NCBI GenBank assembly: GCA_963668175.1 | Contig: OY764159.1 | Span: 2,144,001 to 2,208,000, forward strand | Length of the DNA stretch: 64,000 bases | Direction of reading: 5' to 3' | DNA from: Syntrophales bacterium | GTDB taxonomy: Bacteria; Desulfobacterota; Syntrophia; Syntrophales; PHBD01 | Shown here: in pieces, positions 1 through 64,000 of the stretch | Layout of the letters: every line of letters begins with the position of its first letter | Position numbering within the stretch: position 1 is the stretch's first letter | The notes under the pieces: generated by a model | Database searches by the model: none | What the model saw: only the letters and a program-made list of their open reading frames with translations | Told to the model about the DNA's origin: nothing | Program-made: the position numbers and the translations under genes

Positions 1-1
1 T

Positions 2-892
2 GTTCGACATATCAAACAGGGCTATCTGAGCCAGTTTGATCGAAATGCGCCACAACCGACTCCGTTTGATGTTAAGTTCACCGATTCCGGCAAAACAGCC
101 ATCGTGACGGAAAACGGCAAGACATCCGTGTATAAGGCAGTTACGGGAAAGTCAAATACGACCTGGAAATATGTTCCGGTGGAGGGGGGCGGCATCGATG
201 CGGCGGTAGATGCCGGGATCTATACGGTCCAACGCGGCAATGTCCTTGGCGATATCGCAGCCAAATTTCATACCACCGTTCAACAAATCATGGAGGCGAA
301 TCCCGATATCAAGAATCCGGATTCGATCCGCCCCGGACAGCGAATCGTATTGCCGAAAAACGACCCCTCCGGCCCCGCCGACAACAAGAAGGACCCCGAT
401 CCCGACCGGCAGGGCGCGACAGACCGGGGAGGCGACAACGACCGGCAATCCCGGAACATCTCCCATGATGACGGATTTACAGTGATCGCCTCAAGCGGCG
501 GCCCGGATGTTAACGAAAACACAAGTGCTGCCGCTCCTGCCGCTGACGCGCCGGCCGGCTTTTCCGCCGATCCGTTGCGTCATGCGCTGGACGCGCTGGG
601 GGTGAAGCCCCGCGATGTGCAATTCACCCCGGCGGCGGACTACGGGAATATAAAACCGGACTCCTTCGATATGGTGGATAAGGGCACATCCGAAAAGATA
701 GGCTCTTGTTTGATGACTCCCGACGGCGGCGAGATGACCGCGGGCGACAGGAAGGTCGTGATGGACCGGATAAGCGGCAACGACATTCACCTGCAAACGT
801 ACGCCAAAAACGACGACGGAGAATATGAACTCGTTGGGACGACGCGAATCGGCGACAACGACGGGGTAACGGTGACAAGGCCGTTTGCATAA
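2..892 (+). CDS. LysM-containing protein with conserved C-terminal domain (putative effector 1); 5' end lies outside the window
   Basis: Frame is open from base 2 into ORF 104..892. LysM motif YTVQRGNVLGDIAAKFHTTVQQIMEANPDIKNPDSIRPGQRIVLP. C-terminal ~105 aa (572-892) is near-identical to those of 2594..3700 and 7897..9093. Confidence 0.85.
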   Translation, partial: VRHIKQGYLSQFDRNAPQPTPFDVKFTDSGKTAIVTENGKTSVYKAVTGKSNTTWKYVPVEGGGIDAAVDAGIYTVQRGNVLGDIAAKFHTTVQQIMEANPDIKNPDSIRPGQRIVLPKNDPSGPADNKKDPDPDRQGATDRGGDNDRQSRNISHDDGFTVIASSGGPDVNENTSAAAPAADAPAGFSADPLRHALDALGVKPRDVQFTPAADYGNIKPDSFDMVDKGTSEKIGSCLMTPDGGEMTAGDRKVVMDRISGNDIHLQTYAKNDDGEYELVGTTRIGDNDGVTVTRPFA

Positions 893-986
893 TATCGGCG
901 GGCCGACCAGCGCCGCGACGCGGCTGGGGGCGAAGCGGTCGCAACGGAAAGCAATGCCTGGGAAAGCGTCCCTGACAAGGGGACGG

Positions 987-1060
987 GTCCCCCGAATGGG
1001 GGAAGGTCCCCCGCATGGGGGAAAGTCCCCCGCATGGGGGAAAGTCCCCCGCATGGGGGA
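987..1060. repeat. Tandem array of four 19-bp palindromic units, GTCCCCCGCATGGGGGAAA
   Basis: Units start at 987, 1006, 1025 and 1044. Each forms a TCCCCC-N4-GGGGGA hairpin. Confidence 0.9.
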
Positions 1061-1113
1061 CGGTATCCTCAGAATTTCGTCAAAATTCCGACAACGGAGG
1101 TTAAAAGGTCAAT

Positions 1114-1815
1114 ATGGCGTCACATGATAACGATCCGGGAAGAAAGTACGGACGATCGAGGGAAGAAAGGGGCTGTGGATGCCGGGATGGCGGCGGCTCT
1201 CGTTCCGGCGGATGGCCTCGGTCGCAATTCGGGAAGACGATGCTGCGGGGCATGATCCTGGTCATCCTCCTCCTTTTCACACCGCAGGTCCTCATCGCCG
1301 GCGACATTGAGGATGGGTATGACGAAAACACGATCCGCCCGTCGGACATACCGGCCGACGCCCCCCGGTTTGAAGATTATCCGGCAAAGCTTTACACCGG
1401 GCGCAATGCGGCCCCGGACCTCAAAAGCCACCCGCAGTCGAGGCTGTATCGGACGCGGCTTAAAGAATGGTCGCGCGAGAAACCGAATTTCGCGGGGCAC
1501 TTCATCCTGGCCGCTTGGGGCTGTGGAACCGATTGCACACAGATAGCCATCATCGACGCGAAAACGGGGCGTATTTTTCATCCGCCCGGTGCAACTTACA
1601 ATGTCGCCGTTAACGTGCACGATGATCTGCTGCCAACTTGTGAGCATATTAGAGACAGCTGCGGATCCATTTTGCATCGTCCGGACAGCAGGCTTTTGGT
1701 TATGATCGGTCGGCCTGAAGATAGCGAAAGAGGAATCTGGTATTTTTTATGGGAAAAGAATCGCCTGGTTAAACTGCGTTTCATACCGAAACCCTACAAC
1801 TGGCATGATGATTAG
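1114..1815 (+). CDS. Secreted/periplasmic hypothetical protein (putative immunity protein, paralog A); alternative start at 1240
   Basis: Signal-peptide-like MLRGMILVILLLFTPQVLIA from 1240. PNFAGHFILAAWGCGTDC motif. Close paralog of 1856..2554. Confidence 0.8.
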   Translation: MASHDNDPGRKYGRSREERGCGCRDGGGSRSGGWPRSQFGKTMLRGMILVILLLFTPQVLIAGDIEDGYDENTIRPSDIPADAPRFEDYPAKLYTGRNAAPDLKSHPQSRLYRTRLKEWSREKPNFAGHFILAAWGCGTDCTQIAIIDAKTGRIFHPPGATYNVAVNVHDDLLPTCEHIRDSCGSILHRPDSRLLVMIGRPEDSERGIWYFLWEKNRLVKLRFIPKPYNWHDD

Positions 1816-1855
1816 GGCAAATTCACCAAGCACACGCTGATCATGGAGGAATGTT

Positions 1856-2554
1856 ATGGTATCGCATTATAAGAATCCGGGAATCAAGTGCGGACGATCA
1901 AGGAAAGAAAGGGGCTGTGAGTGCCCGGGTGGCGGCTCTCGTTCCGGCGGATGGCCTCGGTCGCAATTCGGGAAGACGATGCTGCGGATCACGATCCTGG
2001 TCATGCTCCTCCTTTTCACGCCGCAGGTCCTCATGGCCGACGACATTGCGGATGGGTATGACGAAAACACGATCCGCCCGTCGGACATACCGGCCGACGC
2101 CCCGCGGTTTGAAGATTATCCGGCAAAGCTTTATACCGGGCGCAATGCGGTGCCCGATCTCAAAAGCCACCCGAGGTCGAGGATGTATCGGACGCGGCTC
2201 AAAGAATGGTCGCGCGAGAAACCGAATTTCGCCGGGCGCTTCATCTTGGCCACTTGGGGCTGTGGAACCGATTGCACACAGATAGCCATCATCGACGCGA
2301 AAACGGGGCGCATTTTTCATCCGCCCGGTGCAACTTCCAATAGTGCCGTTAATGTGCACGATGCTCTGTTTCAACCCGGCAAGAGTATCTGGTACGGCTC
2401 CGGCGCTATCTGGTATCGGCTGGACAGCAGGCTTTTGGTTTTGATCGGCGGGCCTGAAGATAGCGAAAGAGGAATCTGGTATTTTTTATGGGAGAAGGAT
2501 CGCCTGGTTAAGTTGCGTTTCATACCGAAACCCTTCCACTGGAAAAATCCTTAA
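1856..2554 (+). CDS. Secreted/periplasmic hypothetical protein (putative immunity protein, paralog B); alternative start at 1979
   Basis: GGAGG RBS before 1856. Signal-peptide-like MLRITILVMLLLFTPQVLMA. Directly upstream of transglycosylase gene 2594..3700. Confidence 0.8.
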   Translation: MVSHYKNPGIKCGRSRKERGCECPGGGSRSGGWPRSQFGKTMLRITILVMLLLFTPQVLMADDIADGYDENTIRPSDIPADAPRFEDYPAKLYTGRNAVPDLKSHPRSRMYRTRLKEWSREKPNFAGRFILATWGCGTDCTQIAIIDAKTGRIFHPPGATSNSAVNVHDALFQPGKSIWYGSGAIWYRLDSRLLVLIGGPEDSERGIWYFLWEKDRLVKLRFIPKPFHWKNP

Positions 2555-2593
2555 CCCAAATTAACTGGACAATGTTAATCATGGAGGAATGTT

Positions 2594-3700
2594 ATGGCTT
2601 CGCATTACAATGATCCGGGAATCAAATACGGACACTCAAGGGAAAAAGGGGCTGTCGACGCCGATGTCGCGGAGAAAGTCAAACAGAAAATCGTCACCCA
2701 GGCCAGAGCCGCGCAGCGTCAGGGCGTCCCCATCACGCAAGACGATATCGCCAGGTTAGTGGCCTATGCTGATCTGGAATCAGGGTTCAATCCCGACGCG
2801 GCCAATAAGGACGAATCCCCATCCGGTGTGTTTCAAATTGCGGATGAGACCGCTAAAGACTTCTATAGTCGATTAAACGGTAAATCTTTGATCAACGGTT
2901 ACCAAGTTAAGGGCAATTACGAAGACTACAAGCGATTCGATCCCGATTCGAACATCGCCGTAGGTATCGGTGTCTACCTCGACAAGAAAAGGAAGGCGAA
3001 GTCCGACGATGTCAATAAAATATATAAACGTTGGAATCCAGGAGCCACACCGGCGGAGCAAAAGGCGCTACGGAAACTGTATGAAAAATACAAAAGCATG
3101 AAACTTTCCCTCGATGATTCCGGGAGCGACGCCGACAAAGTCGCCGAGGCGGCGGAGCGGGATTCCGGGCGGACAGCCCCGGCCGGGCAACCGGACGATA
3201 CGTATTCAACCGAAGACAGGAAGAGAAAAGACCTCGCTGCGGGAGACGACGCCGAAGCTGAGACGGCGCGAAGAGGCGACGATTCGGGCGAACGAGAGGC
3301 CGACGATTCCACGAACAATCAGGACGGCGCTTTCAAGGCTGCCGCGAACGGTTCCTCCCTCGGCATACCCGAAGCGCCATGGCGGCACGCGCTGGATGTG
3401 CTGGGCGTGAAGTTCGGCGATGTGCAATTAACCCCGGCGGAGGCGGACGAAGAGAACGAGACACCGGACTCTTTCGACATCAGAGATAACGACACAACGG
3501 AAAAAATCGGCTCTTATGCGGGAACACCCACCGGCTGCGAAATGACCGTGGGCGACAGGAAGGTCGTGATGGACCGGATAAGCGGCAACGACATTCATCT
3601 GCAAACATATGCGAAAAACGACGATGGAGATTTTGAACTCGTTGGGACGACAAGAATCGGCGACAACGACGGGGTCACGGTAAGAAGGACGTTTGTATAA
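2594..3700 (+). CDS. Lytic transglycosylase (SLT-like) domain + acidic linker + conserved C-terminal domain (putative effector 2)
   Basis: GGAGG RBS. LESGFNPDAAN (catalytic Glu), SGVFQI and FDPDSNIAVG motifs. No signal peptide. Shared C-terminal domain at 3377-3700. Confidence 0.85.
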   Translation: MASHYNDPGIKYGHSREKGAVDADVAEKVKQKIVTQARAAQRQGVPITQDDIARLVAYADLESGFNPDAANKDESPSGVFQIADETAKDFYSRLNGKSLINGYQVKGNYEDYKRFDPDSNIAVGIGVYLDKKRKAKSDDVNKIYKRWNPGATPAEQKALRKLYEKYKSMKLSLDDSGSDADKVAEAAERDSGRTAPAGQPDDTYSTEDRKRKDLAAGDDAEAETARRGDDSGEREADDSTNNQDGAFKAAANGSSLGIPEAPWRHALDVLGVKFGDVQLTPAEADEENETPDSFDIRDNDTTEKIGSYAGTPTGCEMTVGDRKVVMDRISGNDIHLQTYAKNDDGDFELVGTTRIGDNDGVTVRRTFV

Positions 3701-3797
3701 TATCGGCTGGCCGGTAACCGCCGCGAAGCAGGCAGGCGAAAAAGGGGGACCCGTGAAATCCGAAGGCCCGGACGGGTAGGGCGGGAAGGGAGGGCAG

Positions 3798-4007
3798 TTG
3801 GGCAAAACGCTGATAGGGAAGGATGAGATCAAGGCCTACACCCGCCGCTCGTGGCAGACGATCCAGGCCTGGATCGACACGGAGAACTTCCCGGCGCGGA
3901 AGATCGGGGGCATCTGGGAATCGAACAAGGACCTCGTGGACGAATGGCGCCGCAACAACATCCTCAAACGGCCGCTGGTGGGGAATTATCCAGATATCAT
4001 CAGTTGA
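3798..4007 (+). CDS. Small helix-turn-helix DNA-binding protein (AlpA/excisionase-like)
   Basis: LIGKDEIKAYTRRSWQTIQAWI...FPARKIGGIWES pattern typical of mobile-element HTH proteins. GGAGG precedes a TTG start. Confidence 0.65.
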   Translation: MGKTLIGKDEIKAYTRRSWQTIQAWIDTENFPARKIGGIWESNKDLVDEWRRNNILKRPLVGNYPDIIS

Positions 4008-4608
4008 TAACGCGTAAGCTGCTTTATTTGTCTAGTGTTGCGGGTAATCGGAAGCCTTTGAAAGCTCTTTGACCTTCCATAAGAAGTACAATTCATCTTG
4101 ACTGATCGTCTCTTTCTTGTCGCTCTTCGCCATGGTTTCTTCAATGACTTCCGCACCTATTTTAGTCGCTCCAAATGCAGCAGCGCCTGCCAGCGGCGTT
4201 GTAAAGATTCCAGTTAGAAAACCAACAGATATAGCACCCGTCCATCCTGCAATTTTGCGCACAACTCCCTTAAAAAGGGATTTATCAGCTTTGCTAATTT
4301 TAGCGCTCAGAGATGCTAAGCGTGGTTGAAGAATGTCCGCATAAACTGCTTGAGCATCTCTCTCTGTAAATGAGTCACCCGCTATCTTGTATTCTTCTAT
4401 CGCTTTGGTCAATGCTGCTCTGAACAAAATGAATGCTTCTTGTTCGCTATTTCGAAGTTTTATAAGGCTTTGTGCGTCAACAGATTCAACGAAAGGAAGA
4501 AGGCAGGTAAGATATTTTTGCATAAGCATTGTATGCCGCCTAGCTATCGGATCACCCGTTAAGTTCTTTATGAAATTAATTTCGAGATCACTATCAGTGG
4601 AGTTGCCC

Positions 4609-5457
4609 CTATTTCACCGGACACTGTTCTAACTTATTTTGATGTCTCCTATACTCCCTGGGCGACATCATTTTCAATCCCTTGTGCGGATGGTTTTCAT
4701 TGTAGTCTACGAACCATCCGGGCAGTTGCTTCATGACCGTTTCGGCATCAGTCAGGATATTCAGATGAACATAATCCCTCTTGAAGGTCTTGACAAAGGA
4801 TTCGGCCATGCCGTTCGATTCCGGGCTGTAGAACGGGGTCGTGCAAACCTCAAGCCCCATCATCTGCCCAAAGCTTTTCGTTTCCCTGGCGGTGTACGCA
4901 GGACCATTATCGCTCAGCCACTGGATTCTGTGAGGCAGCCGATTGATCATACCGAAACGGGCCTCAATGGCTTCCGCCATCAAGTCCCTGACCATGTCGC
5001 CGGATACGCCCCCTGTCGTGGCTACATAACTCATGATTTCCCTGTCGCAACAATCCATGCTGAACGCTACCCGGAGACGGTCCCCATTCCAGCAGGCAAT
5101 CTCAAACGCATCGGAACACCAACGAAGATCGCTCCGTCTCGTCGTGACCTTACCCTCGTGAAGCCTTGCCGGCCTACCCGTATGCCGCTGAAGAAGCAGA
5201 TTGTGCATCTTCATGAGACGATAAATCCGTTTGGGGTTAACTCCCGGATGCCCCTGACGTTCCAGAAACCTGTTGATTCTTGCCGTTACTCTCCGATAGC
5301 CGTAACTGGGACGATTATCAATAACCTGCCTGATCAGAAGAAGATATCTGCCATCGTCGCCTCTCCTGTAATGGCGGCTTCTCGAATCGGCTTCCTTCCC
5401 TTGCCTTTCGTACTGCCGGGAACGGGAAACGTCCAGCGTATCGACAACCGTCTTCAT
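4609..5457 (-). CDS. IS3-family transposase OrfB (DDE/rve core), probably fused to OrfA by -1 frameshift
   Basis: YGYRRV, WCSD, WLSDNG and SPESNGMAESFVKTFKRDY motifs. The -1 frame is open from the A8 run to the ATG. Confidence 0.93.
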   Translation of the reverse strand: MKTVVDTLDVSRSRQYERQGKEADSRSRHYRRGDDGRYLLLIRQVIDNRPSYGYRRVTARINRFLERQGHPGVNPKRIYRLMKMHNLLLQRHTGRPARLHEGKVTTRRSDLRWCSDAFEIACWNGDRLRVAFSMDCCDREIMSYVATTGGVSGDMVRDLMAEAIEARFGMINRLPHRIQWLSDNGPAYTARETKSFGQMMGLEVCTTPFYSPESNGMAESFVKTFKRDYVHLNILTDAETVMKQLPGWFVDYNENHPHKGLKMMSPREYRRHQNKLEQCPVK

Positions 5458-5831
5458 CGGGAATCGTCCTCCGGCAACAACGGCAACCGCGAGATCAGTT
5501 TTTTTTCACGGGCAATCCGGACAGCCTCTCTTAATATCTCCACCTCCATTGTCTTTTTGCCCAGAAGACGCTCCAACTCCCGGATCTGCTTCTTCAGTTC
5601 TCTGGCTTCCGATGCAGGAACGACGCCTTCATCTGCACCAACCGCCGACAGAGCCCCTTCTTCGGCAAGCCTGCGCCAGTGGAACAGTTGGTTCGGATGG
5701 ATGTCATACTTCCGGGCTACAGCCGAGATGCTCATTCCCGGCTGCTCCGCCTCCCGCACCGTCGACTTCTTCTCGGCAGCCGACCAGCGACGTCGCCTCT
5801 GTACACCGACGATCACTTCTACAGGAACCAT
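5454..5831 (-). CDS. IS3-family transposase OrfA (HTH)
   Basis: RRRWSAAEKKSTV...SISAVARKYDIHPNQLFHWRR, then leucine-zipper-like ELKKQIRELERLLGKKTMEVEIL. Confidence 0.92.
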   Translation of the reverse strand: MVPVEVIVGVQRRRRWSAAEKKSTVREAEQPGMSISAVARKYDIHPNQLFHWRRLAEEGALSAVGADEGVVPASEARELKKQIRELERLLGKKTMEVEILREAVRIAREKKLISRLPLLPEDDSR

Positions 5832-7186
5832 AAACACCTTCTTTCTGGTTGTAGTAATATCTCTATATCTATTCCTACAACTTATTTCCAGATTCAAAGT
5901 GTCCGGTTCAATTGGGGGCTACTTCAATCAGACAAGAATGATGTCTTCAGCAAATCAGCAACACCTAATTCAAAGGCGATATTGTGAATGAGCGGTGTGA
6001 AGGGTATGTTATGCGCCTTAAGCTTTTTAGCTTGATCTGTGGTTAGCTTAATTATTCCACATTTTTTGACCTGCTCTACAAGCCTTGGAGCTTTACTATA
6101 GATTTCGTCCTGGATAAGATAAGTATGACACCACAAACCATGAGGTAATATTGAATCTGGCCCAGAACTGATTAGTGTCATTTCGTCATTCTTATAAATG
6201 AGTGAGTATGCTACTTCCTTCAAAAACCTTCTACGTAACGCATCTGACAACACGTTATATCTTGGGTTCTTATCCTGCGATAGAGCATCTATACATAGAC
6301 AATGCGGACAAACATTGCCAAAAGAAACCATCTGGACTATGTCAGATTCAATTAAAGGCAGTAATTCACAAAATACAATCAAATCATCCAAGAATTTATA
6401 GCGGAAAAAGGCCTCTAAATTCGCTGGTTTTCTATCAGCATACGCAAGTAAGTCTGTAAAATAATTCTTGATGAAAACCTTATCACTGTATAAAGCGGCA
6501 AACTGTGTCAACTCTCTAATCTTTTCAATTCGGCATGAAGGACTGGAACATGGATATGAACTTCCACCCAAAGATGGCGCTGCGGCGTGAGAGAATATCG
6601 ACGGACTGGCATTTATATTGGTATAATGTGTTATATCGGTGGATTGTTGGCAAACATCAATAATATGGCTTGCCTTCAGTTTGCGAATATACTTTATGAT
6701 TGGTTTGCCATTTCTTATCAACCCGGCATTTTCAAACAAAGCCTTAAGAGGGTGTTCCATATTCTTTTATACCTATAAATTATTATCGTGACAGCCTCGT
6801 ATATGCCCTTTATTTACCAGCTGTTAACGGAACTATGAGGCAGTTTATTGTGTGTGTCAAGAAAAAATGGACGAAATTGCTAGAACTATCATTAGATATT
6901 TCGTCGCTTTAACATATTGAGTCCACGATAATTCCGGTACGCCTACATATTTTCCCCCTTTTCCCTCGGTCAGACACCGGCGGACTTGACGCTGGCGGCT
7001 ATCCGTCAAGCGCAATAAAAGGTCATTCTTCCGCTATACGCCCGAATCGGTAAATAATCATTATATAATACTATATTTATATTGCATTAGGCCGTTTATC
7101 GTTTATAATATCAGTATAATATCCTGACATGGCCGGATGGCGAGGGGGAGTTCGTAACCGTTTGATATTTTTATGCGAGGTGCATC

Positions 7187-7891
7187 ATGAATGAAAAGAG
7201 CCGTGAAGTAAAAAGAAGCGCCGCGACGATGAGCCGGAAGGACGATCGACCGGGCATCCGGTGCGCGACGATTCGATCCGCCTGCCTTCTTTTTATGGCC
7301 CTGTTCGTTTTGGCCTGGAGTCCGGGAGCATTCGCAGCGGAACCCGGCAGCCCCGCATTGTCCCAAGATAAGGAAGGTCAAGCCGCCGGGGAGAACGCAG
7401 GCGGGGAATTCAAAAAATATCGTGCCGTATTCAGCGAGCTGGTTTGCGGAGATGTCAAGGCATTGGCGGTAAGAATACGATCAGAGGAAGACAGCTTTCC
7501 TTTGATTGAAGCTGTTGACCAGAGAATATACTTTATCAACAAGACCGGCCGGATCAAGCTTGTCAAGGATTCATGGGATAACAAGTTGAATCGAAACAGG
7601 ATTAATTCTTCGGGATATATTTATCCCGCAGTATCCTGGGATTGTACGAGAGATAAGAGAGGAAAACCTTACATCATTATTTTCTCATGGTCCGGCGGTA
7701 ATTATCGGGGAGCCGAATGGACCGAAATCTATGATCTGGATGGCAGATTGGTGGCGAGCAACTATTCAGAAAAGATAAAGAATTTTCGACGCATCAATGA
7801 TTTGTTTGACAAGAAAATAGAAAAATTAGGAATTCGTTACGATTGGAGATCTGCAAAAAAAATCAGATTTAAAGAACAAGACGGGAGGTAA
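7187..7891 (+). CDS. Secreted hypothetical protein (putative immunity protein for 7897..9093)
   Basis: Hydrophobic signal CLLFMALFVLAWSPGAFA. Stop lies 5 nt before the next ATG, with that gene's GGAGG RBS at its 3' end. Confidence 0.78.
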   Translation: MNEKSREVKRSAATMSRKDDRPGIRCATIRSACLLFMALFVLAWSPGAFAAEPGSPALSQDKEGQAAGENAGGEFKKYRAVFSELVCGDVKALAVRIRSEEDSFPLIEAVDQRIYFINKTGRIKLVKDSWDNKLNRNRINSSGYIYPAVSWDCTRDKRGKPYIIIFSWSGGNYRGAEWTEIYDLDGRLVASNYSEKIKNFRRINDLFDKKIEKLGIRYDWRSAKKIRFKEQDGR

Positions 7892-7896
7892 GCTGG

Positions 7897-9093
7897 ATGC
7901 CGAAAGAAACAAATTACAATATCTTAATCGATAAAACGCCTGGCCGTTCTGCCGGGAACAGTCGAAAAGCAGGGGCTGCTCCATACGAAGTGAAGGTGAA
8001 AGCCGTGGAAGCGATCAGGAAGTATGCAGGTCTTTATGGATTCAATGAACATCAGACCAGCGAAGTCTTGAAAATCGTGGAACACGAATCTGGATTTAAT
8101 CCAGATGCTGCGAATCCAGACACAACTGCGTCCGGACTAGGACAGATGATGAATGACACGTTTGAGCAGTATGGGCCGCGTGGTGCGAATATTTTCGATC
8201 TGGATGCCAACGCAGAGGCAACAGTCAGATACTATCAACATTGCCTGAACAAAGCCGCAGAGAAAGGACTGACCGGAGAGAAGTTGGATACAGGTGCGTA
8301 TGCGTGTTATCATGACGGCCCGTGGAATTTTAAAGCCGGTAAGGATAAAAAAGGTGCGGATATTTATAAAAAGGTCATTAAAAAATTATCCGGTAAGCCC
8401 AAGGTTAGCAGTAACGAACGCTCCTCCAGCAACTCCGACAAGGTAGCCGAGGCGACGGAACGGGATTCCGAGCGGACAGCCGCGGCTGAGCAGCCGGACG
8501 ATGCTTATTCAACCGAAGACAGGAAGAGAAAAGACCTCGCGGGAGACGACGCCGAATCTGAAACGGCGTGGAGAGGCGGAAATTCAGATCGTCGAAGCAT
8601 ACCTAATTCATGGATAGCGGATGCCGGTAACGTGCTTTCAGATGTGTCCGGAAATGCTCTTCAAAGCGCCCTCCGCGAGGCAAGAAAGCCAACGGATGTC
8701 GAATCGGCCGCGAACACGATGACGCTTCGTGAGGCGCCGACCGATTTGCTTGCCGAACCGGGTTCTCCATTGCAGCACGTAATGGATGCGCTGGGGGTGT
8801 CGTCCGGCGATGTGCATTTAACCCCTGCGGAAGCGGACGATGAGAACGAGACACCGGACTCCTTCGATATTGTGGATAAGGGCACATCCGAAAAGATAGG
8901 CTCTTGTTTGACGACACCCGGCGGCTGCGAGATGACCGCAGGCGACCGGAAGGTCGTGATGGACCGGATAAGCGGTAATGACATTCACCTGCAAACGTAT
9001 GCCAAAAACGACGATGGAGATTTTGAGCTCGTTGGCACAACGCGAATCGGCGACAACGACGGGGTAACGGCAAGAAGGCCGTTTGCGGGTTAG
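7897..9093 (+). CDS. Lytic transglycosylase (SLT-like) domain + linker + conserved C-terminal domain (putative effector 3)
   Basis: HESGFNPDAAN, SGLGQM and AYACYHDGP SLT motifs. No signal peptide. Linker shared with 2594..3700. Shared C-terminal domain at 8767-9093. Confidence 0.87.
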   Translation: MPKETNYNILIDKTPGRSAGNSRKAGAAPYEVKVKAVEAIRKYAGLYGFNEHQTSEVLKIVEHESGFNPDAANPDTTASGLGQMMNDTFEQYGPRGANIFDLDANAEATVRYYQHCLNKAAEKGLTGEKLDTGAYACYHDGPWNFKAGKDKKGADIYKKVIKKLSGKPKVSSNERSSSNSDKVAEATERDSERTAAAEQPDDAYSTEDRKRKDLAGDDAESETAWRGGNSDRRSIPNSWIADAGNVLSDVSGNALQSALREARKPTDVESAANTMTLREAPTDLLAEPGSPLQHVMDALGVSSGDVHLTPAEADDENETPDSFDIVDKGTSEKIGSCLTTPGGCEMTAGDRKVVMDRISGNDIHLQTYAKNDDGDFELVGTTRIGDNDGVTARRPFAG

Positions 9094-9167
9094 CGAATGA
9101 GGCCGCTTCGTGATGCGATTACGAGAAGCGGTGCAGCGCACACAGACATTGACCGGAAGGATAACGC

Positions 9168-9536
9168 ATGCGAGATGAATTTTCTTTCTCTGAAGTCGAA
9201 CGGATTGTTCCGGCTATTAAAAGAAGCACCGCCCAGATGTGGGTCAAGGCTGGGATTATTGTGCCGAAAGAGAATCATGTGGGCCGAGGGGTGTCGCGGG
9301 TTTACTCTTTCGAAAATCTCATTGAGCTTTTTGCAGCTGCGGAATTATCCGGATGTTGGGGGATGGCCACGAAGGGCATAGAATCGCATCTGAAGCGTCC
9401 AAGGTTTAAGAGTGCCGTCAAAGAGAGAGGCGTCTATTGCCGTGTTCGCTATGGTAACGATGCAGACAGCGGCATTACATCGGCTGTGATAATATTCATT
9501 GGAGAAATTGCGGCGGAGATAGAAAGGCGGCTGTAA
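9168..9536 (+). CDS. MerR-type HTH DNA-binding protein
   Basis: FSFSEVERI...RSTAQMWVKAGIIVP...GRGVSRVYSFENL is a MerR-HTH pattern. Confidence 0.7.
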   Translation: MRDEFSFSEVERIVPAIKRSTAQMWVKAGIIVPKENHVGRGVSRVYSFENLIELFAAAELSGCWGMATKGIESHLKRPRFKSAVKERGVYCRVRYGNDADSGITSAVIIFIGEIAAEIERRL

Positions 9537-9667
9537 TATCGGCTCGATTAATTAGTCTTAGAAAAACCTTGACAGTCCCTATATTCCTCTATTAATAGAT
9601 ATACAATCTGCATAGGACGAATGGTTTATTAAAACACAGGCAGAGCAACACGCATTGTCGGCCTGCT

Positions 9668-10243
9668 ATGACATCCGCTTCCGATCAAACCGTTAATACT
9701 GCGCCGGAGTCGCTCACAAGCGATCATTATACAATCTTTCATTTAATCCTCCAGCTCGCTTTTGCCGCGCTGTTATTCTTTTTGAACGAACTCGATAGAA
9801 GGCTGAATCTCTATCTGCTGCTGGTTCCGCTCCTCCTTGTCCCGGCATTAGTAGTGGTGATTATCTGGCTGACCAGCGTCATAACAAACAGCATTAGAAA
9901 GAGGTGGCGTCGTCTCGCTTCCGCCGTCATTGCACCGGTGATCATTTTTTGCCTCATGGCCTCGCTTGCTCACTGGCGGATCGATGCGGATTGGGTACGC
10001 TTTCAGGCAAACCATCGACACTATGAAAAATCGGTACAGTTCCTCAAGGGGCCGCACCCCAGACATGTTACGTGGGATTGGGGCCATACCGGAGGCGCGG
10101 CGGTCGTCTGCATTGATTACGAACTCCACTACGACGAATCCGATTTAACAAAGCTCCGAGATGGAGAGAGGAAAGGGGGCGGTATCATCAGAGTCCGCGA
10201 TTTCGGAAACCACTTCTACCTCGTTACCGCCGTCTATCAATAG
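9668..10243 (+). CDS. Hypothetical membrane protein (about 3 TM plus soluble C-terminal domain)
   Basis: Three hydrophobic segments in the N-terminal half. 191-aa ORF. Confidence 0.7.
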   Translation: MTSASDQTVNTAPESLTSDHYTIFHLILQLAFAALLFFLNELDRRLNLYLLLVPLLLVPALVVVIIWLTSVITNSIRKRWRRLASAVIAPVIIFCLMASLAHWRIDADWVRFQANHRHYEKSVQFLKGPHPRHVTWDWGHTGGAAVVCIDYELHYDESDLTKLRDGERKGGGIIRVRDFGNHFYLVTAVYQ

Positions 10244-10325
10244 AATCCCGTCATATTCCGGGGACGGTATGTTTCCGGGGGAACCATCCCCCGGCCAGAG
10301 AATGCGTTACGTATTTTTCGATTTC

Positions 10326-11237
10326 TTATTTATGAAATAATTCAAATCTCCGCAAATGAAGATTGAGACTTCTCGCAAATCCATCGAGACCTGGAAACAA
10401 GGTCGACGGATTGACATTCATTTCATGAAGGTCATATAACGCTTCTTTATGAATATCTCTTGATATGACTATTTTCAATATCGCAACATCTCGGAAATCA
10501 AACTCTTCTAATCGGGCCGTCTCAATTTGCGTCGCATCGGCGCTTGATAATTCATCAAAAGTTATCTCAAATGCAGCGCATAGATTCTTTTCGAAGGACG
10601 ACTGTCTATTGCATGGGAATAAAAAAATACCCTGTTGCATCCAGAGACGAGTATGTTGGAGGAAAGGGTCGATTAACAAGACAGAGTTTTCACTCTCTTC
10701 TTTTGAATTCAGGCATTCGTTTGCCCTGTCTTTGTGCGCTTTGACTATTTCTCTGTATGGATGAGAGTATGGCGACATGCCGCCAATTTCTACCGAATCT
10801 ATAAGCATGTTTATGTTAATGGCCCAAACGGCCGAATCGTCCGTTGAATTTTCCATAGCAAAGAACGCTGCTATAAAGAAGGAATCCGTAAAATCCAAGA
10901 GCCTCGTACTCCCGCCGTAGTGCTGCAAGAAAGATAGCCATTCGATGCTGTTATTTAATTCCGGAAGTTTATGCTCGAAGAGATGAGCTCGACGTTGAAA
11001 TTCGCTAAGCATATACAATTCTGTATTTTGATAGTGGTATTTAGTGCATTGGTATTGCTCGGCGTCTCTCTCGAATCTCGTTGATAAAGGCCACTCTTTA
11101 TCTCCCTGGCCACGAAATGCCCAAATAGGAGCCCCGGCTTTCATGCACGAGAGAAGCTTTCCTCGGTCATTCCAGGAGTCAATTGCTATTTCACAAAATT
11201 TATGTGAATCCGTCTTCAAATGATTTCCCTTAGCCAA
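10326..11237 (-). CDS. FRG domain-containing protein
   Basis: WAFRGQ, LQHYGGSTRLLDFT and RLWMQQGIF motifs, ending in STLFPGLDGFAR. AT-rich. Confidence 0.9.
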   Translation of the reverse strand: MAKGNHLKTDSHKFCEIAIDSWNDRGKLLSCMKAGAPIWAFRGQGDKEWPLSTRFERDAEQYQCTKYHYQNTELYMLSEFQRRAHLFEHKLPELNNSIEWLSFLQHYGGSTRLLDFTDSFFIAAFFAMENSTDDSAVWAININMLIDSVEIGGMSPYSHPYREIVKAHKDRANECLNSKEESENSVLLIDPFLQHTRLWMQQGIFLFPCNRQSSFEKNLCAAFEITFDELSSADATQIETARLEEFDFRDVAILKIVISRDIHKEALYDLHEMNVNPSTLFPGLDGFARSLNLHLRRFELFHK

Positions 11238-11333
11238 GGATATTTCTTAACGACGCAATTTATCCGCTTGTTGGATGAATTCCTGTGAAACCATTCGGAA
11301 TGATGTAGAAGGCAACAACCCGCGCAATCCGCT

Positions 11334-11789
11334 TCAGCCCGGGAACCAGAGCATCTTGAGTTTGACGATGCCTTCCATACCGCGCGCAAGCGCGATGCAG
11401 AAGATTCCCCATGCGAAGAAAGCGAGTTGAAATTTGAACCTGCGGCTGAACTTGATTTCCAGCTCCGCGAAGATCGTGTTCAGCCTGTCGATGCCTTCGA
11501 CGGCGGTCAGCAGCGTATCGGGCGGGATGTTCTTCTGTTCCAGGATCGTTCTGGCCCTGTCCGCCTCCCATGCCCGGAAGAAGAGGTGCTGGACGTTCCA
11601 GGCGTTCATGACCGCAATGACCAGCGACAAGAGAAGCAGGAGCCATCCCGCAAGCTCGAGCAGGAGGCCGTACTTGCCGAGGCTTCCGAACTTGGCCGTC
11701 TGCACCACGGCCCCGAGGAGCGCCACGACGATGCCGATAAAGACGTGGTGGAACTTTTGCTGCGATTCGATGTTCTTGATGTCCGCCAT
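11334..11789 (-). CDS. Hypothetical membrane protein
   Basis: 151 aa with three hydrophobic helices and host-like codon usage. Confidence 0.7.
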   Translation of the reverse strand: MADIKNIESQQKFHHVFIGIVVALLGAVVQTAKFGSLGKYGLLLELAGWLLLLLSLVIAVMNAWNVQHLFFRAWEADRARTILEQKNIPPDTLLTAVEGIDRLNTIFAELEIKFSRRFKFQLAFFAWGIFCIALARGMEGIVKLKMLWFPG

Positions 11790-12618
11790 CTGTGCTCCGG
11801 ACGAATACCGTATTTGCCGTTTTTCCCGTCGGCGGCGGGGCAGGTGTCAGCGCGCCGTTCTTTCGGGAGCAGGAAAGCGCGGACCGGCCCCCGTGAAAAA
11901 TACCGGGCGGCGCGTTCGCGGCATGCCGCGGCCGATGCGGCCCGCCCCGCTTTACCGTTCCTCAAGGCGACGATGATCGAAGGACTCCTCTTTCTTGCCA
12001 CGATCGCCGCCAACATGTCAATACGAATCAGAAAAAAAGACGGTCCCGCGGACAGCCTTCCCGCCGGCTGCCGTGTATCGGTATAATGATACGACCCCGC
12101 GGCCGCCCGCACCCGCAAGTTGTCATTTTCAAAGGACAACACCCATTTTCCGCAGAAGGCGGTCCGCCGGCGGACGCTGCCGCCGGGGATGCCTTCGCGG
12201 CGCCGCCGGTTACATATATGGAACACTGCCGGCGCAGCCGGGCGCGGTTGCGGCAGCCGTTCCCGGAAACGGCGCGAGGGTCTTTTCCTGCCGGGGTTTC
12301 CCGCCCGGAGCGCATTTTTACCGCCCCGGCGTCCGGCCGGGCCGGGGAAAGGTTTTCCGCTCCGGCTTCGCCGGGCGGGTTCGTGGTTCTGCGGCGATTT
12401 GCGCGGCAAGTCCCCGATGCGCCGCATCATTCCCTTTGACTTATGAAAATGGCCTGTCTTATACTCCGGGTGCCGGGTGGTGTCGTCTTCTCATAAAGCA
12501 GCCGCCTGAAACACGAAGCGGGCAGGGCGGCCGGCCGCCGGGCCGGGTCGCGCCGGGATTGCCGCCGCGCGGCGGTCGAACAAATCATTTCGGAACAAGA
12601 CAATACGGGAGGCAGGCT

Positions 12619-12858
12619 ATGGACGTTCGGGACATGAAGGGCGATCCGTCGATGTGGGAAAGGCTCGCGTGGGCGGATCTCAGCCCCAGGGAAAGGGAGC
12701 TGTGGACCGTCCTCGGCTGGCGGGAATCGAAGTGGGACCGGAACGACCCGCCCCCCAGCGCGGGCAAGGATTGGATAAACCTGAGCTTCGACGAGCAGTA
12801 TGCGGCGGCCGAACTCGGCTTCACCAATTCCCTGTGGGACAGCTTTGAAGACCAGTAG
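12619..12858 (+). CDS. Small Trp-rich hypothetical protein with an internal two-fold repeat
   Basis: GGGAGG RBS, ATG at 12619. WADLSPRERELWTVLGWRESKWD and WINLSFDEQYAAAELGFTNSLWD. Confidence 0.75.
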   Translation: MDVRDMKGDPSMWERLAWADLSPRERELWTVLGWRESKWDRNDPPPSAGKDWINLSFDEQYAAAELGFTNSLWDSFEDQ

Positions 12859-12876
12859 CGCCGCCGGGGAACCGAC

Positions 12877-13533
12877 ATGAAGCTCTTCGTCATCAGCGAC
12901 ATCCACGGGGCGACGAGGCCCGTCGAAAGCGCCGCCGCGCTCATCCGCGACGCCGACGCCGTCGTCGTCGCCGGGGACATCACGCGCGGCAGAACGCGGG
13001 CCGAGGCGGCGGACGTCATCGCCTGCATCGAGCAGTTCTCGACGCGCATCCTCGCCGTCCACGGCAACTGGGACAGGCGGGAGGTCGGGGACCTCCTGGA
13101 AGAGAAGGGCTACTCCCTGCACGGGACGGGCCGGGTCCTGGACGGGACGGGGTTCTTCGGCGCCGGAGGGTCGTCGCCGACGCCCATGGGCACGGCCACG
13201 GAATACACGGAGGAGGAAATCGCCCGGATTTTGGCGGCGGGATACGAATGCGTGAAGGAGGCCCCCCGCGCCGTCCTGATCTCCCATGGTCCGCCGCGCG
13301 GCGTCCGGGACCGGACCTACCTCGGAATGCGGGGCGGCAGCCGCAGCGTCCGGGCTTTTCTCGAAACCAACCCGATAAGCCTCTGCCTCTGCGGCCACAT
13401 CCACGAGGCGCACGGCCTCGAACGTTTTCACGATACGCTGGTCGCCAATGCGGGGAGCTTCAAGCGGGGACGCTATATTTCCGTCGACATCGGCGCGGAT
13501 ATATCGGCGACGCCCGGCCGCGTCGAAACCTGA
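12877..13533 (+). CDS. Metallophosphoesterase (calcineurin-like/Icc family)
   Basis: SDIHG, AGDI, HGNWD, SHGPP and CGHIHE motifs. Confidence 0.92.
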   Translation: MKLFVISDIHGATRPVESAAALIRDADAVVVAGDITRGRTRAEAADVIACIEQFSTRILAVHGNWDRREVGDLLEEKGYSLHGTGRVLDGTGFFGAGGSSPTPMGTATEYTEEEIARILAAGYECVKEAPRAVLISHGPPRGVRDRTYLGMRGGSRSVRAFLETNPISLCLCGHIHEAHGLERFHDTLVANAGSFKRGRYISVDIGADISATPGRVET

Positions 13534-13660
13534 TTCGCCGCCCGCCGAAGCGCCGCCGGCGACAGGCGCGGAGACGATTGCAAACCGCGGCTTCTTTCTG
13601 TACGCAATAACAATGATTTCTTCATCGATATGCAATCTTTCGATTGTTCATCTGCAATTG

Positions 13661-13698
13661 AAAAAAGAAAGGCAGAGCCCGCAGACCCTGCCTTCTTC
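13661..13698. terminator. Probable bidirectional intrinsic terminator
   Basis: AAGGCAG...CTGCCTT stem with an A-rich left flank, between convergent genes. Confidence 0.55.
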
Positions 13699-13741
13699 AA
13701 AGAGAAAAAAAATGGTTACTGTAAAATCTGTTTAATCAAGA

Positions 13742-14692
13742 TTATTTTCCGAACTTCCTTCTTGCGCGCCTCCTGCAGGGGGCAACCGCAACACCTGCCA
13801 AGCCGAAACCAAGAAGCAGCATGGTACCCGGTTCAGGAACGGGTGTCGAACTCTGCATGTTCCCAATGAATCCATGGACATTTTGTTCGGCATCTTGGTA
13901 ATATCCCACGATCTGGCCGTTGTCGTTGATGCCGGTAAGAAAGGTGCCGCCCACACCATCCGGGTTGTCAATGATCGTGCAATCCGAATCACTGCAAAGG
14001 AACCCGTGCGTGATTCCGTCTTGATAGAAATACCCGACGATTTGCATTGAATTGTTGATTCCCGTTGCGTACGTTTCGACCGCTCCCGGATATTGGACTG
14101 CCCGGACCACTGTTTTAGTCGGCCAGGAATAGATTCTGCTTATCTCCAGCAAACCGTTGTAAACCGCAATGTCGCCTTTGTTATTAATTGCATAAGCGAG
14201 TACATTGTCTTGTATGTGCCATATTTTTGCCTCGGTGGTATTGTAAAGGAAAGCATACTGGCTCAATATTCCCGTGTAATATCCGACAATGTCGCCGTTG
14301 TCGTTGATTCCGGAAGGCCTCATCGAAAAATTACCATAGTAGATCCATCTCAACTCCGTTCCGTCAGTGCTGCGAACGAAACCGTCCGTGTGGTCATTTT
14401 TTATTCCTGTACCGACAATCTGACCGCTATTATTGATGCCCGTCAAAAAGGTGTTGCCATCGCCGACCTTAACAGTCGTGTAAGTCCCTCCACTGTCTCG
14501 CACGAAACCAGAGTACCCTTCGCCCGGGACTGCAAAACTGCCGACGACCTCGCCGGAATTATTGATCCCATTTGCGTAGGTAAGAGTAGCGCCCGGAACA
14601 TCGATAGCGGTAAACGTATAGTCGGCATGAGCTACATTAAATCCTATGACTAAAAAAAGCGTTGGGAGTAATGCTGCAAAAGCCTTTTTCAT
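13742..14692 (-). CDS. PEP-CTERM surface protein with HAF-like extracellular repeats
   Basis: Signal peptide. Repeated GINNSG(E/Q)(V/I)VG motifs. C-terminal VPEPGTMLLLGFGLAGVAV plus basic tail. Confidence 0.9.
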   Translation of the reverse strand: MKKAFAALLPTLFLVIGFNVAHADYTFTAIDVPGATLTYANGINNSGEVVGSFAVPGEGYSGFVRDSGGTYTTVKVGDGNTFLTGINNSGQIVGTGIKNDHTDGFVRSTDGTELRWIYYGNFSMRPSGINDNGDIVGYYTGILSQYAFLYNTTEAKIWHIQDNVLAYAINNKGDIAVYNGLLEISRIYSWPTKTVVRAVQYPGAVETYATGINNSMQIVGYFYQDGITHGFLCSDSDCTIIDNPDGVGGTFLTGINDNGQIVGYYQDAEQNVHGFIGNMQSSTPVPEPGTMLLLGFGLAGVAVAPCRRRARRKFGK

Positions 14693-14726
14693 TTCAAATC
14701 TCCTAAGGCAAATGGTTATTGTGAAT

Positions 14727-14861
14727 TTACTTCCTGAACTTCCTCCTCGCGCGCCCCCGTGCAGGGGGCAACCGCAACGCCTGCTAAGCCGAGGCCAAGA
14801 ATGAGCGTAGTGGTGGGTTCGGGGACAGAAGAGGGATCGACAAAAGTCCGGATTTTCTCAT
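14727..14861 (-). pseudogene. Internally deleted PEP-CTERM gene remnant
   Basis: RBS and MRKSGLLSIPLL start are joined out of frame to VPEPTTTLILGLGLAGVAVA. The ARRKFRK-stop tail is frameshifted again. Confidence 0.75.
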
Positions 14862-14893
14862 ATCCCCCTCTTATTTTATTTTCCCGAATCGTC

Positions 14894-15087
14894 GCAAATT
14901 GCATACCAAGATGATAAGCAGCTGTATTCATGAATTAATTCCCATGGCCTCAGGTTTCCGATCTTCATTAAATGTAAAGAAATGTTACACAAATATTCGC
15001 TGAGAGTACATGGTATAGGTATAGTATAATATTATCCACAGGTTGAATGGCTGGAATCTTCTGGGTAGATTGTCGGAATTATTTACA
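14894..15087 (-). promoter_or_regulatory. Sigma-54 promoter with two TGT-N11-ACA enhancer boxes
   Basis: TGGTATGCAATTTGC (GG-N10-GC, 14894-14908 on -). TGTAAAGAAATGTTACA at 14973-14989. TGTCGGAATTATTTACA at 15071-15087. Confidence 0.7.
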
Positions 15088-15808
15088 CCAGGCCGTGGGG
15101 CCACTGGGATATCGAAGCGTATGCGCAGTTATCAGTGACCGTCTTTCAGACGGTTATCGATAATCTTCGAATGAACACGAATGAGAAGATAGTAGGTGTA
15201 AGCGACGGGCAAGGCAGAGCCTGTCCTGACGGGGGCTGCAATGTCGCGTATCGGCCGGGGCGATGAATGCGGTTGTCGTCGTCGCCCGCCTTCCGGCGGC
15301 GTTAAACGGGATTTCGGCGGTGCGGGAGGTCTTGTCGGAAGCGGATTGACGGGAATAACCCGCCCCGGGTTCCGGCTGATGTCTGAAATGCGATCTGTCA
15401 ATATCTGCGCGGTTCCGTGCCGAAGTCCCCATGTCCGGGAAGGGGCGCTTTCCCGATAGTTTCATTATTACGGATAGATGGCCTGATAGTCGTCTGGCCG
15501 GCTGTTTTAAGCCGGCCGTCTGCACAAAATCGATGCGGAAAAGCAGTACGAAAGTCAGCCTGACAATAGTATTCTCTGGATTATTATCGGCATCGATTTA
15601 TCAGCGATGTTCAAAAAAAATGTCCGGAAGTCTTTACATAATAGGTAAATAATGATATATACCATAGTTATATATTGACTGATAAATGTACCTGATCTCC
15701 GCCCGCTACAACCGACCTGAGTAACATACGGGATCGGGACAGATGTGATAAGCGGTATCTGTTTAAAATTGTTCGATTAATGATAAATTGCCCGTTTCAT
15801 GCTCAGCC

Positions 15809-15823
15809 TGGCATGAATAAAGC
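15809..15823 (+). promoter_or_regulatory. Candidate sigma-54 promoter of PEP-CTERM gene 15863
   Basis: TGGCATGAATAAAGC (GG-N10-GC). TGT-N12-ACA box at 15621-15638. Confidence 0.55.
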
Positions 15824-15862
15824 GGCCTTTCGCAGTCAATCATTAGCTGATGAGGAGGAATA

Positions 15863-16483
15863 ATGAAAAAGATCTTACTGACACTCTGCATGACATTCAT
15901 TCTTTTTACGGCTCCGGTCCAGGCGGCCAATGTCACCCTGATCGACCAGGGTGCGACATGGAACTATTCGGTTCTTAGCACGGACCTGTGGTCCAATTGG
16001 TCGGCGGCCGGATACGCATCGTTCAACTGGGCCGATGCCGCGTGGTCGACCGGTAACGCCGCGTTCGGCAACGCCTCATTTACGTTGCCCTATCAGACTT
16101 ATTGGGGGGCAAATACCGATCTGGCGCTTCAGAAAGTTTTCACCATCAACGGTACGCTTTCCGGGCCTTTAACGCTTAACGTCGCCGCCGATAACGGGTT
16201 CATCGTCTTCATCAACGGTCACGAGGTAGCCAAACGGAATGCGGAAGGAATTACCAATTACTGGCAATATACGTTGCAGCTTTCTTCACTCGATTTCATC
16301 GCTCCGGGCAGCAATACCATTCAGGTGCTGGCGGAAGATCACGGCATCATGACGTTCTTTGACTTGAAATTGACGGGAAACGTCGACCCTGTCCTTAACC
16401 CTGTTCCAGAGCCCGTTACGATTCTGCTGCTCGGCCTCGGACTGACAGGTGTCGCTGTTGCAAGGAGAAAATGCAACCGATAG
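15863..16483 (+). CDS. PEP-CTERM surface protein
   Basis: GAGGAGG RBS. Signal peptide. C-terminal VPEPVTILLLGLGLTGVAVARRK. Confidence 0.9.
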   Translation: MKKILLTLCMTFILFTAPVQAANVTLIDQGATWNYSVLSTDLWSNWSAAGYASFNWADAAWSTGNAAFGNASFTLPYQTYWGANTDLALQKVFTINGTLSGPLTLNVAADNGFIVFINGHEVAKRNAEGITNYWQYTLQLSSLDFIAPGSNTIQVLAEDHGIMTFFDLKLTGNVDPVLNPVPEPVTILLLGLGLTGVAVARRKCNR

Positions 16484-16508
16484 ATTTTTGTCTGGAGAGC
16501 ATAATCAG

Positions 16509-16540
16509 AAGGCAGCGTCTATAGACGCTGCCTTTTTTTA
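16509..16540 (+). terminator. Intrinsic terminator
   Basis: AAGGCAGCGTCT-AT-AGACGCTGCCTT followed by a T-tract. Confidence 0.8.
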
Positions 16541-16798
16541 TTTGAACACAAACTTCATTGTCGAAGCCTTCGGTTGCTGCTTTTCGGCTAGTCGTTCCCG
16601 CCGCCGCGGCGCCTTCCGTCTTTACAAAAGTTATTGGTCTTCTCCCCGACAGCCGGTCGTGGATTATCCCATGAAACGTGCTCGCAGCCGGAATGACCGA
16701 ACCGTCCGGCGGACGGCATGTGGTCGCCGCCGGACGGGCTGCTGAAGAACCTTGATCCTGCGCCTTCCCGGAAGCCCGCGAAGGCGACTATGCCGCAA

Positions 16799-19036
<2,238 letters not shown>

Positions 19037-19311
19037 CTATGAGCAGCCGCGTTTCGCCGCCCGTCCGGTTAAGCATCCGTCGCTTTTGCCGGTCGTGTTA
19101 TCGCGTTTATACAAGTCCGCTTTGCTTCATCTCCTGAATCGTCGGCATTTTCGCCTTCGCAGCCTGTCGGGAATGATTCCGTCTGATATAAACATCCGCT
19201 TTTAGATATTATCACCGATACGTAATGGACCCGGCGGATGAAGGCAATGAGCAATAATCGAGAGAGGAATAAGAGGTGCATCCTCCCCCTCCGCCGCCGG
19301 TCACGGCCTTC

Positions 19312-19334
19312 TTATTCGGAATCATTCCAGATAA
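19312..19334. promoter_or_regulatory. Candidate Fur/PerR-family operator upstream of katG
   Basis: TTATTCGGAATCATTCCAGATAA. Similar boxes at 19847-19869 and 19168-19181. Confidence 0.6.
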
Positions 19335-19384
19335 CAAACCAAAAAAAATGACATGAAAACAAACCCGTTCCTGAAAGCATCGAA

Positions 19385-19834
19385 CTAATTGCCGCCGCCA
19401 AGCTTCCTTCCTTTGCCTTTCGCGCAATCTCCGCATCGGCCGTAATACTCGAGCCTGTTGCCGGTGATTGTGAAGCCCGTGTTTTTGGCCACCTCCCTCC
19501 GATCGAGGGAAACGGGGGCGTCGTAGTCGACGATCTTTCCGCACGCTTCGCAGATGAGGTTGAAGTGCTCTTCGAGGTTCGCCTCGCAGCGGTTCTCGCT
19601 GCCGTCGAACTCAAGCGATTTGATGATGCCGTGCCGGCACAACTCTTTGATGTTTTCGTAGACCGACGACAGGCTTAATCCGGCGCCCTTCTTTCTCGCT
19701 TCGTCGTAAATGAAGCGCGCGCCGGGATGGAGGTGCCCCTTCTTCACCAGCACGTCGACGATGGCGAGCCTCTGCGGGGTGATTCTCAATCCTTTATCTC
19801 TCAGCCTGCGGACGATGGATTCTTTGGTCATCAT
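19385..19834 (-). CDS. Fur-family transcriptional regulator (PerR-like, next to katG)
   Basis: LRITPQRLAI, HP.A..IY and SLSSVY motifs. CEAC and CGDC zinc ligands. Confidence 0.9.
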   Translation of the reverse strand: MMTKESIVRRLRDKGLRITPQRLAIVDVLVKKGHLHPGARFIYDEARKKGAGLSLSSVYENIKELCRHGIIKSLEFDGSENRCEANLEEHFNLICEACGKIVDYDAPVSLDRREVAKNTGFTITGNRLEYYGRCGDCAKGKGRKLGGGN

Positions 19835-19846
19835 AGCGTATTCATC

Positions 19847-19869
19847 TTATTCGGAACCATTCCGAATTA
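19847..19869. promoter_or_regulatory. Candidate autoregulatory operator of the Fur-family gene
   Basis: ATTCGGAACCATTCCGAAT, a near-perfect 9-1-9 palindrome, inside this box 13 bp upstream of the start. Confidence 0.6.
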
Positions 19870-20128
19870 CGTTTTAATGTAAACATTGCTTCATCGGCTG
19901 TCAAGGCGTTTTATTGTTCATATGGAAAGTGATCACGAGAACGCGGCGTCATGCCGCACGGACGGGAATATGAACGGAAACGACACGCTGACAGGGGACA
20001 TATGCGAAACGGAATGCGGCTCATGTCGCGCCGCTGACGGCAAGACGAAGTTCGGATGCAGAGGCGTTTAGCGCTCCACACCGGATTTGAAGGTCCGCCA
20101 TGAAAGGCTGTCCGGTTCTGACGGCATT

Positions 20129-20163
20129 AAAAAAAGGCAGAGGCGCTTCCGCCCCTGCCTTCT
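20129..20163 (-). terminator. Intrinsic terminator of the PEP-CTERM gene
   Basis: AAGGCAGAGGCG...CGCCCCTGCCTT stem with a T-tract on the - strand. Confidence 0.65.
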
Positions 20164-20188
20164 CCATATTCAAAATCCGAATGGATAT

Positions 20189-20872
20189 TTATTTCCGAAA
20201 TCTCTTCCTGGCAACCGCAACGCCGGCCAGACCCAGACCGAGGAGCAGCATTGTCGCGGGCTCAGGTGCCGGTACGATGGAGATGTCATCGATATATTGG
20301 GTCAGCGAACGGCATTCCGCAGCGTCTCGTGTAATTAAGATGTCGATGGTGTGTTGCCCTGCGGACACAAAAGCGTCGAAATCCAACTCGCCGCGCTGTA
20401 CGGTTCCGGCAACGATTGAGCCGACAGAGAAGGTGTCGAGAAGTATGCCGTCCAGCAGAAGGGAAAATGTTCCGCCATCCAAATTGTAGCCGCCGTAGAG
20501 CGTGGAATTATTGACCGCCACGTTGGCATGCAGGGATATCCACCCTCCGGAAAAATTCACGGACTGCCTGATGCCGCCGCCCTCGGTTGGCATGGGGCAA
20601 TAATATCCGGGAACTGAACAGGGGGCTATGTGGTATCCCACGCTCACGGCCAGGGCCGGAGAACTGACGCCGGAGCCGGCAACGTCAAAATTTGATACGG
20701 TTGGGAGGTTTGTTCCCAGAGTGCCATTGGTTGTGGTATAGGTCGTCCACGGATCCAGATTGCCCGTCTCAAAATCCCCGTTGACGAGCGCTGCTTGTGC
20801 GGTGCCTAAAGAAAGAACAATCATCAACAGAACGAGGCCAACTTGTCTTAGAAACACATCGCGTCGATTCAT
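20189..20872 (-). CDS. PEP-CTERM surface protein
   Basis: Signal peptide. LVNGDFETG motif. C-terminal APEPATMLLLGLGLAGVAVARKRFRK. Confidence 0.9.
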   Translation of the reverse strand: MNRRDVFLRQVGLVLLMIVLSLGTAQAALVNGDFETGNLDPWTTYTTTNGTLGTNLPTVSNFDVAGSGVSSPALAVSVGYHIAPCSVPGYYCPMPTEGGGIRQSVNFSGGWISLHANVAVNNSTLYGGYNLDGGTFSLLLDGILLDTFSVGSIVAGTVQRGELDFDAFVSAGQHTIDILITRDAAECRSLTQYIDDISIVPAPEPATMLLLGLGLAGVAVARKRFRK

Positions 20873-21231
20873 AGGACCCCCCGGTTCCCCCATTATTTCG
20901 CAAGTGGTTTACTCCCCTGCTTTTGCCATATATTCCTATAAATAGCAAATATTATTCTAATATTTTTTAAAAACAATATAGATATTAAGCCCTTAATAAC
21001 CATATAACGTCACTCCACTTATCATGCCGAGGTGACGCGGAAAGGTGAGGGTAAGTATGTGTAGCCGACATCACACTCCCTGTCCCTGCTTCCCCTCCAA
21101 CTGAACAGAAGCATACCGCTTGACGCTGACTCTCCCGGCATGATCCGTCAGAGTCACTATCTGAAACGTGGAATGGATTAAATGATGAAGCGAACCGAGA
21201 CTTCAGGAAGATATCTGCATAACGCGCCGTT

Positions 21232-22614
21232 TTACAGCACCAGCTCTTCGATGAAGGCGATGAGCTGGTTGACGTTGCCGCAGACGCGGACTTCGTGGCA
21301 GTGCCGGGCGTAGGTGTAGATTTCGCTGTCGGCCGTGCCCCAGAGGTTCTCCGCCTCGGGGTTCAGCCAGATGACGCGTCGGCAACGGTCCCGCATCTCG
21401 CCCAGGATCGCGTCCTCGGGGTGCGTATAGTTCCCCCGCCCGTCGCCGACGACGATGAGCGTCGTCCTCTTCGTGAGCAGCTCCATGTACGACCGCTTGA
21501 AGTGGCGGAAGGTCTCGCCGTAATCGGTCTGCGCGTTGTAGCGGACGTCCGCGTTCTTCGTGACGATGCCGATCGCCTCTTCGATGCCGTGTTCCGCGAA
21601 GATGTCCGTCACATCCGTCAGCCTGTCGACGAAGACGAAGCTGTTCACCTTGTCGAAGCAGTCCTGGAGGGAGTAGAGGAGGTTGAGCATGAAGCGGGCC
21701 GCCGTCCAGACGGAGCTGGACACGTCGCACAGCGTGACGATGCGGCTTTTGCGCAGGGCCTTCCGGCGGTACCGGATCTCGATGGGGACGCCGGTGTACT
21801 TGGCCGCCGACCGCAGCGTCTTCTTGACGTCCAGGTTGCCCCGGTCGCGCACCGCGAAGCGGCGGCTGACGACGTTCCGGAGTTTCCTCACCAGCTTGTC
21901 GACGGCCTCCCGCATCTCCTCGACTTCCCCGCGCGTGAAGGACGAGAAGTCCTTCTCCCCCAGCTCCTTCAGGCGCTGTTCGTGGGTCTGGACGGTCCGC
22001 GTCCCGGTGTCGCTGCCCGGTTCGTACATCAGGATGGAGCGGGCGGAGGCCAGCCGTTCGTCGACGTGGGCGGCAAGCTCGCGGCGCTGCGTGGGAGCCA
22101 TGCTCAGATCGTCGCTATCCAGGAGGGCCGAGGCGGCGGAGGCGGTCCGGATGATCTGCATGAGGACGTTCATGCGGCTCGCGAGCGGCCCGAAATTGAA
22201 CCGGGCCGATGCCTCCGGGGCATCCGACTCCTGGTGGATGCGGCGCATTTCGGCGAGGAGCGGCAGCGGATTGCCCGCCACGAAGTCCACCACCGCGCCG
22301 TAGACCGGGTTGTCGTCGGGCTTCTCCCTGAGGAGCTTCGCCGCCTTCCGGATGTGCTCGGCCTGATCGGCGGCCTGCCGCATATCGCCCGCGTTCACGC
22401 GCATTTCATGGAAGAAGAGACGGTAGAGGCGGTCGAAGTGAGGAATCTCCCGGACGCTCTTGGCAAAGTTGGCGCGGAGCAGCGCCCTGAACTGCAGTTC
22501 GTCCGTCGGGTCGATCAGTTCCATCTGCCGGAAGCTGTCGAGGACCTCCGCGGTGGAGATGCGCAGGCCGGAGGCCCGGCAGCAGGAAGCGAATTGCTGG
22601 ATAAGCTTGACCAT
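21232..22614 (-). CDS. VWA domain protein (CoxE-like)
   Basis: LDVKKTLR, LCDVSSSV, TDYG, VVGDGRGN and WLNPE motifs. Downstream of a MoxR ATPase. Confidence 0.9.
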   Translation of the reverse strand: MVKLIQQFASCCRASGLRISTAEVLDSFRQMELIDPTDELQFRALLRANFAKSVREIPHFDRLYRLFFHEMRVNAGDMRQAADQAEHIRKAAKLLREKPDDNPVYGAVVDFVAGNPLPLLAEMRRIHQESDAPEASARFNFGPLASRMNVLMQIIRTASAASALLDSDDLSMAPTQRRELAAHVDERLASARSILMYEPGSDTGTRTVQTHEQRLKELGEKDFSSFTRGEVEEMREAVDKLVRKLRNVVSRRFAVRDRGNLDVKKTLRSAAKYTGVPIEIRYRRKALRKSRIVTLCDVSSSVWTAARFMLNLLYSLQDCFDKVNSFVFVDRLTDVTDIFAEHGIEEAIGIVTKNADVRYNAQTDYGETFRHFKRSYMELLTKRTTLIVVGDGRGNYTHPEDAILGEMRDRCRRVIWLNPEAENLWGTADSEIYTYARHCHEVRVCGNVNQLIAFIEELVL

Positions 22615-22660
22615 GAATCAGAGACTTTCATATGACAGGCCGCGCCCCCCGCATGGGGGG

Positions 22661-22839
22661 TGTTGAAAAACGCCCATCTGTTACTTGCCCCCTTCAGGGG
22701 GGGCTTTTGCGCGTCCCCTAAAGGGGATAAATCACCTAAAGGTGACAAGCCTTGCATCTGGACATTTTTGAACCCCCTGAAGGGGGCGAGCAACCTGCGT
22801 TCCCCCTGCATAGGGGGTTCAAAAGCGAGTTTTTCAACA
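22661..22839. mobile_element. MITE/REP-like non-autonomous element with nested short palindromes
   Basis: Perfect 11-bp terminal IR TGTTGAAAAAC / GTTTTTCAACA. No credible ORF. Five internal 12-16-bp palindromes. Confidence 0.65.
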
Positions 22840-22880
22840 AGCTGTTAAATCCCGATAGCTCCGGCGGCGCCCCCCGCCTG

Positions 22881-23789
22881 TCAGGGGACGACGCGGTCCA
22901 TGTGCTTGCGCACCTTCTCCATGTCCGCCCGGTACTTGCAGATGACGTTCAGCGTCTCCGAAACGACCTCAGGCGTCAGCTCCGCGATTTGCAGGGCCAG
23001 GAGCGACTGCGCCCAGTCCAGCGTTTCCGAGATGCTGGGGCTCTTCTTGAGATCGAGGCCGCGGATTTTGCGGATGGCGGAAACCAGCGCGGCGCAAAGC
23101 TTTGCCTCGATGCCGGGGATCTTCAGGCGGACGATGGCGATCTCCGTATCCTCGGCGGGGTAGTCGATGTAGAGGTGGACGCAGCGGCGCTTGAGGGCGT
23201 CGCTCATGTCTCGGTAGTTGTTGGACGTAAGGAGCACGAAGGGGATCTTCACGGCCTTGCGGGTGCCCAGCTCCGGGATGGACACCTGGAAGTCGCTTAA
23301 AAGCTCAAGAAGGAAGGCCTCGAACTCCGGGTCGGACTTGTCGACTTCGTCCAGAAGCAGCACCACCGGCTCCTTCGAGCTGATCGCCTGCAGGAGCGGG
23401 CGCGGCTGGATGAAGCGGTCGGAGAAGAAGGCGTCCTCCTGGGCGCCGATCTGGTCCACCGCCTCCGTCAGGGTCGCCGTGGGGGCGATGATGTCGTTGA
23501 TGCGGTCTTTCACCATCTGCGTGTAGAGGAGCTGCTTCGCGTACTCCCATTCGTAGAGGGCCTTGGCCTCGTCCAGCCCCTCGTAGCACTGGAGGCGGAT
23601 CAGCTCGCGGCCGAGGCTCCGGGCGACGGCCTTGGCCAGTTCCGTCTTGCCGACGCCCGCCGGCCCTTCGATCAGGACGGGCTTCTGCGTCGCCTGCGCC
23701 AGGAAGACGACCGTCGCGATCTCCCGCGACGGAATATAGCCCGCCTCCGCGAGCCTCTTCTCCACATCGTCGACACTCCGGTAATCCAT
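22881..23789 (-). CDS. MoxR-family AAA+ ATPase (CoxD-like)
   Basis: Walker A GPAGVGKT, IRLQCYEG, Walker B LLLDEVDK, and LTSN...SDALKRRC. Confidence 0.93.
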   Translation of the reverse strand: MDYRSVDDVEKRLAEAGYIPSREIATVVFLAQATQKPVLIEGPAGVGKTELAKAVARSLGRELIRLQCYEGLDEAKALYEWEYAKQLLYTQMVKDRINDIIAPTATLTEAVDQIGAQEDAFFSDRFIQPRPLLQAISSKEPVVLLLDEVDKSDPEFEAFLLELLSDFQVSIPELGTRKAVKIPFVLLTSNNYRDMSDALKRRCVHLYIDYPAEDTEIAIVRLKIPGIEAKLCAALVSAIRKIRGLDLKKSPSISETLDWAQSLLALQIAELTPEVVSETLNVICKYRADMEKVRKHMDRVVP

Positions 23790-24156
23790 GAATAACGTCG
23801 TCCTTTCCTTGCGATACATATCCGGCGGCACGTGCCCGGGTACAGGGCGCAAGACCGCGCCGTCGCCTGCCGCCTGAGGATACCACCGGGGCCGCCGGAT
23901 GCCCAGCAAAATCTATCTCTTGGAAAAACGGGGGGTTAACGGGGCGGACAGATGCCAATCCGGAGAAAGTGCGGGCCTCGGAGGGATATCAAAAAAACGG
24001 ACGGAAAGCGGGCGGAAACGGAAAGACGAGACCGGTTGGCGAATCATGGGCGTCGGGATAATTCCGGGGACACCACACTTAATTATTATAATAAAATAAA
24101 GTGAACCGTCGCCGTTGCCGCCCGGCCGGAAACACCCTTCCCCGGAACCCTTTCCC

Positions 24157-24837
24157 CTAACGCACGGGCTGGTTTTCAGGGCGTATCCATTGGGGGAGGA
24201 TGGATTTCTCGATCCTGACCTTCTGCAATGCGGGGTATTCGGAAAGGTACAGCTTCATATCCTCCTCGAATCTATCTTCGGCAACAACATCGTAAGTCCC
24301 CGTGGAAGCGCCGACCACCGCCTGATCGATCAGCGGTACGACTTTTCCCGCTCTTTCTTCGCTGTCGCTTTTCCTTTCCCGCAGCACGACGTCAAGATGT
24401 CCCAGGTAGATCACGGCGTTCGGTTTGATCTCCAGTTTATAATTCAGCGGAACGGAGCCGCCGCCGGTAATCGGGAAATGATCGTATGCCGCGCCGATGC
24501 TGTGAAAGGTGTACGCGCCTCCCGCAAGCTCAAAACTCAGCAGGTATTCGTTGAAGCTGTTCTCCACGCTTTTTATCCGGTAAGGAATGTCGGCCCTGTA
24601 GAAGCTGCTCCTCGACCCGTGGTCGCATCGCTCCGATTGCGGGCAGATAAGCGCGCCCATGATATCCAGCTGGTAGCCCGGCTTGTGCTGGTTCGCAATC
24701 TTGACCGAAAGCAGGGCCAGCGATTTTTTGGAGACGTCAATGTCCGTCTGGCCCTTGGTGAGCGCCATGTTGCCGCCCGCGCAACCCGCCATGACGAAGA
24801 CGGAACACAAGACGATAAGAAACCTTCGACTGATCAT
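24157..24837 (-). CDS. Hypothetical lipoprotein (repeat-flanked cassette)
   Basis: GGAGG RBS. MISRRFLIVLCSVFVMAGC lipobox. Confidence 0.82.
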   Translation of the reverse strand: MISRRFLIVLCSVFVMAGCAGGNMALTKGQTDIDVSKKSLALLSVKIANQHKPGYQLDIMGALICPQSERCDHGSRSSFYRADIPYRIKSVENSFNEYLLSFELAGGAYTFHSIGAAYDHFPITGGGSVPLNYKLEIKPNAVIYLGHLDVVLRERKSDSEERAGKVVPLIDQAVVGASTGTYDVVAEDRFEEDMKLYLSEYPALQKVRIEKSILPQWIRPENQPVR

Positions 24838-25007
24838 AACCCCTCCCGGCCAACGCCTCATCCATGATATCGGGGAATTCGTGAATTCGGGGGGCACCAC
24901 ACTCATTTAACAAAATTCCCCTGCCTGGCGGTTAATAATTAAGTATGACGTCCCCGGAATTACGACTGCCTGGCGGTTTATAATTAAGTATGGTGTCCCT
25001 GAATTGA

Positions 25008-25491
25008 CGATCTGGTCCACCGCCTCCGTCAGGGTCGCGGTGGGGGCGATGATGTCGTTGATGCGGTCCTTCACCATCTGCGTGTAGAGGAGCTGCTTGG
25101 CGTACTCCCATTCGTAGAGGGCCTTGGCCTCGTCCAGCCCCTCGTAGCACTGGAGGCGGATCAGCTCGCGGCCGAGGCTCCGGGCGACGGCCTTGGCCAG
25201 CTCCGTCTTGCCGACGCCCGCCGGCCCCTCGATCAGGACGGGCTTCTGCGTCGCCTGCGCCAGGAAGACGACCGTCGCAATCTCCCGCGAGGGGATGTAG
25301 CCCGCCTCCGTCAGCCTCTTCTCCACATCGTCGACACTCCGGTAATCCATGAATAACGTCGTCCTTTCCCTGCGATACATATCCGGCGGCACAAGCCCGG
25401 TTACAGGGCGCACAACCGCGCCGCCGCCTGCCGCCTGAGGATACCACCGGGGCCGCCGGATGCCCAGCAAAATATATCATTGGGAAAAACG
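25008..25491 (-). pseudogene. Partial duplicate of the moxR 5' end and upstream region (copy of 23447-23930), bounded by repeats
   Basis: Colinear 484-bp copy without indels. The reading frame runs into the repeat after ...EAVDQI. Confidence 0.93.
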
Positions 25492-25603
25492 TCTGAATTT
25501 GGGGGACACCACGCTCATTTATCAGAATTCCCCTGCATGGCGGTTTATAATTAAGTATGGTGTCCCCCGAATTACGTTTGCGCCTGATTGCTGTGCGGCG
25601 ATA

Positions 25604-26134
25604 TTAGTAACGGCGCCGACGTATATTAACGCAGAGCCAGCAATTATTTTGATGTTGTACCAACTCAATCTTGAAATGGGGACTTCTTCGGATGCCGAAT
25701 CTATAAGGATAGAATTTGAATTCACGTGCCATTTGGGGAAAACGAAGTTTTAGACCGTCGACATACCGAGTGACACTTGGCTTATCAAGCCACGGACCAG
25801 TTTGTGGGTGTGGATCTTTGTATACGATGACTTGCCCTTTGGAGTCTCTGTAAATCGCAGTGGCACTATCTGGAAGAGATGCTGGAAATACGTCGTAAGG
25901 GCCACAAATTCTGTGGTGGGTAGTTGATGCCCTGAAATATGGTGCATCCTCAAAGAATACCTTTGTGCCATCTTCATAAGCAGTGAAACCTTCGCCTGAT
26001 TTTGTAAGCAATGGAAGGTGCTTTTCTGTCAGTCCAAAAAGTTGTTCTTTATCGCATTCCTCCCAAAACCATGTGCGCCAGTAATCATGACCATTCCTAC
26101 TGACAACGGAGGCTTCATATGACCAAGGCATCAT
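25604..26134 (-). CDS. Hypothetical protein (AT-rich, repeat-flanked cassette)
   Basis: AAGGAG RBS. The ORF fills the interval between two repeats. Confidence 0.7.
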   Translation of the reverse strand: MMPWSYEASVVSRNGHDYWRTWFWEECDKEQLFGLTEKHLPLLTKSGEGFTAYEDGTKVFFEDAPYFRASTTHHRICGPYDVFPASLPDSATAIYRDSKGQVIVYKDPHPQTGPWLDKPSVTRYVDGLKLRFPQMAREFKFYPYRFGIRRSPHFKIELVQHQNNCWLCVNIRRRRY

Positions 26135-26305
26135 CAATCTCCTTTTCTGGAAAGTTCAAGCACTTTCCAATTAATATTACAAACAAATGGTGCAAATGAC
26201 GGAATTCGGGAATTCGGGGAACATCCATATTCATTTGTCTGAATTCCCCTGCCTGGCGGTTAATAATTAAGTATGACGTCCCCGGAATTGTGCTGTGGTT
26301 GGGAT

Positions 26306-26857
26306 TTAATAAAATCTTTTGTTCATAGCTTTCTTATAAACGTTCTCTAGATCAAACGTTACAGGATCTCTCTCCCCATCATCTGTTGAATTATCAATTA
26401 AATTGAACGCTATACCACCATTTTCAATTTCACCCAAAAAGCACAATTCTTTTTTTGAGGCTCTTCTGGCTAAGGCAAACTCTCCATGATCGCCTAAATA
26501 ATTATCCTTAAAGTCATCATCCCATTCGGGAACTGCTAGAACATAGACTTTATATTTGTTTTGCTGTGGGGATCCTATTATTAAAAGATATTTTTTATTA
26601 GTTTGCCGACTAAATACTTCTATTTTTTTATCATCATGCCATTCATATCCGTCAGGTTTTATTTCTATCCAACAACTGTAATCAGGGAGATAAAAATCAG
26701 GTAAGTACCATGTACCATCAATATCAAATCCTTCAACTTCATATTGATATTCTATTTCGAGTTCATCAAAGAACACCGCCCAGCGCGCTTCTAATCTACT
26801 ACGAAATTTGATGCCGTTATAATTTGTTTCAATAGTTTTTATCATTTTCCATCCCAA
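26306..26857 (-). CDS. Putative PD-(D/E)XK nuclease-like protein (repeat-flanked cassette)
   Basis: FRSRLEARWAVFFD...YLPDFYLP...WIEIKP motif. AT-rich. Confidence 0.8.
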   Translation of the reverse strand: MGWKMIKTIETNYNGIKFRSRLEARWAVFFDELEIEYQYEVEGFDIDGTWYLPDFYLPDYSCWIEIKPDGYEWHDDKKIEVFSRQTNKKYLLIIGSPQQNKYKVYVLAVPEWDDDFKDNYLGDHGEFALARRASKKELCFLGEIENGGIAFNLIDNSTDDGERDPVTFDLENVYKKAMNKRFY

Positions 26858-26932
26858 CGATTAATATACCAACTTGGTTTATGCGATTTCCGGAGGCAAT
26901 ATTACGTCCCTGAATTGTTCGGAATTGGCAAG

Positions 26933-27469
26933 TCATTTTTTAATAATGCATCTTTGTAGATGCTCTTGAACTTCTCTCGGAAATTCATTGGCAGCTATTG
27001 AATCATCAAATAGCCACTTAAAATAAATAACCACTATATATCGTAGATCCCACATTGAAAAAATTGAATTATCAATTTCAATGTAAATTTCTGGTTTATT
27101 ATCGAAATATGATCTCCAGTCGCCCACTATAGGCGGGTAGGTTTTCTTCACCGGTGTTTTCTCATAATTTTTTTTTCGTAGAATCATATGCTTACTACCA
27201 TTGGTTAAATCTTTAAAAGCTTTTAACAACACCTGCATTTCAGATGTAGTACGTCCTTTTTTTTGACGAGCTAATCTGGGGCGATTCTGATCTTCGTCAA
27301 TCCAGTCATCATATAAGTGCCATGCAGTCACGAAAAAATTAAAACAATCATAAGGATTGCATTCCTCGCTCAATTTTTTATCTTCATAGAGCAGCTTCAT
27401 CAACATATCGTAACTACTACTTATTCCATAATCAAAATGTGGCGTATTATTTTCTATCAAGTCATTCAT
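26933..27469 (-). CDS. Hypothetical protein, possibly HEPN-like (repeat-flanked cassette)
   Basis: FNFFVTAWHLYDDW and KDLTNGSKH, which resembles the HEPN Rx4-6H pattern. AT-rich. Confidence 0.72.
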   Translation of the reverse strand: MNDLIENNTPHFDYGISSSYDMLMKLLYEDKKLSEECNPYDCFNFFVTAWHLYDDWIDEDQNRPRLARQKKGRTTSEMQVLLKAFKDLTNGSKHMILRKKNYEKTPVKKTYPPIVGDWRSYFDNKPEIYIEIDNSIFSMWDLRYIVVIYFKWLFDDSIAANEFPREVQEHLQRCIIKK

Positions 27470-27636
27470 ATGATTTATAAATTCTATGCCATACAGAATT
27501 CGGGGGACACATACTCATTTATCTGAATTCTCCTGAATGGCGGTTAATCATTAAGTATGGACGTCCCCTGAATTGGCGCACTTTTCAGAATAAACACATC
27601 AGCAATATCATAAACGCAAGGGCTTAAATTCCGCGT

Positions 27637-27909
27637 TTACTTCACGAAGTCTCTTAGTGCCTTACCGGCTTTGAACGTAGGAACTTTCTTGGCCGCAATT
27701 TTAATTGTTTTTCCAGTCTGTGGATTTCTTCCTTCTCTGGCCTTTCGCTTTGCAACAGAGTATGTGCCGAAACCAACAATCGTCACGGCGCTATCTCTTT
27801 TCATTGCGCCTTGAATGGCCTGATGATAACAATCAATGCAGCGGCTGGCCTGGGCTTTCGTAACTCCGGCACAACCAGCCACAAATGAAACGACATCTGC
27901 TTTATTCAT
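27637..27909 (-). CDS. hup: HU-family histone-like DNA-binding protein
   Basis: MNKADVV...VGFGTYSVAKRKAREGRNPQTGKTIKIAAKKVPTFKAGKALRD. Confidence 0.92.
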   Translation of the reverse strand: MNKADVVSFVAGCAGVTKAQASRCIDCYHQAIQGAMKRDSAVTIVGFGTYSVAKRKAREGRNPQTGKTIKIAAKKVPTFKAGKALRDFVK

Positions 27910-28516
27910 TTTTGCCCCTCCCCTTTTCGCTCTGCAACTGGAATTTGAGAGCCGCGATTTCTCTATCCCGCCGATCAATCTCCGCTTTCGATTGTTCAAT
28001 TTGTGATTTCAGCAAATACACTTCTCTTTTCAAATCGTTATTGGAAGGCTTAATATAATTCACATAGGCCCACGCGGACGAAGCGACGACCGCAACAACG
28101 GATACAGTGAACGTAGCCAGCTTCCACGGTTTGGCTTTCTTCGCCTCCAATATGTCAAGCCTTTCTTTCGTTGACAGCACGCCTGTGAGCTCCCAATGAT
28201 GCCTGCATTTCACCGGCATGTTTTCGGGATCTTTTAAATAGCCTCCCAGGCAAGTCCGCTTCACAGCCTTACGTATCAGAGACGTATCGCACTCTTCGCC
28301 GTTGTCGAATTTGGCAATTTCATCTTCTATAATCTTCTGGTCCTCGCGATCCAGAGTTTCTATAGAGTGGTCTTCGACGTACAAGTAGCAATTGTTCAAG
28401 CAATTTGGCAAGAATGGCCTCCTGGTACCTTCAGGAAACTGGTTCAACGCGAACGCGAGAGATAGGAAATGCAGTGAGATGTGAAAAACTTTGAACCGAT
28501 TTATGAGGCTTGTCAA
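27902..28516 (-). CDS. Hypothetical protein with one TM helix and a C-terminal coiled coil (start uncertain)
   Basis: TM LATFTVSVVAVVASSAWAYV. Stop overlaps the HU start. Confidence 0.65.
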   Translation of the reverse strand: MTSLINRFKVFHISLHFLSLAFALNQFPEGTRRPFLPNCLNNCYLYVEDHSIETLDREDQKIIEDEIAKFDNGEECDTSLIRKAVKRTCLGGYLKDPENMPVKCRHHWELTGVLSTKERLDILEAKKAKPWKLATFTVSVVAVVASSAWAYVNYIKPSNNDLKREVYLLKSQIEQSKAEIDRRDREIAALKFQLQSEKGRGKNE

Positions 28517-28844
28517 GATGAAATATCAGTAAAATCAATAAAAAGATATGCAATCAGCCTCTAGTAATCTTGCGGGCGGGGATATGAGGGGAGGAAGAAG
28601 AAAAGAGGTTTTAAGAAACGGACATGGTGAAACATAGATCATTTATTCACGACTATTAATTGGCATCAACAAGATACTCGACGGAGGTGATTAATGACTA
28701 CAGGAAAAATCCTTGATTCGCGATGGGGTTTGCGGCTGCCGTCGGGAATGTCTTATTTCCGGCAAGGGACGCATGGTCCCGCCGGTCTTTCCCTCCCGCC
28801 GGCCGCCGGCCTGGCCCGGCGCGGTCGCCGTTCCCGGCTGCCGT

Positions 28845-30203
28845 TCAGTTCCGCATGCTGGTGACGGGGGCGGGGAGCCTGCCGCCCCGCTTGAGGAAGT
28901 CTTTCGCGGAGTAGGGATTCACCTTCATGATCGGCGCTTCCCCGAGAAGCCCGCCGAAATCGACCGACTCGCCCGCAACCTTCCCCGGGACGGGGATGAT
29001 GCGGACGGCCGTCGTCTTGTTGTTCACGATCCCTATCGCCAGTTCGTCCGCGATAATGGCGTTGATGGTCTCCGCCGGGGTGTCGCCGGGCACGGCGAAC
29101 ATGTCGAGGCCGACGGAACACACGGCGCTCAGCGATTCGAGCTTGTCCAGGCCGAGGGAGCCCCGCCTGACCGCGTCGATCATGTTCCGGTCTTCGCTTA
29201 CGGGGATGAACGTGCCGCTTAAGCCGCCCACGTTCCCGCTCGCCATCGCGCCGCCCTTCTTCACGGCGTCCATCAGGAGGGCGACCGCCAGGGTCGTGCC
29301 GTGCGCCCCCGTCGATTCGATGCCGAAGGCCTCGACGATGCCGGCCACCGAATCCCCGGCGGCGGTCGTCGGCGCGAGGGAGATGTCCACGATCCCGAAG
29401 GGGACGTCCATGTTCCGCGCGAGTTCCCGGCCGACAAGCTCCCCGCTTCTCGTGATCTTGAAGACGGTCCTTTTGATGACCTCGGCAAGCTCCGTCAGGT
29501 CGCACGACCGGTTCTTCTCCACGACGCTCCGGACGACGCCCGGCCCGCTGATGCCGACGTTGAGCGACATGTCCGGCTCGCCCATGCCGTGATACGCGCC
29601 CGCCATGAAGGGGTTGTCCTCCGGGGCGTTCACGAAGACGACGAACTTCGCGCAGCCGACGGCGTCCTTCGTGAGGGAGGCCGTCCGCTTGAGCATCGGG
29701 CCGATGAGGTTCACCGCATCCAGGTTCATTCCCGCCGTGTTCGCGCCCACGTTGAGAAACGAGCACACCCTTTCCGTGGCCGCGAGGACCTCGGGCAGGG
29801 ATTCGATCAGCACTTTTTCGGAACGGGTGATGCCCTTGTGCACCAGCGCGCCGAAGCCGCCGATGAAGTCGATTCCCGCGTCCGCCGCCGCACGGTCAAG
29901 GGCCTTCGCCATGGCCACGTACTTCTCCGCCGTGGCGTGCGTCTCCATGACGATGCTGACAGGGGTGATGGAAACCCTCTTGTTGACGACGGGGATGCCG
30001 TACTTCGCTTCGAGTTTCTTCGCCTCGTCCACGAGCTTCTTCGCGTTCGCGCGGATCTTGCCGTAGACCTTGTCCGTGAAGGCCCCGAAGTCGGAATCGA
30101 TGCAGTCCTTGAGATTGATGCCGAGCGTCGTCGTCCTGATATCGAGGTTCTGATACAGGATCATGCTGGCCGTTTCGAATATTTCTTCGACCGATAGGGC
30201 CAT
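28845..30203 (-). CDS. UPF0210 / DUF711 (PFL-like) family protein
   Basis: LDIRTTTLGINL, GIPVVNKRVSITP, NPFMAGAYHG and CSVGLDM motifs. Paired with an ACT protein. Confidence 0.93.
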   Translation of the reverse strand: MALSVEEIFETASMILYQNLDIRTTTLGINLKDCIDSDFGAFTDKVYGKIRANAKKLVDEAKKLEAKYGIPVVNKRVSITPVSIVMETHATAEKYVAMAKALDRAAADAGIDFIGGFGALVHKGITRSEKVLIESLPEVLAATERVCSFLNVGANTAGMNLDAVNLIGPMLKRTASLTKDAVGCAKFVVFVNAPEDNPFMAGAYHGMGEPDMSLNVGISGPGVVRSVVEKNRSCDLTELAEVIKRTVFKITRSGELVGRELARNMDVPFGIVDISLAPTTAAGDSVAGIVEAFGIESTGAHGTTLAVALLMDAVKKGGAMASGNVGGLSGTFIPVSEDRNMIDAVRRGSLGLDKLESLSAVCSVGLDMFAVPGDTPAETINAIIADELAIGIVNNKTTAVRIIPVPGKVAGESVDFGGLLGEAPIMKVNPYSAKDFLKRGGRLPAPVTSMRN

Positions 30204-30206
30204 CGC

Positions 30207-30485
30207 CTACACCCTGTGCATCGTCTTGAAGATATTCTCGTGCTGGATCTGGACGAGGACCCCGAGTTCGCCGCCGATCCTTTCCAGGCCCGTCCTGACG
30301 CTCTCCAGCGGGATCGTGGAATCCTTCATATCCACGAGCATCGCCATGACGAAGTAGGACTCCATGATCTTTTGATTGATATCCAGGATGTTGATGTTGG
30401 ACTCGTAGAGAAAGGTGGACACCTTGGCCACGATCCCCTTCTTGTCTTCCCCGATGACCGTTACGATGAGATGTTCCTTGTCCAT
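30207..30485 (-). CDS. ACT domain protein (UPF0237)
   Basis: VTVIGEDKKGIVAKVS...NILDINQ...QHENIFKTMHRV. Confidence 0.92.
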   Translation of the reverse strand: MDKEHLIVTVIGEDKKGIVAKVSTFLYESNINILDINQKIMESYFVMAMLVDMKDSTIPLESVRTGLERIGGELGVLVQIQHENIFKTMHRV

Positions 30486-30646
30486 GATTCCGCCTGTGGC
30501 TTTCCGGATATGAGAGATGCGCCCCGTATGAACGCCATGCCTTCTTCCTTATCCGCTCAACGGGAAACCTACATAAATCGTTTTGAAATGTCTACCGCTT
30601 CTTCCGGAGGAGGGCATGGAGCAGCCGTGCCTTCCCGCCGTTCCCT

Positions 30647-31234
30647 TCATTCCTTGCCTGCGCCGGCCCCTTCCGTTTGCGCCGCGTCGGCGGCCTGTTT
30701 CCGGACATGGCCGGGGTACCAACTGGTGAAGGCGGCCGTTGCGATCATCAGGGTGTAGCTGACGAGCTCGTAACCCAGTTCGGTCAGGAGGAATTTCTCC
30801 ATCTTGCCCCAGGCCAGGAGCGCGTTGATCGTGAAGGTGAGGCCCCAGGCCGAGGTCAGGATCGTGTTGGTCCTGACGAAGCTCGGGCTCGTCCATAGGG
30901 ACGGATCGACGTGTTCCCTGGCGTAATCCATCGTGAACGGCTTGCCGATGACGACGGTCAGCCAGGTGCTGACGGCGAGAATCCCGGAAGCCGCGATACC
31001 CATATGTTTAACGGCCCACATGCTTTCGAAGGCGACCACGGCGACGGAGGCGCACGAAAAGAAGACCAGCCCCACCCATAAAATGATGCCCCTGTGCAGT
31101 TTGGCCACGCCCATGCCGATGCTCAGGACCAGCGCGACGATCAATCCCAGCTTGAGGCGAAACAGGCTGCCGTGGGCGATCACCAGAAAGGCGAGCCACG
31201 GCGCGAACGCCAGGATCAGCTTCAAGAATAACAT
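30647..31234 (-). CDS. Integral membrane protein
   Basis: About 6 TM helices. KPFTMDYARE...FVRTNTILTSAWG motif. Confidence 0.8.
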   Translation of the reverse strand: MLFLKLILAFAPWLAFLVIAHGSLFRLKLGLIVALVLSIGMGVAKLHRGIILWVGLVFFSCASVAVVAFESMWAVKHMGIAASGILAVSTWLTVVIGKPFTMDYAREHVDPSLWTSPSFVRTNTILTSAWGLTFTINALLAWGKMEKFLLTELGYELVSYTLMIATAAFTSWYPGHVRKQAADAAQTEGAGAGKE

Positions 31235-31315
31235 ATTCCACTCCTTAGTTTGAGGTATCCTGCTTCATATCTTTCCCGGCGCCTTCAGGCCTGCCCGCCG
31301 GCAAACCGCCCGAGG

Positions 31316-31912
31316 TCATCCCAGGAACAGCAGCGAGACGACTTTGGGGTGGCCCTCCACGGGAAAGGTCAGTTCGATGCCGGCCCGGGCGCAGGTGGCC
31401 ACGGCGTTGATGCCGATGGCCTCCACGGAGCCTCGCCGTTTCGACGGGAACCGGCACTCGGTATAGTCGTCCACGCACTCCTTGCACCAGGGGCAGGAAC
31501 CGACGCCGAAGGCCAGGCTGAAGGGCAGGCCGAGCCCGAAGGCCGCCCGCTCCAGTTCCAGAAGTTTATCGTACAGGACGCGTTTCCACGAATACCATTC
31601 CTGCCAGAACTTCTCCACCTCGGGGTCCTTCTTGGCCGCCGAAAGGCTCATGAGACAGCGGCTCTTTTCAAGGCCGATGCTCGCGGGGCACGAGAACGTC
31701 ATGAGAAGCGCCTGGTCGTACTCCGCCGCGAATTCCTCCGCCCGGGGGGCCTTGGGCGGGCATGTGAGCTGCCTGCCGTATTCGCCGCAGCCGAACTGGC
31801 ACAAGAGGTTTGCCCGTTTCTCGATGACGATGTCGTGTTTTGTGTCGATGAGGACGGCGTCGTTGGCCCCGCGCTCCCTGGCGGCGGCGATGAGCGAATC
31901 GAACTTACCCAT
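31316..31912 (-). CDS. DUF2284-like Cys-rich metal-binding protein
   Basis: CQFGCGEYG...CPP, GSCPWCKEC...CRFP and SVEAIGIN motifs. Confidence 0.85.
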   Translation of the reverse strand: MGKFDSLIAAARERGANDAVLIDTKHDIVIEKRANLLCQFGCGEYGRQLTCPPKAPRAEEFAAEYDQALLMTFSCPASIGLEKSRCLMSLSAAKKDPEVEKFWQEWYSWKRVLYDKLLELERAAFGLGLPFSLAFGVGSCPWCKECVDDYTECRFPSKRRGSVEAIGINAVATCARAGIELTFPVEGHPKVVSLLFLG

Positions 31913-32224
31913 ACGTGTCCCTCCTGTCGTGTCCGGATGTTCAATGGTTGTTCCCCCGGCGCGATACCGCCGCCGTAACATCGCCGCATGCGACATCGAA
32001 GCTGTTTTTCAGCCTGCATCTTATACCTGCCTTTTTTATCATAGGTGCCGATAAATAAGAAGACTATCTTTCGCGGCGCCGGTCGATTTGAAGATCAAAG
32101 ACCGGATTTGCAGGGTTGGCTTTCGGCGGTGCGGGCCGCCGGAGGGAGGCGGGCGGCCCGGGCATCTTCTTCGCCGGAAAACGCAGGCGGCGGGCTGAGC
32201 GGGGATATCACACGGCGTTGGACG

Positions 32225-32277
32225 GGGGGGCGCAGGGTATCAGGCGGCAGCGGGGGGCGCAGGGTATCAGGCGGCAG
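32225..32277. repeat. 27-bp tandem duplication
   Basis: GGGGGGCGCAGGGTATCAGGCGGCAG occurs twice. Confidence 0.8.
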
Positions 32278-32289
32278 CCGGGGCCGCCG

Positions 32290-32730
32290 TTACGCCGGAT
32301 TTTTATGCCGGCGCAGAAACTCGATAACGAAACCGATATTAAACGTTATGGCTTCGCAGGTCAATGCCTCGCAGAGATGGGGCGGATTGCTTTCGTGAAA
32401 GCCTTCCGGGCGCAGTTCCCTGCAGAGCAGGGATTTGAACCGGTCCTCGAACCGGCGCGCATATTCGGCGCAGGCGTCCACGACGATTTCGTCGGCAATG
32501 CCCCTGGCCCTTCCCACGATCCCGATGAACATCAGGTTGCCTTCCACCAGGCCGCACTGCGCCCCGTGGCCACCGGCGCCGTGCATGCCGAGGGCCGCAT
32601 CGACGACCTGGCTGGAGAGATCGACGGAAAACAGTTCCGACAGGATCTTCAGGTTCGCCGTGGCGCAGTTGATGTCGTCCCGCCAGTAGTATTTATTCAC
32701 CCGGCCCTTAACGAAGTCGTCCATTTTCAT
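32290..32730 (-). CDS. C-GCAxxG-C-C family putative redox protein
   Basis: NCA, GAQCGLVEG, LLCRELRP and LCE motifs. Confidence 0.85.
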   Translation of the reverse strand: MKMDDFVKGRVNKYYWRDDINCATANLKILSELFSVDLSSQVVDAALGMHGAGGHGAQCGLVEGNLMFIGIVGRARGIADEIVVDACAEYARRFEDRFKSLLCRELRPEGFHESNPPHLCEALTCEAITFNIGFVIEFLRRHKNPA

Positions 32731-32972
32731 CCTGCTGCCTGTGCTGGGGCCAGCAACGCGCCTCCCACGAGCCCGCCCCGCCGTGCTTCCGGAAGCATTA
32801 TACCGAGTTCCGGGAACACGTGGTTCATGGTTGTTCCTCCCCGTCTCAAGGCCGCGGTGCAACTGCCGCCGCCCGAAGGAGGGGGCTTTTCCCGGCCGGA
32901 AGAATGCGCCGCCGGGCTATCGGACCGTTCCGTCGAAGGCCGTCCAATCGCGCTCAACCTTAACAGAGGGCA

Positions 32973-33431
32973 TCACCTGGGACAGCTCAGGGTTATCTGC
33001 TTGTTAAAACCGGCTTCAGGCGGAACCGAGGTCCTGTGGACCCTTTCGTCGCCGCCGCATCGCCATTCGGCCACGTAATCCTTTCCGCACCCCACGGCGG
33101 GATCGCCTATCGTCACATAGCTGATCGTGTAGACGCAGTTACTCTTGTTGTTGCAGGCCTGGGCCAGGTGGTCCGTTTTGTTCCCGTAAGACGCGCCGCA
33201 GTTCTTTCCGTAAGTTCCGGCAACGACGACGATGGCGCCTCGCCGCGATGAGGACGCGGCGATGTCTCCCTGAAAATCGATGCTTTTGATATTGCGGGCC
33301 GGCTGGTCGAGTCTGAAAATCTGCGATGAACCGTCATTGAATATGACCGTCAGGCTGTCTTCGGCATTGGCCATAATGGCCCCGGTCAAGAACAAACAAA
33401 TCGCGAGCAACGAGGTAAAAAATCTTTTCAT
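32973..33431 (-). CDS. Secreted protein with a SUEL/galactose-rhamnose lectin-like domain
   Basis: Signal peptide. IVVVAGTYG..C...C....C....GDPAVGCGKDY...WRC pattern. Confidence 0.75.
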   Translation of the reverse strand: MKRFFTSLLAICLFLTGAIMANAEDSLTVIFNDGSSQIFRLDQPARNIKSIDFQGDIAASSSRRGAIVVVAGTYGKNCGASYGNKTDHLAQACNNKSNCVYTISYVTIGDPAVGCGKDYVAEWRCGGDERVHRTSVPPEAGFNKQITLSCPR

Positions 33432-33565
33432 AGTCTTCCGCCCCTTTCCTGGATGTGTAATGTGAATGGTTTGTATAGCTTAAAACCCTGAAGGCCCGAT
33501 TTTTCTACGAACACCCCCGGCGGGAACCGGCGTGCCGGGCCGATTTCGCCTTTTCCCTGCAATGT

Positions 33566-33856
33566 TCAGCCGTCCTTTTCGATTGTGTCCCTCAGTTCCG
33601 TCAGCAGTTGCACTGTTTTCTCCGTTCGCCGCCGATTTCCGCTAAGGCCCATATCCACGGTTTCAATGTCCCATAGGTACCTGAACAAATCATGTTCCGA
33701 TGTGCGGCGAATGAGTTGACCGCAAATGTGAGCGACATAGGAATCATACTCACCATGTGCCTCAGAAATGCCGGATACGCTGATCGGGTCCCATTCCCTC
33801 ATCAGGATTTCGCGGATGGCGAGTTGATACTCGCGGACTCGTTTAGAGTAATGCAT
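33566..33856 (-). CDS. Hypothetical protein (WDPI...EYDSY motif)
   Basis: ILMREWDPISV...EYDSYV motif. Start uncertain. Confidence 0.7.
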   Translation of the reverse strand: MHYSKRVREYQLAIREILMREWDPISVSGISEAHGEYDSYVAHICGQLIRRTSEHDLFRYLWDIETVDMGLSGNRRRTEKTVQLLTELRDTIEKDG

Positions 33857-34030
33857 CCTGCCCAACCTTCTCCGTCCGGGGTGCACAGCCGGGACGCAAT
33901 TTTTCCCGTCCTTGTTGTTGGAGTTGTTCATGTCGCAAGCCCTTTCGCCGCCCAAGCCGATATAAACGCCCCAGGCTGAATGCGACGTGTCCCGGTAAGA
34001 TATCGGAAAGGCCGATGTCCTGTCACGCGA

Positions 34031-34669
34031 TCAGTCCGGCCTCCTGCGGCCGGTCATGAGAAATACGGAAAAACGCCTCGTTTCCCCGTCGCTCCCCGGT
34101 TTCACGACTTCTGTGGCGCGCGCGTCCCGGATGTCGTCGAATCCCGCTTTCGCAAAGATCCTGCGCAGCGCCTCCCGGTCGAATCCGGCATGGAATACGC
34201 CGGTCTTGTCTTCGTGAAAACGGCCGCCTTCCAGGTCCAGATCGGCGACGCACAGATGGCCGCCGGGCGCGGCGACGTTATGGAATTGCGCGAAAAGGGG
34301 TTCGATCTTCTTGATATGGTGAAGGGTCATGTTGCACAGGACAAGATCGTAACGTCCCGTCAGGACATCTCCCCGGTCGAGATCGGCCAGTTGCGCACGG
34401 ACGTTGTTCGACCCCAGCTTGGCGGCCTTCGCCTTGAAGACGTCGAGCATGCCCTGCGAACTGTCCACCCCCGTCACGGAACGGACAAGGGGCTGCAGCC
34501 GGAATGTCACGAGTCCCGTGCCGCAGCCGAAATCCATCACGTCCATGCCGGGCGTCAGGGCGATCCTTTCCGACACGGCCCGGGCGATGTCGTCCGCCAG
34601 GCGGACCCTGCCCGGATTTTCGTCCCAGGAGGCGGCCGCCTTATCGAAGTCGCGTTTTTCCGTGCTCAT
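34031..34669 (-). CDS. Class I SAM-dependent methyltransferase
   Basis: MDFGCGTG, GVDSSQGML and MTLHHI motifs. Confidence 0.92.
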   Translation of the reverse strand: MSTEKRDFDKAAASWDENPGRVRLADDIARAVSERIALTPGMDVMDFGCGTGLVTFRLQPLVRSVTGVDSSQGMLDVFKAKAAKLGSNNVRAQLADLDRGDVLTGRYDLVLCNMTLHHIKKIEPLFAQFHNVAAPGGHLCVADLDLEGGRFHEDKTGVFHAGFDREALRRIFAKAGFDDIRDARATEVVKPGSDGETRRFSVFLMTGRRRPD

Positions 34670-34780
34670 CGTAAGGACTCCTTTGTTCCGTTACTGTTCC
34701 CTTATCCTGTACCGCCGCAACGCGCACAACGAGGAGACTCAGCCGCGAAACGAACCGGCCGCCTGCACACGGCGGGACGG

Positions 34781-34874
34781 CGGGACTTTCGATCGTACGG
34801 GAACGCTACCCGGCAAGCTCCGCCGGGACTTTCGATCGTACGGGAACGCTTCCCGGCAAGCTCCGCCGGGACTT
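34781..34874. repeat. 43-bp tandem repeat (2.2 copies), intergenic
   Basis: CGGGACTTTCGATCGTACGGGAACGCTWCCCGGCAAGCTCCGC at 34781 and 34824, partial at 34867. Confidence 0.85.
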
Positions 34875-34917
34875 CCCCCCGCGTGAAACGCATGTATCGT
34901 TTTCAGCCTTGCTCAAT

Positions 34918-35952
34918 CTATTTGACGCCGGAGACGCAGCAATCGCTTCTATTGGCCGGGGGCACGGAATTCTTAAGCCAGCAGCGGGCGGAAGGCCCCT
35001 GGACGCCGGGCTTGACGTATGTCCAGGCCCTGCAGTTGCGTTCCTCCGCGCAGGCCGCCATGCATAATTCCGGGTTGGCCCTCTGGAGGTCGAAGTTCCT
35101 GAAGTCCATTCCGGGGCGGTCCGTGTCGAATTCCATATCCGTGCGGGATACCTGTCGATTCTTGACGCCGGAGACGCAGCAATCGCTTCTATTGGCCGGG
35201 GGCACGGAATTCTTAAGCCAGCAGCGGGCGGAAGGCCCCTGGACGCCGGGCTTGACGTATGTCCAGGCCCTGCAGTTGCGTTCCTCCGCGCAGGCCGCCA
35301 TGCATAATTCCGGGTTGGCCCTCTGGAGGTCGAAGTTCCTGAAGTCCATTCCGGGGCGGTCCGTGTCGAATTCCATATCCGTGCGGGACACCTGTCGATT
35401 CTTGACGCCGGAGACGCAGCAATCGCTTCTTGTGGCCGGGGGCACGGAATTCTTAAGCCAGCAGCGGGCGGAAGGCCCCTGGACGCCGGGCTTGACGTAT
35501 GTCCAGGCCTTGCAGTTGCGTTCCTCCGCGCAGGCCGCCATGCACAATTCCGGGTTGGCCCTTTGGAGATCGAAGTTCCTGAAGTCCATTCCGGGGCGGT
35601 CCGTGTCGAATTCCATATCCGTGCGGGATACCTGTCGATTCTTGACGCCGGAGACGCAGCAATCGCTTCTTGTGGCTGAGGGCACGGAATTCTTAAGCCA
35701 GCATCGGGCGGAAGGTCCCTGGACGCCGGGCTTGACGTATGTCCAGGCCTTGCAGTTGCGTTCCTCCGCGCAGGCCGCCATGCACAATTCCGGGTTGGCC
35801 CTTTGGAGATCGAAGTTCCTGAAGTCCATTCCGGGGCGGTCCGTGTCGTACTCCATGTCGCTCGATCTTCTATCGGCTGACGCCCCTGGACAGGATAGGC
35901 TCAACAACAATAAGATCAGAATGACTACCTTGAGCGTAAATATCTTCTTCAT
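34918..35952 (-). CDS. Secreted protein with four tandem PAN/Apple domains
   Basis: Signal peptide. 80-aa unit DTDRPGMDFRNF...CMAAC....C.AWTYVKPG...CWLK...CCVSGVK, four copies. Confidence 0.92.
   Translation of the reverse strand: MKKIFTLKVVILILLLLSLSCPGASADRRSSDMEYDTDRPGMDFRNFDLQRANPELCMAACAEERNCKAWTYVKPGVQGPSARCWLKNSVPSATRSDCCVSGVKNRQVSRTDMEFDTDRPGMDFRNFDLQRANPELCMAACAEERNCKAWTYVKPGVQGPSARCWLKNSVPPATRSDCCVSGVKNRQVSRTDMEFDTDRPGMDFRNFDLQRANPELCMAACAEERNCRAWTYVKPGVQGPSARCWLKNSVPPANRSDCCVSGVKNRQVSRTDMEFDTDRPGMDFRNFDLQRANPELCMAACAEERNCRAWTYVKPGVQGPSARCWLKNSVPPANRSDCCVSGVK
34922..35857. repeat. 240-bp intragenic tandem repeat x4
   Basis: Near-identical blocks with 240-bp period starting at 34922, 35162, 35402 and 35642. 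Confidence 0.95.
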
Positions 35953-36327
35953 CCCTTCCTCCTTTGCTTGTCCGGTTTCGCATTGGCCCGTTGTTTCGCC
36001 CGGTTTTATTAAAGTTTCTCCCAACGGCGTTTGTACCGAATGAAATCGACCCGCCCGCGAATCGTGTACCATATTTGGAGCAAGGATTCTATGTTTACCT
36101 TATGGCGGGCTTATCGATAATCGGCTGAAATGCTTGCGTCTGACTGAAATTGCGGTTCATCGACTATGGGAGGAATACGGGAGAAAGGCCCCTGTTGGCT
36201 TCAGCTACGAATCGTTGAAATACATGACAAAATTGCAGCGTAGATTACAGCTTGAAAGCGCGGGGAAGACAAGCATGCAGAGCCAAAGATGATCCTGCCT
36301 TCTTGTCTTCAAAATTCTAAATGGATA

Positions 36328-37272
36328 TTATTTACGAAACTTATGCCTTGCCGACACCACAATCCCCAAGCCGAGGCCGAGAAGCAATACGGTCGCAGGT
36401 TCCGGGACGGGGGCGGTGCTGAGACCGCTTTCGCTTGTAAATATGATATTCGGGTCCAAAGAAGTCGTAAGTACGGTAAAAGGATCGGTGGCGTCTACAA
36501 ATCCTCCGTTGACGACTGAGCCGATACCAGTAAGAGAGGTAAAAGTGAGACCGGCATAAGCTGTAAAGAGTGCATCGTAGGAGAAGTAAACAGTGTCGCC
36601 TTCAATTTTAATGGTCACAGGTATGTAGGTTGTGCCCAGAAGCGTCGTTCCGTTAAAGTGTTCCAGGCTTGCAGATGCCTCAACGAATCCGGGACGGCCT
36701 TCTTCTGACAGGCGGAAATAAAAACTGTAACTCTCCGAGCCGCTGTTAAATTGATAGAGGGCACCGATTGTGGCTCCACTCATCAGGCCTAAGGAGCCGT
36801 GCTGCCGTAGACTTACTGAAACGGGAACCCCCTGTGACGGCAGCGATGTCGCACAACTCAGCGGGGAAGTGCAACTCCATGTATCCTGATACCAGGAACC
36901 TGATACCCCCTGTCTCACATAGTCGGGTTCCCTGTAAACCGTGCTGATGGCCAAACCGGCCTGGATAATAGTGTAAGACTTGTCGGTCGCAGCATCGTAA
37001 TAGATGCCGTTTTGCACGTAAGACTTTGCATAATTATCGGTGTTGAGCGTGTATGAACTGCTCGCTGTGTCATGCTCATCTAAGTACGTCTGGGACGATC
37101 CAACAAGGTAGCTGTGACTGCTGCCGTTGCCGGCCGTCGCCGTTACCGGCAATACGAGAAACGCAATATGCGTCGGCAAGAGTGTGAGCATGATGAGGAT
37201 TGATGAGAAGAATTTTACCCGCCATTTGCCGCGACTATCCATTAAGATCGATAACTCGGTTTTTCTTGTCAT
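36328..37272 (-). CDS. PEP-CTERM surface protein
   Basis: N-terminal hydrophobic segment. C-terminal VPEPATVLLLGLGLGIVVSARHKFRK. Confidence 0.88.
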   Translation of the reverse strand: MTRKTELSILMDSRGKWRVKFFSSILIMLTLLPTHIAFLVLPVTATAGNGSSHSYLVGSSQTYLDEHDTASSSYTLNTDNYAKSYVQNGIYYDAATDKSYTIIQAGLAISTVYREPDYVRQGVSGSWYQDTWSCTSPLSCATSLPSQGVPVSVSLRQHGSLGLMSGATIGALYQFNSGSESYSFYFRLSEEGRPGFVEASASLEHFNGTTLLGTTYIPVTIKIEGDTVYFSYDALFTAYAGLTFTSLTGIGSVVNGGFVDATDPFTVLTTSLDPNIIFTSESGLSTAPVPEPATVLLLGLGLGIVVSARHKFRK

Positions 37273-37312
37273 TTCACGCCCCCCCTGAAGGATATTTCGC
37301 AACGAAAGATTA

Positions 37313-37507
37313 GCAATATAAATGCCATGATTGATCTTGCTGATATGCATGCGGTTTTTTCTCTGACGCCCTTGGGGTGTGTCTTCTTGTTGTAAAGAAT
37401 ATTAACAGTTCTCATTGCGATGAAACATATATCAAAACAAATACAATGCTTCATTCATAAATAATAAATATTTAAATAAATATAATATTATGTAAAAATA
37501 TCCTACA
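37313..37507 (-). promoter_or_regulatory. Sigma-54 promoter with two TGT-N11-ACA boxes
   Basis: TGGCATTTATATTGC (37313-37327 on -). TGTAAAGAATATTAACA at 37391-37407. TGTAAAAATATCCTACA at 37491-37507. Confidence 0.75.
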
Positions 37508-37777
37508 TAATGAAAGTTAATATCACACTTCGGGTTTCCCTTTTCTCCAATAGTCCGTGTTGGCTTCAAGTTTACCTTTCGCATATCACTCAACGCGGTC
37601 CCTTCTGTCATGAACCATAGGCGTATCTATTTGAAATGTGGAAAGGATTATATATGATGATAACCAAGACTTCAGGAAGTTATCGGTAAGACGCCCGCTG
37701 TCCGATTCGTCTGCTGTTTCTCGCCGCGGTGCGATCCCGGGGGGGCGAGGGTAACGATTTTTAAGCAACCTGAATGA

Positions 37778-38848
37778 TCATCCGAGGCAGCCGCCGAGGA
37801 CCCGCAGGAAATTGCCGCCGACGTAGGCGGCGATGTCGCTTTGGGTCAGGCCCGCCTCCCTCATGGCGGCCACCAGTTTCGGAAGGGAGAGAATGGAATC
37901 CCAGCCGGCCACGACGTTGGGGAGCGAGCCGCCGCCGTCGGTGCCGAGGCCGCAATGCTCGATGCCCAGGCGGTTTTTCATCAGCAGGATCTCCGCGGCC
38001 CAATCCTTCAGCGTCGTTCTCTGCAGCGTACCCCTGGATACCGCATACGGCCACGTGCAGACGAGCCCCCCATGCTTCGCGATCGTTTCCATCTCCGGCC
38101 ATGTCCTCAGCCGCTGGGAGTTCTTCGTCTCATAGCCGTAGGGAAGGGGGCTGGTGTGGGAATCGACGACGGGGGCCCGGCTCGCCTCGACGATGCTCGC
38201 AAGCGTCCCGGTTTTGGCATGGGCGACGTCGATCAGGATGCCCCGCTCGTTCATCCGTTCCACCACCTTCACGCCGAAGGGCGTTAAAGGGCCGTCGTTT
38301 TGGGACCGCTGGTTGAAGCCGATGGCGTTGTTGTGGTCGTGCATCAGGGTGATCATCCGGACGCCGTAATCGTAAAGCCTGTCCAGGTTTTCCATCCTGC
38401 CCTCCAGGGCGTCGGCCCCCTCGACGGCCATGACGGCTCCCGTGGCGTTGCCCGGCGCCGTGACGGATTTGAGGTCCGCCGCCGAAAGAACCCGCTTCAC
38501 CTTCCCTTCGTCCTCCAGGCCCTTGACCATCCGGAGCTGGCCCACGGTATCGGCGAAAGGCAGGCCGAAGCGGTTCGGGTAGAGCGTCAGGTCCCCCACC
38601 GCCGAAAAGGAGCACACCGCCATCCCGACCTTCTTCATCATGTCCACGGTCGGCGTCGTGGCGTCGCGCCGGTTGACGCCGAAGAGCTGGTAGGGGTGGG
38701 CATGGGCGTCGGCGATTGTCAAACCGCGCAGCTCGCTCATGTCTTCCCGTGAGAAGGCGCTTCCCGGCAGCAGGCAGGAAGCGAAGCCGCAGGCTCCGGC
38801 GGCAAGTGCCGCCCGCACACCATATTGCAGAAATTCCCTCCGTTTCAT
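37778..38848 (-). CDS. Membrane dipeptidase (peptidase M19 family) with Tat signal
   Basis: MKRREFL Tat motif. DAHAH, AVEG, IDVAH, DSHT and GLGTDGGG motifs. Confidence 0.9.
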   Translation of the reverse strand: MKRREFLQYGVRAALAAGACGFASCLLPGSAFSREDMSELRGLTIADAHAHPYQLFGVNRRDATTPTVDMMKKVGMAVCSFSAVGDLTLYPNRFGLPFADTVGQLRMVKGLEDEGKVKRVLSAADLKSVTAPGNATGAVMAVEGADALEGRMENLDRLYDYGVRMITLMHDHNNAIGFNQRSQNDGPLTPFGVKVVERMNERGILIDVAHAKTGTLASIVEASRAPVVDSHTSPLPYGYETKNSQRLRTWPEMETIAKHGGLVCTWPYAVSRGTLQRTTLKDWAAEILLMKNRLGIEHCGLGTDGGGSLPNVVAGWDSILSLPKLVAAMREAGLTQSDIAAYVGGNFLRVLGGCLG

Positions 38849-39226
38849 ATCGCTCCTCGTCAGTCCATGGATGCCGGACAGCGGCTTGCGCCGCGTGCTT
38901 CGCACCGCCGTCCGCGATCCGCCTTATGGTCCTCTGCGCGACGGACGGCTTCACGCCGGGGCCGCGATCGCCGGAATCTGCGGCATGTTTTCCCGGCAGG
39001 ATTCCGGGAAGCGGATTATACCATATTTCAACTTGTCCCGCGACTGTCCCGCCGGAGAACGCGGGCCGGGGAAGCGCGGGGCCGGAGAGGGGGTCCCGGC
39101 GCATACATCCGGGAACGGACGGTTTTCAGAATATCGCCTGGCGAAAAACTTGCAAATTCGAGGGAGAACACGTTAAAGTGTGCTTACAGCAAACACAAAT
39201 TCCTTTGTAAGGGGAGGGCCGGCGCC

Positions 39227-40180
39227 ATGATATCTTCCAGCAGGGAGACAAGCGTTCAAGTCGCGGTGGTCCAGGCCGCCGCAGTGCCGTTCGACACCGA
39301 TGCCTGTGTCGAGAAGGCGATACGGCTGATTGCGGAAGCCGCCGCCGCGGGTGCAAAAGTCATCGTCTTTCCGGAGGCGTTCATTGTCGGATATCCGAAG
39401 GGCCTGAGCTACGGACTCGTTGTCGGGGCGCGCGATCCCGTCGGGCGCGAAGAGTTCAGGCTTTACCTCGACGCGGCCATCGAGGTTCCGGGCCCGCATA
39501 CAGAGCGGCTCGGCGAGGCCGCGGCGGCGCATGGATGTTACGTCGTCATGGGCGTGATCGAACGCGAACAGGGCACGTGTTACTGCACGGTGCTTTTCTT
39601 CGGCCCGGACGGGCGGCTGCTGGGCAGGCACCGCAAGCTCATGCCGACGGCTTTGGAGCGGATGATCTGGGGCTTCGGCGACGGCTCGACGCTGACGGCG
39701 GTCGACAGCCCCTACGGGCGCATCGGCTCGGTGATCTGCTGGGAGAACTACATGCCGATGCTCCGGATGGCGATGTATGCAAAGGGCGTCGCGCTGTATT
39801 GCGCCCCCACCGCCGACGACAGGGACACGTGGCTCGCGTCCATGCAGCACATCGCCCTGGAAGGGCGCTGCTTCGTCCTGACTGCATGCCAGTTCATCCG
39901 CAAAAAGGATTTCCCGGATACCGTGCGCGTTTTCCTCGGCGATTCCCCCGACTCGGTGTTGATGCGCGGCGGAAGCGCCATCGTCAGCCCGCTGGGGAAG
40001 GTGCTCGCGGGGCCTCACTTCGGGGGCGAGACCATCCTGACCGCGACGCTCGATCTCGGCGAGATAGCCCGCGGGAAGTTCGATCTTGACGTTGTCGGCC
40101 ATTACAGCCGGCCGGATATCTTTCGGCTGCACGTGAACGAAGCGCCCATGCGCCCGGTCGTTGCGAAAACGGAAGACTAG
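39227..40180 (+). CDS. Nitrilase (carbon-nitrogen hydrolase)
   Basis: FPEAF, HRKLMPT and ICWENYMP form the E-K-C triad. Confidence 0.93.
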   Translation: MISSSRETSVQVAVVQAAAVPFDTDACVEKAIRLIAEAAAAGAKVIVFPEAFIVGYPKGLSYGLVVGARDPVGREEFRLYLDAAIEVPGPHTERLGEAAAAHGCYVVMGVIEREQGTCYCTVLFFGPDGRLLGRHRKLMPTALERMIWGFGDGSTLTAVDSPYGRIGSVICWENYMPMLRMAMYAKGVALYCAPTADDRDTWLASMQHIALEGRCFVLTACQFIRKKDFPDTVRVFLGDSPDSVLMRGGSAIVSPLGKVLAGPHFGGETILTATLDLGEIARGKFDLDVVGHYSRPDIFRLHVNEAPMRPVVAKTED

Positions 40181-40327
40181 CTCTGCCGGTGGGGCCTCGC
40201 GCCTCGTCGCACGGCGCGCTCCCGACAGCCGCGCCGCAACGGGAGCCGGGATTCCGGATTGAACGCGGCGCCCGGATCGGCCGGAAGGCCGGTTGGCCGT
40301 CGTGAATAAATCGCCGGCTCTCCGGCA

Positions 40328-41215
40328 TCACGCGCCGGCCTGCGCCGTGTGCTTCGCGATAGCGTCCACGATCTGCGCCCAGACCCCCTGCGGCATGTCG
40401 TGCCCCATGCCCTCGACGATCAGGAGTTTCGCCCCCGGTATCGACTTCGCCGTGTCTTCCCCTCCCGCGACGGGTATCAAGGGATCGTCGGCCCCGTGGA
40501 TGACAAGCGTCGGGGCCTTGACGGACGCGAGCTTCGGCCTCCGGTCGCCGCCGGCGATGATGGCTGCGTTCTGGCGCGCCATGCCCTGCGGGCAATAGGA
40601 CCGGTCGTAGCTCTTCTCCATGAACTTCCGGATGTTCTCTTCCTCGAACGGAAACCCGGGGCTCCATATGCGCCGCCATACGTTCACGTAATGCTCGGCG
40701 TACGCCCCGCGTTCCTCGGGCGCGGGCGCCAGGAGGGCGGCGATGGCGTCCTGCCTCCCGAAGGGCAGGGCGGGATTGCCCGTCGTCGACATCATGGACG
40801 TCAGGCTGAGGACATGCTCCGGATGGCGGAACGCGACGATCTGGGCGATCATGCCGCCCATGGAGGCGCCGCAGATATGGGCCTTTGCAATGCCCAGGGC
40901 GTCGAGGAGGCCGGCGGCGTCGTCCGCCATGTCGTCGAGGGTGTAGGCCGTCTCCACCTTGCGGCCCAGCATGGCGGCCTGGAAGACGGCCATGAGATCG
41001 GGCGCGCCCGCCTCGTCGAACTTGGTCGAAAGGCCGACGTCCCGGTTGTCGAAACGGATGACGTAGAGGCCCCTCTTCGCCAGCAAGTTGCAGAACCCGG
41101 AATCCCAGACGATCATCTGGGCGCCGTTTCCGGCAATCAGCAGCAGCGCGGGGGCGGAGCGATCTCCGAAGGTGTCGTATTCGATTTGGATTCCATTCGC
41201 CGTCACGTTAGGCAT
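40328..41215 (-). CDS. Alpha/beta fold hydrolase
   Basis: RFDNRDVGLS, GASMGG, HGADDPL and GMGHD motifs. Confidence 0.92.
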   Translation of the reverse strand: MPNVTANGIQIEYDTFGDRSAPALLLIAGNGAQMIVWDSGFCNLLAKRGLYVIRFDNRDVGLSTKFDEAGAPDLMAVFQAAMLGRKVETAYTLDDMADDAAGLLDALGIAKAHICGASMGGMIAQIVAFRHPEHVLSLTSMMSTTGNPALPFGRQDAIAALLAPAPEERGAYAEHYVNVWRRIWSPGFPFEEENIRKFMEKSYDRSYCPQGMARQNAAIIAGGDRRPKLASVKAPTLVIHGADDPLIPVAGGEDTAKSIPGAKLLIVEGMGHDMPQGVWAQIVDAIAKHTAQAGA

Positions 41216-41459
41216 GGCTTGCTCCTTTTCCTGTTCGTATGATGGATTCGACGTCCGGCCCGGTTTTTCTGCGGACATCCATAGAAGCGTACATGATTTC
41301 GGCGGAATTGGAAAGGGCATATAACGGGCGGGACGATGCCCGTATCCTATGGCTGCAAGGATACGGGAACGGAAGACAGGGACGGCGCCGTGTCGAAAAG
41401 GCGCGGGGGATTTTTCCCTTGCGGAATCGCCGGGCTGAAAAGCGGGGCGGATGCCGCCG

Positions 41460-44400
41460 TCAGGCGTTGTATTGGATCGGAATCCTGACGGTAAAGGTTG
41501 TTCCTGTCCCTGCCGTGCTGTCCACGGCAATGGTGCCGCGGTGCTTCTCGATGATGCTGTAGGCGACGTGCAATCCCAGGCCGGTTCCCTTGCCCACCTC
41601 CTTCGTGGTGAAGAAGGGGTCGAAGAGCTTCGGCAGATTTTCCGGCGGTATCCCCACGCCCGTGTCGGAAATCCCGATCTCGATGTATCCGCCGTCGGAC
41701 TTTGTCGAAATCCGGATTTCCCCTTTATCCGGGATCGCCTGGGCCGCGTTGACCAGGAGGTTCATGAAGACCTGGTTGAGCTGCTGCGGATATCCCAGAA
41801 TGCGGGGGATGTCGCCGTAATCCTTGCGCACGACCGCCTTGTACTTCAGCTCGTTCCAGACGATGTTGAGCGTCGATTCGATGTTTTCGTTGACGTTGAA
41901 AGCGGTCTCTTTTTCTTCGCCGGGGTGGGCGAAGTTCTTCAGGTCCTGGACGATGCGGGATATCCTCCCCGTTCCCTCCTGCGATTCGCCGATCAGAGCG
42001 ACGGCGTCCTCGTGGATGTCGTCTATTCTCACCCTGGCCTCGAATTCTTCGATCTGCCGCACCCGGTCGCCGATCGCCGCGGGAATGTCGTCTCCCGGGT
42101 TCATACCCCTCAGGGACGACAACAATGCCTTGTATTGGCCGCCGACGCCGATCATGTCCTTCACATACTCGGACAGCGTGTTCAGATTGCTGCTGACGAA
42201 GGCCGTCGGGTTGTTGATCTCGTGGGCCACACCCGCGGCGAGCTTGCCGATGGAGGCCATCTTTTCCGCCTGGAGCAGCTGGATATGGGACATCTTCTTG
42301 TCGGTTATGTCTTCGAAGATGGCGACGGTTTTATCGCCGGCGGTCTTCCCGGTCCGGCTGGACGTCACCTTGCAGACGATGTTTCTTCCGTCCCGGCGGA
42401 GGCAGTGGATTTCCGTTTCACTGCGGGGCGAGGATTCGCTTGCGGTCTCCGCGAGGAGCAGGCTCATCATGTCGCGGCATTCGTTCTTGTGCTGGCAGAA
42501 AATGTCGAGCGTGTTTCCGATAAGCTCCTCCGGCTTCCAGCCGAAGACGTCCTCCGCCGCGTCGTTGACGAAGAGGATGCGGTCGTTCTGAAGGCCGACC
42601 ACCACATGCGGGATGGCCGACATGATGGAGGATTCCAGCGCCTGTATCTCCTCAAGGCGGGTTTGCGATTCCTTGAGATCGGTCACATCCAGGGCATTGC
42701 CGAGGATGGCCGGGCGGCCTTCGTGGACGATGGGGGTGAGAATCTGGGAAATCCATCGGATCAGGTTCTCCCTGGTGACGATGCGGTACTCGTAGGCGGT
42801 CGTGCGCGTCCCGTTGAGCATTTCCCTTGCGTATGCAGCGCACATGGCCCTGTCCTCGGGATAAATCATGAAATCGGCGTCGCGGCCCCGGAGGTCCTCC
42901 ATGTAGCCCGTGTAGGCGATGGCGTGTTTGTTGATAAAGCGGAACTTGCCGTCCTGCACGATGAAGACCACCCCCACGGAGCTTTCCGTAAGAATCCGGT
43001 AGAGCATCTCGGAACGCTTGCGTTCGGTGATGTCGCGGACCGTCGATTGCAGGATCGTTTCCCCGCCGTACGCAAAAGAAGAGAGCAGGACCTCGGCATG
43101 AAATTCCTCGCCGCTTTGCCGCCGGTGGACCCAGTCGAACCGTTCATGCCCGTTGGCGTAGGCCGCCCGCATATGCGCCGACGCGGCTTCCCGGGAATCC
43201 CGCCCGTCGGGCTGCGTCGGGGGCGAAACGTCGTAAACGCTCATTTCGAGAAATTCGCCCCTCTCCCGGATGCCGAATATTTCCAGGGTGCGGTCGTTGC
43301 AGTCGATATACCTTTTCTCGTCATGGAGCATGATCGCATCGTTGGAGCCTTCGTAGATGGCGCGGAATCTTCCTTCGCTCTCCTTCAACTCGGCCGTGCG
43401 CTCCTGGATACGGTCCTCCAGCTCTTCGTTGGCGCGCTGCAGGTCCCGTCTCGCCTTGTCGCGTTCCCGCTCCCTCTCTTCCAGTTCTCCGGCCATATCG
43501 TCGAAGGAACGGGCCAGGCGGCCGAGTTCGTCGTCCGTATGGGGCAGCTCGGTCCGGGCGTTCAACTGGCCTTCGCCGATGCGGTTTGCCGCCGAGACCA
43601 GCGTCCGTACGGGATTCAGGATGGTGAAGCGGAACAGTAACAGGGCGGCAGCCACCGTGGCGCAGGCCAGGGAGGCCATGATCAGGAATTGCAGGGCCAT
43701 ATGGCGGTTGACCGCCTCGGACAAGGCGGCTTCGCTCGTGCCCACGGCGATGAAGCAATACGGGGGTCCGTTTTCCCGGAGGCTCAGGCGCTTGAATGCG
43801 TTGACGCGCCGGATGCCGTCGCTGCTCATCTGCCGGTAGACGCCCTGATCGGCCTTCCCGTTCATGACGGCCATGGCGTTTTCGGCCAGCGGCATGCCGG
43901 GCATGGCGTCTTTGTGCTCCGGCCAGCGGAACAGGCGCACCCCGCGGTGGTCGGCGATGGCAACGGCGGCATCCTTCGGCAGTTTCAACTGCTTGATGAA
44001 TTCTTCGTAGCCCCCGATCTTGAAGGCGACGATGACGACGGCCGACAGCTTCCCGTCCGCGTCGACGACGGGATAGGTGAAATTAAGGGACGGCGTTTTG
44101 GAGAGCCGGCCCACGACATACTCGCCGACGGAAAGATCGAGCGTCCTGAGGACGTCCCGGAAATGCTTCCTGTCCTTGAGATTGATGCTGCCCGGCGCGA
44201 AGGGCTGGGAGGCGGCGATCAGGATGCCGTCGGGGCGGGCGAGGCTGATGTTGGTGTATTGGGGGTTCTTGGCGATCAGCCTGGCGAAAAGCTCGTTGCA
44301 GGCCTTGACGTTCATCTTTTTGACCTCGGGGTATTCGGCGATGGTGTTGAGGATCTGCCGGATGGCCGCCGTATTCTCCTCCTGCTGGCTGGCCAGGGAC

Positions 44401-44564
44401 TGGGCTACGATCAGCATCTCCTTTTCCGCCGCCTCGATCCTGCTGTCGCGCTCGTGAAACCCCGCCAGCGCAATGATGACGAGCGCCGGCAGCAAAACGC
44501 ACAAAATCAGCAGGATGGCCTTCGTGCGGAGCCCCCAGTTGAATTTTCTTATCGGGTTGGCCAT
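41460..44564 (-). CDS. Sensor histidine kinase (Cache, HAMP, three PAS, HisKA, HATPase)
   Basis: Two TM helices. [25 protein letters not shown]-box. PFFTTK and GTGLGL. Confidence 0.93.
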
Positions 44565-44730
44565 GGGTCGTCCTTTCGGGAAACGGTTGCTATCGGAACG
44601 GATGAATCTGCTTAATCAACGCCTGTGCGGTCTTTTCGAAATCGACGGATTGCCTTGTGCATGCGGATGATGACATTTTCCGGGTTATATTGAGCAGCTC
44701 CGATTGGAAGTTATCTTCGGAGTTAGAACA

Positions 44731-44896
44731 GCAATATCCATGCCCTGTTCGCGCCATGTCCCGATAACAGAAAAAACCTATTCATATCTTGATGTTATCT
44801 AATCATGTGTCCGTGGCGCGCCGTGACCGGTCCTGACGGACAGGAGTCCTATTCTTCTGTGACCGGAACATGTCCGGGAATCCGGACATATTCCGG
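44731..44896 (-). promoter_or_regulatory. Candidate sigma-54 promoter and upstream palindromic activator site
   Basis: GGGCATGGATATTGC (44731-44745 on -). Palindrome CCGGAACATGTCCGG-GAAT-CCGGACATATTCCGG at 44863-44896. Confidence 0.5.
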
Positions 44897-45143
44897 GTGC
44901 GATGTGCATGCCCGGCATACGGTCCGCAGCATTCCGCATGCGGACTTCGAGAGAAGTGCGGGAGATAAGGCGTAAGAAGGCACGGCGATGCCGTTTGTCT
45001 CCGATAGTCAAGCGGCGCATCGCGGGCTTTCGCCGCTTTTCCTGACATTATCTTTACGGTTTCCCTTTCGACTTTTACACCTTTTTGACGGTTGCCGGCT
45101 TATATTATAAGCGGATGAAAGAATCCGGAAAGGCGGTGCGGCG

Positions 45144-46103
45144 ATGGACGGCGAAAAGCAGGAAAGCAAACCGGCGAATAGCGCTTCCAGGCGAAGGAGA
45201 TGGGGCGTTGCCCTGGGGCTGGCGTTTTGTATCGTATTGGCGGCATTGCTGTATTGGTACGGTCCGGCGTTCTTCGGGCCGGGCGGCCGATCCGGGAGCG
45301 TCTTTGCCGTCTCGGCGAAGAAGGCGGAAATCGTGCCCCGGATGCGGACGAACCTGCTCAAATCGGTCGAATACGAGAAAAGCGCCGTCATGGCCGTCAC
45401 CGACGAGGAATCGAAGGCCTTTGCGGACCTGTCGAAGAAGTCGGCGGACGACGTAGATCGGGATTTCCGCGAACTGAGGGCGCTCGTCGGCCGGGAGGGA
45501 ACGGACCGGGAGCAGAAGCTTTTGGGCGATTTCGACGCCTGCTGGCAGCATTTCAGGAAGATCGACGAGGTGCTTTTGCCTCTCTCCGTCGAGAACACGA
45601 ACCTGAAAGCGGCAAGCCTGTCGCAGACGAAGGGGTTCGCGGCGGCCCAAAAATTCGGCAGGGCGCTTGCCAAGGCGATAGGTGCCGGCGGCATGCCGGA
45701 CCGGGCGGATGCCCGGGCGGCAAGGCTTGCCTACCGGGCCCTCAATGCCGTCTTCACGATCTACAGCCTCCAGGGACCGCACATCAGCGAGGCGGAGGAC
45801 AGGAAGATGGACGAGATGGAGGCGGTCATGAGAGCGAACGCCGCAGAAGCGAAGCGGTCGCTTGCCGCCCTTGCGGCGCTTGTCGGCAGGGAGGGGAAGG
45901 CTTCCCTCGAAGAGGCCGACGCGGCCTTCGCGGATTTCATGGCCGTGCATGCGGAGGTGGTCAGGCTGTCGCGTGTGAACAGCAACGTCAAGTCGCTGGA
46001 GCTCTCCCTGGGTGAGAAGCGCAAGGTGACCGCCCAGTGCGACGACATCCTGAACGCGCTGCAGGAGGCCATATGGAACAGGGCTTCCAGGGCCACCCGG
46101 TAG
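45144..46103 (+). CDS. Membrane-anchored protein with MCP-like four-helix-bundle ligand-binding domains
   Basis: One N-terminal TM. Two helical repeats ending VLLPLSVENTNLKA and VVRLSRVNSNVKS. Confidence 0.7.
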   Translation: MDGEKQESKPANSASRRRRWGVALGLAFCIVLAALLYWYGPAFFGPGGRSGSVFAVSAKKAEIVPRMRTNLLKSVEYEKSAVMAVTDEESKAFADLSKKSADDVDRDFRELRALVGREGTDREQKLLGDFDACWQHFRKIDEVLLPLSVENTNLKAASLSQTKGFAAAQKFGRALAKAIGAGGMPDRADARAARLAYRALNAVFTIYSLQGPHISEAEDRKMDEMEAVMRANAAEAKRSLAALAALVGREGKASLEEADAAFADFMAVHAEVVRLSRVNSNVKSLELSLGEKRKVTAQCDDILNALQEAIWNRASRATR

Positions 46104-46112
46104 CGTCTGCCG

Positions 46113-48128
46113 CTACTTCTTCTTGACGAATCCCAGCTTGAACGAGAATCTCCCGGCCGGGCCCGCGGCGTTGAGCTTGTCGGCGTCGTAGGTCTCCCCG
46201 GGATGCAGGCACCAGCGCTGCGAGTACGAGAACGCGGCGAGCTTCGCCTTCAGGGCGTCGCCCGTGATCTCATACTGGTACGACATCAGGCCGCTCTCCT
46301 TGCCGCCGTTCAGGTAGAAGGGGTTCTTGTACGCCAGGGGGACGTCCTTGAGCGTATAGGTATAGCTGAAGCTGTCGCGTTTATCGGGCAGGTCCCAGCA
46401 CTCGCTCGCGTAGGCGACCGGCTTCCCCTTCCATTCGAGATGCACGGTGATTTCCCTGATCGCCGCGCCCGCCGGGTCGATGCTCCCCGTCGCGGTCAGC
46501 TTGTAGTCCCCCGGCCACCAGTCGCTGCCGTACGGCATGGGGAACGAGGCCATGTACGGGAAGTTCGTGCGGTGCGACGCATCCAGGTGCGCCGTGCCCG
46601 AGAATGCGAATTTTACGCCCTCCCAGGTCAGCTTGGCGTTTTGGAAGACGTCGGTCATGGCGTTGATCTTCGCAATGGGTGCATCCGGTCTCGTCAGTTT
46701 CGGATCGAGGAATTTCGGCGAGACCTCGGCGCTGAAGTTGATCATGACGCCCTCGGCCCCGGCGGGCGTGTCGGCGCCGGGACGTTCGGCCTTCGCGTCC
46801 TTCTGGGCCGGGGATGCGACGGACGTTTCGACCGCCGCGTACTGGAGGTCGGGAACGGACGACGAAGCGACGGCCTCCATCTTCAGGACGCACGTCGGGC
46901 CTTCCGCCTTAAGCTTCCACTCCTTCGTTTGGGCGGCGCCCCCGGCGGGGATTGTGCCGAGCTGCTGGACGGGGCTTTCGGAAACGATGGCGCATCCCGT
47001 CGGGACGAGCTGCGCTTCCGCCTGGCTCATGGTGCCGTTTCCGCGGTTCCGGACCGTGCCCCTGGCGACGATAAAACCGTCCTTCCCGGCCGCCTCTATT
47101 GTCGGATCCAGGGCGGAAAAGGACGCCCGCCACATGGTGTAGACGGCCAGGATCGCGCGGTTGACCATCGGCTGGGGATCGTCGAAATACTTCGTCAGAT
47201 CGGCCCGGCACGCCGCCGCCGCCGCTTTCGCCTGATCGGCCGCCTGCGCGCCCTGGACGTCCGCGGCGCCCTTCCAGGCCGGCTTCCCGTTCTTCCAGCC
47301 GCCGTCGAAGCCGTTAAGGTTGTAGGGGCCGGGGTTGATGGTCACCTCCCAGGCTATATGGCTGGGGGTCTGGGTATGGAGGCCCGCGTCGCCGTTGTAG
47401 TACCACGGGTCGAACCAGTCCACGCCCGCGGCGAAGAATCGGTCGATCTCCGTCCGGAAGTCGTTGCTCAGGAATTTGACGGGCGTCAGGTAGCCGAGCT
47501 TGACGGAGCCCTTGACGTCGTCGTCGAGATATACGTGGCCCTCGTACTTGGTCCCCTTGTAATGCTCGAGCTGCTGCGCCAGGATTTTCTTCGCCGTCTC
47601 CAGGGTGGCGCCGTTGACGTGGTAGGGGCAGTGCATATCCGCGAGGAAGTGTGCGCTCCAGGCCCCCGCCTTCGGCAGGACCTCCTTCTTCCCGGTCAGC
47701 ATGCCCTCGGCCAGATAGCGGTAATGTCGCCGGACCGCGTCCGGCCCTCCGCCTTCGCCGGTTTTCGGGTTGTAGTAGTGCCACGAGAAGGGCGAATTCC
47801 CCTTGGCGTCGGGCCCGGGTCCGTCGAGGAGGCTGATGTCGGGCAATATGCCGTAGCCCGCGCCCGTGTACTGGGCCGTGCCCCAATAGACGCCTTCGTG
47901 CTTCATCATGTCGTCGAGCGTGGGAAATTTCCTCGGATCGAAGGCGGGGTCGGCCTGCAGGAGCCGGTAGGCCTCCTTCATGATGTGCTGGTGCGTGGTG
48001 GCCGGCGCGAGGACGCCCCAGGCGTGGGCCCTGCCGGACGTAAAAGGCAAGGCGAGCCATACCGCAAGAAGGAGTACAAGACAGGGGTATCCCCGGCGAA
48101 TCCGCATAAGGCTTCTCGTCGTCGTCAT
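46113..48128 (-). CDS. Secreted protein with N-terminal zinc-dependent phospholipase C / S1-P1 nuclease-like domain
   Basis: AHA-W mature start, THQHI, WHYY, HFLADMHCPYH and HIAWE zinc-ligand pattern. Confidence 0.78.
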   Translation of the reverse strand: MTTTRSLMRIRRGYPCLVLLLAVWLALPFTSGRAHAWGVLAPATTHQHIMKEAYRLLQADPAFDPRKFPTLDDMMKHEGVYWGTAQYTGAGYGILPDISLLDGPGPDAKGNSPFSWHYYNPKTGEGGGPDAVRRHYRYLAEGMLTGKKEVLPKAGAWSAHFLADMHCPYHVNGATLETAKKILAQQLEHYKGTKYEGHVYLDDDVKGSVKLGYLTPVKFLSNDFRTEIDRFFAAGVDWFDPWYYNGDAGLHTQTPSHIAWEVTINPGPYNLNGFDGGWKNGKPAWKGAADVQGAQAADQAKAAAAACRADLTKYFDDPQPMVNRAILAVYTMWRASFSALDPTIEAAGKDGFIVARGTVRNRGNGTMSQAEAQLVPTGCAIVSESPVQQLGTIPAGGAAQTKEWKLKAEGPTCVLKMEAVASSSVPDLQYAAVETSVASPAQKDAKAERPGADTPAGAEGVMINFSAEVSPKFLDPKLTRPDAPIAKINAMTDVFQNAKLTWEGVKFAFSGTAHLDASHRTNFPYMASFPMPYGSDWWPGDYKLTATGSIDPAGAAIREITVHLEWKGKPVAYASECWDLPDKRDSFSYTYTLKDVPLAYKNPFYLNGGKESGLMSYQYEITGDALKAKLAAFSYSQRWCLHPGETYDADKLNAAGPAGRFSFKLGFVKKK

Positions 48129-48196
48129 GCGTCAAGACCTCTCGACCGTTTATTGGTTTTCGATGCCGTGAATATAGGGCAGGGGGCTTTCCCCTG

Positions 48197-50731
48197 TCAA
48201 AGGATATTTGGCGTCTCTCGCGAAAGCGTTCCCGGATGGACGATCTCTTTTACCGCCAGGGCAAGGTCTTTCAGGGAAACGGGTTTCATGAGCAGTCTGC
48301 GGACGCCGATTCTCCGGATTTCCTCGTCGTTGAGCCGGTGGCTGAAGCCTGTGGTCAGGATGATCGGCGTTTCGGGGCGGATTTTCAGGATTTCCCGCGA
48401 CAGGGTGGTGCCCGTCATGTGCGGCATCGTCATGTCGGTGATCACGAGATCGAACCGATCCGGATGCGTCCGGAAGGCTTCCAGGGCGTCGCCGCCGCTC
48501 AGGCGGACGGTGACGTCGTAGCCCAGGGAGGAGAGCATATCCCTGCCGAGAAAGGCGATGGGCTCCTCGTCGTCGACGTAGAGGATGCGGCCGGCTCCCC
48601 GGGGGAGGACCGCCGGCTCTCTTCCTTTCAGGCGTTCGGCGGCGTCGATCAAAGGCAGGTAAACGGTGAAGACGGCTCCGCCGCCCGGTTCGCTTTCCAC
48701 ACAGACGGACCCGCCGTGGTCCTTCACGATGCCGTAAACGACGGACAGCCCGAGCCCCGTTCCCTCGCCCGCCGCCTTGGTCGTGAAGAACGGGTCGAAA
48801 ATATTGTCCCGGATGGCCGGATCGATCCCTTCGCCGGTGTCGGTCACGGAGAGCTGCAGATAAGCGCCGGGCTCCGTTTCCGGACTGCACGCCGGATCGT
48901 CGGGGGTCAGCATGTGCCGGGAAAGATGCACGGCGAGGACGCCCGATTCGTTTTCCCGCATGGCGTGGACCGCGTTGGTGCAGAGGTTCATCAGTATCTG
49001 GTGGATCTGGGTGGGGTCGGCCAGGACGGTATCGTGCGGGGCGTCGAACGCTGTTTCGATATCGACGGTCGTGGGAATGGAGGAACGCAGCAGCTTCAGC
49101 GCCTCTTTGACGATCGGCGTCACGGCCACCGGAATCTTCTCCTTTTCCCGCTGGCGGCTGAAGGTGAGAATCTGCGTGACCAGGTCCCGGGAGCGGTTGC
49201 AGGCGTTGAGGATCTGATCCATATAGGGATGGACCTTGTCGTCCGACGTCCTGAATTTCGCCAGCTCCGCGTAACCCATCATGGCCGAAAGGATGTTGTT
49301 GAAATCGTGCGCGATGCCTCCCGCCAGGGTGCCGATGGCCTCCATCTTCTGCGCCTGGCGCAGATGCGTTTCGAGCCTGACCGCCTCCGTGACGTCCCTC
49401 TTCAGCGACACATAGCCCACGAGTTTGCCGGACGCCGTGAGGAGCGGGCTGATGGTCGCGTCCTCCTGATAGAGGGTGCCGTCCTTGCGGCGGTTCGTGA
49501 AGCGCCCGGTCCAGACCTTGCCCTCCTTGATCGTATTCCAGAGATTTTCGTAGAACGCCGGTCCGTGGACGCCGCTCTTGAGCAGCCTGGGCGTCCTGCC
49601 TATCGCGTCCTCGGCGGCGTATCCCGTGATCTTTTCGAAGGCCGGATTGACGTATTGGATGACGCCCTCCCGGTCGGTGACGATGATGTTTTCGGCGGCC
49701 TGTTCTACGGCGATGCTCAGACGCACCAGGTCTTCCTCCGCTTTCCGGCGGTCGGTAATGTCCAGCGCCGTCCCGATGAGGGCGGGCTTCCCCTTGTATT
49801 GGGTCAGGGACCCGTAGATTTCGACGTTTTTGACCTTGCCGTCCCTGGTCCGGGCGCGGAATTCGTAGCGCCGGGCTTTCTCTTCCCCTTGCAGCCGCTT
49901 GCGGTTGTTCTCTTCCACCAGCGGCAGGTCTTCCGGATGGATGATGGCCGAAAGAGGCAGGCGGTCCACGATCTCTTCGGGCGTATAGCCCAGCGTCTCG
50001 GCGAATTCCGAATTGACATACCTGAAGAGGCCGTCCTGGTACAGGTAGATGCCCACCATCGACTTTTCCGCCAGGTCGCGGAATTTTCCCTCCGACTCCT
50101 TCAGGGCTTCCTCCGCCTTCTTGCGTTCCGTGACGTCCAGAAGGACGCCGTGATGAAGGATGCGCCCTTCTTCCCGTTGCGGCGTCGATATCCCGTGGAA
50201 CCACAGCAACTCGCCGCCGGGTTTGACGAAGCGGCCCTCGAACCGCCATGGGCGGCCTTTGGCTGCGGCATCCTGGAGCGAGTCCCGGAAGCGGTTGCGG
50301 TCGTCGTCGGCAATCCGCTCCGTGAAGGAGGCGAGGAACGACCCGGGATCGACGGGCAGCGCGAACATGTCCGGTGACTTTTCGCTCACGTAGGTCATGC
50401 CGTATGCCCCGTCATTCGAGACGTACATCTGAAATATGACGCCCGGCACGTTCTTGGCGATGTTCTGCAGGAAGGCTTCACGAGCCTGGAGGGTCCGGTT
50501 GATCTCCATCAGCCGGTTCAAATATCTCCGGATGAGGATATAGAGGAGGGACGACGTGACGACGATGAAGAGAAAGCCCTTGACGATGGCGATCTCGGTC
50601 ATGACGGCGGGGTCCTGGACGAGCCAGCCGAGGATGGTGTCGGAGAAGTATATCCACAGCCCGCTGACAAGGGCATAGATGCCCACGATCTTCAATATGG
50701 TGAATTCGTTTGCGTTATGCCGGCCGTTCAT
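48197..50731 (-). CDS. Hybrid sensor histidine kinase (three PAS, HisKA, HATPase, REC)
   Basis: AHDFNNIL H-box, PFFTTK, and receiver motifs ILYVDDE...TDMTMP...KP. Confidence 0.93.
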
Positions 50732-51081
50732 GGCGATTCTTTCGATGTTCCCTGAAATCCGCAACAATGCCGGTAGGGGTTGGGTTTATCCGCGGGATGC
50801 TCCGCACGACACTTCTCCTCCGGACCGCTGGTTTTGCCGTATGCATCGCCGAGCCGTCTTACTTGATCAACCAATAATCGTGCCAGGGACGGTACGGGAA
50901 GGGTATGAACGGATAAATGCTTAATAATCGGATGCTTGCATGAGTGTAAAGGGCGGTCCGGGCCCGCGCGGAATCCATCGGCGCCGGATTCCGCGTCCGT
51001 TCAGCCCGGGATGTATCCGGGACGGCGGGAGAGGCGGGGCGGGCGGCCGGACTCTGCCGGTAAGGCTCCGGTTCGACCGGG

Positions 51082-51645
51082 CTAGATATTGATTTCCCTG
51101 ATGTGGATTTCCATGCGGTCGGCGATGTCCACGATGGAGGATTCGTATTTGACGGGATAGCCGAGGGAGGCGAAGACCCGCTTCATCCCTTCGTTCCGGT
51201 AATCGAAGGCGATTTCCATGACGGCAATCCCCTTGGTCCTGGCGACGGCGACGACTTTCGCGGCCATGAGGGACCCCAGGCCCTTCCTCTGCCAGTCGTC
51301 ACGGAGCGTGACCGTCAACTCGGCGCGGTCCGTGCCCTCCGTGACGATGTAGCGGCAGGTGCCGACAATGGCTTCCTCTCCGCCTTCCGTCACGACGGCG
51401 GCGAGGCCGAAGTGGGTGACATAGTCGATCTCCACGAGATTTTTGAGCATTTCGGGACGCAGATGTTCCAGGTGGGTCAGGAAGCGGAAATAGATGGTCT
51501 CGGGCGAGAGCCTCCGGAAGAGATCGAGGATGAGCGGGCCGTCGGACGGTTTGATCGGCCGCAGGAAGACCCGTGAGCCGTCTTTCAGGACGATCCGTTC
51601 CTCATGTTCGGCGGGATAGGGATGGCCGGTCTGCGTGGGCTGCAT
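51082..51645 (-). CDS. GNAT N-acetyltransferase
   Basis: LRPIKPSD...LSPETIYFRF and WQRKGLGS motifs. Confidence 0.88.
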   Translation of the reverse strand: MQPTQTGHPYPAEHEERIVLKDGSRVFLRPIKPSDGPLILDLFRRLSPETIYFRFLTHLEHLRPEMLKNLVEIDYVTHFGLAAVVTEGGEEAIVGTCRYIVTEGTDRAELTVTLRDDWQRKGLGSLMAAKVVAVARTKGIAVMEIAFDYRNEGMKRVFASLGYPVKYESSIVDIADRMEIHIREINI

Positions 51646-51812
51646 TTCGGCGGACACTCCTGCAACGTTCGGCGGCGTATCTTAAGAAGCCAACCAATCC
51701 TTCATGTTCGAAATACAATCAGGTCGAGGGCGAGAAAGAAGTATCTGATCGGACGAAATGCCGTTGGGATGATTGATATGATGATAAACAAAAACGTCAG
51801 CGTCGTCAATTC

Positions 51813-52820
51813 TTATGGACCGGCCCTGTAAGCCACGGGCGGACCGATTTTTACCATTTCTTCTTTGGCAAGGCGTATGGCCTCGTCTATCTGCATCTGC
51901 GTCATGGACTTCGAGTTTATCTTCATGCCTTCCTGCGCATTCTTGTCTCCTGATTGCGCGGCGATATAGAACCACTTATATCCCTGCACATCGTCCTGCT
52001 TGACGCCTGCGCCTTTGGCATAGCATATCCCCAGCATGACCTGCGCGTTCGTAACGCCTTTCAGCGCCGCCTTACGATACCACTCGGCCGCTTTTTTCTC
52101 ATCGCGCTCGACGCCTTGGCCGTCGTAATATTTTCCGGCGAGGTTAAACATCGCTATGGCATCGCCTTGATCTGCCGCCTTTCGATACCACCCGACGGCC
52201 TGGTCGTGATCCTCCGGCACGCCGCGGCCTTTAGAGTACATCATGCCAAGGTTGTTCTGGGCGCCTGCATGGCCTTGATTCGCCGCCTTCCGATACCATT
52301 TCACCGCCTCCAGGTCATCCCGTGGGACGCCTAGGCCTTCAGCAAAACATATCCCGAGATTATACTGGGCATCGGCAAAGTTCTGCTCTGCCGCCTTTCT
52401 GAACCACGCCACACCCTCTTTGGGATCGGCCGGCACACCTCGACCCTTGACATAGGACACGCCAAGGTCGTACTGGGCCTTGGCATTGCCCTGCTCCGCC
52501 GCCTTGCGGAACCACTTGATGGCCTCTTCGTAATTGACCGGTGTGCCCAGGCCCTGCGCATGCAGGGCGCCCAGAAAATGTTGTGCATCGGCATCGCCCT
52601 TCTCGGCCAGCGGCAGCAACTCCCTGCGAGCAGCATCGTAGTCTCTCTTTTCCAGCATGGACATGTAGCCGGGCTTCTGCGGCTGATCCGTTTTTGGAGC
52701 GGTGCCCTGAACCGACTGTTGGCTATCGCATGATGAACAGAACAAAATGACCAGGATCGTGAGGGCGAAGAACGGGGCGTGAGTTATTCCGCGATGTCGT
52801 GAACGTGCAGGTTTATGCAT
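51813..52820 (-). CDS. Sel1-like (TPR) repeat protein, exported
   Basis: Repeated AQYNLG..Y..G.GV..D...A..W.RKAA.QG units. Confidence 0.93.
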   Translation of the reverse strand: MHKPARSRHRGITHAPFFALTILVILFCSSCDSQQSVQGTAPKTDQPQKPGYMSMLEKRDYDAARRELLPLAEKGDADAQHFLGALHAQGLGTPVNYEEAIKWFRKAAEQGNAKAQYDLGVSYVKGRGVPADPKEGVAWFRKAAEQNFADAQYNLGICFAEGLGVPRDDLEAVKWYRKAANQGHAGAQNNLGMMYSKGRGVPEDHDQAVGWYRKAADQGDAIAMFNLAGKYYDGQGVERDEKKAAEWYRKAALKGVTNAQVMLGICYAKGAGVKQDDVQGYKWFYIAAQSGDKNAQEGMKINSKSMTQMQIDEAIRLAKEEMVKIGPPVAYRAGP

Positions 52821-52918
52821 GGTCTCGTCTCTTTCTTTGGGAAATATTCAGGGAATCCATATACAATCACGGAACGCACTGCCGGTGCGTCATCGTTTTT
52901 TCCTGCGCGTCTCCCGCC

Positions 52919-53425
52919 TCAAAGCCAGCGGCGGACGCGCGCCTTGTAGCGGAGGTATTCCTCGCCGAACCTCCGTTCCAGGTAACGTTCCTCGCCCGCG
53001 ATGACATAGAAGTTGATAATCGCGACGGCGGCGGGAAGCAGGACCAGCGCCCAGAAGATATCGAACCAGAGGGCGAACGCGGCGTGGAGAAGGGCGAGGC
53101 TCACGTACATGGGGTTGCGGGTGAAGCGGTACGGCCCGTCGGTGGCGAGGGCGGTTGTCGGCCGGATGGGAAGCGCGCTGGTGCCGCGGCGGCCGAACGC
53201 GGCAAAGCTCGATGCGGCAAGCAACGCCGCCACGCCTGCGCAGAGACCTGCCACGATCCGTGCCGCCGCCTCCGGAAGCACATGGACCGGAATCCATTTC
53301 TGCATGACGAAGCCCGCGGCGAAAACAGCCATGTAGATCAACGGCGGCGGTATCCGCGCGCGTCCGTGATAAGCGCTGTCGCCTGTGTCGGCTGAGCTAT
53401 TATTCCGTGAATCGCTGCTTTCCAT
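52919..53425 (-). CDS. Isoprenylcysteine carboxylmethyltransferase (ICMT/PEMT) family membrane protein
   Basis: GPYRFTRNPMY and EERYLERRFGEEYLRY...VRRWL. Confidence 0.92.
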   Translation of the reverse strand: MESSDSRNNSSADTGDSAYHGRARIPPPLIYMAVFAAGFVMQKWIPVHVLPEAAARIVAGLCAGVAALLAASSFAAFGRRGTSALPIRPTTALATDGPYRFTRNPMYVSLALLHAAFALWFDIFWALVLLPAAVAIINFYVIAGEERYLERRFGEEYLRYKARVRRWL

Positions 53426-53434
53426 TGACGACGC

Positions 53435-54394
53435 TCACTTCATTTTGTTCAGTTTTTTGACTTCCTTCCAATAGACGCTTTCGCTCAGTTGCTTGCGGAA
53501 TTCTTTAAGGAACTTGTCTTTCCCCTGTATAGCCGGCGGCCACGCCTCATGGAACAAATCCCGGGCCGCCCGCGCGTTGCCGCTGTAGATGAGGTCCAGC
53601 ATCGTTTCCCAGAGCAAAACGGGAGGCCCGTCTTTTTTCCACGCTTCATCGCTCCGTATCCGGGCAATCGCATCGGACAGGAAGGATGGAATGGGCGCCG
53701 GCTTCACCATCAGTTCCCGCGCGAATCCGTACTTGCCGTTCTTGTAGCGAAGATAGACTTGGGGCGCAGGCGATGCCGCGAAACTCGCGTTCCAGTAGGC
53801 AAATGCGAAATCCCAGGTGGCGAAAACCAGCCCCTTCTCTCCTTCGACTTCCCGAAAAACGGAATTCTCTCCGTGTGCGGCGTCGATGGTCGCGATCTTG
53901 CGAAACCTCTTGCCTATTTCGAAGACATGATAATAGTAGCAGCAATGCGCGCCGCCGGACCACTCGCTTATGACCAGATTCGGGACACCCCGGCCCGTTA
54001 TGTCCCTGCCCATGGCTATCAGGTCGGCGTTGATGGGCGGTTCATCGGAAGCCGCGTCCTGGTCTTCCCGCTTTTCCCGGACGCCGTCGAGGATATGGCC
54101 GACATTGAAATTGTGCCCTTTTTTTCTATAGAGGGCTTTGCCGTTACGGAGGATTTCGAAATACCCCTCGTCGGTGTCTTGGTGATAAAGAAAGATGCGG
54201 ACCGTGTAACGCCCATAAGACTCTTCATCGTGGAATCCGTATACGCTCTTTCCCGAGGCAAGCGCTTGTCCGTAGAATAGAGCCGGCATCAGGAAAAGGG
54301 CGATGCTAATCATCCATAGACGATGCGATGAAGCGGAGCGCCGGTTGCAGCAGCCTTGCAGCCGAGTTCGAGTGTATATGGAATCCCTGCGCAT
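53435..54394 (-). CDS. Hypothetical exported protein
   Basis: ATG at 54394 with a purine-rich RBS. Hydrophobic segment. DITGRGVPNLVISEWSGGAHCC motif. Confidence 0.7.
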   Translation of the reverse strand: MRRDSIYTRTRLQGCCNRRSASSHRLWMISIALFLMPALFYGQALASGKSVYGFHDEESYGRYTVRIFLYHQDTDEGYFEILRNGKALYRKKGHNFNVGHILDGVREKREDQDAASDEPPINADLIAMGRDITGRGVPNLVISEWSGGAHCCYYYHVFEIGKRFRKIATIDAAHGENSVFREVEGEKGLVFATWDFAFAYWNASFAASPAPQVYLRYKNGKYGFARELMVKPAPIPSFLSDAIARIRSDEAWKKDGPPVLLWETMLDLIYSGNARAARDLFHEAWPPAIQGKDKFLKEFRKQLSESVYWKEVKKLNKMK

Positions 54395-54419
54395 GTTTCC
54401 TCTTCCTGTTTTCACCGCC

Positions 54420-55424
54420 TCAATAGGCCGTCTTGGGTTTCGCGTCCTCCACGATGACCGTGTAATCCACGGGTACGAAGGTATAGGTGTCCTTCCCGTC
54501 GGCCCGGATGTGGCCGATGCCGGGGAAGGGCAGGTGCATGCCGGCGATGAGGGCCTTGTTCGCGGCGGCCTTTTTGAAGAGCGCAAGCCTCGCCTCGACG
54601 GCCTGCTTCGGGTTCGTGTCGAAGCTGATCGCCACCCTGGGGCGGGCGAACTGGACCGCCGTGTCGTGGACCATGTCGCCGGTGACGAGGAGCGACGCCT
54701 TGCCGTCGCCGATTTCATAGGCCGTGTGCCCCGGCGTGTGCCCCGGGATGGGGATCGACTTGATGCCGGGCACCGGCGAATCGCCGTTTCCGAAGGTCTT
54801 CCATGTGCCCGCCGCGACAAACGGAGCCGCCAGATCGCGCGCCATTTTGAAGAACTTCTTGAATTCGGCCGGCGCCTTCTCCTCCGAGGCGGGGTCGATC
54901 CAGAAGTCGCTTTCCGCCTTGGCGACATAGACGACCGCGTTCGGGAAGGCAGGCTTCCCTGCCGCATCGAGGAGCCCGCCCACATGGTCGCCGTGCAGGT
55001 GGGTGATGACGACGGCATCGACCTGGGCCGGGTCGTAGCCCGCCGCCCTGAGGTTGCCCATCGCCCTTCCCATCGTCGGGCCGAAGACGCCGCCCGCGCC
55101 CGTATCGACCAGCACCAGCTTCGAGCCGGTATTGACGAGGTACGTGTTCACGGAGGTCTGCGCCCCGGGGGCGATGAACATGCGGTTGTGGAGCTTTTGG
55201 ATTTCCTGTTCCGTTGCGTTTTTCATGAGCTTATCGTTCAGCGCGACGTAGCCGTCGTAAAGGGCCGTCACCTCGAACGATCCCACCATGAGGCGGTAGA
55301 AGCCCGGCGCCTGCGTCTTGACCATGGGGGCTTCGGCCCCGGCGAATGAAGATAGACAGAAGATCAACAGGCCGGCCCATACGATGCCCGACCGCTTCCG
55401 TGTGACGGATGATATGCTTTTCAT
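54420..55424 (-). CDS. MBL-fold metallo-hydrolase (MPH/lactonase-like), exported
   Basis: THLHGDH, GHTPGH, GDMVH and GMHLPFPG motifs. Signal peptide. Confidence 0.92.
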   Translation of the reverse strand: MKSISSVTRKRSGIVWAGLLIFCLSSFAGAEAPMVKTQAPGFYRLMVGSFEVTALYDGYVALNDKLMKNATEQEIQKLHNRMFIAPGAQTSVNTYLVNTGSKLVLVDTGAGGVFGPTMGRAMGNLRAAGYDPAQVDAVVITHLHGDHVGGLLDAAGKPAFPNAVVYVAKAESDFWIDPASEEKAPAEFKKFFKMARDLAAPFVAAGTWKTFGNGDSPVPGIKSIPIPGHTPGHTAYEIGDGKASLLVTGDMVHDTAVQFARPRVAISFDTNPKQAVEARLALFKKAAANKALIAGMHLPFPGIGHIRADGKDTYTFVPVDYTVIVEDAKPKTAY

Positions 55425-55629
55425 CCCATACCTCCTGTTGGATTGGTTATATTTTGCTTATGCTTCGCGAACTATAGGGAAGACGGGGCGGCGTGTCAAC
55501 CGGAATTCTGGACGTGGACGGACGGCGATCCGGAAGCGAAAAATAAGGCTTGGGCGCGCGGACGGCAAATGTGGTATGGAAATCCGCCGCCCAGGCGGCG
55601 ATCAATCCGAGACGAAAGACGGAGGGCTT

Positions 55630-56370
55630 ATGAACGGACTCGTATTGCGGAAAGACGACAACGGCTTGTGCACCCTGACCCTGAACCGCCCCGACAAGAT
55701 GAACGCGCTGAACATCGAACTGTTCCGGGAATTGCGCGGCCATGTCGACGACCTGGCCCGGCAGAACGACGTTATCGGCTGCGTCGTCCTGCGGGGGAGC
55801 GGCCCGTGTTTCTCGGCGGGGAACGACCTCAACATCGTGGGCCCCTACGCGGACCCCCTGATGAAGCGCTTCCGGGCGGAGACGGTCACCGCCCTGGCGA
55901 ACCTGCCCCAGCCGGTCATTGCGGCGGTCCACAGCCATTGCTACACGGGCGCCCTGGAACTGGCCCTGGCGGCGGACCTCATCGTCGCGGCCCGGTCGGC
56001 CAGGTTCGGCGACACCCACGCCAAATGGGCCGTGACGCCTTACTGGGGGATGAGCCAGCGCCTGCCGCGGCGCATCGGCGTGTCCAAGGCGAAGGAGATG
56101 ACGTTCACGGCGAAGACGTATTCGGGGGAGGAAGCGGCGGCCATGGGCCTCGCCGATATGTGCTTCCCGGACGAGAGCTTCGACGCGGAGATCGCGTCCC
56201 TGGCCCGGACGATCCTCGCCAATTCGTGGTTCACCCACCGGGCCTTCAAAAGGCTCTTCGAATATACCGACGGCATGTCCCTGAACGACGGCCTGCGCTA
56301 CGAATTCGACAATAACGAGGGCCCGGGGCCCGACGCGGCGGAACGGCTCGACGCCTTCCTGAAGAAATAG
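55630..56370 (+). CDS. Enoyl-CoA hydratase/isomerase family protein
   Basis: LNRPDKMNAL, FSAGNDL and PVIAAV...GALELALAAD motifs. Confidence 0.92.
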   Translation: MNGLVLRKDDNGLCTLTLNRPDKMNALNIELFRELRGHVDDLARQNDVIGCVVLRGSGPCFSAGNDLNIVGPYADPLMKRFRAETVTALANLPQPVIAAVHSHCYTGALELALAADLIVAARSARFGDTHAKWAVTPYWGMSQRLPRRIGVSKAKEMTFTAKTYSGEEAAAMGLADMCFPDESFDAEIASLARTILANSWFTHRAFKRLFEYTDGMSLNDGLRYEFDNNEGPGPDAAERLDAFLKK

Positions 56371-56445
56371 GCGGAGAAGTGCGGCGCCGCTTGACGGGCA
56401 GGCGATGCATTTAACATTATCGCCGACCGGCCGCCGAAGAGGGGC

Positions 56446-56775
56446 TCAGCCCCCTTCCCAGCCTTTGAAGCCCTTCAGCGTCGCCGTGAGCCGGGGATAA
56501 TGGTAGACTTCGTAGACCGTCTCCGTTCCCAGGATCTGGTCGATCCTCTTCTGGATCTCCGCCCGTTCCGGCGATTTCAGCCACTGCTCCCAGGACTCCA
56601 GGCTGTCCCACGAACTGACGACCAGGTATTCCGGAACGTCCGCCCTCCTCAGGGTTTCGCTGGACACGTATCCGGGGCAGGAAGCCACCCTGGAGCGGAG
56701 CTGGTTGATGAGCCCCAGTAAATCCTGTTCCTTTTCCTCCTCCACCTTCCGCCTGATAAGGACTTTCACCGACAT
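56446..56775 (-). CDS. Antibiotic biosynthesis monooxygenase (ABM) family protein
   Basis: PGYVSSETL...YLVVSSWDSLESWEQW. GGAGG RBS. Confidence 0.85.
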   Translation of the reverse strand: MSVKVLIRRKVEEEKEQDLLGLINQLRSRVASCPGYVSSETLRRADVPEYLVVSSWDSLESWEQWLKSPERAEIQKRIDQILGTETVYEVYHYPRLTATLKGFKGWEGG

Positions 56776-57039
56776 GTCGCACCTCCCTGACGGTCTGGGT
56801 CGCAAGCGGCGCCTGCGCGGCCGGATACGGGCGGGTTTCGGGTCGACCTGCGCGGAGGTCCCGCCCGCCGCCTTCCGGCGATGCGCGATTGCCCCTGGTT
56901 CATGGTTGGTTGCCCGGTTGCCGGTCCGGCCTCCGCCTCGTTTTCGTTGCGAAGCGGTGCGGCCCCTGCACGGAAAGCCTGACTGCCTTTTATGATGCTG
57001 GATACGCGTTGACCCTGTTCACGGCGGCTTGCGGCCGCT

Positions 57040-57202
57040 CGACTATCGCGGCTGGTCCCGGTCTGGAAGGTTGGTTGATGCGGTTTGACTTGACGGCCCT
57101 CGCCTTCGGGCAGGCGGGCTTGCTTTTGCCGTGTCCGGAGATGCGCTCCGCGGCGGCAAACATGCGTCTGCATGCTTCGCATCGATATTCATGCGTTGCC
57201 AT
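57040..57202 (-). pseudogene. Frameshifted FmdB-type zinc-ribbon protein (3' end approximate)
   Basis: MATHEYRCEAC...CPK, with the expected EGRQVK...TFQTGTSR continuation in another frame. Confidence 0.6.
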
Positions 57203-57354
57203 GGGGTCCCTCCTTTTCTGCAAAACGGCGGTTTCCCGCGGGACGGAACGGCGTGTTGACCATGAATACGCGGCGATCACGCTTTACGGCTTTATTATAA
57301 GGCAGGCGGGCGCGGCTGTCAATGCGGCGGGAAGAACACTGTCAATTCGTCATA

Positions 57355-57906
57355 TCAATACCCGTAATTCTTGATCATCAGGATCTCCGACTGCTTTTCA
57401 CAATCGTATATGACCAGGATGTAGTGCATTTTTGTAGCCATCATTCTTTGCATTACGACGTTCAAGCATTGAGGGTGGTCCATGAGGGACGATTTATACA
57501 TGAGCGTCTTTCCATTATCCAGAAGCCACAGATTGCCGTACTCCCGGAATTCTTTTCGGCGCTTGTTTCCGTATGGCTGCAAATCGTTCTCGGATAAAAT
57601 CCGGCGACACTCGCTCGATACTTCCGGGCTCGTATAGCCCGGTTTCGGCGTCATCCGAAGATAATTAGAGCTGCGGGTGTGTGCTTTTATAAAGACGAGG
57701 AAGAGATAGGACAGAATAAGGAAAGCCGGAACAAGAAGCGCTATAAAGACCTTAATGGTCCTTCTTATTCCCGGACGTTTGTTCTCCGGGGCATCTTGGA
57801 TTCGATCCATCGCAATTGTCCGTGCCTCTTGAGGTGCAGTACTTATCCCTGTGTACCCGACAAAACGCATCACAATATTATGAACAAGTATCATAATTGT
57901 ACGCAT
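57355..57906 (-). CDS. Hypothetical single-TM protein (start uncertain)
   Basis: TM VFIALLVPAFLILSYLFLVFI. Lower GC than the backbone. Confidence 0.6.
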   Translation of the reverse strand: MRTIMILVHNIVMRFVGYTGISTAPQEARTIAMDRIQDAPENKRPGIRRTIKVFIALLVPAFLILSYLFLVFIKAHTRSSNYLRMTPKPGYTSPEVSSECRRILSENDLQPYGNKRRKEFREYGNLWLLDNGKTLMYKSSLMDHPQCLNVVMQRMMATKMHYILVIYDCEKQSEILMIKNYGY

Positions 57907-58113
57907 AAATCAATGTCAGTTTCTATATGATATCCTGCCTTTGAATGAGGACGGTGGCGCGTCGGATTTGGACGGGGGATCCATTGGCCGGTGAGGATAA
58001 CATTGCGGAGTATGCAAAACACACGGGGGATGCTGGAGGCAACGCAACCATCGCGATGCGCCAAGACGGGCTTGCGGGCGTGGCGCGGATGTTGAGGGCG
58101 TCGCGTGCCGCCG

Positions 58114-58437
58114 TCAGCGGGTTTTCTTCTTGTAAGCGATACCCCAGGAGGCCAGGGCGTCGAGGACCGGCTTCAGGCTGTAGCCCGTTTCGGTCAGGGT
58201 GTACTCCACCCGCGGCGGCACCTCGGCGTAGACGGTGCGCGTCAGAAGCCCGCAGGCCTCCATGGTGCGGAGCTGGGCGGTCAGGACCTTCTGCGAAACG
58301 CTGCCGACGGACTTTCTCAGTTCGCCGAAACGCTTCGTGCCCTCCATCAGATCCCTTAAAACCAGGACCTTCCACTTGTCGCCGATGAGCATCAGGGTCG
58401 TCTCGACGGGGCAGGCGGGCCATCTTTTTTCTTCCAT
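58114..58437 (-). CDS. HxlR-family transcriptional regulator
   Basis: CPVETTL..IGDKWK...SQKVLT.QLR...YAEVPPRVEYTLT. Confidence 0.93.
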   Translation of the reverse strand: MEEKRWPACPVETTLMLIGDKWKVLVLRDLMEGTKRFGELRKSVGSVSQKVLTAQLRTMEACGLLTRTVYAEVPPRVEYTLTETGYSLKPVLDALASWGIAYKKKTR

Positions 58438-58468
58438 AGCGAACCTCCAACATGTCAATACCGCTTAA

Positions 58469-58510
58469 TAGTATCTGAAAGGATACTACAGCACAAACTT
58501 GTGCCTACTT
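58469..58510. promoter_or_regulatory. Candidate HxlR operator palindromes
   Basis: TAGTATC-N6-GATACTA and GCAC-N6-GTGC between the divergent regulator and its neighbour. Confidence 0.55.
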
Positions 58511-58591
58511 TACAAAAACTCTGTACAGACATATCGTACCTTCAACGGCCGGCATTTGCAAGCCGAAACATCAGCCAAGGAGGCAACCACT

Positions 58592-58993
58592 ATGAAAGAA
58601 GTCGTAAAATTTTTGAAAGAGAACCCCGTCCAGTACCTCGCGACCGTCGGCCGCGACGGCCGCGCGAAGTGCCGCCCCTTCATGTTCTGCTTCGAGCGGG
58701 AGGGCAGGCTCTGGTTCTGCACCGGCACGATGAAGGACGTCTACCGGGACATGCAGGCGAACCCCCATGTCGAGGTCTGCGTCGCAAGCCCGGCCTACGC
58801 CTGGATGCGCCTGAGCGGGAAGGCCGTGTTCGAGGACAACCGGGCCGTGAAGGAGGCGTGTATGGAGAACCCCATCGTGAAGGGCGTGTACGGCGACGCG
58901 GGGAATCCCGTCTTTGCCGTATTCTTCCTGGCCGATGCAAAGGCCGTCATCGCCGACTTCTCCGGCAAACCGCCGGCGGAGTATGCCTTGTGA
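58592..58993 (+). CDS. Pyridoxamine 5'-phosphate oxidase-like FMN-binding protein
   Basis: YLATV...KCRPF...WFCT...KDVYRDMQANPHVEVC. AAGGAGG RBS. Confidence 0.9.
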   Translation: MKEVVKFLKENPVQYLATVGRDGRAKCRPFMFCFEREGRLWFCTGTMKDVYRDMQANPHVEVCVASPAYAWMRLSGKAVFEDNRAVKEACMENPIVKGVYGDAGNPVFAVFFLADAKAVIADFSGKPPAEYAL

Positions 58994-59113
58994 ACCTGCC
59001 GGCGGCCGCAAAAAGAAAGTCCCGGAACGCGATCCGTTCCGGGGCCGGTCCGGTTTCTCTCTCTTTCCGCGCGCCGCGCCGTATGCGGTTTTTACGGCAT
59101 TCCCCGCGGAAAT

Positions 59114-59500
59114 TCACCTCTCTTTGCGGGGGTAAAACAGCCGGGGCGCAAGGAGAATCCAGAGGAGGAAGATGACCCAGACGCGGCCCGCAGAGAGATC
59201 GTAGTCGCGGAGAACGGCGGCGAGGGGCTTGCCGGCCAGGACAAGGCCCATGAAGAATTCGAACGCCACGGTGAGCAAAAGCCAGACGGCCCCGATCATA
59301 AGTGCATAGCGCCGCGACAGCGGCGGCCACCGGCGGACGACGAAACGGATGAAAAGGCCCATGAGCGCCGATCCGATGAGTGTCGAGAGCTGGTGGGCGC
59401 GAAGCTCGGGCATGGCCTTGGCAAAGGTGAATTGGCGCAACGCGCCGTTCGCAATCGCGATGGCCAGCATGGCGAACCAGGCCAGGATATAGCGAAGCAC
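59114..59500 (-). CDS. Hypothetical 4-TM membrane protein
   Basis: IANGALR and LTVAFEF motifs. Four hydrophobic segments. Confidence 0.8.
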   Translation of the reverse strand: MLRYILAWFAMLAIAIANGALRQFTFAKAMPELRAHQLSTLIGSALMGLFIRFVVRRWPPLSRRYALMIGAVWLLLTVAFEFFMGLVLAGKPLAAVLRDYDLSAGRVWVIFLLWILLAPRLFYPRKER

Positions 59501-59551
59501 GGGGAATCTCCTTAAGGAGCGTGTTTCGTCGATGCGTGCGACGTTCCGTCT

Positions 59552-60445
59552 CTATTCCGGAAGGGACGCGGCCTTGCGGCTTTTCCCCGGCGGGGCGGGA
59601 ATCTTCGCTTCGCAGGGGACGCCCGCCTGACAGAAGCCGCAGCCGTAGCCGTCGAAGCCGTAATGGACCGCCGTATATTCGGCGGTCTTCACGAGGTAGT
59701 CCATGCATTTCTTCTTGTCGTGGCCTTCCGGGCCGATCGCCCCGGCGGGGCAGCGCTTGATGCACTTTCCGCAGCGGCCCTTCCCCGAGAAGAAGAGGCA
59801 GTAGGCGCGATGGTCCGTGTAGGGGCGCGGCGTCGGCGGGACGTCGATGCGGGCGATGACCGACCCGCAGCGGTGGGAGATGCCCCGGGCCGTGATGAGG
59901 GCGTCGTTCAGGGAGAAGGTGCCGAGGCCCGCCGCGTAGGCGGCGTGACGCTCCGACCAGACGGAGGCGTAAGGGTACCGCGTCAGGATGTCCGTGTATT
60001 TCATGTGCCAGTGGGGCGAAAGGAGCGGGGCCATGGCCTCGAAGCCCGCGGCCGCCAGCGTCTCCACGACGTGCCGGCGGAGCTTCGCGTTCACCTGCTC
60101 GCCGAAGATGCGAGCCCGGACCCAGCTCTCCGGGGGATCGGCCTTCGCCTTCCGGATTGCGGAGCGGGTCTTTTCCGTGTGGGGCAGGACCCAGCTTACG
60201 ACCGTCAGCTCCTTGGCTTCCGCCTGCGAGCGGGGGAAGGCCAGGCCGAACCACTCCCGGGGCGTCCAGTGGAACGGGCCGACGACGTCCTTGTACGTCG
60301 CATAGAGGGGATCGTCTCCCCGGGAGAACCCCACGAGCGGGTCGTCCCAGGCCCGGTCGTTCTCCCTGTTTTGAAGGGTGTTCTCCGGAGAACTGCCGAT
60401 GAAATCCCGGATCGTCCCCTCCAGCCATGCCGCGCGGTCGTCCAT
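59552..60445 (-). CDS. Epoxyqueuosine reductase-like (QueG-like) 4Fe-4S protein
   Basis: WSERHAAYAAGLGTF, CGKCIKRCPAGAI and CGFCQAGVPC motifs. Confidence 0.85.
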   Translation of the reverse strand: MDDRAAWLEGTIRDFIGSSPENTLQNRENDRAWDDPLVGFSRGDDPLYATYKDVVGPFHWTPREWFGLAFPRSQAEAKELTVVSWVLPHTEKTRSAIRKAKADPPESWVRARIFGEQVNAKLRRHVVETLAAAGFEAMAPLLSPHWHMKYTDILTRYPYASVWSERHAAYAAGLGTFSLNDALITARGISHRCGSVIARIDVPPTPRPYTDHRAYCLFFSGKGRCGKCIKRCPAGAIGPEGHDKKKCMDYLVKTAEYTAVHYGFDGYGCGFCQAGVPCEAKIPAPPGKSRKAASLPE

Positions 60446-60627
60446 GTGCGTCTGTTCCCTTCCCGTCGATGGGGGCATCATACGCCTTTTGACTTTCCGT
60501 TTCAACCGGGGCGTGTCTGTCAGCCGCAGGACGGGGCAGCGCTGCGTTTTCGGGGGGGTATCCCGGAAAAAGACGGCGGCCGCGAAATCGGCGGTCCTTG
60601 CGCGGGACGGCGGCGGGGAAGGAATGC

Positions 60628-61674
60628 TCAGCGGGCCTTGAAGAGCATGACCAGTTTTTCGAAGAGCTCTTTCTGGAGGCTGTGGGGGACCAACTGGTCC
60701 CGCATGGCCTTCAGGGCTTCGAAGGAGGGCATGGCTTTCTTGTAGGGGCGCTTGGCCGTCATGGCGTCGAAGATATCGGCGATGGCGCAGATCCGGCCGT
60801 AGATGTGGATGTCGTCCCCTTCCAGGCCGTAGGGATACCCGCCGCCGGCGATCTTTTCGTGGTGCTGCAGGACGATCAGCTTGAGCTCGTCGGTCGTCTG
60901 CCGGGCGTCTTCGAGGAGGCTGAAGCCCATGGAGGGATGCTGCTTCATGACCGCCATCTCCTCGTCGGTCAGTTTGCCCGGCTTGTTGATGATGTCCAGG
61001 TCGACGTGGACCTTGCCTAGGTCGTGGAGGAAGTACCCCGCGCCCAGGGCGTGGAGGTCGTGGGCGTCCGATTGGCCGAAGACGCTTTTGGAGAGCGCGA
61101 CGGCAAGGATGCCCACGGACACCGAGTGGATGTAGGTGGTATAGTCGTGGCTCGAAATATTGATCAGGTGGAAGGTCGTGGCGTCGTCCCGGAGGATCAT
61201 GTCCACCAGGTCGGTCGTCGCCTTCTTGACGGTCTGGATGTTGGTGGCGGTGGGCTGCTCCAGGAGCCGCTGCATCATGGTGACGGAATATTCCCGGACG
61301 AGGGTGGCCTTCTTCTCCGGCTCCAGGCGCCGGTCGTGGATGACCTCCGGGAGTTCGTCGGGGACGACGGGTGCGGGTGCGGGCTTGGGCGCCTCCACGG
61401 CCGCCTCCACGGCCGCCCGGACGGCTTCCTTCGGTTCTTCCCGCAGTTCCACCCGGAGGGCGGGCTTGGGCTGCGGGGACGGTTCGGATTCGAAGATACT
61501 CCGGTCGGGATCGATCTGGACGGTCCTCAGCCCCAGGCTCCTGAGCCTTTCGATGTCAGCCTCGGACGCAATGATAAAGCGGTTCTTGAGGAAGGGATGC
61601 CGGAGCCACCCCAGGTCGAGCATGACGTACATCCCGACTTTCAATTTACTCAAAGGAACGCTTTTCGTCGTCAT
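60628..61674 (-). CDS. HD-GYP phosphodiesterase with DUF3391-like N-terminus
   Basis: LKVGMYV...WLRHPF, HDLGK and HHEK...GYPYG motifs. Confidence 0.92.
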   Translation of the reverse strand: MTTKSVPLSKLKVGMYVMLDLGWLRHPFLKNRFIIASEADIERLRSLGLRTVQIDPDRSIFESEPSPQPKPALRVELREEPKEAVRAAVEAAVEAPKPAPAPVVPDELPEVIHDRRLEPEKKATLVREYSVTMMQRLLEQPTATNIQTVKKATTDLVDMILRDDATTFHLINISSHDYTTYIHSVSVGILAVALSKSVFGQSDAHDLHALGAGYFLHDLGKVHVDLDIINKPGKLTDEEMAVMKQHPSMGFSLLEDARQTTDELKLIVLQHHEKIAGGGYPYGLEGDDIHIYGRICAIADIFDAMTAKRPYKKAMPSFEALKAMRDQLVPHSLQKELFEKLVMLFKAR

Positions 61675-62068
61675 CGGGAGGCACCGTACTCATTATGGCG
61701 GCCGCGCCCGGGATCTGCTCCGGGATATGCCGCCGGGGCCGGGGATGTTCCGCTTCCCCGGCGCGTTGCGCCCATTGGCGCGGACCCGATGCCGTCAAGA
61801 AGGACGCCGTTATGTCCGTGAAAGCCCCGCCGACGCGTCGAACGGCGTCTATATGCTCCAACCCCCGGTGTCGATCCAAACATGCCTTATTTTAAGGTCG
61901 CCCGCTGCCGTTGTCAATCGGTAACTCGTGAAGCCGCACCGGATGCCGCTTCAGGGGCGCGTAACGGCGGCGGAGGACCGGCCGGTAAACGAAAATGAGG
62001 CTCCCCGGAGCCCGTCGTTTCCGATCGTAATATCGAATAAGGTTTTTCCGCTTCCAGCAGCGCCGGTT

Positions 62069-63355
62069 TTACGTACCGTGCTCGCCGATGATCGGCAGTC
62101 TGATGGTGAATGTCGTGCCGCGCCCCGGTTCGCTCTGCACGTCGATGTTGCCCTCGTGGCTTTCGATGATGCGATACACGATGGATAATCCCATCCCCAG
62201 GCCCTTGCCGACATCCCGCGTGGTGAAGAACGGATTGAATATGTCCTTGATGACGTCCGCCGGGATGCCCACGCCGTCGTCCGAAATCGCGATATTGATG
62301 AAATTGTCCACCGCTTCGGTCGTTATGGCGATGGTCCCGTCGGGCTTTATCGCCTGGCTTGCGTTGAGGATCAGGTTGAGAAACAGCTGCCTCAATTGCC
62401 TGGGATTCGCGAACGTCATCGGGATGCTGCCGAGGTTGTCGACGACGCGGCCTTTCTTGCGGAGTTCCTCATCGAGCAGCACCAGGGCCGTTTTTATCTC
62501 CACATTCACGTCGACCATGCTGTGCTCGCTTGCGCTGGACTGGGCGAACTCCCGCAGCCTGGAGACGATGTCCTTGATCCGGTTCAGGCCGCTCACCGAA
62601 TCCTCGATGACTTCCGGCAGGTCGGATTTCAGGTAACGGTAATCGTCGCTGCGTATGATGTCCTGCAGCCCCTCGAGGATGCCGTGCGGCCCCGACTCCC
62701 CTTGCGCGGTGGCCGTCACCAGCTTCTCCATCGCGTCGATATAGCCGACAAGATCGGCGACATACTGCCGCATAGTGCCCAGGTTGCTCAAGATGAAGGC
62801 CGCCGGATTGTTGATCTCATGGGCCACTCCTGCGGCAAGATGGCCGATGCCCGCCAGCTTTTCGGCGCGGACGAGCTGGTTCTGGGCCTGCTTCAGCTTT
62901 TCCATCGCTTCTTTCAGATCGTCCAGCGCCTTTTCCCTGTCCTCGACGATTCTGCACAGCTCGATTCCCGCGACGATTTCCCCTTCCTTATTCCGGAGGA
63001 CGGACGCGATATTCTCGAAACGGAAGGGAATGCCGTCTTTCGTGATTCCTACCCGCAGCGCCTTGGATATGTGTCCGGTCCGATAGGACTCGACGATCGG
63101 ACAGCCTTCGCATACGGCGTCCCGCTTCTCGTAGATCTTGTAGCAGTGCTCCCCGACGTGCGCTCCGAAGTTGTCGATCATGAACCGGTTCTGGTAGACG
63201 ATCCTCATGTCCCGGTCCTGGATGCTGAGGCCGTCTCCCAAAGATTCCATGATGTTGTCCAGGATGCCCGCCGGGTTTTCCAATAATTCTTTGGCCGCAT
63301 TGAAGCAGTCGTTCCGGTCCGTCTCGCTCAGCAGGCACTCGATATGCTTACTCAT
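62069..63355 (-). CDS. PAS-domain sensor histidine kinase (cytoplasmic)
   Basis: PAS domain with CY...C..CP. AHEINNP, PFFTTR and GLGMGL motifs. Confidence 0.92.
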   Translation of the reverse strand: MSKHIECLLSETDRNDCFNAAKELLENPAGILDNIMESLGDGLSIQDRDMRIVYQNRFMIDNFGAHVGEHCYKIYEKRDAVCEGCPIVESYRTGHISKALRVGITKDGIPFRFENIASVLRNKEGEIVAGIELCRIVEDREKALDDLKEAMEKLKQAQNQLVRAEKLAGIGHLAAGVAHEINNPAAFILSNLGTMRQYVADLVGYIDAMEKLVTATAQGESGPHGILEGLQDIIRSDDYRYLKSDLPEVIEDSVSGLNRIKDIVSRLREFAQSSASEHSMVDVNVEIKTALVLLDEELRKKGRVVDNLGSIPMTFANPRQLRQLFLNLILNASQAIKPDGTIAITTEAVDNFINIAISDDGVGIPADVIKDIFNPFFTTRDVGKGLGMGLSIVYRIIESHEGNIDVQSEPGRGTTFTIRLPIIGEHGT

Positions 63356-63777
63356 GGGTTTCGTTCCTCCTGGAATACAGGCCGGGCGGCGGATAAAATA
63401 AGGAAGACCGCAGGTTAACATGCGCAGCCCGGATTGCCGTACGATTGACTGGAATCGTCTCGTCGACGATATTCAAACGTGATTTAAAAAATAAGCAAAT
63501 TCTATTCCCGAACCAGGACCCGGACATTTGATTCCGGGGGCGGCATCCTGGACGGGAACCACGCGTCCGGACCGCATGCCATACGCGCCCGGCCCGGAAA
63601 ATCGTCTGAAATGACAAGGCCGGACAGGCTTTTCCGTCGATCCGTGCCGTCATAGGCGGACTCGGCGATTATTCTTTATAATCGCGTATCTGTGACGGAT
63701 AGTTCTTCAGGGAGATCGTCGCGGAGGCGGATGCGGCCGGGGCTGGATGCGGACCGGGGGGCGGCGGGACCGAAGAT

Positions 63778-63817
63778 AAAAAAGAGGCGCCGGGACGGTC
63801 CGGTCCCCGGCGCCTTC
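63778..63817 (-). terminator. Intrinsic terminator
   Basis: AGGCGCCGGG...CCCGGCGCCT stem with a T-tract on the - strand. Confidence 0.75.
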
Positions 63818-63843
63818 TTATAAACGGCGTATCTTAAAACGGT

Positions 63844-64000
<157 letters not shown>

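Follow-up and report, generated by a model that had tools for sequence, protein, structure and literature searches.

A shared C-terminal domain on diverse putative toxins of a Syntrophales bacterium, with a possible role in type VI secretion

In the Xanthomonadales, the X-Tfe/X-Tfi pairs of the type IV secretion system (T4SS) combine a variable N-terminal catalytic domain with a conserved C-terminal XVIPCD of ~110-120 aa, and the immunity gene lies upstream (sections of PMC8740702). In polymorphic cargo effectors of type VI secretion systems (T6SSs), the MIX, FIX, RIX, and PIX domains are N-terminal and the toxin C-terminal; WHIX, a domain of about 550 aa with a toxic domain on either side, caps a canonical VgrG tail, and subclass II WHIX effectors such as Awe1 have an N-terminal peptidoglycan-targeting toxin and an upstream immunity gene encoding a signal peptide (sections of PMC12135965). 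Ivy-type inhibitors of lysozymes and lytic transglycosylases carry a CKPHDC motif (sections of PMC3660660).

The window considered here is a 64,000-nt stretch (contig OY764159.1, positions 2,144,001 to 2,208,000) of a Syntrophales genome that is 100% complete, in a single contig (G000 in the coordinates below). Near its start are three ORFs which, as the original prediction had it, end in the same domain (CTD; Table 1). The window copies have 76-81% amino acid identity to the first, and 70-84% DNA identity over 300 nt to the copy at 3377; chance can be excluded as the source of this likeness, because the tblastn E-values are 1e-45 or better. The N-terminal parts differ, also as claimed: effector A has a LysM domain, while B and C have SLT-type domains (E=2.4e-7, with the catalytic Glu motif kept, and E=2.5e-9), 31% identical to each other over 86 aa. 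Both of these resemble phage tail lysins. A hydropathy scan, which detects hydrophobic stretches and is not a signal-peptide predictor, found none in the CTD proteins of the window; the B and C partners each have one close to their N-terminus, in keeping with the proposed signal-less effectors and exported partners.

Table 1. Features of the CTD gene cluster, in window positions
Feature	Position	Strand	Description
Effector A, 3' part	2..892	+	Unknown ~175-aa N-terminal domain, LysM, low-complexity linker, CTD
LysM domain of effector A	221..355	+	Pfam PF01476, E=1.9e-14, residues 234-278
CTD copy A	569..889	+	Shared C-terminal domain
Duplicate of effector B immunity gene	1114..1815	+	~80% identical to 1856..2554; probable start 1240
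Exported partner of effector B	1856..2554	+	Hydrophobic N-terminus; probable start 1979; conserved WGCGTDC loop
Effector B	2594..3700	+	368 aa; SLT-type lytic transglycosylase, acidic linker, CTD 3374-3697
Insertion sequence	4598..5926	-	Multi-copy, six in genome; splits unrelated gene; outside the system
150-bp repeat (96%)	7043..7192		Second copy at G000:2142550-2142699, upstream of effector A module
Exported partner of effector C	7187..7891	+	Putative immunity protein; 5 nt before effector C start
Effector C	7897..9093	+	398 aa; second SLT-type transglycosylase, linker, CTD 8764-9090
Three-TM protein	9668..10243	+	Size and layout as in effector A partner

The start of the effector A gene (G000:2143522) precedes the window by 478 nt; in the genome the gene is complete (456 aa), with a gene for a three-TM partner upstream (G000:2142921-2143496). 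The N-terminal domain of effector A has a weak, below cut-off match to Ntox44; the model of this domain (pLDDT 42.6; best fold-search Z 3.8) is too poor for use. The second three-TM protein is possibly the product of an orphan immunity gene, judging by size and layout alone. The 150-bp repeat probably marks a past duplication or recombination event. Genes for a phage-type repressor and a replication initiator immediately precede the window cluster.

The gene upstream of effector B is present in two versions. Positions 1113-1184 match 2593-2663, a remnant of the 5' end of the effector B gene, and both partner ORFs open with such a remnant, so the later starts given in Table 1 are probably the true ones. 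The complex of the effector B SLT domain with the protein starting at 1979 is predicted with a score of 0.81, against 0.00 for the highest-scoring of 3 controls; 116 of 157 solved complexes reach this mark vs. 2 of 215 mismatched pairs. Contact agreement between runs is at least 81%, and partner pLDDT at least 86. In the predicted interface, the CGTDC loop of the partner touches both the FQ motif and the catalytic Glu of effector B; the partner is predicted to bind effector B on its catalytic groove. The family of this partner has at least 273 relatives and no Pfam family. Of 80 GTDB loci of this family, 19 have the member immediately after a small SLT-like ORF and the other 61 have no such neighbor; in one genome of the same taxonomic family (G001) the gene lies between a lambda-type lysozyme gene and vgrG. 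Together, the predicted complex and these lytic neighbors agree with the idea of upstream immunity-like partners. The protein is a putative inhibitor of lytic transglycosylases, and its family a candidate new family of such inhibitors, whatever the secretion route. The effector C partner has no family match in Pfam, NCBIfam, or PHROGs.

The CTD itself (~108 aa) has nine copies in the genome: the three described above, and six in a second cluster (G000:2797894-2821205). Every one of the nine genes is preceded by a gene whose product has a hydrophobic N-terminus. Among 39 examined sequences the domain is present in 37, and in all of these it reaches to within 3 residues of the protein end; P0015 and P0016, very long proteins with weak matches over short repeated stretches, were left out. 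Within its class it was found in 1 of 339 genomes, with further copies from close relatives, so that its lineage is sampled by one complete genome and metagenome fragments. In these the CTD is joined to eight N-terminal classes, which include lytic transglycosylases, NlpC/P60, lysozyme-like, hydrophobic, and unknown modules. Of the nine genes, at least two are broken; the seven intact copies show purifying selection (CTD median dN/dS 0.36 over 28 pairs, and 0.23 in the C-terminal half of the domain). The GC content of the CTD (0.55-0.58) is that of the genome (0.558), while the three toxin modules are at 0.46-0.49 and two of three upstream partner genes at 0.40-0.47. Promoter and terminator scans gave chance-level results.

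The CTD is previously undescribed, matching no known family or fold. It had no match in Pfam (E<=0.1), NCBIfam, or PHROGs, or among PDB sequences, the ESM Atlas, phage records, or plasmid records. Peptide-pattern scans of GTDB and IMG/VR, which detect close relatives only, gave no match, and a mixed SLT and CTD profile found nothing in 16 T6SS genomes, in a run made without a positive control. Its model has one helix and eight strands; fold searches gave generic beta-meander matches only (best Z 6.8, rmsd 3.0, 87 aligned), which do not establish a new fold, and no matching viral fold. A candidate identity as a VgrG-like spike segment was unsupported by profile comparison (probability 0.3).

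These results bear on whether the genes form a conflict system at all. It is most improbable that they are prophage relics, or housekeeping cell wall enzymes with a common wall-binding domain. The phage-lysin likeness of the SLT domains and the nearby phage-type genes and insertion sequence would suit such an origin, but PHROGs, the IMG/VR pattern scan, phage records, and the viral fold search gave no phage, viral, or cell-wall-binding match for the CTD; the proteins have no signal peptide that would bring them to the wall of the producing cell; an exported partner of its own accompanies each enzyme, and there are extra copies of partners and remnants of toxin genes as well; and some of the proteins contain both LysM and the CTD, while some modules are hydrophobic rather than enzymatic. 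The traits of polymorphic toxins in general are present: a constant part with diverse modules, adjacent, duplicated, or orphan immunity genes, and remnants. The toxin-immunity reading is well supported, as is the original view of a polymorphic family with variable cell wall modules, and the effectors are strongly expected to be toxic.

A second question is the route by which they might be delivered. The likeness to Xanthomonas T4SS effectors noted earlier holds for architecture (domain order and upstream gene); the link to type IV secretion is unsupported, because five T4SS families, including VirB4, VirB10, and VirD4, are absent from the complete genome, in searches with positive controls. 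That the CTD is nonetheless a type IV signal, analogous to XVIPCD, with a T4SS that was lost or is too divergent to detect, seems very unlikely: the domain and gene order are those of X-Tfe/X-Tfi pairs (sections of PMC8740702), and some CTD copies are decaying, but besides the missing families there is the purifying selection on the seven intact copies, and the CTD matches neither XVIPCD nor plasmid records.

Among the systems with which co-occurrence had been suggested (VirB/VirD4, T6SS, phage tails), the T6SS is present in this genome, and VirB/VirD4 and a phage sheath were not found. The full cluster (G000:156457-183562) is Francisella-like and the only one in the genome. TssB, C, E, F, G, K, L, and M, a ClpV-like protein, IglE, IglI, a short VgrG, and PAAR were identified, the last by ORF inspection, as DUF4150 and DUF4280 PAAR searches were empty; the tube gene was assigned from position only. 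PAAR is at G000:156457, a PdpA-like hub at G000:173833, and the short VgrG at G000:175490. The putative tube gene (G000:171319) has a second copy (G000:2234418) some 80 kb distant from the CTD cluster of the window; the two CTD clusters are about 2 and 2.6 Mb away from the T6SS cluster. No hcp, vgrG, PAAR, or adaptor genes lie beside CTD effector genes in this genome; this counts against a type VI route, although orphan loci are common among T6SS cargo effectors and the genes may still belong to that group.

Comparison with other genomes favors type VI secretion. One toxin domain that is CTD-linked here (E-type) is present in 3 of 338 other genomes of the class, and in all three, hcp and vgrG flank both this toxin and a homolog of the upstream partner, in canonical T6SS clusters; the two partner homologs compared have 30-35% identity (E<1e-24). 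These island toxins end in a different short tail, without the CTD. In the genome G219, two unrelated toxins between hcp and vgrG have a common short C-terminal tail, whose profile has no match in the source genome. The last residues of the CTD show a possible likeness to the short island tail, over a very short stretch. The N-terminal domains of effectors A and F and the effector C partner were not found near T6SSs elsewhere, and the E- and F-type modules had no PDB sequence match. Because different delivery systems share toxin domains, the T6SS neighbors in other genomes are no proof of the route in this one.

Two other routes may be weighed against these links. The proteins could be bacteriocin-like toxins freed by lysis or vesicles, with the CTD binding a receptor or import system of the target cell. 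The missing signal peptides and linked secretion genes fit this, as do the phage-type genes upstream of the window cluster and the very narrow CTD distribution, which would suit a receptor specific to close kin. It is rather unlikely, however: the surroundings of both clusters showed no genes for lysis or phage structure, homologous toxin-immunity pairs lie in hcp-vgrG islands, and known colicin-type loci place the immunity gene after the toxin, opposite to the order here. Alternatively, the CTD of real effectors could be an export or chaperone-binding signal for a flagellar, type IV pilus-linked, or unrecognised machine. The genome does have a flagellar export system (FlhA) and one secretin, PilQ, within a pilMNOPQ-like operon (no T1SS adaptor scored over cut-off); IglI-type T6SSs occur without the CTD in 12 other genomes of the class; and the CTD matches no known signal. 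Against this, flagellar substrates use N-terminal signals, while the CTD is C-terminal; periplasm-acting toxins must cross the outer membrane of the target; and all comparative links found lead to T6SS. This too is unlikely.

On balance, we lean toward type VI cargo effectors whose loading tag is C-terminal, opposite in polarity to MIX/RIX/PIX. The genes would encode pairs of antibacterial effectors and immunity proteins. The effectors, having no signal peptide, would be synthesised in the cytoplasm, each built from an exchangeable toxic module at the N-terminus, in most cases one that cleaves peptidoglycan, followed by a low-complexity linker and the constant CTD; the product of the upstream gene, in periplasm or membrane, would block the toxin from sibling cells. 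The CTD would be a constant handle loading unrelated toxins onto the spike, PAAR, or tube of the Francisella-like T6SS, to be fired into the periplasm of a neighbor. New toxin-immunity cassettes would come from outside, then recombine onto the resident CTD. The T6SS is a likely delivery route; given that and the rest, the CTD is very likely the loading tag, the export role suggested for it originally. More tentatively, it may be a strictly C-terminal, lineage-specific delivery domain of a Francisella-like T6SS that kills bacteria, with C-terminal tags and upstream immunity genes a wider convention in the class, where hcp-vgrG islands of relatives have the second, short tail.

The T6SS delivery domains we know of are N-terminal or central. 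If the proposed reading is right, effector discovery by N-terminal markers misses a whole polarity class, and a tag at the terminus, in an order like that of type IV effectors, would be a second way of loading. The CTD would be a marker exposing new toxins, an activity being assigned for four of the eight modules (not A, F, G, or P0004), with a breadth limited by its confinement to one lineage. The Francisella-like subtype is known mainly from host infection; here, an environmental lineage would be using it with a set of antibacterial effectors.

Compared with the systems described at the outset, the CTD proteins are like X-Tfe/X-Tfi pairs in having a variable N-terminal toxic domain, a conserved C-terminal domain, and a partner gene upstream. 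They differ from these in lacking a VirD4/VirB system in the genome, and the CTD differs from XVIPCD in having no PF20410 match (the genome search with this model was empty, its positive control also being silent) and no glutamine-rich tail. It may differ in fold too, its model having one helix and eight strands where XVIPCD has two helices and three strands; no XVIPCD structure was among the fold-search matches listed. The B partner is like Ivy in its predicted insertion of a short Cys-flanked loop (CGTDC) into the transglycosylase groove, but the likeness is of motif only, without a sequence match to Ivy or solved structures. With MIX, FIX, RIX, and PIX effectors, the CTD effectors share one non-structural domain across unrelated toxins, orphan loci, and adjacent immunity genes, but their order is reversed, toxin first, and they have no Pfam or NCBIfam match to these domains or WHIX. 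Unlike WHIX, the CTD is short (108 aa) and strictly terminal, in a genome whose VgrG is the short Francisella-like form; like WHIX subclass II effectors, the CTD effectors have an N-terminal peptidoglycan toxin with the delivery domain behind it and an upstream immunity gene. Traits of T6SS cargo are present as well: a complete T6SS in the genome, and an E-type pair and a B partner family linked to hcp/vgrG elsewhere.

The three window ORFs of the original prediction stand as described, and, aligned with the first copy, their shared ends (the last ~108 residues) are 76-81% identical; the account needs amending for gene A, which begins upstream of the window and encodes 456 aa in full: an N-terminal domain without assigned family, LysM, a linker and the shared C-terminal domain (CTD), with a three-TM gene preceding it. 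The window spans positions 2144001-2208000 of the genome (G000; one contig, 100% complete, 4.57 Mb), whose gene content may point to an anaerobic, Syntrophales-like deltaproteobacterial lineage. G000 has nine CTD copies, A, B and C in the window and D-I elsewhere (Table). By hydropathy scan, all nine have a gene with a hydrophobic N-terminus directly ahead. A and D have membrane proteins as partners, H and I have WG-repeat proteins, and G has a TPR protein; the partners of B, C, E, and F are exported proteins without family assignment. Partners are akin where the toxins are akin (A/D, H/I). The B partner and its tandem duplicate have remnants of toxin 5′ ends in front of them, and comparable traces occur at A, D, and F; the partner copy immediately upstream of D is split across two frames. 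Effector E is interrupted by an in-frame stop, and the CTD of I contains a repeated element, possibly a miniature mobile element.

The CTD has no match to any known family, sequence or fold in family-profile, sequence, structure, phage and plasmid searches. It is rare: a search of 1.84 billion representatives gave 16 matches with E ≤ 0.001, 14 of them at 1e-10, and 7998 scored candidates included 31 CTD proteins. Within the class it was found in one of 339 genomes, G000 itself; it also occurs on two short metagenome contigs, one of which repeats the partner-CTD-partner layout. In a set of 39 sequences (10 ORFs of G000 and 29 database proteins, with P0001, P0002, and P0017-P0020 excluded as own or near-identical), 37 carry it, always within 3 residues of the C-terminus. 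Their N-termini form ten clusters, two of them fragments, leaving eight classes: SLT (B/C-type); an H/I-type that shares the Glu-Ser and Gly-x-Phe/Tyr-Gln motifs of the first; an NlpC/P60 type; an E-type whose relatives match phage endolysin families; two Gly/Ala-rich hydrophobic classes (G and P0004 types); and two without assigned activity (A and F types). Different N-termini occur on CTDs that are near-identical in the domain tree, which fits shuffling. CTD dN/dS is 0.17-0.64 (median 0.36), below 1 in 28 of 28 pairs; purifying selection acts on the domain. Its GC content is genome-like; the three window toxin modules are 7-16 points lower, as are two of the three partners measured. The CTD genes are a real polymorphic family, earlier unannotated, with a new terminal domain, and very probably form toxin-immunity pairs.

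Flanked by phage-type and HTH genes, the window cluster occupies a small island or what is left of a phage. The insertion sequence that splits an AT-rich gene of the window has five further copies in G000.

The B partner is a candidate immunity protein. Its predicted complex with the B enzyme domain scored 0.81 (best of three controls, 0.00). Of 157 solved complexes 116 attained that mark, as did 2 of 215 mismatched pairs, a calibration only roughly valid with our own alignments. Resemblance to lysozyme-inhibitor complexes of solved structure may add to the score, which does not separate B from C as target, as close cousins also can pass. At least 81% of contacts agreed between runs, with partner pLDDT of at least 86. 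The predicted interface includes the B catalytic Glu, and a CGTDC loop of the partner is modeled touching the FQ motif; the prediction supports binding of the B enzyme domain by its partner. The loop recalls the CKPHDC motif that Ivy carries (PMC3660660), a likeness of motif for which no homology is claimed; a sequence search found no PDB relative of the partner.

Relatives of the partner number at least 273. Among the best 80 of 154 GTDB loci, a relative lies directly behind a small SLT-like ORF in 19, mostly from Paraburkholderia and kin and hence not independent; the other 61 have no such enzyme neighbor, and two among the close relatives inspected sit amid SMI1/KNR4 and similar small genes. 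The SLT-like protein and the B-partner relative are likely an unannotated effector-immunity pair in Paraburkholderia and kin. In one of these loci (L090) a Tai4 gene comes next after the pair. Three of 338 other class genomes have the family; in one (G001), the relative has a lambda-type lysozyme (match to PDB 1am7, E = 5e-17) on one side and vgrG on the other.

As to export, the type IV link first considered is not borne out: T4SS families PF02534, PF03135, PF03743, PF19044, and PF12696 are absent from the complete genome, in which controls matched. No T1SS adaptor above cut-off and no phage sheath was found in G000; the sole secretin is in a type IV pilus-like operon, and FlhA is present. 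Co-occurrence with T6SS in the same genome, another of the possibilities raised, was found: G000 has a Francisella-like cluster (Table). Its putative tube gene, assigned by position alone, has a second copy in the genome; there are also a separate hub-like gene and an inserted AMP-binding-like gene. IglI-type T6SS is above cut-off in 13 of the 339 class genomes, and the CTD is in G000 only. Two paralogs, one of them at the end of the cluster, are possible effectors lacking a CTD.

Comparative gene context provides the strongest link to T6SS. The E-type toxin domain is found in three of 338 other class genomes. Each time it is encoded within a canonical T6SS, in the stretch bounded by hcp and vgrG, and a homolog of the E partner precedes it; these toxins end in a ~25-aa Arg-Trp tail, not the CTD. 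In G219 the tail is common to the E-type toxin and an unrelated lysozyme-like toxin; the latter has a WG-repeat gene in front of it, as H and I do. The partner-toxin-tail order thus occurs inside T6SS islands of the class, and the Arg-Trp tail is a candidate second C-terminal T6SS tag. On these sequence comparisons we lean toward the CTD being a T6SS loading tag. Counting against this route, 12 of the 13 class genomes with an IglI-type T6SS have no CTD, and the CTD genes of G000 are distant from the T6SS genes; nor was a T6SS link found for the A module (0 of 44 genomes) or the F module (0 of 338), and the C partner had one weak match, without T6SS linkage, in 44 genomes.

Table. Locations of the features discussed.
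Feature	Location	Remarks
Effector A	window 2..892	5′ part outside window
Effector B	window 2594..3700	
Effector C	window 7897..9093	
Effectors D-I	G000:2797894-2821205	
B partner	window 1856..2554	
B partner duplicate	window 1114..1815	
Element in ninth CTD copy	G000:2820831-2821027	100-190 bp; ~20 related copies in genome
AT-rich gene, no assigned function	window 4032-6760	split by 1.33-kb insertion sequence
Phage-type HTH repressor, replication initiator	G000:2140691-2142403	directly upstream of window
MerR-like HTH	window 9168-9536	downstream of cluster
Tandem-like ~20-nt repeats	window 960-1060	after gene A
Related repeat copies	G000:2142705, 2080976, 2082462, 2087796	
FRG-domain gene, several PEP-CTERM-like exported proteins	window 10326-11237, 13742-16483	beyond cluster
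TssB, E, K, IglI	G000:156457-183562	above NCBIfam cut-offs
TssC, F, G, DotU, IglE, PAAR	G000:156457-183562	above Pfam cut-offs
VgrG, 173 aa	G000:156457-183562	sub-cut-off match to Francisella model
Paralogs, 635-670 aa	G000:181655-183562 (end of T6SS cluster); 2300124-2302136	24% identity, no family match
SLT-like ORF	L058, L060, L090, L095 plus 15 further loci, near 4500-5400	128 aa, no signal peptide
Arg-Trp-tail effectors, G219:C9	L117:7398-10846	between hcp and vgrG, immunity genes upstream
Arg-Trp-tail effector, G207:C5	L118:9631-11144	as above
Arg-Trp-tail effector, G152:C1	L119:9072-10483	as above

The CTD system resembles the X-T4SS effectors in working logic, but differs from them in sequence and machine. 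The predicted CTD fold, a single helix with a meander of eight antiparallel strands (pLDDT 80, 8-sequence alignment), also looks unlike their XVIPCD, which has two helices, three strands and a glutamine-rich tail (PMC8740702). Neither the CTD nor a strictly C-terminal T6SS delivery domain is described in the literature surveyed (mostly open-access, at the level of listings and abstracts). Immunity arrays are documented in hcp islands (PMC9796082). Spike-loaded T6SS cargo of the MIX, RIX, PIX, and FIX types has an N-terminal secretion domain and a C-terminal toxin (PMC12135965); the nearest T6SS precedent is WHIX subclass II, in which, as in the CTD effectors, an N-terminal wall toxin is accompanied by upstream immunity (PMC12135965).

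Follow-up and report, generated by a model that had tools for sequence, protein, structure and literature searches.

A narrowly distributed C-terminal domain follows variable envelope-directed modules in a candidate reverse-polarity polymorphic toxin family

Three genes in a 64-kb stretch of bacterial DNA (the window, that is, the whole of the stretch analysed) end in the same domain of about 107 residues, but they differ in their N-terminal parts and are found next to genes for proteins with signal peptides. The evidence favours a polymorphic toxin family of reverse polarity that is accompanied by immunity-like partner genes and, on balance, the locus probably consists of three cassettes of a small, undescribed antibacterial family of this kind. 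Each effector would be composed of: (i) a variable, envelope-attacking N-terminal module; (ii) a disordered linker; and (iii) a constant, beta-rich C-terminal domain.

Marker domains such as XVIPCD, MIX and LXG have each led to whole catalogues of antibacterial toxins and to the machine by which these are fired. In the present case, a domain with neither annotation nor detectable relatives in sequence or fold is joined to six or more kinds of modules that attack the envelope, including two whose function is unknown. Were it a delivery tag, it would offer: (i) a means of identifying the machine or adaptor that goes with it, in an environmental lineage that has been little studied; (ii) new toxin and immunity families; and (iii) a second independent example of a C-terminal tag with the immunity gene first, outside the Xanthomonas-type T4SS. 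In any case, the breadth of its impact is limited by the very narrow distribution of the domain.

Organization of the locus

The family members, their domain copies, the partner genes and the first copy of repeat D3 are all located on the forward strand. The first family member (2..892) corresponds to the 3' 296 codons of the gene for a 456-aa protein, represented at full length by P0009. It contains a LysM domain (PF01476, residues 74-118 of the ORF in the window; E 1.3e-14, 54.3 bits against a gathering cut-off of 20.9) and ends in copy 1 of the C-terminal domain (572..889; 106 aa). Then come two signal-peptide genes, partner A1 (1114..1815) and partner A2 (1856..2554), paralogues whose products are 81% identical. 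The stop codon of partner A2 lies 39 nt 5' of the gene for SLT-1 (2594..3700; 368 aa), in which an SLT domain (residues 55-155) is followed by an acidic low-complexity linker and by copy 2 of the C-terminal domain (3377..3697; 107 aa). Likewise, the stop codon of a third signal-peptide gene, partner B (7187..7891), lies 5 nt 5' of the start of SLT-2 (7897..9093; 398 aa), which consists of an SLT domain (residues 51-155), a linker partly common with that of SLT-1 (the acidic stretch that makes up repeats D4 and D5) and copy 3 of the C-terminal domain (8767..9090; 108 aa). An excisionase-like HTH gene (3798..4007) is found 3' of SLT-1, and a MerR-like HTH gene (9168..9536) 3' of SLT-2.

The original prediction, made from the sequence, had described the three family members with a common C-terminal domain and differing N-termini (one LysM-containing, two SLT), and both statements hold. 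It had also listed 1856..2554 and 7187..7891 as upstream partners, which is correct, but had omitted the third gene of this type, 1114..1815.

Homologues of partner A elsewhere start at the signal peptide, a position that corresponds here to ATG 1240 in partner A1 and ATG 1979 in partner A2. In consequence, these are the probable start codons (giving for partner A1 a protein of 191 aa with the signal peptide MLRGMILVILLLFTPQVLIAG), and the 41-42 codons that precede them in the long ORFs are lineage-specific. Repeat D3 (82 nt) runs in its first copy (1113..1194) from one base 5' of the start codon of the long partner A1 ORF through approximately 27 codons, and has other copies at 1855-1936 (82%) and 2593-2674 (62%, with a one-base deletion), both of which also keep the upstream GGAGG. 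Since D3 is present at all three genes, partner A1, partner A2 and SLT-1 have a common 5' end.

The shared C-terminal domain

The three copies of the domain are 76-81% identical (76% and 81% with respect to copy 1), with a mean column identity of 88% in the protein alignment, and are also recognizable at the DNA level as repeat D1. A domain HMM run against the six-frame translation of the window recovers exactly these three copies. DNA identity among them is only 31-41% in the 32 bases 5' of the domain, rises to 74-83% at domain residues 1-55, and reaches 88-90% at residues 56-107. This jump at the domain edge, far beyond chance, indicates a sharply bounded module.

The AF2 model of copy 2 consists of one helix and seven strands (pLDDT 78.7). 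The domain has no match in Pfam (E<=0.1), NCBIfam (E<=0.05) or PHROGs; a profile search of PDB sequences gave none (best E 1.4), a Foldseek search with the model returned no match at E<=1e-3 in the PDB or BFVD, and an Atlas search gave no usable match. According to Foldseek, the fold does not resemble those known from immunity or adaptor proteins. The original prediction had named, as evidence that would overturn it, a match to some wall-binding or phage structural domain already known that never fuses to diverse toxins; no match came from Pfam, NCBIfam, PHROGs, the PDB or Foldseek, and the prediction was not refuted by this check.

The domain is rare and its distribution very narrow. An exhaustive HMMER scan of 1.84 billion representative proteins yielded 14 domain clusters at E<=1e-10, and when the domain was used as a query for longer proteins, 17 proteins were found. 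Among 185,579 species-representative genomes, there were 76 pattern matches and no confirmed family member, and tblastn of the domain against phage (50,697 records) and plasmid collections found none. At the same time, at least six paralogues are present on one contig of 4,567,304 bp: P0002, P0008, P0009 and P0014, together with SLT-1 and SLT-2 of the window.

Variable N-terminal modules

The SLT domains of SLT-1 and SLT-2 match PF01464 (E 2.4e-7 and 2.5e-9; scores of 30.8 and 37.2 bits, the gathering cut-off being 21.3). They have a mutual identity of 36% and keep the catalytic Glu-Ser motif (LESGFNPDA, HESGFNPDA). These heads also match PHROGs of phage tail lysins and tape-measure proteins (E down to 9.6e-8). 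As had been proposed, the N-terminal parts found by the domain search were tabulated: at least six unrelated architectures, mostly peptidoglycan-directed, precede the domain in the 25 family proteins, namely SLT subtypes, LysM-containing, NlpC/P60, glycine-rich membrane segments and two unknown kinds. In P0013, the Cys and His motifs of NlpC/P60 were read by eye; P0011 and P0023 carry glycine-rich membrane segments plus the C-terminal domain without any enzyme, and P0020 and P0022 are short forms, hardly more than the domain itself. When the N-terminal parts of 24 family proteins were clustered with BLAST, they fell into six unlinked classes, and Pfam applied to 17 of them found SLT in two, LysM in five (and weakly in two more), NlpC/P60 in one and nothing in seven.

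The N-terminal architectures are scattered on the domain tree no better than random, with 15 changes of class needed (the minimum being 6 and the shuffled mean 14.6). Furthermore, supported clades unite different classes: P0013 with P0014 (99/97), P0016 with P0023 (96/97), and the mixed clade of P0018, P0019, P0012 and P0020 (95/98).

Secreted partners

Signal-like N-termini were sought through the best 12-residue Kyte-Doolittle mean within the first 60 residues. None of the 25 family proteins, P0009 included, has one (maximum at most 2.15), whereas partners A1, A2 and B are all signal-like (2.64-2.90), in agreement with the original prediction that the complete effectors lack signal peptides and the upstream proteins have them. 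The pI values are 4.2-6.3 for the effectors, 9.3-9.7 for partners A2 and B, and 6.7-8.5 for partner A1. Partner B has a signal peptide ending in ...SPGAFA|AEPG and two conserved Cys, and belongs to a small family of eight proteins. That the upstream genes are of different families is borne out by the comparison of partners A and B, which are unrelated (hhalign probability 0.6%). The partner family thus switches with the N-terminal module, A accompanying SLT-1 and B accompanying SLT-2. Position and signal peptides suggest that the partners are immunity-like genes.

The partner A family, with its invariant NFAG and WGCGxxC motifs, is widespread and uncharacterised: there are 269 matches at E<=1e-3, and 107 genomic relatives, and identity within the family is 50-65% across phyla. 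Most of them are found in unrelated contexts and not beside toxin genes, and none of the 74 ORFs downstream of partner A relatives in 55 loci contains a peptidoglycan-hydrolase domain. In six loci, mostly from Acidobacteriota, the relative is directly 5' of meaB, and in locus L001 it lies amid Ank, DUF2716 and SUKH-1 genes. Two Geobacter loci belong to T6SS regions: in L052 the relative is directly 5' of vgrG and a LysM protein, and in L074 it lies between tssM and tssA. The predicted fold of partner A (pLDDT 91.3) is unlike any known immunity or adaptor fold in a structure search. The large family, the mostly unrelated contexts, the lack of hydrolase domains downstream and the meaB loci suit a general periplasmic protein no less than a dedicated immunity protein; the contexts of L052, L074 and L001 count in favour of the toxin reading.

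Proposed mode of action and alternative explanations

Partner and effector genes are arranged head to tail, partner first, and would be co-transcribed. The partner would reach the periplasm via Sec, as its signal peptide suggests; the effector, having no signal peptide, would stay in the cytoplasm, away from the peptidoglycan. By analogy, the constant domain may act as an export or recruitment tag, recognised by a delivery machine or its adaptor encoded elsewhere, and this machine, again by analogy, would most likely be an injector that, like a T4SS or T6SS, depends on cell contact. Once in the periplasm of a neighbour, the enzyme would cut the cell wall, and the periplasmic partner would protect sister cells. 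New combinations would arise where the constant 3' domain and the common linkers recombine, a step supported by the sequence patterns. Against this reading, the phage-lysin-like SLT heads, together with the small HTH or excisionase-like genes 3' of the SLT genes, make an origin from a prophage remnant possible.

A more specific proposal, tentative and rather doubtful, is that (i) the domain is a new recruitment signal that an antibacterial injector reads through a coupling protein or adaptor, and defines a new class of reverse-polarity polymorphic toxins, and (ii) partner A stands for a widespread but unrecognised family of inhibitors that act in the periplasm on lytic transglycosylases or lysozyme-like enzymes and whose invariant WGCGxxC loop would plug the active site, in a manner similar to the inhibitor Ivy. 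The injector would then belong to an environmental lineage without a described system of this kind.

The original prediction of an undescribed toxin system stands as regards the constant domain, the diverse heads and the secreted partners; nevertheless, no secretion, injection or tail genes (T4SS, T6SS, phage tail) appeared among the ORFs of the 64-kb window scanned with Pfam, VirD4/VirB, vgrG, hcp and PAAR genes included. The scan covered 64 ORFs, of which 59 had been picked by hand from the 95 listed ORFs of at least 150 aa in 14-64 kb and five lie in 4.6-14.7 kb; an additional one covered 52 minor ORFs within 1-12.5 kb. No lysis, holin, spanin or export gene was detected among the window ORFs scanned either.

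The lack of injector genes nearby would also fit bacteriocin-like lysins, released by lysis or through an unknown exporter, with the C-terminal domain as a receptor-binding or uptake module for crossing the outer membrane of the target and the partners as periplasmic immunity proteins. Bacteriolysins usually carry their catalytic part at the N-terminus and their targeting part at the C-terminus, and variable heads, a constant domain and secreted partners suit this explanation equally well, as do the long disordered linkers between head and domain. But no lysis or export gene is visible among the window ORFs scanned and, in the Foldseek searches of the PDB and BFVD, the domain is unlike known receptor-binding domains; we regard this explanation as unlikely. 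That the proteins are ordinary autolysins or prophage lysins, the domain being an unrecognised envelope or wall anchor and the secreted proteins functionally unrelated neighbours, is decidedly unlikely. SLT, NlpC/P60 and LysM heads are certainly typical of lysins, and the PHROG matches of the SLT heads, the two HTH genes 3' of the SLT genes and the occurrence of partner A mostly without toxins point the same way. Nonetheless, there is no signal peptide, and no holin or spanin among the window ORFs scanned, so that a route by which such enzymes would get to the wall is not apparent; neither the 50,697 phage records nor the BFVD folds contain the domain; wall binding is already supplied by LysM; and the domain is also attached to the enzyme-free P0011 and P0023. 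Equally, the six or more paralogues per genome and the gap of 5 nt between partner B and SLT-2 count against this explanation.

SLT enzymes open the wall for T4SS and flagella, and the constant domain might serve to dock housekeeping hydrolases onto a pilus, flagellum or conjugation apparatus, where they would open the producer's own wall locally. The concerted similarity of the copies within one genome suits a single binding partner inside the cell, but the paralogues bear very different heads, membrane-segment-only forms among them, there are no apparatus genes among the window ORFs scanned, and the paired secreted proteins would be left without explanation, all of which makes this highly improbable. 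Finally, the toxic part of most polymorphic toxins is C-terminal, so the constant domain might itself be the toxin, with the variable heads merely breaching the wall; the short forms P0020 and P0022 would agree with this. A constant toxin would, however, need a constant immunity protein, whereas the adjoining partners are of unrelated families, and the domain resembles no toxin family in Pfam, NCBIfam or Foldseek. The chances of this last explanation are very slim.

Relation to known systems

Considered as a reverse-polarity toxin family, which is the preferred reading, the locus may be compared with several known systems. Pfam holds a model of XVIPCD; the full-length proteins gave only LysM, SLT and related matches in Pfam and NCBIfam. 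XVIPCD has an alpha-alpha-beta-beta-beta arrangement, in contrast to the one helix and seven strands predicted here; the Gln-rich tail of XVIPCD is missing from the present sequences, which end in ...GDNDGVTVRRPFA; and the Foldseek PDB matches listed for the domain include no XVIPCD chain. According to PMC8740702, the toxic domains of X-Tfe effectors are N-terminal of the XVIPCD tag and the paired X-Tfi genes, for the secreted partner, lie upstream, so the analogy drawn in the original prediction was accurate on gene order; here, the signal-peptide gene is likewise upstream, by 39 nt (A2/SLT-1) and 5 nt (B/SLT-2), with cognate inhibition being putative. X-Tfe and the present family have further traits in common: the constant C-terminal domain measures about 100-120 residues, one genome contains many paralogues, and certain members comprise little besides the tag (PMC8740702). 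The likeness in variable peptidoglycan-directed heads had been stated by the original prediction. X-Tfe bind the all-alpha domain of VirD4 and depend on the T4SS for translocation; no VirD4 or VirB gene was seen among the window ORFs scanned. The present partners have plain signal peptides, with no lipobox noted by eye. In short, the family is analogous to X-Tfe/XVIPCD but not a member.

CdiA, Rhs and LXG toxins likewise combine a constant trafficking part with a variable toxin and an adjacent immunity gene, and diversify by recombination. Their polarity is the opposite, since here the toxin is N-terminal and the immunity-like gene upstream instead of downstream; besides, filamentous, YD and LXG regions are absent according to Pfam. 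Modular endolysins and bacteriolysins have the same domain order and enzyme types, and the SLT heads resemble phage lysins, but the present C-terminal domain has no known binding match and is absent from phage records, and there are secreted partners alongside and no export route. T9SS substrates combine a Sec signal peptide at the N-terminus with a C-terminal sorting domain (CTD); here, none of the 25 proteins has a signal-like N-terminus and no NCBIfam CTD model was matched.

Periplasm-acting T6SS pairs (Tae/Tai, Tge/Tgi and membrane-disrupting ones) have the same repertoire, that is, amidase/NlpC-P60, muramidase/SLT and glycine-rich membrane segments, and in them too signal peptides are found on the immunity proteins but not on the effectors. 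The known T6SS marker domains are N-terminal, while the constant part is C-terminal here. Among the window ORFs scanned, no vgrG, hcp, PAAR or adaptor gene was present, but given that effector loci can be orphan, such a lack of linkage is compatible with T6SS delivery. Partner A relatives occur in the two Geobacter T6SS loci mentioned above, and Table 1 of PMC10580878 lists LysM proteins as putative Geobacter T6SS effectors.

A shared C-terminal domain on three neighbouring genes

Three ORFs on the plus strand, all within the first 9.1 kb of the window, end in the same domain: (i) a LysM-type ORF (2..892), open at the window edge, which encodes the C-terminal portion of a 456-aa protein (P0009); (ii) SLT-1 (2594..3700); and (iii) SLT-2 (7897..9093). 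As had been claimed in the original prediction, their last ~107 residues align readily (76% and 81% identity to copy 1; mean column identity 88%), and the block is also detected as a DNA repeat (D1). Their N-terminal parts (heads) differ, again as anticipated: Pfam recognises LysM in (i) and SLT in both (ii) and (iii); the two SLT heads are 36% identical to each other and are joined to the domain region by a common acidic low-complexity linker (repeats D4 and D5). Among the domain copies, DNA identity is 74-83% for residues 1-55 and 88-90% for residues 56-107, against 31-41% in the 32 bases that precede the domain; in its second half, third codon positions are 77-83% identical. When a domain HMM was run against the six-frame translation of the 64-kb window, exactly three copies were found; the same model found no copy in 80 unrelated loci.

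The domain had been described as unrecognised, and so it stayed: no match was obtained in Pfam, NCBIfam or PHROGs, the PDB profile search gave nothing significant (best E 1.4), and ESM Atlas returned no usable match. Structure prediction, which had been proposed as a check, produced an AlphaFold model with one helix followed by seven strands (24-row alignment, pLDDT 78.7, pTM 0.67); with Foldseek, neither PDB nor BFVD yielded a match to it at E<=1e-3. The best Foldseek rows in PDB, namely Tsi1 chains (E 0.05, TM 0.3) and a DUF3836 protein (TM ~0.5), were taken as noise. No description of such a domain was found in the literature by searching for terms, which is weak evidence that none has been published, since papers are not searchable by sequence.

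Size and distribution of the family

The domain served as query in a word-indexed search for longer proteins, which yielded 17. When all 1.84 billion cluster representatives were scanned with HMMER, 16 matched at E<=1e-3, 14 of them also at E<=1e-10, and, in consequence, the family must be considered very small; the two weakest representative matches (P0026 and P0027) were judged spurious on inspection, being unrelated repeat proteins. Among 185,579 species (one genome each), 76 pattern hits were obtained and none was confirmed, and the domain is absent from 50,697 phage records and 72,556 plasmid records. Four members (P0002, P0008, P0009 and P0014) are encoded on the same 4,567,304-bp contig as the window and, hence, that genome has at least six paralogues. 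Judging only from equal longest contigs, an effector (a protein carrying the domain) and a partner would be co-located on one contig in the pairs P0006/P0030 (3349), P0001/P0028 (53403) and P0012/P0156 (9216).

Variable heads and module shuffling

The domain HMM search, also proposed as a check, thus delivered a small family with six unlinked classes of N-terminal parts. By BLAST clustering of 24 members, the following classes can be differentiated: (i) SLT, with nine proteins of several subtypes; (ii) LysM-containing, with seven proteins, two of them linked only via the LysM or linker region; (iii) a ~530-aa class with weak LysM (two proteins); (iv) proteins in which no domain is recognisable (P0004, P0010 and P0019); (v) a class with glycine-rich hydrophobic segments, here labelled "glycine zipper" (P0011 and P0023); and (vi) NlpC/P60 (P0013). 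Pfam, applied to P0001-P0017, detected SLT in two, LysM in five plus two weak cases and NlpC/P60 in one, with no match in seven; the domains of P0018-P0023 were assessed by eye. Searches of PDB sequences with the heads of P0004 and P0014 gave no match, and with P0009 only LysM; a possible Ntox44 domain in P0009 lay under threshold (17.3 versus 24 bits) and was rejected.

On a maximum-likelihood tree of the domain, the head classes require 15 changes, the least possible being 6 and the mean after shuffling 14.6, and several well-supported clades unite different head classes. Since heads are scattered over the tree as if at random, heads and domain appear to have been recombined repeatedly. Alternatively, the sequences could reflect homogenisation of the C-terminal domains within one genome; the higher identity of the 3' half in the three window copies is compatible with either process.

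Upstream partners

Two signal-peptide genes, partner A2 (1856..2554) and partner B (7187..7891), had been listed as lying upstream of the effectors. Both stand, and a third gene of this type was missed: partner A1 (1114..1815), 81% identical to A2 at the protein level. According to a simple hydropathy scan, a signal-like N-terminus is present in 0 of 25 family proteins (maximum 2.15) versus all three partners (2.64-2.90), so that the proposed arrangement of signal-less effectors beside signal-peptide genes holds. Isoelectric points are acidic for the effectors (4.2-6.3) and basic for partners A2 and B (9.3-9.7); that of A1 is 6.7-8.5. Only 5 nt separate the end of partner B from the start of SLT-2, and 39 nt the end of A2 from SLT-1. 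The assignment of the two upstream genes to different families was also correct, as partners A and B show no detectable kinship (hhalign probability 0.6%). Genes adjoining the effector ORFs had no hit in Pfam, and scans for promoters and terminators detected fewer sites than in shuffled sequences.

The partner B family comprises only eight proteins, in which the signal peptide and two cysteines are conserved. Its best ESM Atlas scores were 0.88-0.91, including a cluster of PliI lysozyme inhibitors at 0.88; this likeness, which is below the counting level and without support in Pfam, is only a lead.

The partner A family is large (269 matches at E<=1e-3; 107 relatives confirmed in genomes, 80 of them retained), occurs mostly in Betaproteobacteria and Acidobacteriota with a few Geobacter, and has no model in Pfam or NCBIfam. 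Its members are typically ~190 aa long, start at the signal peptide and contain invariant NFAG and WGCGxxC motifs; the regions matching them are 1240-1812 and 1979-2551 of the window. The AlphaFold model is confident (pLDDT 91.3), and neither Foldseek (E<=1e-3) nor a PDB profile search found a match for it.

The neighbourhoods of partner A relatives are mostly unrelated to conflict systems. None of the 74 candidate ORFs downstream of them (55 loci) has a peptidoglycan-hydrolase domain, and in six loci, mostly of Acidobacteriota, the relative is directly upstream of meaB. Such a broad, conserved protein would also fit a general periplasmic role. There are, in any case, loci of another kind: one relative (L001) lies amid ankyrin, DUF2716 and SUKH-1 genes, and another (L072) adjoins SUKH-3. 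Two Geobacter loci have the relative inside T6SS regions: in G. hydrogenophilus (L052) the order is partner A relative, vgrG and LysM protein, and in a Geobacter MAG (L074) it is found in a low-GC insert between tssM and tssA, together with two more signal-peptide ORFs. A LysM protein is listed among putative G. sulfurreducens T6SS effectors (Table 1 in PMC10580878). The LysM protein after vgrG in L052 was not accepted as a family member, as it shares only LysM and a generic SLT motif, and in two Duganella loci where an SLT gene precedes the partner A relative, that gene has no specific kinship to SLT-1 (E 2.5).

Repeats around partner A and the start of SLT-1

A unit of ~740 nt is tandemly duplicated at 1113-2674, one copy carrying A1 and the other A2; a repeat within it (D2) has 94% identity over 300 nt. 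Both units open with an 82-nt repeat (D3), which recurs at the beginning of the SLT-1 gene, where it covers the start codon and the first ~27 codons and a one-base deletion shifts the frame downstream. The effector SLT-1 and its partner A genes therefore have one translation start region in common. Because of D3, the partner A ORFs are long, with a putative N-terminal extension of 41-42 residues (MASH.N.PG.K.GRSRE...) before the signal peptide; the extension is absent from homologues of other taxa. An RNA element in D3 was rejected for lack of support (consensus fold with one compensatory pair in 20, positive covariation term), and an Rfam scan of 1-12 kb found none. Between the LysM-type gene and A1, at positions 986-1064, a 19-nt unit, GGTCCCCCGCATGGGGGAA, is repeated 4.2 times in tandem. 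Every copy could fold into a GGGGG/CCCCC hairpin, and the core motif occurs three times in the window versus 0.26 expected.

A candidate polymorphic toxin family

The locus is best read as part of a family of polymorphic toxins with reversed polarity, whose secreted, immunity-like partners are encoded upstream, because (i) many unrelated envelope-attacking heads are found on one constant tail; (ii) the effectors have no export signal and their neighbours do; (iii) the partner family changes with the head; (iv) there are many paralogues per genome; and (v) the modules are shuffled. By analogy, the domain may be the tag by which an injector recognises its effectors. Among described systems, X-Tfe/X-Tfi comes closest: in the sections of PMC8740702 that treat them, Xanthomonas-type T4SS effectors have toxic domains followed by a C-terminal XVIPCD of ~120 residues that binds VirD4, and an immunity gene invariably lies upstream of the effector gene as its pair. 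Nevertheless, the domain described here differs in predicted fold, lacks a Gln-rich tail and has no sequence match to XVIPCD and, hence, it is not an XVIPCD. As candidate injector, a T6SS is equally open, since the repertoire of activities fits and partner A relatives occur in Geobacter T6SS loci. Such a family is of real interest for research on interbacterial antagonism, an interest tempered by its very narrow distribution.

Genomic surroundings

The cassettes lie in a patchy stretch of lower GC (0.42-0.57 versus ~0.6 over most of the remaining window). Between them, an IS3-family element (4606-5917) encodes orfA (5454..5897) and orfB (4609..5457) on the minus strand, has 20-nt inverted ends (85% complementary) and is flanked by unknown minus-strand ORFs (5924..6760 and 4032..4529). 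As the frame of the latter is open up to the IS end, the element may have split or truncated a gene. Within ~100 nt after each SLT effector gene there is a small HTH gene on the plus strand: SLT-1 is followed by an excisionase-like HTH_17 (3798-4007; PHROG 66, E 5.7e-6), and SLT-2 by an HTH with weak likeness to MerR (9168-9536). These may be remnants of cassette-carrying mobile elements, or local regulators. The same stretch includes a minus-strand FRG-domain gene (10326-11237; Pfam E 5.8e-22) that matches the candidate phage-defence family PDC-S15 in PADLOC (E 1e-41), which identifies the surroundings as an island of defence and competition genes.

Pfam scanning of window ORFs (64 ORFs, 59 of them from the 95 of >=150 aa listed at 14-64 kb, plus 52 minor ORFs of the first 12.5 kb) detected no T4SS, T6SS, tail or lysis genes, and no tRNA is present in the window. 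The genes in its other 50 kb are of ordinary chromosomal kinds, for instance those for catalase-peroxidase, sensor kinases and PEP-CTERM proteins. GC drops sharply a second time at 25600-28520 (0.38 over 26-28 kb), in a patch with four unknown minus-strand ORFs and with what resembles, by eye, an HU/IHF-type DNA-binding protein (27637..27999); this patch, too, was probably acquired as an islet. Next to it, also on the minus strand (22881-25470), are an AAA gene (MoxR/CoxD-like), a VWA CoxE-like gene and a second, short AAA fragment (24907..25470); the fragment matches only the first ~50 profile positions and suggests a partial duplication.

Follow-up and report, generated by a model that had tools for sequence, protein, structure and literature searches.

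Effector-start stubs ahead of tandem putative immunity genes in a Syntrophales bacterium: probable scars of recombination

Why would the gene for a secreted protein begin with a broken copy of the start of the effector gene beside it? In the window analysed here, a 64,000-nt stretch of a Syntrophales genome (window coordinates are genome coordinates minus 2144000), two tandem partner genes, A and B, lie upstream of the effector gene E2, and each is led by such a copy, which we call a stub. We consider it likely that the stubs are scars of, and substrates for, recombination that duplicates the upstream partner gene, itself probably an immunity gene.

The effector E2 and its family

On its domain layout, E2 is one of about ten predicted polymorphic effectors that join a variable N-terminal toxin to a shared C-terminal domain and are preceded by an exported partner. 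The conserved domain, of ~108 residues, is encoded 9-10 times in the genome, every time behind an ORF for a signal-peptide or membrane protein; the effector loci map to 2.14 and 2.80 Mb. The following members fall in the window:

2..892, + strand: 3' part of effector E1, with LysM (Pfam E = 1e-14) and the C-terminal domain at 560-889
2594..3700, + strand: effector E2, 368 aa, with a conserved N-terminal segment, an SLT domain, an acidic linker and the conserved C-terminal domain
2756-3058, + strand: SLT lytic-transglycosylase domain of E2 (PF01464, aa 55-155, Pfam E = 2e-7)
3371-3697, + strand: conserved C-terminal domain of E2, from alignment
7043..7192, + strand: promoter-like U element (TTGCAT-N17-TATAAT, hexamers read by eye), ahead of partner P3
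7187-7891, + strand: secreted partner P3, of the third pair in the window
7897-9093, + strand: SLT effector E3, with the same C-terminal domain as E1 and E2 and no stub at the pair

The full E1 ORF encodes 456 aa and starts 478 nt before the window. The SLT match of E2 scores 30.8 bits against a Pfam gathering cut-off of 21.3, and its orthologues also match PF01464. Members of the SLT family carry their catalytic glutamate in an E-S motif; the corresponding pair here is E62-S63, in ADLESG, with a catalytic-type Glu that is invariant in all five aligned E2 orthologues. These orthologues retain the N-terminus, and E2 has no visible signal peptide. At the third pair, the U element is predicted to drive P3 and is 96% identical to one 8.5 kb upstream (genome coordinates 2142550-2142699 and 2151043-2151192, self-BLAST).

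Across the family effectors, Pfam recognized SLT, LysM and, weakly, Ntox44 and nothing else; the C-terminal 109 residues matched no Pfam family. The C-terminal domain is predicted to be all-beta; its model had no Foldseek match, its best VIA match (Z 6.1) was a protein of unknown function, and the ESM Atlas returned nothing usable. The family is rare: 1.84 billion proteins yielded 14 representative clusters at E <= 1e-10. Its metagenome members carry other N-terminal domains. Among 201 genomes from the order, the C-terminal domain is encoded in a single one, that of the window, and a pattern scan of species-representative genomes found no relative of it. We presume that this domain is the delivery signal.

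As to the route, the genome encodes a T6SS, including TssC (VipB, E = 5e-116), a PAAR at 156,529 and, at 160-181 kb, genes for ClpV-like, IglE_N, VipA, VasE, gp25, TssF, DotU and TssG; we infer T6SS delivery of the effectors. Profile searches of the genome with Pfam Hcp and Phage_GPD, and for the phage-type sheath PF04984, found nothing. Neither vgrG, hcp nor PAAR genes are linked to the effector loci, the effectors show no known T6SS marker domain, and the T6SS lies 2 Mb off, at 0.16-0.18 Mb. A T4SS route, which the X-Tfe-like layout had brought into question, was rejected: in the complete genome neither PF03135 (VirB4) nor PF02534 (VirD4/TraG) matched at E <= 0.001. The idea of a T9SS-type C-terminal domain was set aside, as the effectors lack signal peptides.

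Tandem partner genes and their stubs

Between E1 and E2, the window contains the following elements:

965..1113, + strand: leader common to the upstream locus and metagenome contig L022, a 19-nt hairpin repeat followed by TCGTCAAAATTCCGACAACGGAGG
1114..1196, + strand: stub A, homologous to the opening ~80 nt of E2, one G inserted at 1165
1114-1815, + strand: long ORF of copy A, 233 aa
1197..1239, + strand: partner-gene leader of A, not homologous to E2, holding a weak native Shine-Dalgarno sequence
1240..1815, + strand: copy A of the partner (putative immunity) gene, short form, encoding a 191-aa protein that has a signal peptide
1624..1688, + strand: divergent patch in copy A, 65 nt, 35-38% different from B and L022
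1840..1918, + strand: stub B with the effector's own ribosome-binding site, chimeric, with an extra G at 1907
1856-2554, + strand: long ORF of copy B, 232 aa
1979..2554, + strand: partner gene copy B, short form, 191 aa, with a family-typical central patch

An earlier note on this DNA had described tandem units of ~740 bp (1114-1855 and 1856-2593), and self-BLAST bore this out, aligning 1113-1918 with 1855-2655 at 86.6% identity over 806 nt; Tandem Repeats Finder, whose longest period was 500, did not report them for that reason. The A and B proteins are 81-82% identical, the mature 5' parts of the genes 93%, and the partner-gene leaders differ at one of 51 compared sites. Given the same stub/leader junction, the same +1 G, the 82% identity and the near-identical leader, A and B read as local paralogues of one gene. 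Within the patch at 1624-1688, B and L022 differ by 6%, and it is here that copy A has lost the family motif W.G.GA..YR. The genome contains no third partner homologue and no matching second effector, and no promoter or terminator motif was found between A, B and E2.

The AlphaFold model of copy A (pLDDT 87) had no match at E <= 0.001 in a Foldseek search of the PDB; the best wide VIA match (Z 5.5) was propeller-blade-like, with no informative fold relative, and the nearest ESM Atlas clusters were unnamed or 'lipoprotein family', without Pfam. We infer that the partner genes have an immunity function.

Alignment of the three starts confirmed the homology to the E2 start that had been noted. 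Stub A (1113-1196) matches 2593-2672 at 66 of 84 nt, and stub B (1840-1918) matches 2578-2655 at 68 of 79; the B match includes 20 identical nt, ATCATGGAGGAATGTTATGG, and the ribosome-binding sites ahead of 1856 and 2594 are indeed the same. Local scores were 73 for A (z = 30) and 101 for B (z = 34), against a highest null of 24-28 in 60 mononucleotide shuffles. A whole-genome BLAST with an 86-mer from E2 recovered the B stub only (E = 2e-19), and a more sensitive self-BLAST picked up the A stub (72 nt, 80.6%, E = 3e-11). Both stubs derive from the resident E2 and not from another effector.

The reported 1-nt insertion is likewise real: it is a G after codon 17 (1165 in A, 1907 in B), and it places the stub in frame with the downstream secreted-protein ORF. 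Programmed frameshifting at GGGAA(G)AAAGGGG was rejected, since the extra base is a fixed G in the A run of A, B and L022 and thus an ordinary indel.

Stub B is chimeric: as far as 1885 it resembles E2, and from 1888 on the stub lineage. At 23 informative sites, defined as fixed between the stub lineage (A and the L022 stub) and the effector lineage (the window and L022 copies of E2), 15 of 15 are effector-like and the next 8 of 8 stub-like. Thirteen of those 15 lie upstream of the ATG, with only two inside the ORF. Because any tandem duplication puts effector-type sequence upstream of the ATG, the case for a crossover inside the B stub, rather than at its edge, looks thin.

Recombination or retained function

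Copy number differs among related loci, a comparison that the earlier note had called for. Contig L022 carries one stub-led copy between the same leader and the E2 start, A-like in its 5' flank and stub and B-like in its 3' half; a 53,403-bp contig from a second assembly carries two, with A', B' and E2' at 99-100% identity. An assembly artefact is ruled out by this independent 53-kb contig, which holds both copies. Partner and E2 orthologues occur together on three further contigs. Among sequencing reads, run X7 contains a relative 90-95% identical that covers 1189-1542 and 2252-2757, X5 and X6 gave short pieces, and X8 had no matches. Further afield, a partner homologue was found in two of 61 relatives' genomes, one of them the window's own and the other match 40% identical. 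At 78 other partner-homologue loci, an SLT gene adjoins in only three and lies two genes off in a fourth, these four looking like close relatives of one another; most of the homologues are solitary, a point against the immunity reading.

Stubs are also present at other effector loci. They appear in five of 12 partner/effector comparisons (E1, E1b, E6, and A and B of E2) and are absent from six, and the test at the P3/E3 pair gave z = -1.1. At the first locus, the E1 stub lies ahead of its partner (69/89 nt); the effector start codon and site are gone, and its open mini-frame is a different frame. The E1b stub (97/103 nt) lies between two partner copies and forms a 34-codon mini-ORF whose stop is 3 nt before the partner ATG. 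The E6 stub (245/332 nt) sits behind a decayed first partner copy, and at E6 and E1b this first copy is still visible. The partner-stub-partner-effector topology recurs at three other effector loci in differing stages of decay. Stubs A and B correspond to 63-83 nt at the 5' end of the variable effector itself and contain no toxin domain; the stub junctions are old and common to paralogous loci. Neither a fixed two-copy arrangement nor a lack of stubs elsewhere, which the earlier note had set against its recombination idea, is what we found: L022 is single-copy and other partners are stub-led. The alignments suggest that duplication of a partner with an effector 5' end has occurred in at least three effector families, which would fit selection for more, or more varied, immunity without more toxin.

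These observations are consistent with the following course. In an old event, the first ~80 nt of E2 would have been joined ~45 nt upstream of the partner's own start. A later G insertion would have brought the stub into frame, giving the stub-partner-E2 order still seen in L022. Stub and true E2 start would then form direct repeats flanking the partner gene, and stub-A-stub-B-E2 would result if the two recombined by unequal homologous crossover at a point ~30 nt inside the coding sequence. Such a crossover would explain why copy B has the effector's own ribosome-binding site together with a chimeric stub. The stub would in turn give the gene a strong upstream translation start, at least for B, and a long-leader precursor would probably also be made. 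The proposal would not cover the origin of the first stub: simple duplication would not predict the leader that stub A and the E1 stub share. This leader (genome coordinates 2142705-2142813 and 2144953-2145099, self-BLAST) is 86-93% identical between its copies, and its hairpin repeat, 4.2 copies at 986-1064 (TRF), is confined to these two places in the genome.

Which start codon the partners use bears on whether a stub is a scar or a working part. It is unlikely, in our assessment, that the stub is kept for function, putting the partner under the toxin's strong translation start and thereby coupling immunity to toxin synthesis, with the long-leader precursor as the functional exported form. 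This could operate by in-frame fusion, as in A and B, or by termination-reinitiation coupling, for which the E1b mini-ORF and its stop close to the partner ATG would be suited. In its favour, Shine-Dalgarno pairing is strong at effector starts (-9.3 to -12.7 kcal/mol) and weak at partner starts (-4.3 to -7.2), the partner's own site reaching -4.3 to -4.5 and the short start of copy A -4.3, and the long start of copy B has an ideal ribosome-binding site. The +1 G is common to A, B and L022, and the long frame is open in all four stub-bearing sequences (A, B, P0003 and P0004), as against 33-46% of the time for a neutral lineage in simulation, which may reflect some constraint on the stub.

Other features weigh against a retained function. 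Stub residues are not conserved: stub and leader together diverge 2-4 times as much as the mature coding part (18.7% against 8.3% between A and L022, Fisher p = 0.004; p = 1e-6 for the same rate difference between B and L022; p = 0.08, not significant, for A and B on their own). Differences in the stub show no third-position excess (3, 5 and 6 by codon position), a weak test, as the mature part likewise lacks a strong one (5, 6, 10). In stub A the GGAGG lies 11-13 nt from the ATG, the E1 stub has neither effector start codon nor site, and half of the 12 comparisons have no stub at all. A stretch of 44 residues ahead of the hydrophobic core is atypical for Sec signals. Among the matches listed, 111 of 120 partner homologues are short forms (160-225 aa); the short homologues that were fetched start at or near the signal peptide, and a stub is present in only three of 17 fetched partner sequences. 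The faster divergence of stub and leader and the shortness of most listed homologues point to the signal-peptide ATG (1240/1979) as the ancestral and main partner start. The fused long ORFs are probably not ancestral gene products; the long form of copy B is probably also translated and may be its main product.

Two further accounts move the partner as a cassette. In one, which we regard as highly improbable, newly arriving partner-effector cassettes replace older ones through recombination at the effector 5' end, leaving A as immunity to a lost or foreign effector. The mirror-image layout would suit it, the divergent patch in A could stem from another allele, and orphan immunity arrays formed by displacement are documented (in the part of PMC5361080 used here). 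It is opposed by the shared junction, +1 G, leader and mature 5' part of A and B, by the descent of both stubs from the resident E2, by the absence from the genome of a third partner homologue or matching second effector, and by L022, where the single copy is already stub-led. The other, very unlikely in our view, is Campbell-type insertion: a circle of effector 5' end, leader, partner and spacer would leave a tandem duplicate and insert itself at a different effector locus through one crossover within the effector 5' end, making integrase-free cassettes. It would account for stub A and the E1 stub lying directly behind a leader that otherwise precedes an effector-type ATG, and it accords with the direct repeats flanking the partner gene and with the old, shared stub junctions. 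However, no circle, no empty site (the leader followed by an intact effector) and no inter-locus transfer was seen, and its product is the same as that of duplication followed by loss of the first copy, which E6 and E1b still display. Quite unlikely, too, is the broadest reading, in which an integrase-free cassette system uses the stubs as working parts to amplify partner genes, excise them as circles, re-insert them at effector starts and lend them the strong translation start of the toxin. The polymorphic toxin family concerned would be one not described before, and its all-beta C-terminal domain would act as a novel signal for delivery by the T6SS or another route.

Recombination that duplicates the partner remains our preferred reading. 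The earlier proposal that recombination at the effector 5' end builds up partner copies thus stands in part: the B chimera, the one-copy L022 and the stubs elsewhere speak for it, and its picture of the copies is at odds with A and B as local paralogues.

Significance and comparison with known systems

Read in this way, the locus would be a base-level record of an immunity gene multiplying beside its toxin, with a copy of the toxin's start as the crossover repeat, and one genome would keep several decay stages of the process. A second result is a very rare effector family that shares its architecture with the T4SS effectors of Xanthomonas, yet no T4SS was found in this host. Interbacterial weapons of slow-growing syntrophic anaerobes are, to our knowledge, little studied. 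If the C-terminal domain is a delivery signal, it offers a new marker for effector discovery; even otherwise, those who model effector-immunity evolution have in this locus a clean natural case. A keyword search of the literature, which cannot exclude such a report, turned up no account of duplicated upstream immunity genes headed by effector 5' stubs.

Tge/Tgi and Tse3/Tsi3 are T6SS peptidoglycan-glycosidase effectors with periplasmic immunity. The pairs here resemble them in a muramidase/transglycosylase-type effector without signal peptide, a neighbouring putative immunity protein with one, and a T6SS in the genome. They differ in having no link to vgrG, hcp or PAAR and no T6SS marker domain, and in that the conserved part is C-terminal.

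The comparisons that follow draw on parts of the papers cited. Similar in layout are the X-Tfe/X-Tfi pairs of the bacteria-killing T4SS of Xanthomonadales (Sgro et al. 2019, PMC6536674). They too have variable N-terminal toxins, many of them cell-wall hydrolases, a conserved C-terminal domain of ~110-120 residues common to every effector that a genome encodes, and an immunity gene that as a rule lies just upstream and is transcribed together with its effector. A genome carries several such pairs, and broken effector fragments are frequent. That paper also discusses alternative start codons for immunity proteins, and the part used here makes no mention of effector 5' stubs before immunity genes. 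In contrast to X-Tfe/X-Tfi, no VirB4 or VirD4 was found here and the partners are of other families. The C-terminal domain of the X-Tfe effectors is the XVIPCD; the one here is predicted to be all-beta and has no Pfam match.

The T6SS arrays of Vibrio cholerae (Kirchberger et al. 2017, PMC5361080) share extra immunity genes beside the effector, leftover effector ends and recombination at the effector gene. There, the immunity genes are downstream and of unrelated imported types, and duplication is argued against; here, upstream paralogues would have arisen by local duplication, and what is left over comes from the 5' end of the resident effector. The T7SS immunity paralogues esaG and tsaI (Garrett et al. 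2022, PMC9484751) shift in copy number and sequence by unequal homologous recombination, as proposed here, although among the paralogues themselves rather than between a stub and the effector start, and in another secretion system and phylum.

Finally, in the orphan modules of cdi/rhs loci (Poole et al. 2011, PMC3150448; Rhs C-terminal displacement is also cited within PMC5361080), a short piece of the main toxin precedes each extra module as a homology handle. Those modules pair a toxin-encoding C-terminal part with immunity behind a conserved N-terminal body, whereas here the polarity is reversed and the stub is toxin-less. The earlier note's image of mirrored cdi/rhs modules fits the layout, with its variable N-terminal toxin, conserved C-terminal domain and upstream partner, and does not extend to the origin of the modules, which do not come from displaced or imported effectors.

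Locus architecture

The gene cluster, on the + strand, is already under way where the window begins. Two tandem copies of a putative immunity (partner) gene, A and B, lie between effectors E1 and E2.

Features of the locus (window positions)
2-892, +, E1, LysM protein, 3' part
986-1064, +, leader with a 19-nt hairpin repeat, 4.2 copies (Tandem Repeats Finder)
1114-1815, +, ORF A, 233 aa
1856-2554, +, ORF B, 232 aa
2594-3700, +, effector E2, 368 aa
7897-9093, +, effector E3, with the shared C-terminal domain
3798-4007; 4609-5897 (-); 10326-11237 (-), features suggestive of a mobile island: an excisionase-like small ORF (by eye), an IS3-type transposase spread over two frames (HTH_Tnp_1, rve) and an FRG-domain protein

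Self-BLAST aligned the A and B units (1113-1918 versus 1855-2655) at 86.6% over 806 nt, bearing out the tandem ~740-bp units led by homologues of the E2 start that an earlier note had described. The 740-bp period is beyond what Tandem Repeats Finder can report. Proteins A and B share 81-82% identity.

No promoter-like or terminator-like motif was found in the A/B/E2 intervals. A promoter-like TTGCAT-N17-TATAAT, its hexamers read by eye, sits in a 150-nt AT-rich element present at genome 2142550-2142699 and window 7043-7192 in copies 96% identical. The first, 2.4 kb upstream, heads the string P1-E1-A-B-E2 (P, partner gene), the second heads P3-E3, and the related metagenome contig L022 has the same core. 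Upstream, genome 2140691-2142403 adds to the mobile-island features, with a regulator of XRE type and an ORF of 293 aa that has no Pfam match. The 19-nt unit GGGGGAAAGTCCCCCGCAT forms a 5-bp G/C hairpin, and 4.2 copies of it stand in the leader before the stub of A (a stub being a short copy of an effector 5' end). It also occurs at genome 2142750, 1,251 nt before the window, and with up to two mismatches it was found in the 4.57-Mb genome only at those two leaders; the leader of L022 is related. The repeat might serve as operator, attenuator or RNA stabiliser.

Effector and partner families

E2 carries an SLT lytic-transglycosylase domain exceeding the Pfam cut-off, with a Glu-Ser motif unchanged in 5/5 orthologues; no signal peptide was seen. 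Its last 109 residues are found at 9-10 places in the genome, three at the window start (E1, E2, E3) and six or seven at 2.798-2.821 Mb, and the eight intact copies show 62-88% identity to that of E2. The N-terminal parts before this shared domain vary (LysM with a weak Ntox44 match, SLT-like, a glycine-zipper-like segment, or no family), and metagenome members bring further N-termini, one NlpC/P60-like by eye. Among 1.84 billion proteins the domain yielded 14 representative clusters at E <= 1e-10; it was not found in 200 other genomes of the order, and a pattern scan of species representatives gave none. AlphaFold models it as all-beta (pLDDT 78), and fold searches gave no clear structural relative. 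The effector family is very narrow and, it appears, not described before. Upstream of each effector gene is an ORF whose product has a signal peptide or a membrane segment; WG repeats, TPR repeats and families without assignment are among them.

E2 of a second, near-identical assembly (P0121) differs from window E2 only in the C-terminal domain, with DGEYELLG for DGDFELVG (window 3625-3660). Other paralogues in the genome share this variant, which hints at gene conversion among the shared domains. Two further effectors are split. E5 (genome 2800189-2801355; 5189-6355 of locus L131) consists of two ORFs of 169 and 202 aa; since a 397-aa metagenome relative, P0125, spans both as one protein, E5 looks broken in this genome. 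E9 (genome 2819877-2821205), 322 aa, stops ~23 residues into the domain; a separate 77-aa frame ~180 nt further downstream encodes the remainder, which leaves the gene interrupted.

The A/B family has 219 homologues at E <= 0.001, and 111 of 120 were 160-225 aa long among the matches listed. The AlphaFold model of the partner is confident (pLDDT 87), with no informative fold match and no Atlas lead. Partner and E2 orthologues occur together on three more contigs, namely L022, a 3,349-bp contig (P0004/P0138) and a 12,722-bp contig (P0005/P0137). This co-occurrence, together with predicted export of the partner to the compartment where the SLT enzyme acts, gives good grounds for regarding the A/B product as the putative cognate immunity partner of E2. 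Outside the lineage the partner gene is mostly solitary: among 78 loci scanned for flanking ORFs, three (L046, L103, L105) have an SLT gene immediately adjacent and L102 has one two genes off, all four being apparent kin, and in two loci a gene for an Rv2525c-like, glycosidase-like protein adjoins the partner gene. In these four loci, from Duganella/Pseudoduganella-type genomes, the family member comes after a gene for a 220-aa protein that has an SLT domain and a hydrophobic segment at its N-terminus, a hint that the family may inhibit or partner lytic transglycosylases in general.

In copy A, a patch of 65 nt (1624-1688) is 35-38% off B and L022 and lacks the family motif W.G.GA..YR; it may reflect drift, a specificity change or conversion from another allele. 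Downstream of E3, window 9668-10243 encodes a 191-aa membrane protein with 21% identity (E = 0.005, single comparison) to the same-length E1 partner, and may be a distant extra partner gene.

Effector-start stubs and their origin

Stub A (1113-1196) matches the E2 start (2593-2672) at 66/84 nt and stub B (1840-1918) matches 2578-2655 at 68/79 nt; the local scores exceed those of 60 shuffles by 30 and 34 standard deviations. When an 86-mer of E2 was BLASTed over the whole genome only stub B matched; stub A was seen by more sensitive self-BLAST (E = 3e-11). The identical ribosome-binding site reported before 1856 and 2594 lies within 20 identical bases. An extra G behind codon 17, at 1165 in A and 1907 in B, takes the effector's KGAVDA out of frame and fuses the stub in frame with the downstream ORF, just as the earlier note had read it.

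At the long start of B the ribosome-binding site is ideal (-9.3 kcal/mol, 6-nt spacing) and native starts are weak (-4.3), so a long-leader precursor of B is probably made, judging from sequence. In stub A, GGAGG lies 11-13 nt from the ATG. Only 3/17 fetched homologues carry a stub (the B cluster representative, P0003 and P0004); the short forms start at or near the signal peptide, several with MLR... where the ATG of 1240/1979 sits. The long frame may be under weak constraint, as it is open in 4/4 stub-bearing sequences compared with 33-46% of the time in simulated neutral lineages.

Aligning the starts, as the earlier note had proposed, together with those of L022 exposed stub B as a chimera. 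Across stub A, the L022 stub, stub B, window E2 and L022 E2, 23 sites are fixed between stub and effector lineages; stub B is effector-like at 15/15 up to window 1885 and stub-like at 8/8 from 1888 on. Thirteen of the 15 precede the ATG, in a stretch that every tandem duplicate would have in effector-like form, and only two sites plus one polymorphic site place the switch within the ORF. Such a chimera is what one would expect if the E2 start on one chromosome copy had crossed over unequally with an older stub on the other.

Copy number also varies among related loci. L022 has a single stub-led copy, with the same hairpin leader on one side and an E2-type start on the other; in flank and stub it is closer to A, in the 3' half closer to B. 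The second assembly holds both copies, which rejects an assembly artefact. Between A and L022, stub plus leader differ by 18.7% versus 8.3% in the mature part (p = 0.004; p = 1e-6 for B versus L022, p = 0.08 for A versus B). Stub changes by codon position (3, 5, 6) lack a third-position excess, and E2 orthologues retain MASHY.DPG.KYG.SREKG. E2 sides with one of A/B at most positions where they differ, the pattern that drift of both stubs away from an E2-like source would leave.

Stubs precede other partner genes as well. Among 12 partner/effector comparisons, five gave a significant stub, the two of E2 included, and six did not; the P5/E5b match came from cross-matching C-terminal domains and is hence no stub. 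The E1 stub, before a membrane partner (genome 2142815-2142903; 69/89 nt), has lost the effector start codon and ribosome-binding site. The E1b stub (2797159-2797261; 97/103 nt) keeps the effector's ribosome-binding site and lies between two partner copies, the first intact (184 aa) and stubless, the second, effector-proximal membrane partner (2797285-2797862) frameshifted into ORFs of 123 and 129 aa; the stub forms a 34-codon mini-ORF whose stop falls 3 nt before the partner ATG. The E6 stub (2801715-2802037; 245/332 nt) stands behind a decayed, frameshifted first partner copy. The order partner, effector 5' piece, partner, effector is what one would expect of a tandem duplication whose right boundary falls within the effector. 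Duplications of this kind increase the dosage of the partner and leave that of the toxin unchanged.

We therefore consider it likely that the stubs are recombination scars formed by unequal crossover. The first junction, common to A, B and L022, goes beyond what one duplication explains: stub A and the E1 stub each come immediately after the same leader. Either the re-insertion, Campbell-type, of an excised unit or the loss of an earlier first copy would fit this junction.

Comparison with known systems

The Xanthomonadales X-Tfe/X-Tfi pairs combine a variable N-terminal toxin and a shared ~120-residue C-terminal signal with a co-transcribed upstream immunity gene (PMC6536674). This locus shares that layout. 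Unlike those pairs, it lies in a genome where the defining T4SS was not found, and its C-terminal domain, which matched no Pfam family, may be unrelated. A T6SS cluster lies at 160-181 kb of the genome, which also carries a PAAR gene; searches for a phage-type sheath, VirB4 and VirD4 found none, and the Pfam Hcp and Phage_GPD models had no match.

Vibrio cholerae (PMC5361080) and cdi/rhs orphans (PMC3150448) offer known cases of surplus immunity genes accompanied by remnants of effector ends. Those extras are located downstream, belong to foreign types and result from displacement, whereas here they are upstream paralogues. Of the earlier note's model, recombination at the effector 5' end gains from the chimeric stub B, the single copy in L022 and the recurrence at other loci, and the mirror-image layout stands; the reading as orphan modules that displacement left behind does not hold. 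For T7SS, unequal recombination of tandem immunity paralogues is described (PMC9484751). A keyword search of the literature found no description of effector-start stubs leading immunity genes, which is weak evidence of absence. Extra immunity genes and unequal recombination are thus known already; what seems new here is upstream paralogues probably arising from crossover of an effector-start stub with the effector itself.

What the first reader, a model, noticed from the sequence alone, without database searches (positions are those of the whole stretch)
24060..27574. Integron-like gene-cassette array built on a non-attC 79-bp palindromic repeat
Seen: four full and three partial copies of one repeat, with the full copies in the same orientation. 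Arms are ~27 bp (22/27 complementary in 25495-25573) around a conserved ~24-nt core, with GAATT termini. Each 0.5-0.8-kb interval holds one minus-strand ORF or ORF fragment with short flanks. The cargo is unrelated and mostly AT-rich. Known: this is the layout of integron cassette arrays, but the repeats lack RYYYAAC/GTTRRRY cores and no intI, cas or transposase is adjacent. Inference: an undescribed cassette capture/shuffling system acting in trans on ssDNA hairpins. An HUH/RAYT-like enzyme or a tyrosine recombinase is a candidate.
Basis: partly seen in the sequence, partly recalled or inferred. Interest (0 to 1): 0.9.

Follow-up and report, generated by a model that had tools for sequence, protein, structure and literature searches.

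The report
Mini inverted-repeat elements bounding gene-sized segments
A cluster of 81-bp palindromic repeats really does separate single foreign genes upstream of moxR, but the junctions look more like the ends of small non-autonomous transposable elements than like the recombination sites of a new integron-type system.

Summary
The repeats are real. There are four full ~81-bp units in one orientation (24882, 25494, 26210, 27494), one core+right-arm half (24966-25007) and one inverted right-type arm (24060-88). The seventh "partial" copy (~26893) is not above chance. No unit lies elsewhere in the 64 kb, and none was found in Rfam, plasmids, phages or GTDB genomes. They are not attC sites: there are no R''/R' cores and no integrase.

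Three findings change the reading:
- The outer AATT ends of arms are joined to three unrelated native sequences.
- Segment 24060-25007 is a 948-bp element with inverted terminal arms that carries a lipoprotein gene.
- One "cassette" is a 484-bp copy of the moxR start from a diverged allele (10 synonymous and 1 non-synonymous change). It gives a 1561-bp duplication of the form X-[129 bp + element]-X'.

The hairpin is significant in only 2 of 4 units, and no pair covaries.

Best reading (0.45): these are MITE-like units, mobilised in trans, that build an array by circle formation and re-integration, as IS26 translocatable units and TIME composites do. A new site-specific cassette system (~0.2) is not excluded. 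The enzyme and the genome-wide distribution are unknown.

The parts
23447..23930 (-). X: first 114 codons of the intact moxR gene plus 141 bp upstream. This is the resident copy of the duplicated 484-bp segment.
   Evidence: (family D1). It aligns without gaps to 25008-25491 with 22 mismatches.
23931..24059 (.). 129-bp GC-rich spacer (GC 0.60) between X and the left end of element E. Inferred to be native DNA upstream of moxR.
24060..24088 (-). Solo right-type arm, inverted relative to the units. It is the left terminal inverted repeat of element E (24060-25007).
   Evidence: I1-I3: 28-30 nt, 90-93% complementary to the right arms of units 1-3; I7: 95% over 20 nt to 24980-24999. (minus-strand hit, E 3e-5).
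24157..24837 (-). Passenger gene of E: a 226-aa lipoprotein-like protein (signal peptide ending in ...AGC, with a GGGAGGGG Shine-Dalgarno sequence upstream). No family was found.
   Evidence: no hit. (nearest Atlas clusters are unnamed hypothetical proteins, score 0.96).
24882..24962 (+). Unit c1 (left arm, 24-nt core, right arm).
24966..25007 (+). Half unit p (core plus right arm). It is the right terminal inverted repeat of element E. Its outer end is joined to moxR codon 115.
   Evidence: D3, I7; E 4e-9.
25008..25491 (-). X': a truncated second copy of the moxR start (114 codons plus upstream region) from a diverged allele. It is bounded exactly by the outer end of a right arm and, 2 nt beyond its other end, by the outer end of the left arm of unit c2.
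   Evidence: 484 bp, 22 mismatches. (10 synonymous and 1 non-synonymous difference; pS 0.12, pN 0.004; 11 of 141 upstream positions differ).
25494..25574 (+). Unit c2, the best palindrome of the four.
   Evidence: I4; z -3.96.
25604..26134 (-). Cargo ORF A, 176 aa, GC 0.44. It belongs to a small family. The predicted fold is weakly PUA-like (EVE/YTH).
   Evidence: 58 representatives with E <= 1e-3 among 1.84e9 proteins. (pLDDT 91.5). (best hit 2hd9: E 0.017, probability 0.99, TM 0.38/0.45; no hit at E <= 1e-3).
26210..26290 (+). Unit c3. The right 48 nt are identical to c1, while the left half differs at 9 of 32 positions.
   Evidence: Fisher p 1.2e-4.
26306..26845 (-). Cargo ORF B, 179 aa, GC 0.34. 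The N-terminal ~90 aa is a phage-type nuclease domain, annotated as Holliday-junction resolvase or endonuclease in phage records.
   Evidence: phrog_21138 at 1.7e-28; phrog_9019 at 6e-13. (7966 of 8000 scored candidates at E <= 1e-3). (34 phage records, N-terminal part only).
26893..26921 (+). Possible decayed right-arm remnant. It is not statistically supported.
   Evidence: scores within the shuffle range. (no hit).
26933..27469 (-). Cargo ORF C, 178 aa, GC 0.33. It belongs to a rare family with invariant AWH and GSKH motifs. Its function is unknown.
   Evidence: 12 homologues.. (pLDDT 74.5). (no PDB match at E <= 1e-3).
27494..27574 (+). Unit c4, the right end of the array.
   Evidence: z -2.38.

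Best explanation
The 81-bp units are non-autonomous mini transposable elements of the MITE type. Each consists of two ~27-32-nt terminal inverted arms abutting a 24-nt core. The right arm plus the adjoining core is the conserved half and the only part that also occurs alone.

The units belong to the same family as a 948-bp passenger-carrying element, E (24060-25007). E is bounded by two inverted right-type arms and carries a lipoprotein gene.

An enzyme encoded elsewhere in the genome breaks and joins DNA at the outer AATT ends of the arms. The array grew by end-mediated events rather than by capture at an att site. Intramolecular transposition makes a circle of one unit plus adjacent DNA. The circle re-enters next to, or through, an existing unit or other homology. 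This leaves co-oriented units that separate segments of arbitrary origin, as described for IS26 translocatable units and for composites of Tn3-derived miniature elements.

A concrete trace of this is the 1561-bp structure X-[129 bp + E]-X'. It is what integration by homologous recombination would give for a circle made when the right end of E attacked moxR codon 115 in a related strain.

Shown:
- the repeats;
- the inverted solo arm;
- the three end-joints to unrelated DNA;
- the allelic moxR fragment;
- the mixed composition of the segments;
- the mosaic c1/c3 pair.

Inferred:
- the transposition chemistry;
- the circle;
- the trans-acting enzyme and its class.
For: (1) Arm outer ends are joined to three unrelated GC-rich native sequences: 24059|24060, 25007|25008 inside moxR codon 115, and 25491-25494 at 141 bp upstream of the moxR' start. 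A site-specific system would need a common target.

(2) Element E has terminal inverted arms (95% over 20 nt, I7) with their outer ends facing outward. This fixes the polarity: in the full units the cargo lies outside the arms.

(3) X' is a truncated gene piece, not a captured ORF. It differs from X by 10 synonymous and 1 non-synonymous change in 114 codons. It therefore comes from a functional allele of another lineage. The start-to-start spacing of X and X' is 1561 bp, which equals 484 + 129 + 948.

(4) The units are co-oriented and the segments have GC of 0.56, 0.65, 0.44 and 0.34/0.33. This indicates piecewise assembly.

(5) Sequence, not structure, is conserved. Right halves occur alone in 2 clear cases, and left halves never do.

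(6) c1 and c3 share 48 identical nt on the right but differ at 9 of 32 positions on the left. This fits recombination between copies.

(7) Precedent comes from passages of PMC13367494. They describe directly oriented miniature elements flanking a gene, proposed to arise by integration of a circle made by intramolecular replicative transposition or by recombination. The IS26 translocatable-unit model is in PMC4196232 (search listing and start of abstract only).
Against: - No cognate transposase is in the window. The only one, an IS3-family IS at 4598-5927, has unrelated ends (20 comparisons, one at nominal p 0.03).
- No target-site duplication can be shown. GAATT on both sides cannot be told apart from part of the palindrome. 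Neither the outer flanks of E nor those of the whole array form a 5-6-bp direct repeat.
- No unit lies in the other 60 kb, and none is in 185,579 GTDB genomes by an exact 18-base core pattern. The 2 hits there are chance matches without arms. Mobility and copy number are therefore unproven.
- All four full units share one orientation and sit between ORFs. That fits a cassette system at least as well.
- The circle scenario is one of several rearrangement paths that could give the same duplication.
Confidence: 0.45

Rival explanations
1. This is a new site-specific cassette system, an integron analogue. Each unit is a recombination site with two inverted protein-binding arms around a crossover region. 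It is recognised by a recombinase encoded elsewhere, and single genes are excised and inserted as circles.
For: - The units are co-oriented and the genes are co-oriented on the minus strand.
- Flanks are short: 16-73 nt between unit and ORF.
- Segments differ in composition.
- The c1/c3 mosaic, with a break near the middle of the unit, is what crossover in the core would give.
- Two arm positions are mismatched in all four units, which could mark strand or polarity.
- A non-integron precedent exists in rAID-1 arrays, which have a XerD-family recombinase and repetitive intergenic sequences (passages of bioRxiv 10.1101/471110).
Against: - No tyrosine or serine recombinase is encoded among the 155 ORFs of 110 aa or more.
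- Arm ends are joined to three unrelated sequences, one of them inside a gene.
- One arm is inverted and solitary, forming a terminal-inverted-repeat element with a half unit.
- One 'cassette' is a truncated allelic gene fragment.
- The 24-nt centre is long for a crossover spacer (recalled from general knowledge of tyrosine-recombinase core sites).
- The one-gene-per-interval pattern rests on only 3-4 intervals, and the c3-c4 interval holds two genes.
Confidence: 0.2
2. The units are REPIN-like doublets: two inverted REP-type sequences that form a hairpin. They would be spread by a RAYT/IS200-type HUH enzyme acting on single strands. They have colonised the intergenic spaces of a foreign island, and the rearrangements are secondary.
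For: - The architecture is two inverted ~27-nt arms with a 24-nt spacer, 81 bp in all.
- There is no demonstrable target duplication.
- All units have one orientation. This would fit strand-biased single-strand insertion (recalled property of IS200/IS605-type elements, not tested).
- GAATT at both the left flank and the right end could act as a re-created target, giving adjacent insertions such as c1 followed by p (inference).
Against: - The hairpin is significant in only 2 of 4 units, and no pair covaries.
- No further copy lies in the other 60 kb, although REP-type families are usually dispersed.
- No Y1_Tnp domain is found in the window.
- Element E, with arms 900 bp apart around a gene, is not REPIN-like.
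Confidence: 0.15
3. The units are regulatory or structural intergenic modules that belong to the foreign AT-rich island. They would resemble the promoter-terminator 'PeSL' cassettes of T4-type phages, and they shuffle genes only by ordinary homologous recombination between copies.
For: - The units lie just upstream of each minus-strand ORF.
- ORF B has a phage-type nuclease domain, and the neighbouring gene is HU-like.
- The c1/c3 mosaic fits homologous exchange.
- The precedent is PMC2839356 (search listing and start of abstract only).
Against: - No promoter-like or terminator-like site falls in any unit. The scan found 5 promoter-like sites against 7.6 expected and 2 terminator-like sites against 5.7 expected, none of them in a unit.
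- Units and halves also flank GC-rich native DNA (the moxR fragment and the lipoprotein segment), with joints exactly at arm ends.
- Blastn found no phage or plasmid match to the unit.
Confidence: 0.1
4. This is an ordinary integron cassette array without an integrase (a CALIN), with divergent attC sites.
For: The layout alone.
Against: - There are 0 R''/R' core pairs on either strand. Single core-like heptamers occur in unit c1 only.
- Sequence is conserved rather than structure.
- No intI is present.
Confidence: 0.02

Closest known systems
Composite structures bounded by Tn3-derived miniature elements (TIME-COMPs), and MITE-bounded composites in general
   Same: - Short non-coding elements with terminal inverted repeats flank unrelated genes.
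- Directly oriented copies flanking one gene are explained by integration of a circle (element plus gene), made by intramolecular replicative transposition or by recombination (passages of PMC13367494).
- Truncated genes occur inside such composites, for example a truncated blaTEM in the same passages.
   Different: - Known TIMEs are ~200-260 bp and leave 5-6-bp direct repeats (same passages). Here the units are 81 bp and no such repeat flanks E or the array.
- The unit has no blastn match in 72,556 plasmids.
- Similarity of the arms to Tn3-family ends was not tested, because no reference sequences were at hand.
IS26 translocatable-unit arrays
   Same: - Arrays of co-oriented copies are interspersed with segments of varied origin.
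- There is no per-copy target duplication.
- Growth is by insertion of a circle next to an existing copy (PMC4196232, search listing and start of abstract only).
   Different: - IS26 encodes its own transposase and is 820 bp (recalled).
- The units here are non-coding and would need an enzyme supplied in trans.
Integron cassette arrays (attC sites)
   Same: - Co-oriented palindromic sites 57-141 bp long (recalled range) separate single co-oriented promoterless-looking genes of varied composition.
- The array stands beside core genes.
   Different: - There are no RYYYAAC/GTTRRRY cores and no IntI.
- Sequence is conserved rather than structure.
- Ends are joined to non-site DNA, and one arm is inverted and solitary.
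rAID-1 arrays of Bacteroidales
   Same: [quoted passage not shown]
   Different: - rAID-1 has a conserved XerD-family recombinase at one end and cargo of immunity genes.
- Here there is no recombinase, and no cargo protein matches an immunity family.
REPINs / REP-RAYT systems
   Same: Two inverted short repeats with a spacer, lying between genes, with no coding capacity (architecture recalled; dimensions).
   Different: - The copies are clustered rather than dispersed in this window.
- There is no RAYT gene.
- The hairpin is weak in half the copies.

Membership tests
Integron attC / CALIN | Terminal R'' (RYYYAAC) and R' (GTTRRRY) core sites, 40-200 nt apart | tested here: not met
   0 pairs on either strand of 23900-27800. 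A single heptamer of each kind occurs in unit c1 only, about 18 nt from the nearest candidate partner.
Integron attC / CALIN | Conserved folded structure with variable sequence | tested here: not met
   2 of 4 units beat shuffles; 81% of cells paired, 0 of 27 compensatory pairs, and 60 of 83 positions invariant. With only 4 sequences the power is low.
Integron attC / CALIN | Score with the IntegronFinder attC covariance model | not testable with these tools
   The model is not available. Rfam has no match.
Integron | intI tyrosine recombinase with attI next to the array | tested here: not met
   Pfam search on all 155 ORFs of 110 aa or more: no Phage_integrase family hit.
MITE (generic) | Terminal inverted repeats, small size, no coding capacity | tested here: met
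   (27-nt arms, 81-93% complementary within and between units). The units are 81 bp.
MITE (generic) | Target-site duplication flanking each copy | tested here: inconclusive
   GAATT lies on both sides of all four units but is also part of the palindrome. No other direct repeat is consistent across copies.
MITE (generic) | An autonomous element with the same ends, and copies at varied sites | tested here: inconclusive
   In the window, the ends of the only IS (IS3 family) do not match, and no other copy is present. Three different native joints exist. The rest of the genome is not available.
TIME (Tn3-derived miniature element) | 5-6-bp direct repeats flanking the element or composite (PMC13367494 passages) | tested here: not met
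   the flanks of E (GGGAT / ACGAT) and of the whole array do not repeat.
TIME (Tn3-derived miniature element) | Ends related to Tn3-family inverted repeats | not tested
   No reference ends were at hand. Only a recalled resemblance exists (G-run near the tip). Blastn against plasmids found nothing.
REPIN / REP-RAYT | Many dispersed copies and a RAYT (Y1_Tnp) gene flanked by the repeats | tested here: not met
   Within this window only: no copy outside 24060-27574 and no Y1_Tnp hit.
rAID-1 | XerD-family recombinase at the head of the array, with immunity-gene cargo | tested here: not met
   (no recombinase). (no immunity family).
PeSL regulatory cassettes | Promoter plus terminator stem-loop inside the repeat | tested here: not met
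   none of the 5 promoter-like sites or 2 terminator-like sites lies in a unit.

The most novel reading that the evidence does not exclude
The units are the recombination sites of an undescribed gene-cassette platform that is unrelated to integrons. The right half (core plus arm) would be the recombinase-binding module and crossover would occur near the unit centre, which would explain the c1/c3 mosaic. A trans-encoded enzyme, possibly helped by the adjacent island-borne HU-like protein, would excise and insert single genes. The joints to native DNA would be rare off-site events.
Probability: 0.2. Interest if true: 0.85.

Novelty: new variant of a known kind. Interest (0 to 1): 0.5.

Why it matters
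If the best reading holds, this is an undescribed family of very small non-autonomous elements. It assembles single foreign genes, and even pieces of host genes from other strains, into an integron-like array in an uncultured, probably anaerobic sediment-type bacterium.

It would show that the gene-by-gene arrays seen with IS26 or TIME composites on clinical plasmids also form on environmental chromosomes, with units of only 81 bp that annotation pipelines miss.

If the rival holds, it would be a second, independent invention of the cassette-platform principle.

Either way, the moxR fragment is a natural marker of inter-strain exchange at this locus.

Tried and rejected
- Rfam: 0 hits at gathering threshold on the whole window, and 0 hits at E <= 1 on 23900-28800.
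- Exact-pattern scan of GTDB genomes with an 18-base core pattern: 2 hits. Both lack arms and are chance matches. This used the only genome-contig scan, so no relatives of the locus could be fetched.
- Blastn of unit c2 against plasmids and phages: no match.
- Cognate-enzyme search: the only transposase found was that of the IS3-family IS. It was rejected as the cognate enzyme because its ends do not match the arms.
- The third partial copy at ~26893 was rejected as unsupported.
- Cargo function:
  - No Pfam, NCBIfam or PADLOC family for the lipoprotein, ORF A or ORF C. PHROGs hit ORF B only.
  - ORF C model: no PDB match.
  - ORF A model: only a weak PUA-like match in PDB, and none among viral models.
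  - Atlas: nothing usable for ORF A.
  - ORF B: no PDB sequence relative.
  - The ORF C homologue on a Vibrio plasmid sits in an unrelated context without the repeat.
- A homologue of ORF B that carries an IS200-type domain (P0081) looks like a chimeric ORF (N-terminal 63 aa plus a truncated Y1_Tnp). It was not taken as a link to an HUH enzyme.
- Taxonomy: the neighbours of the DUF711 protein are 96% identical (unnamed) or about 80% identical (Thermodesulfobacteriota, Desulfobacterales, Spirochaetes). The lineage is therefore left open.

Full report
**What is there**

The region between moxR (22881-23789, minus strand) and a DUF711/UPF0210 gene (28845-30203, minus strand) holds four full copies of an 81-bp unit. 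All four have the same orientation: 24882-24962 (c1), 25494-25574 (c2), 26210-26290 (c3) and 27494-27574 (c4).

Each unit has a left arm, a 24-nt core and a right arm. In c2 the arms are 27 nt and 22/27 complementary (I4).

Besides the full units there are two partial copies:
- a half unit (core plus right arm) at 24966-25007;
- a right-type arm in inverted orientation at 24060-24088.

The evidence that these are real and local:
- A profile built from the four copies finds nothing else in the 64-kb window.
- The core and arm patterns are far above shuffle expectation: 5 and 4 matches against 0.00 expected.
- 60 of 83 unit positions are invariant.

**Surroundings**

The segments between units differ in composition:

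| Segment | GC | Content |
|---|---|---|
| 24093-24881 | 0.56 | lipoprotein-like ORF |
| 25008-25491 | 0.65 | piece of moxR |
| 25575-26209 | 0.44 | ORF A |
| 26291-26892 | 0.34 | ORF B |
| 26922-27493 | 0.33 | ORF C |

All ORFs are on the minus strand. To the right, a further low-GC stretch (0.45, up to about 28720) holds an HU-family gene and a 204-aa ORF, with no unit beyond them.

What is known of the cargo:
- ORF B has an N-terminal phage-type nuclease domain (phrog_21138 at 1.7e-28). tblastn finds the N-terminal part in 34 phage records.
- ORF A belongs to a family of 58 representatives among 1.84 billion proteins. Its model is confident (pLDDT 91.5) but only weakly PUA-like.
- ORF C has 12 homologues and no structural match.
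- The lipoprotein-like protein has no named relatives.

**Not attC**

- No RYYYAAC...GTTRRRY pair exists on either strand.
- Rfam finds nothing.
- Folding as single-stranded DNA beats shuffles for c2 and c4 only.
- On the four-unit alignment, 81% of arm cells pair, but none of the 27 pairs shows a compensatory change. Two pairs are mismatched in all copies.
- With four sequences this has little power. Still, the pattern is conserved sequence with imperfect structure, the reverse of attC.

**No enzyme nearby**

Pfam was run on all 155 ORFs of 110 aa or more. E-value limits were 0.1, 1e-5, 1e-5 and 1e-4 for the four searches. There is no tyrosine or serine recombinase, no HUH transposase and no cas gene.

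My first greedy ORF choice hid one mobile element. It is an IS3-family IS at about 4598-5927: orfA at 5454-5897 (HTH_Tnp_1) and orfB at 4609-5457 (rve). Its inverted ends do not resemble the unit arms. In 20 comparisons, one reached nominal p 0.03.

**The decisive anatomy**

1. *A duplicated moxR piece.* Segment 25008-25491 (X') is a gap-free copy of 23447-23930 (X), with 22 mismatches in 484 bp. X is the first 114 codons of moxR plus 141 bp upstream. In the coding part, 10 differences are synonymous and 1 is not (pS 0.12, pN 0.004). Upstream, 11 of 141 positions differ. X' therefore diverged as part of a working gene in another lineage and was truncated later. This 'cassette' is an allelic gene fragment.

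2. *Joints at arm ends.* X' is bounded on one side exactly by the outer end of the half unit (25007|25008). Its other end lies 2 nt from the outer end of c2's left arm (25491/25494). The native sequence continues differently after 23930. With the left end at 24059|24060, this makes three joints between arm tips and unrelated GC-rich DNA.

3. *Element E.* The inverted arm at 24060 and the half unit at 25007 face outward. They are 95% complementary over 20 nt (I7). So 24060-25007 is a 948-bp element with terminal inverted repeats. It carries the lipoprotein gene, with c1 nested next to its right end. This fixes the polarity of the arms. In the full units the AATT tips are the outer ends, and the genes lie outside the units.

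4. *A 1561-bp duplication.* The X-to-X' spacing is 1561 bp, which equals 484 + 129 + 948. The order X-[129 bp + E]-X' is what a single crossover would give between a chromosome (moxR-X-c2...) and a circle made of X, the 129 bp and E. Such a circle is the expected by-product if the right end of E attacked moxR codon 115 on the same molecule. That intramolecular transposition yields deletion circles is general knowledge, and the same idea is proposed for miniature elements in the passages of PMC13367494. The 4.5% divergence implies that the circle, or the recipient region, came from a related strain. This scenario is inference, and other rearrangement paths are possible.

5. *A mosaic pair.* c1 and c3 are identical over the right 48 nt but differ at 9 of 32 left positions (Fisher p 1.2e-4). 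The other five pairs show no such contrast. This indicates exchange between copies. Right halves occur alone twice, and left halves never do.

**Interpretation**

The features listed above are those of transposon ends, not of a dedicated att site. Co-orientation and heterogeneous one- or two-gene segments are also what circle-and-reintegration mechanisms produce. Two precedents apply:
- IS26 translocatable units (PMC4196232, search listing and start of abstract only);
- composites of Tn3-derived miniature elements (PMC13367494, passages).

I therefore read the units as MITE-type elements mobilised in trans (confidence 0.45).

What weakens this reading:
- There is no cognate enzyme in the window.
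- No target duplication can be proved. GAATT flanks every unit but is part of the palindrome, and the outer flanks of E and of the array do not repeat.
- No copy lies elsewhere in the window, in plasmids or phages, or in GTDB representative genomes by an exact core pattern. The two hits there lack arms.

The rivals are:
- a new site-specific cassette system (0.2), with a precedent of kind in rAID-1 (passages of 10.1101/471110);
- REPIN-like elements moved by an HUH enzyme (0.15);
- PeSL-like intergenic modules (0.1). PMC2839356 was seen as a search listing only, and no promoter-like or terminator-like site lies in any unit;
- a divergent integron array (0.02).

**What stayed unchecked**

- The rest of the genome was not available.
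- Loci of relatives could not be fetched, because the one genome scan went to the DNA pattern.
- The host lineage is uncertain. The DUF711 neighbours point loosely to Thermodesulfobacteriota-like anaerobes.

**Verdict**

The 'ssDNA-hairpin cassette capture' part is unsupported and partly contradicted. The repeat family itself appears undescribed. The most likely mechanism is a variant of known MITE/translocatable-unit behaviour.

Noticed in passing
window 4598-5927 (minus strand): An IS3-family insertion sequence lies in a low-GC patch. orfA (HTH_Tnp_1) is at 5454-5897 and orfB (rve) at 4609-5457, with ~28-nt inverted ends. It was hidden at first by a longer spurious plus-strand ORF (4639-5991).
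   Followed up: yes
window 986-1064 and 22640-22880: A family of short C5-N4-6-G5 hairpin motifs. One site is a 19-nt tandem array of 4.2 copies. The other is a cluster of about six such hairpins, plus two longer inverted-repeat pairs (22661-22680/22820-22839 and 22680-22701/22773-22794), in the 266-bp vWA-moxR intergenic space. They look REP-like. The core of unit c2 contains a similar CCCCTGCATGG string.
   Followed up: partly
window 24907-25470 (minus strand): The truncated moxR' copy keeps its start and Walker-A region. It reads through the half unit and c1, giving a 187-aa chimeric ORF. It is probably a pseudogene.
   Followed up: partly
window 27637-27909 and 27902-28516 (minus strand): An HU/IHF-family gene (Bac_DNA_binding, 2e-29) and a 204-aa ORF lie in low-GC DNA directly beside unit c4. 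No unit lies on their far side. They may belong to the same foreign island.
   Followed up: partly
window 10326-11237 (minus strand): An FRG-domain protein matches the candidate defence family PDC-S15 (E 7e-42). It sits in another low-GC patch (9-11 kb).
   Followed up: no
window 34922-35856: A 240-bp tandem repeat (3.9 copies, 97% identical) lies inside a PAN-domain protein gene (34918-36072, minus strand).
   Followed up: no
reverse strand of the left arms of c1-c4 (e.g. 24906, 25518): An ATG lies in the reverse complement of each left arm, with a purine-rich stretch about 11 nt upstream. It opens short ORFs of 11-40 codons. In c1 the ORF is in frame with the lipoprotein gene, which is why the ORF list shows a 249-aa form. 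This is probably chance.
   Followed up: partly
protein P0081 (homologue of ORF B): A 208-aa database protein joins the first 63 aa of the ORF-B-type nuclease domain (78% identity) to a truncated IS200-type Y1_Tnp domain. It is probably an insertion-generated chimera.
   Followed up: partly
window 2594-3700 and 7897-9093: Two SLT-domain (lytic transglycosylase) paralogues, each preceded by ORFs with no family match. They are separated by the IS3 element and low-GC DNA.
   Followed up: no
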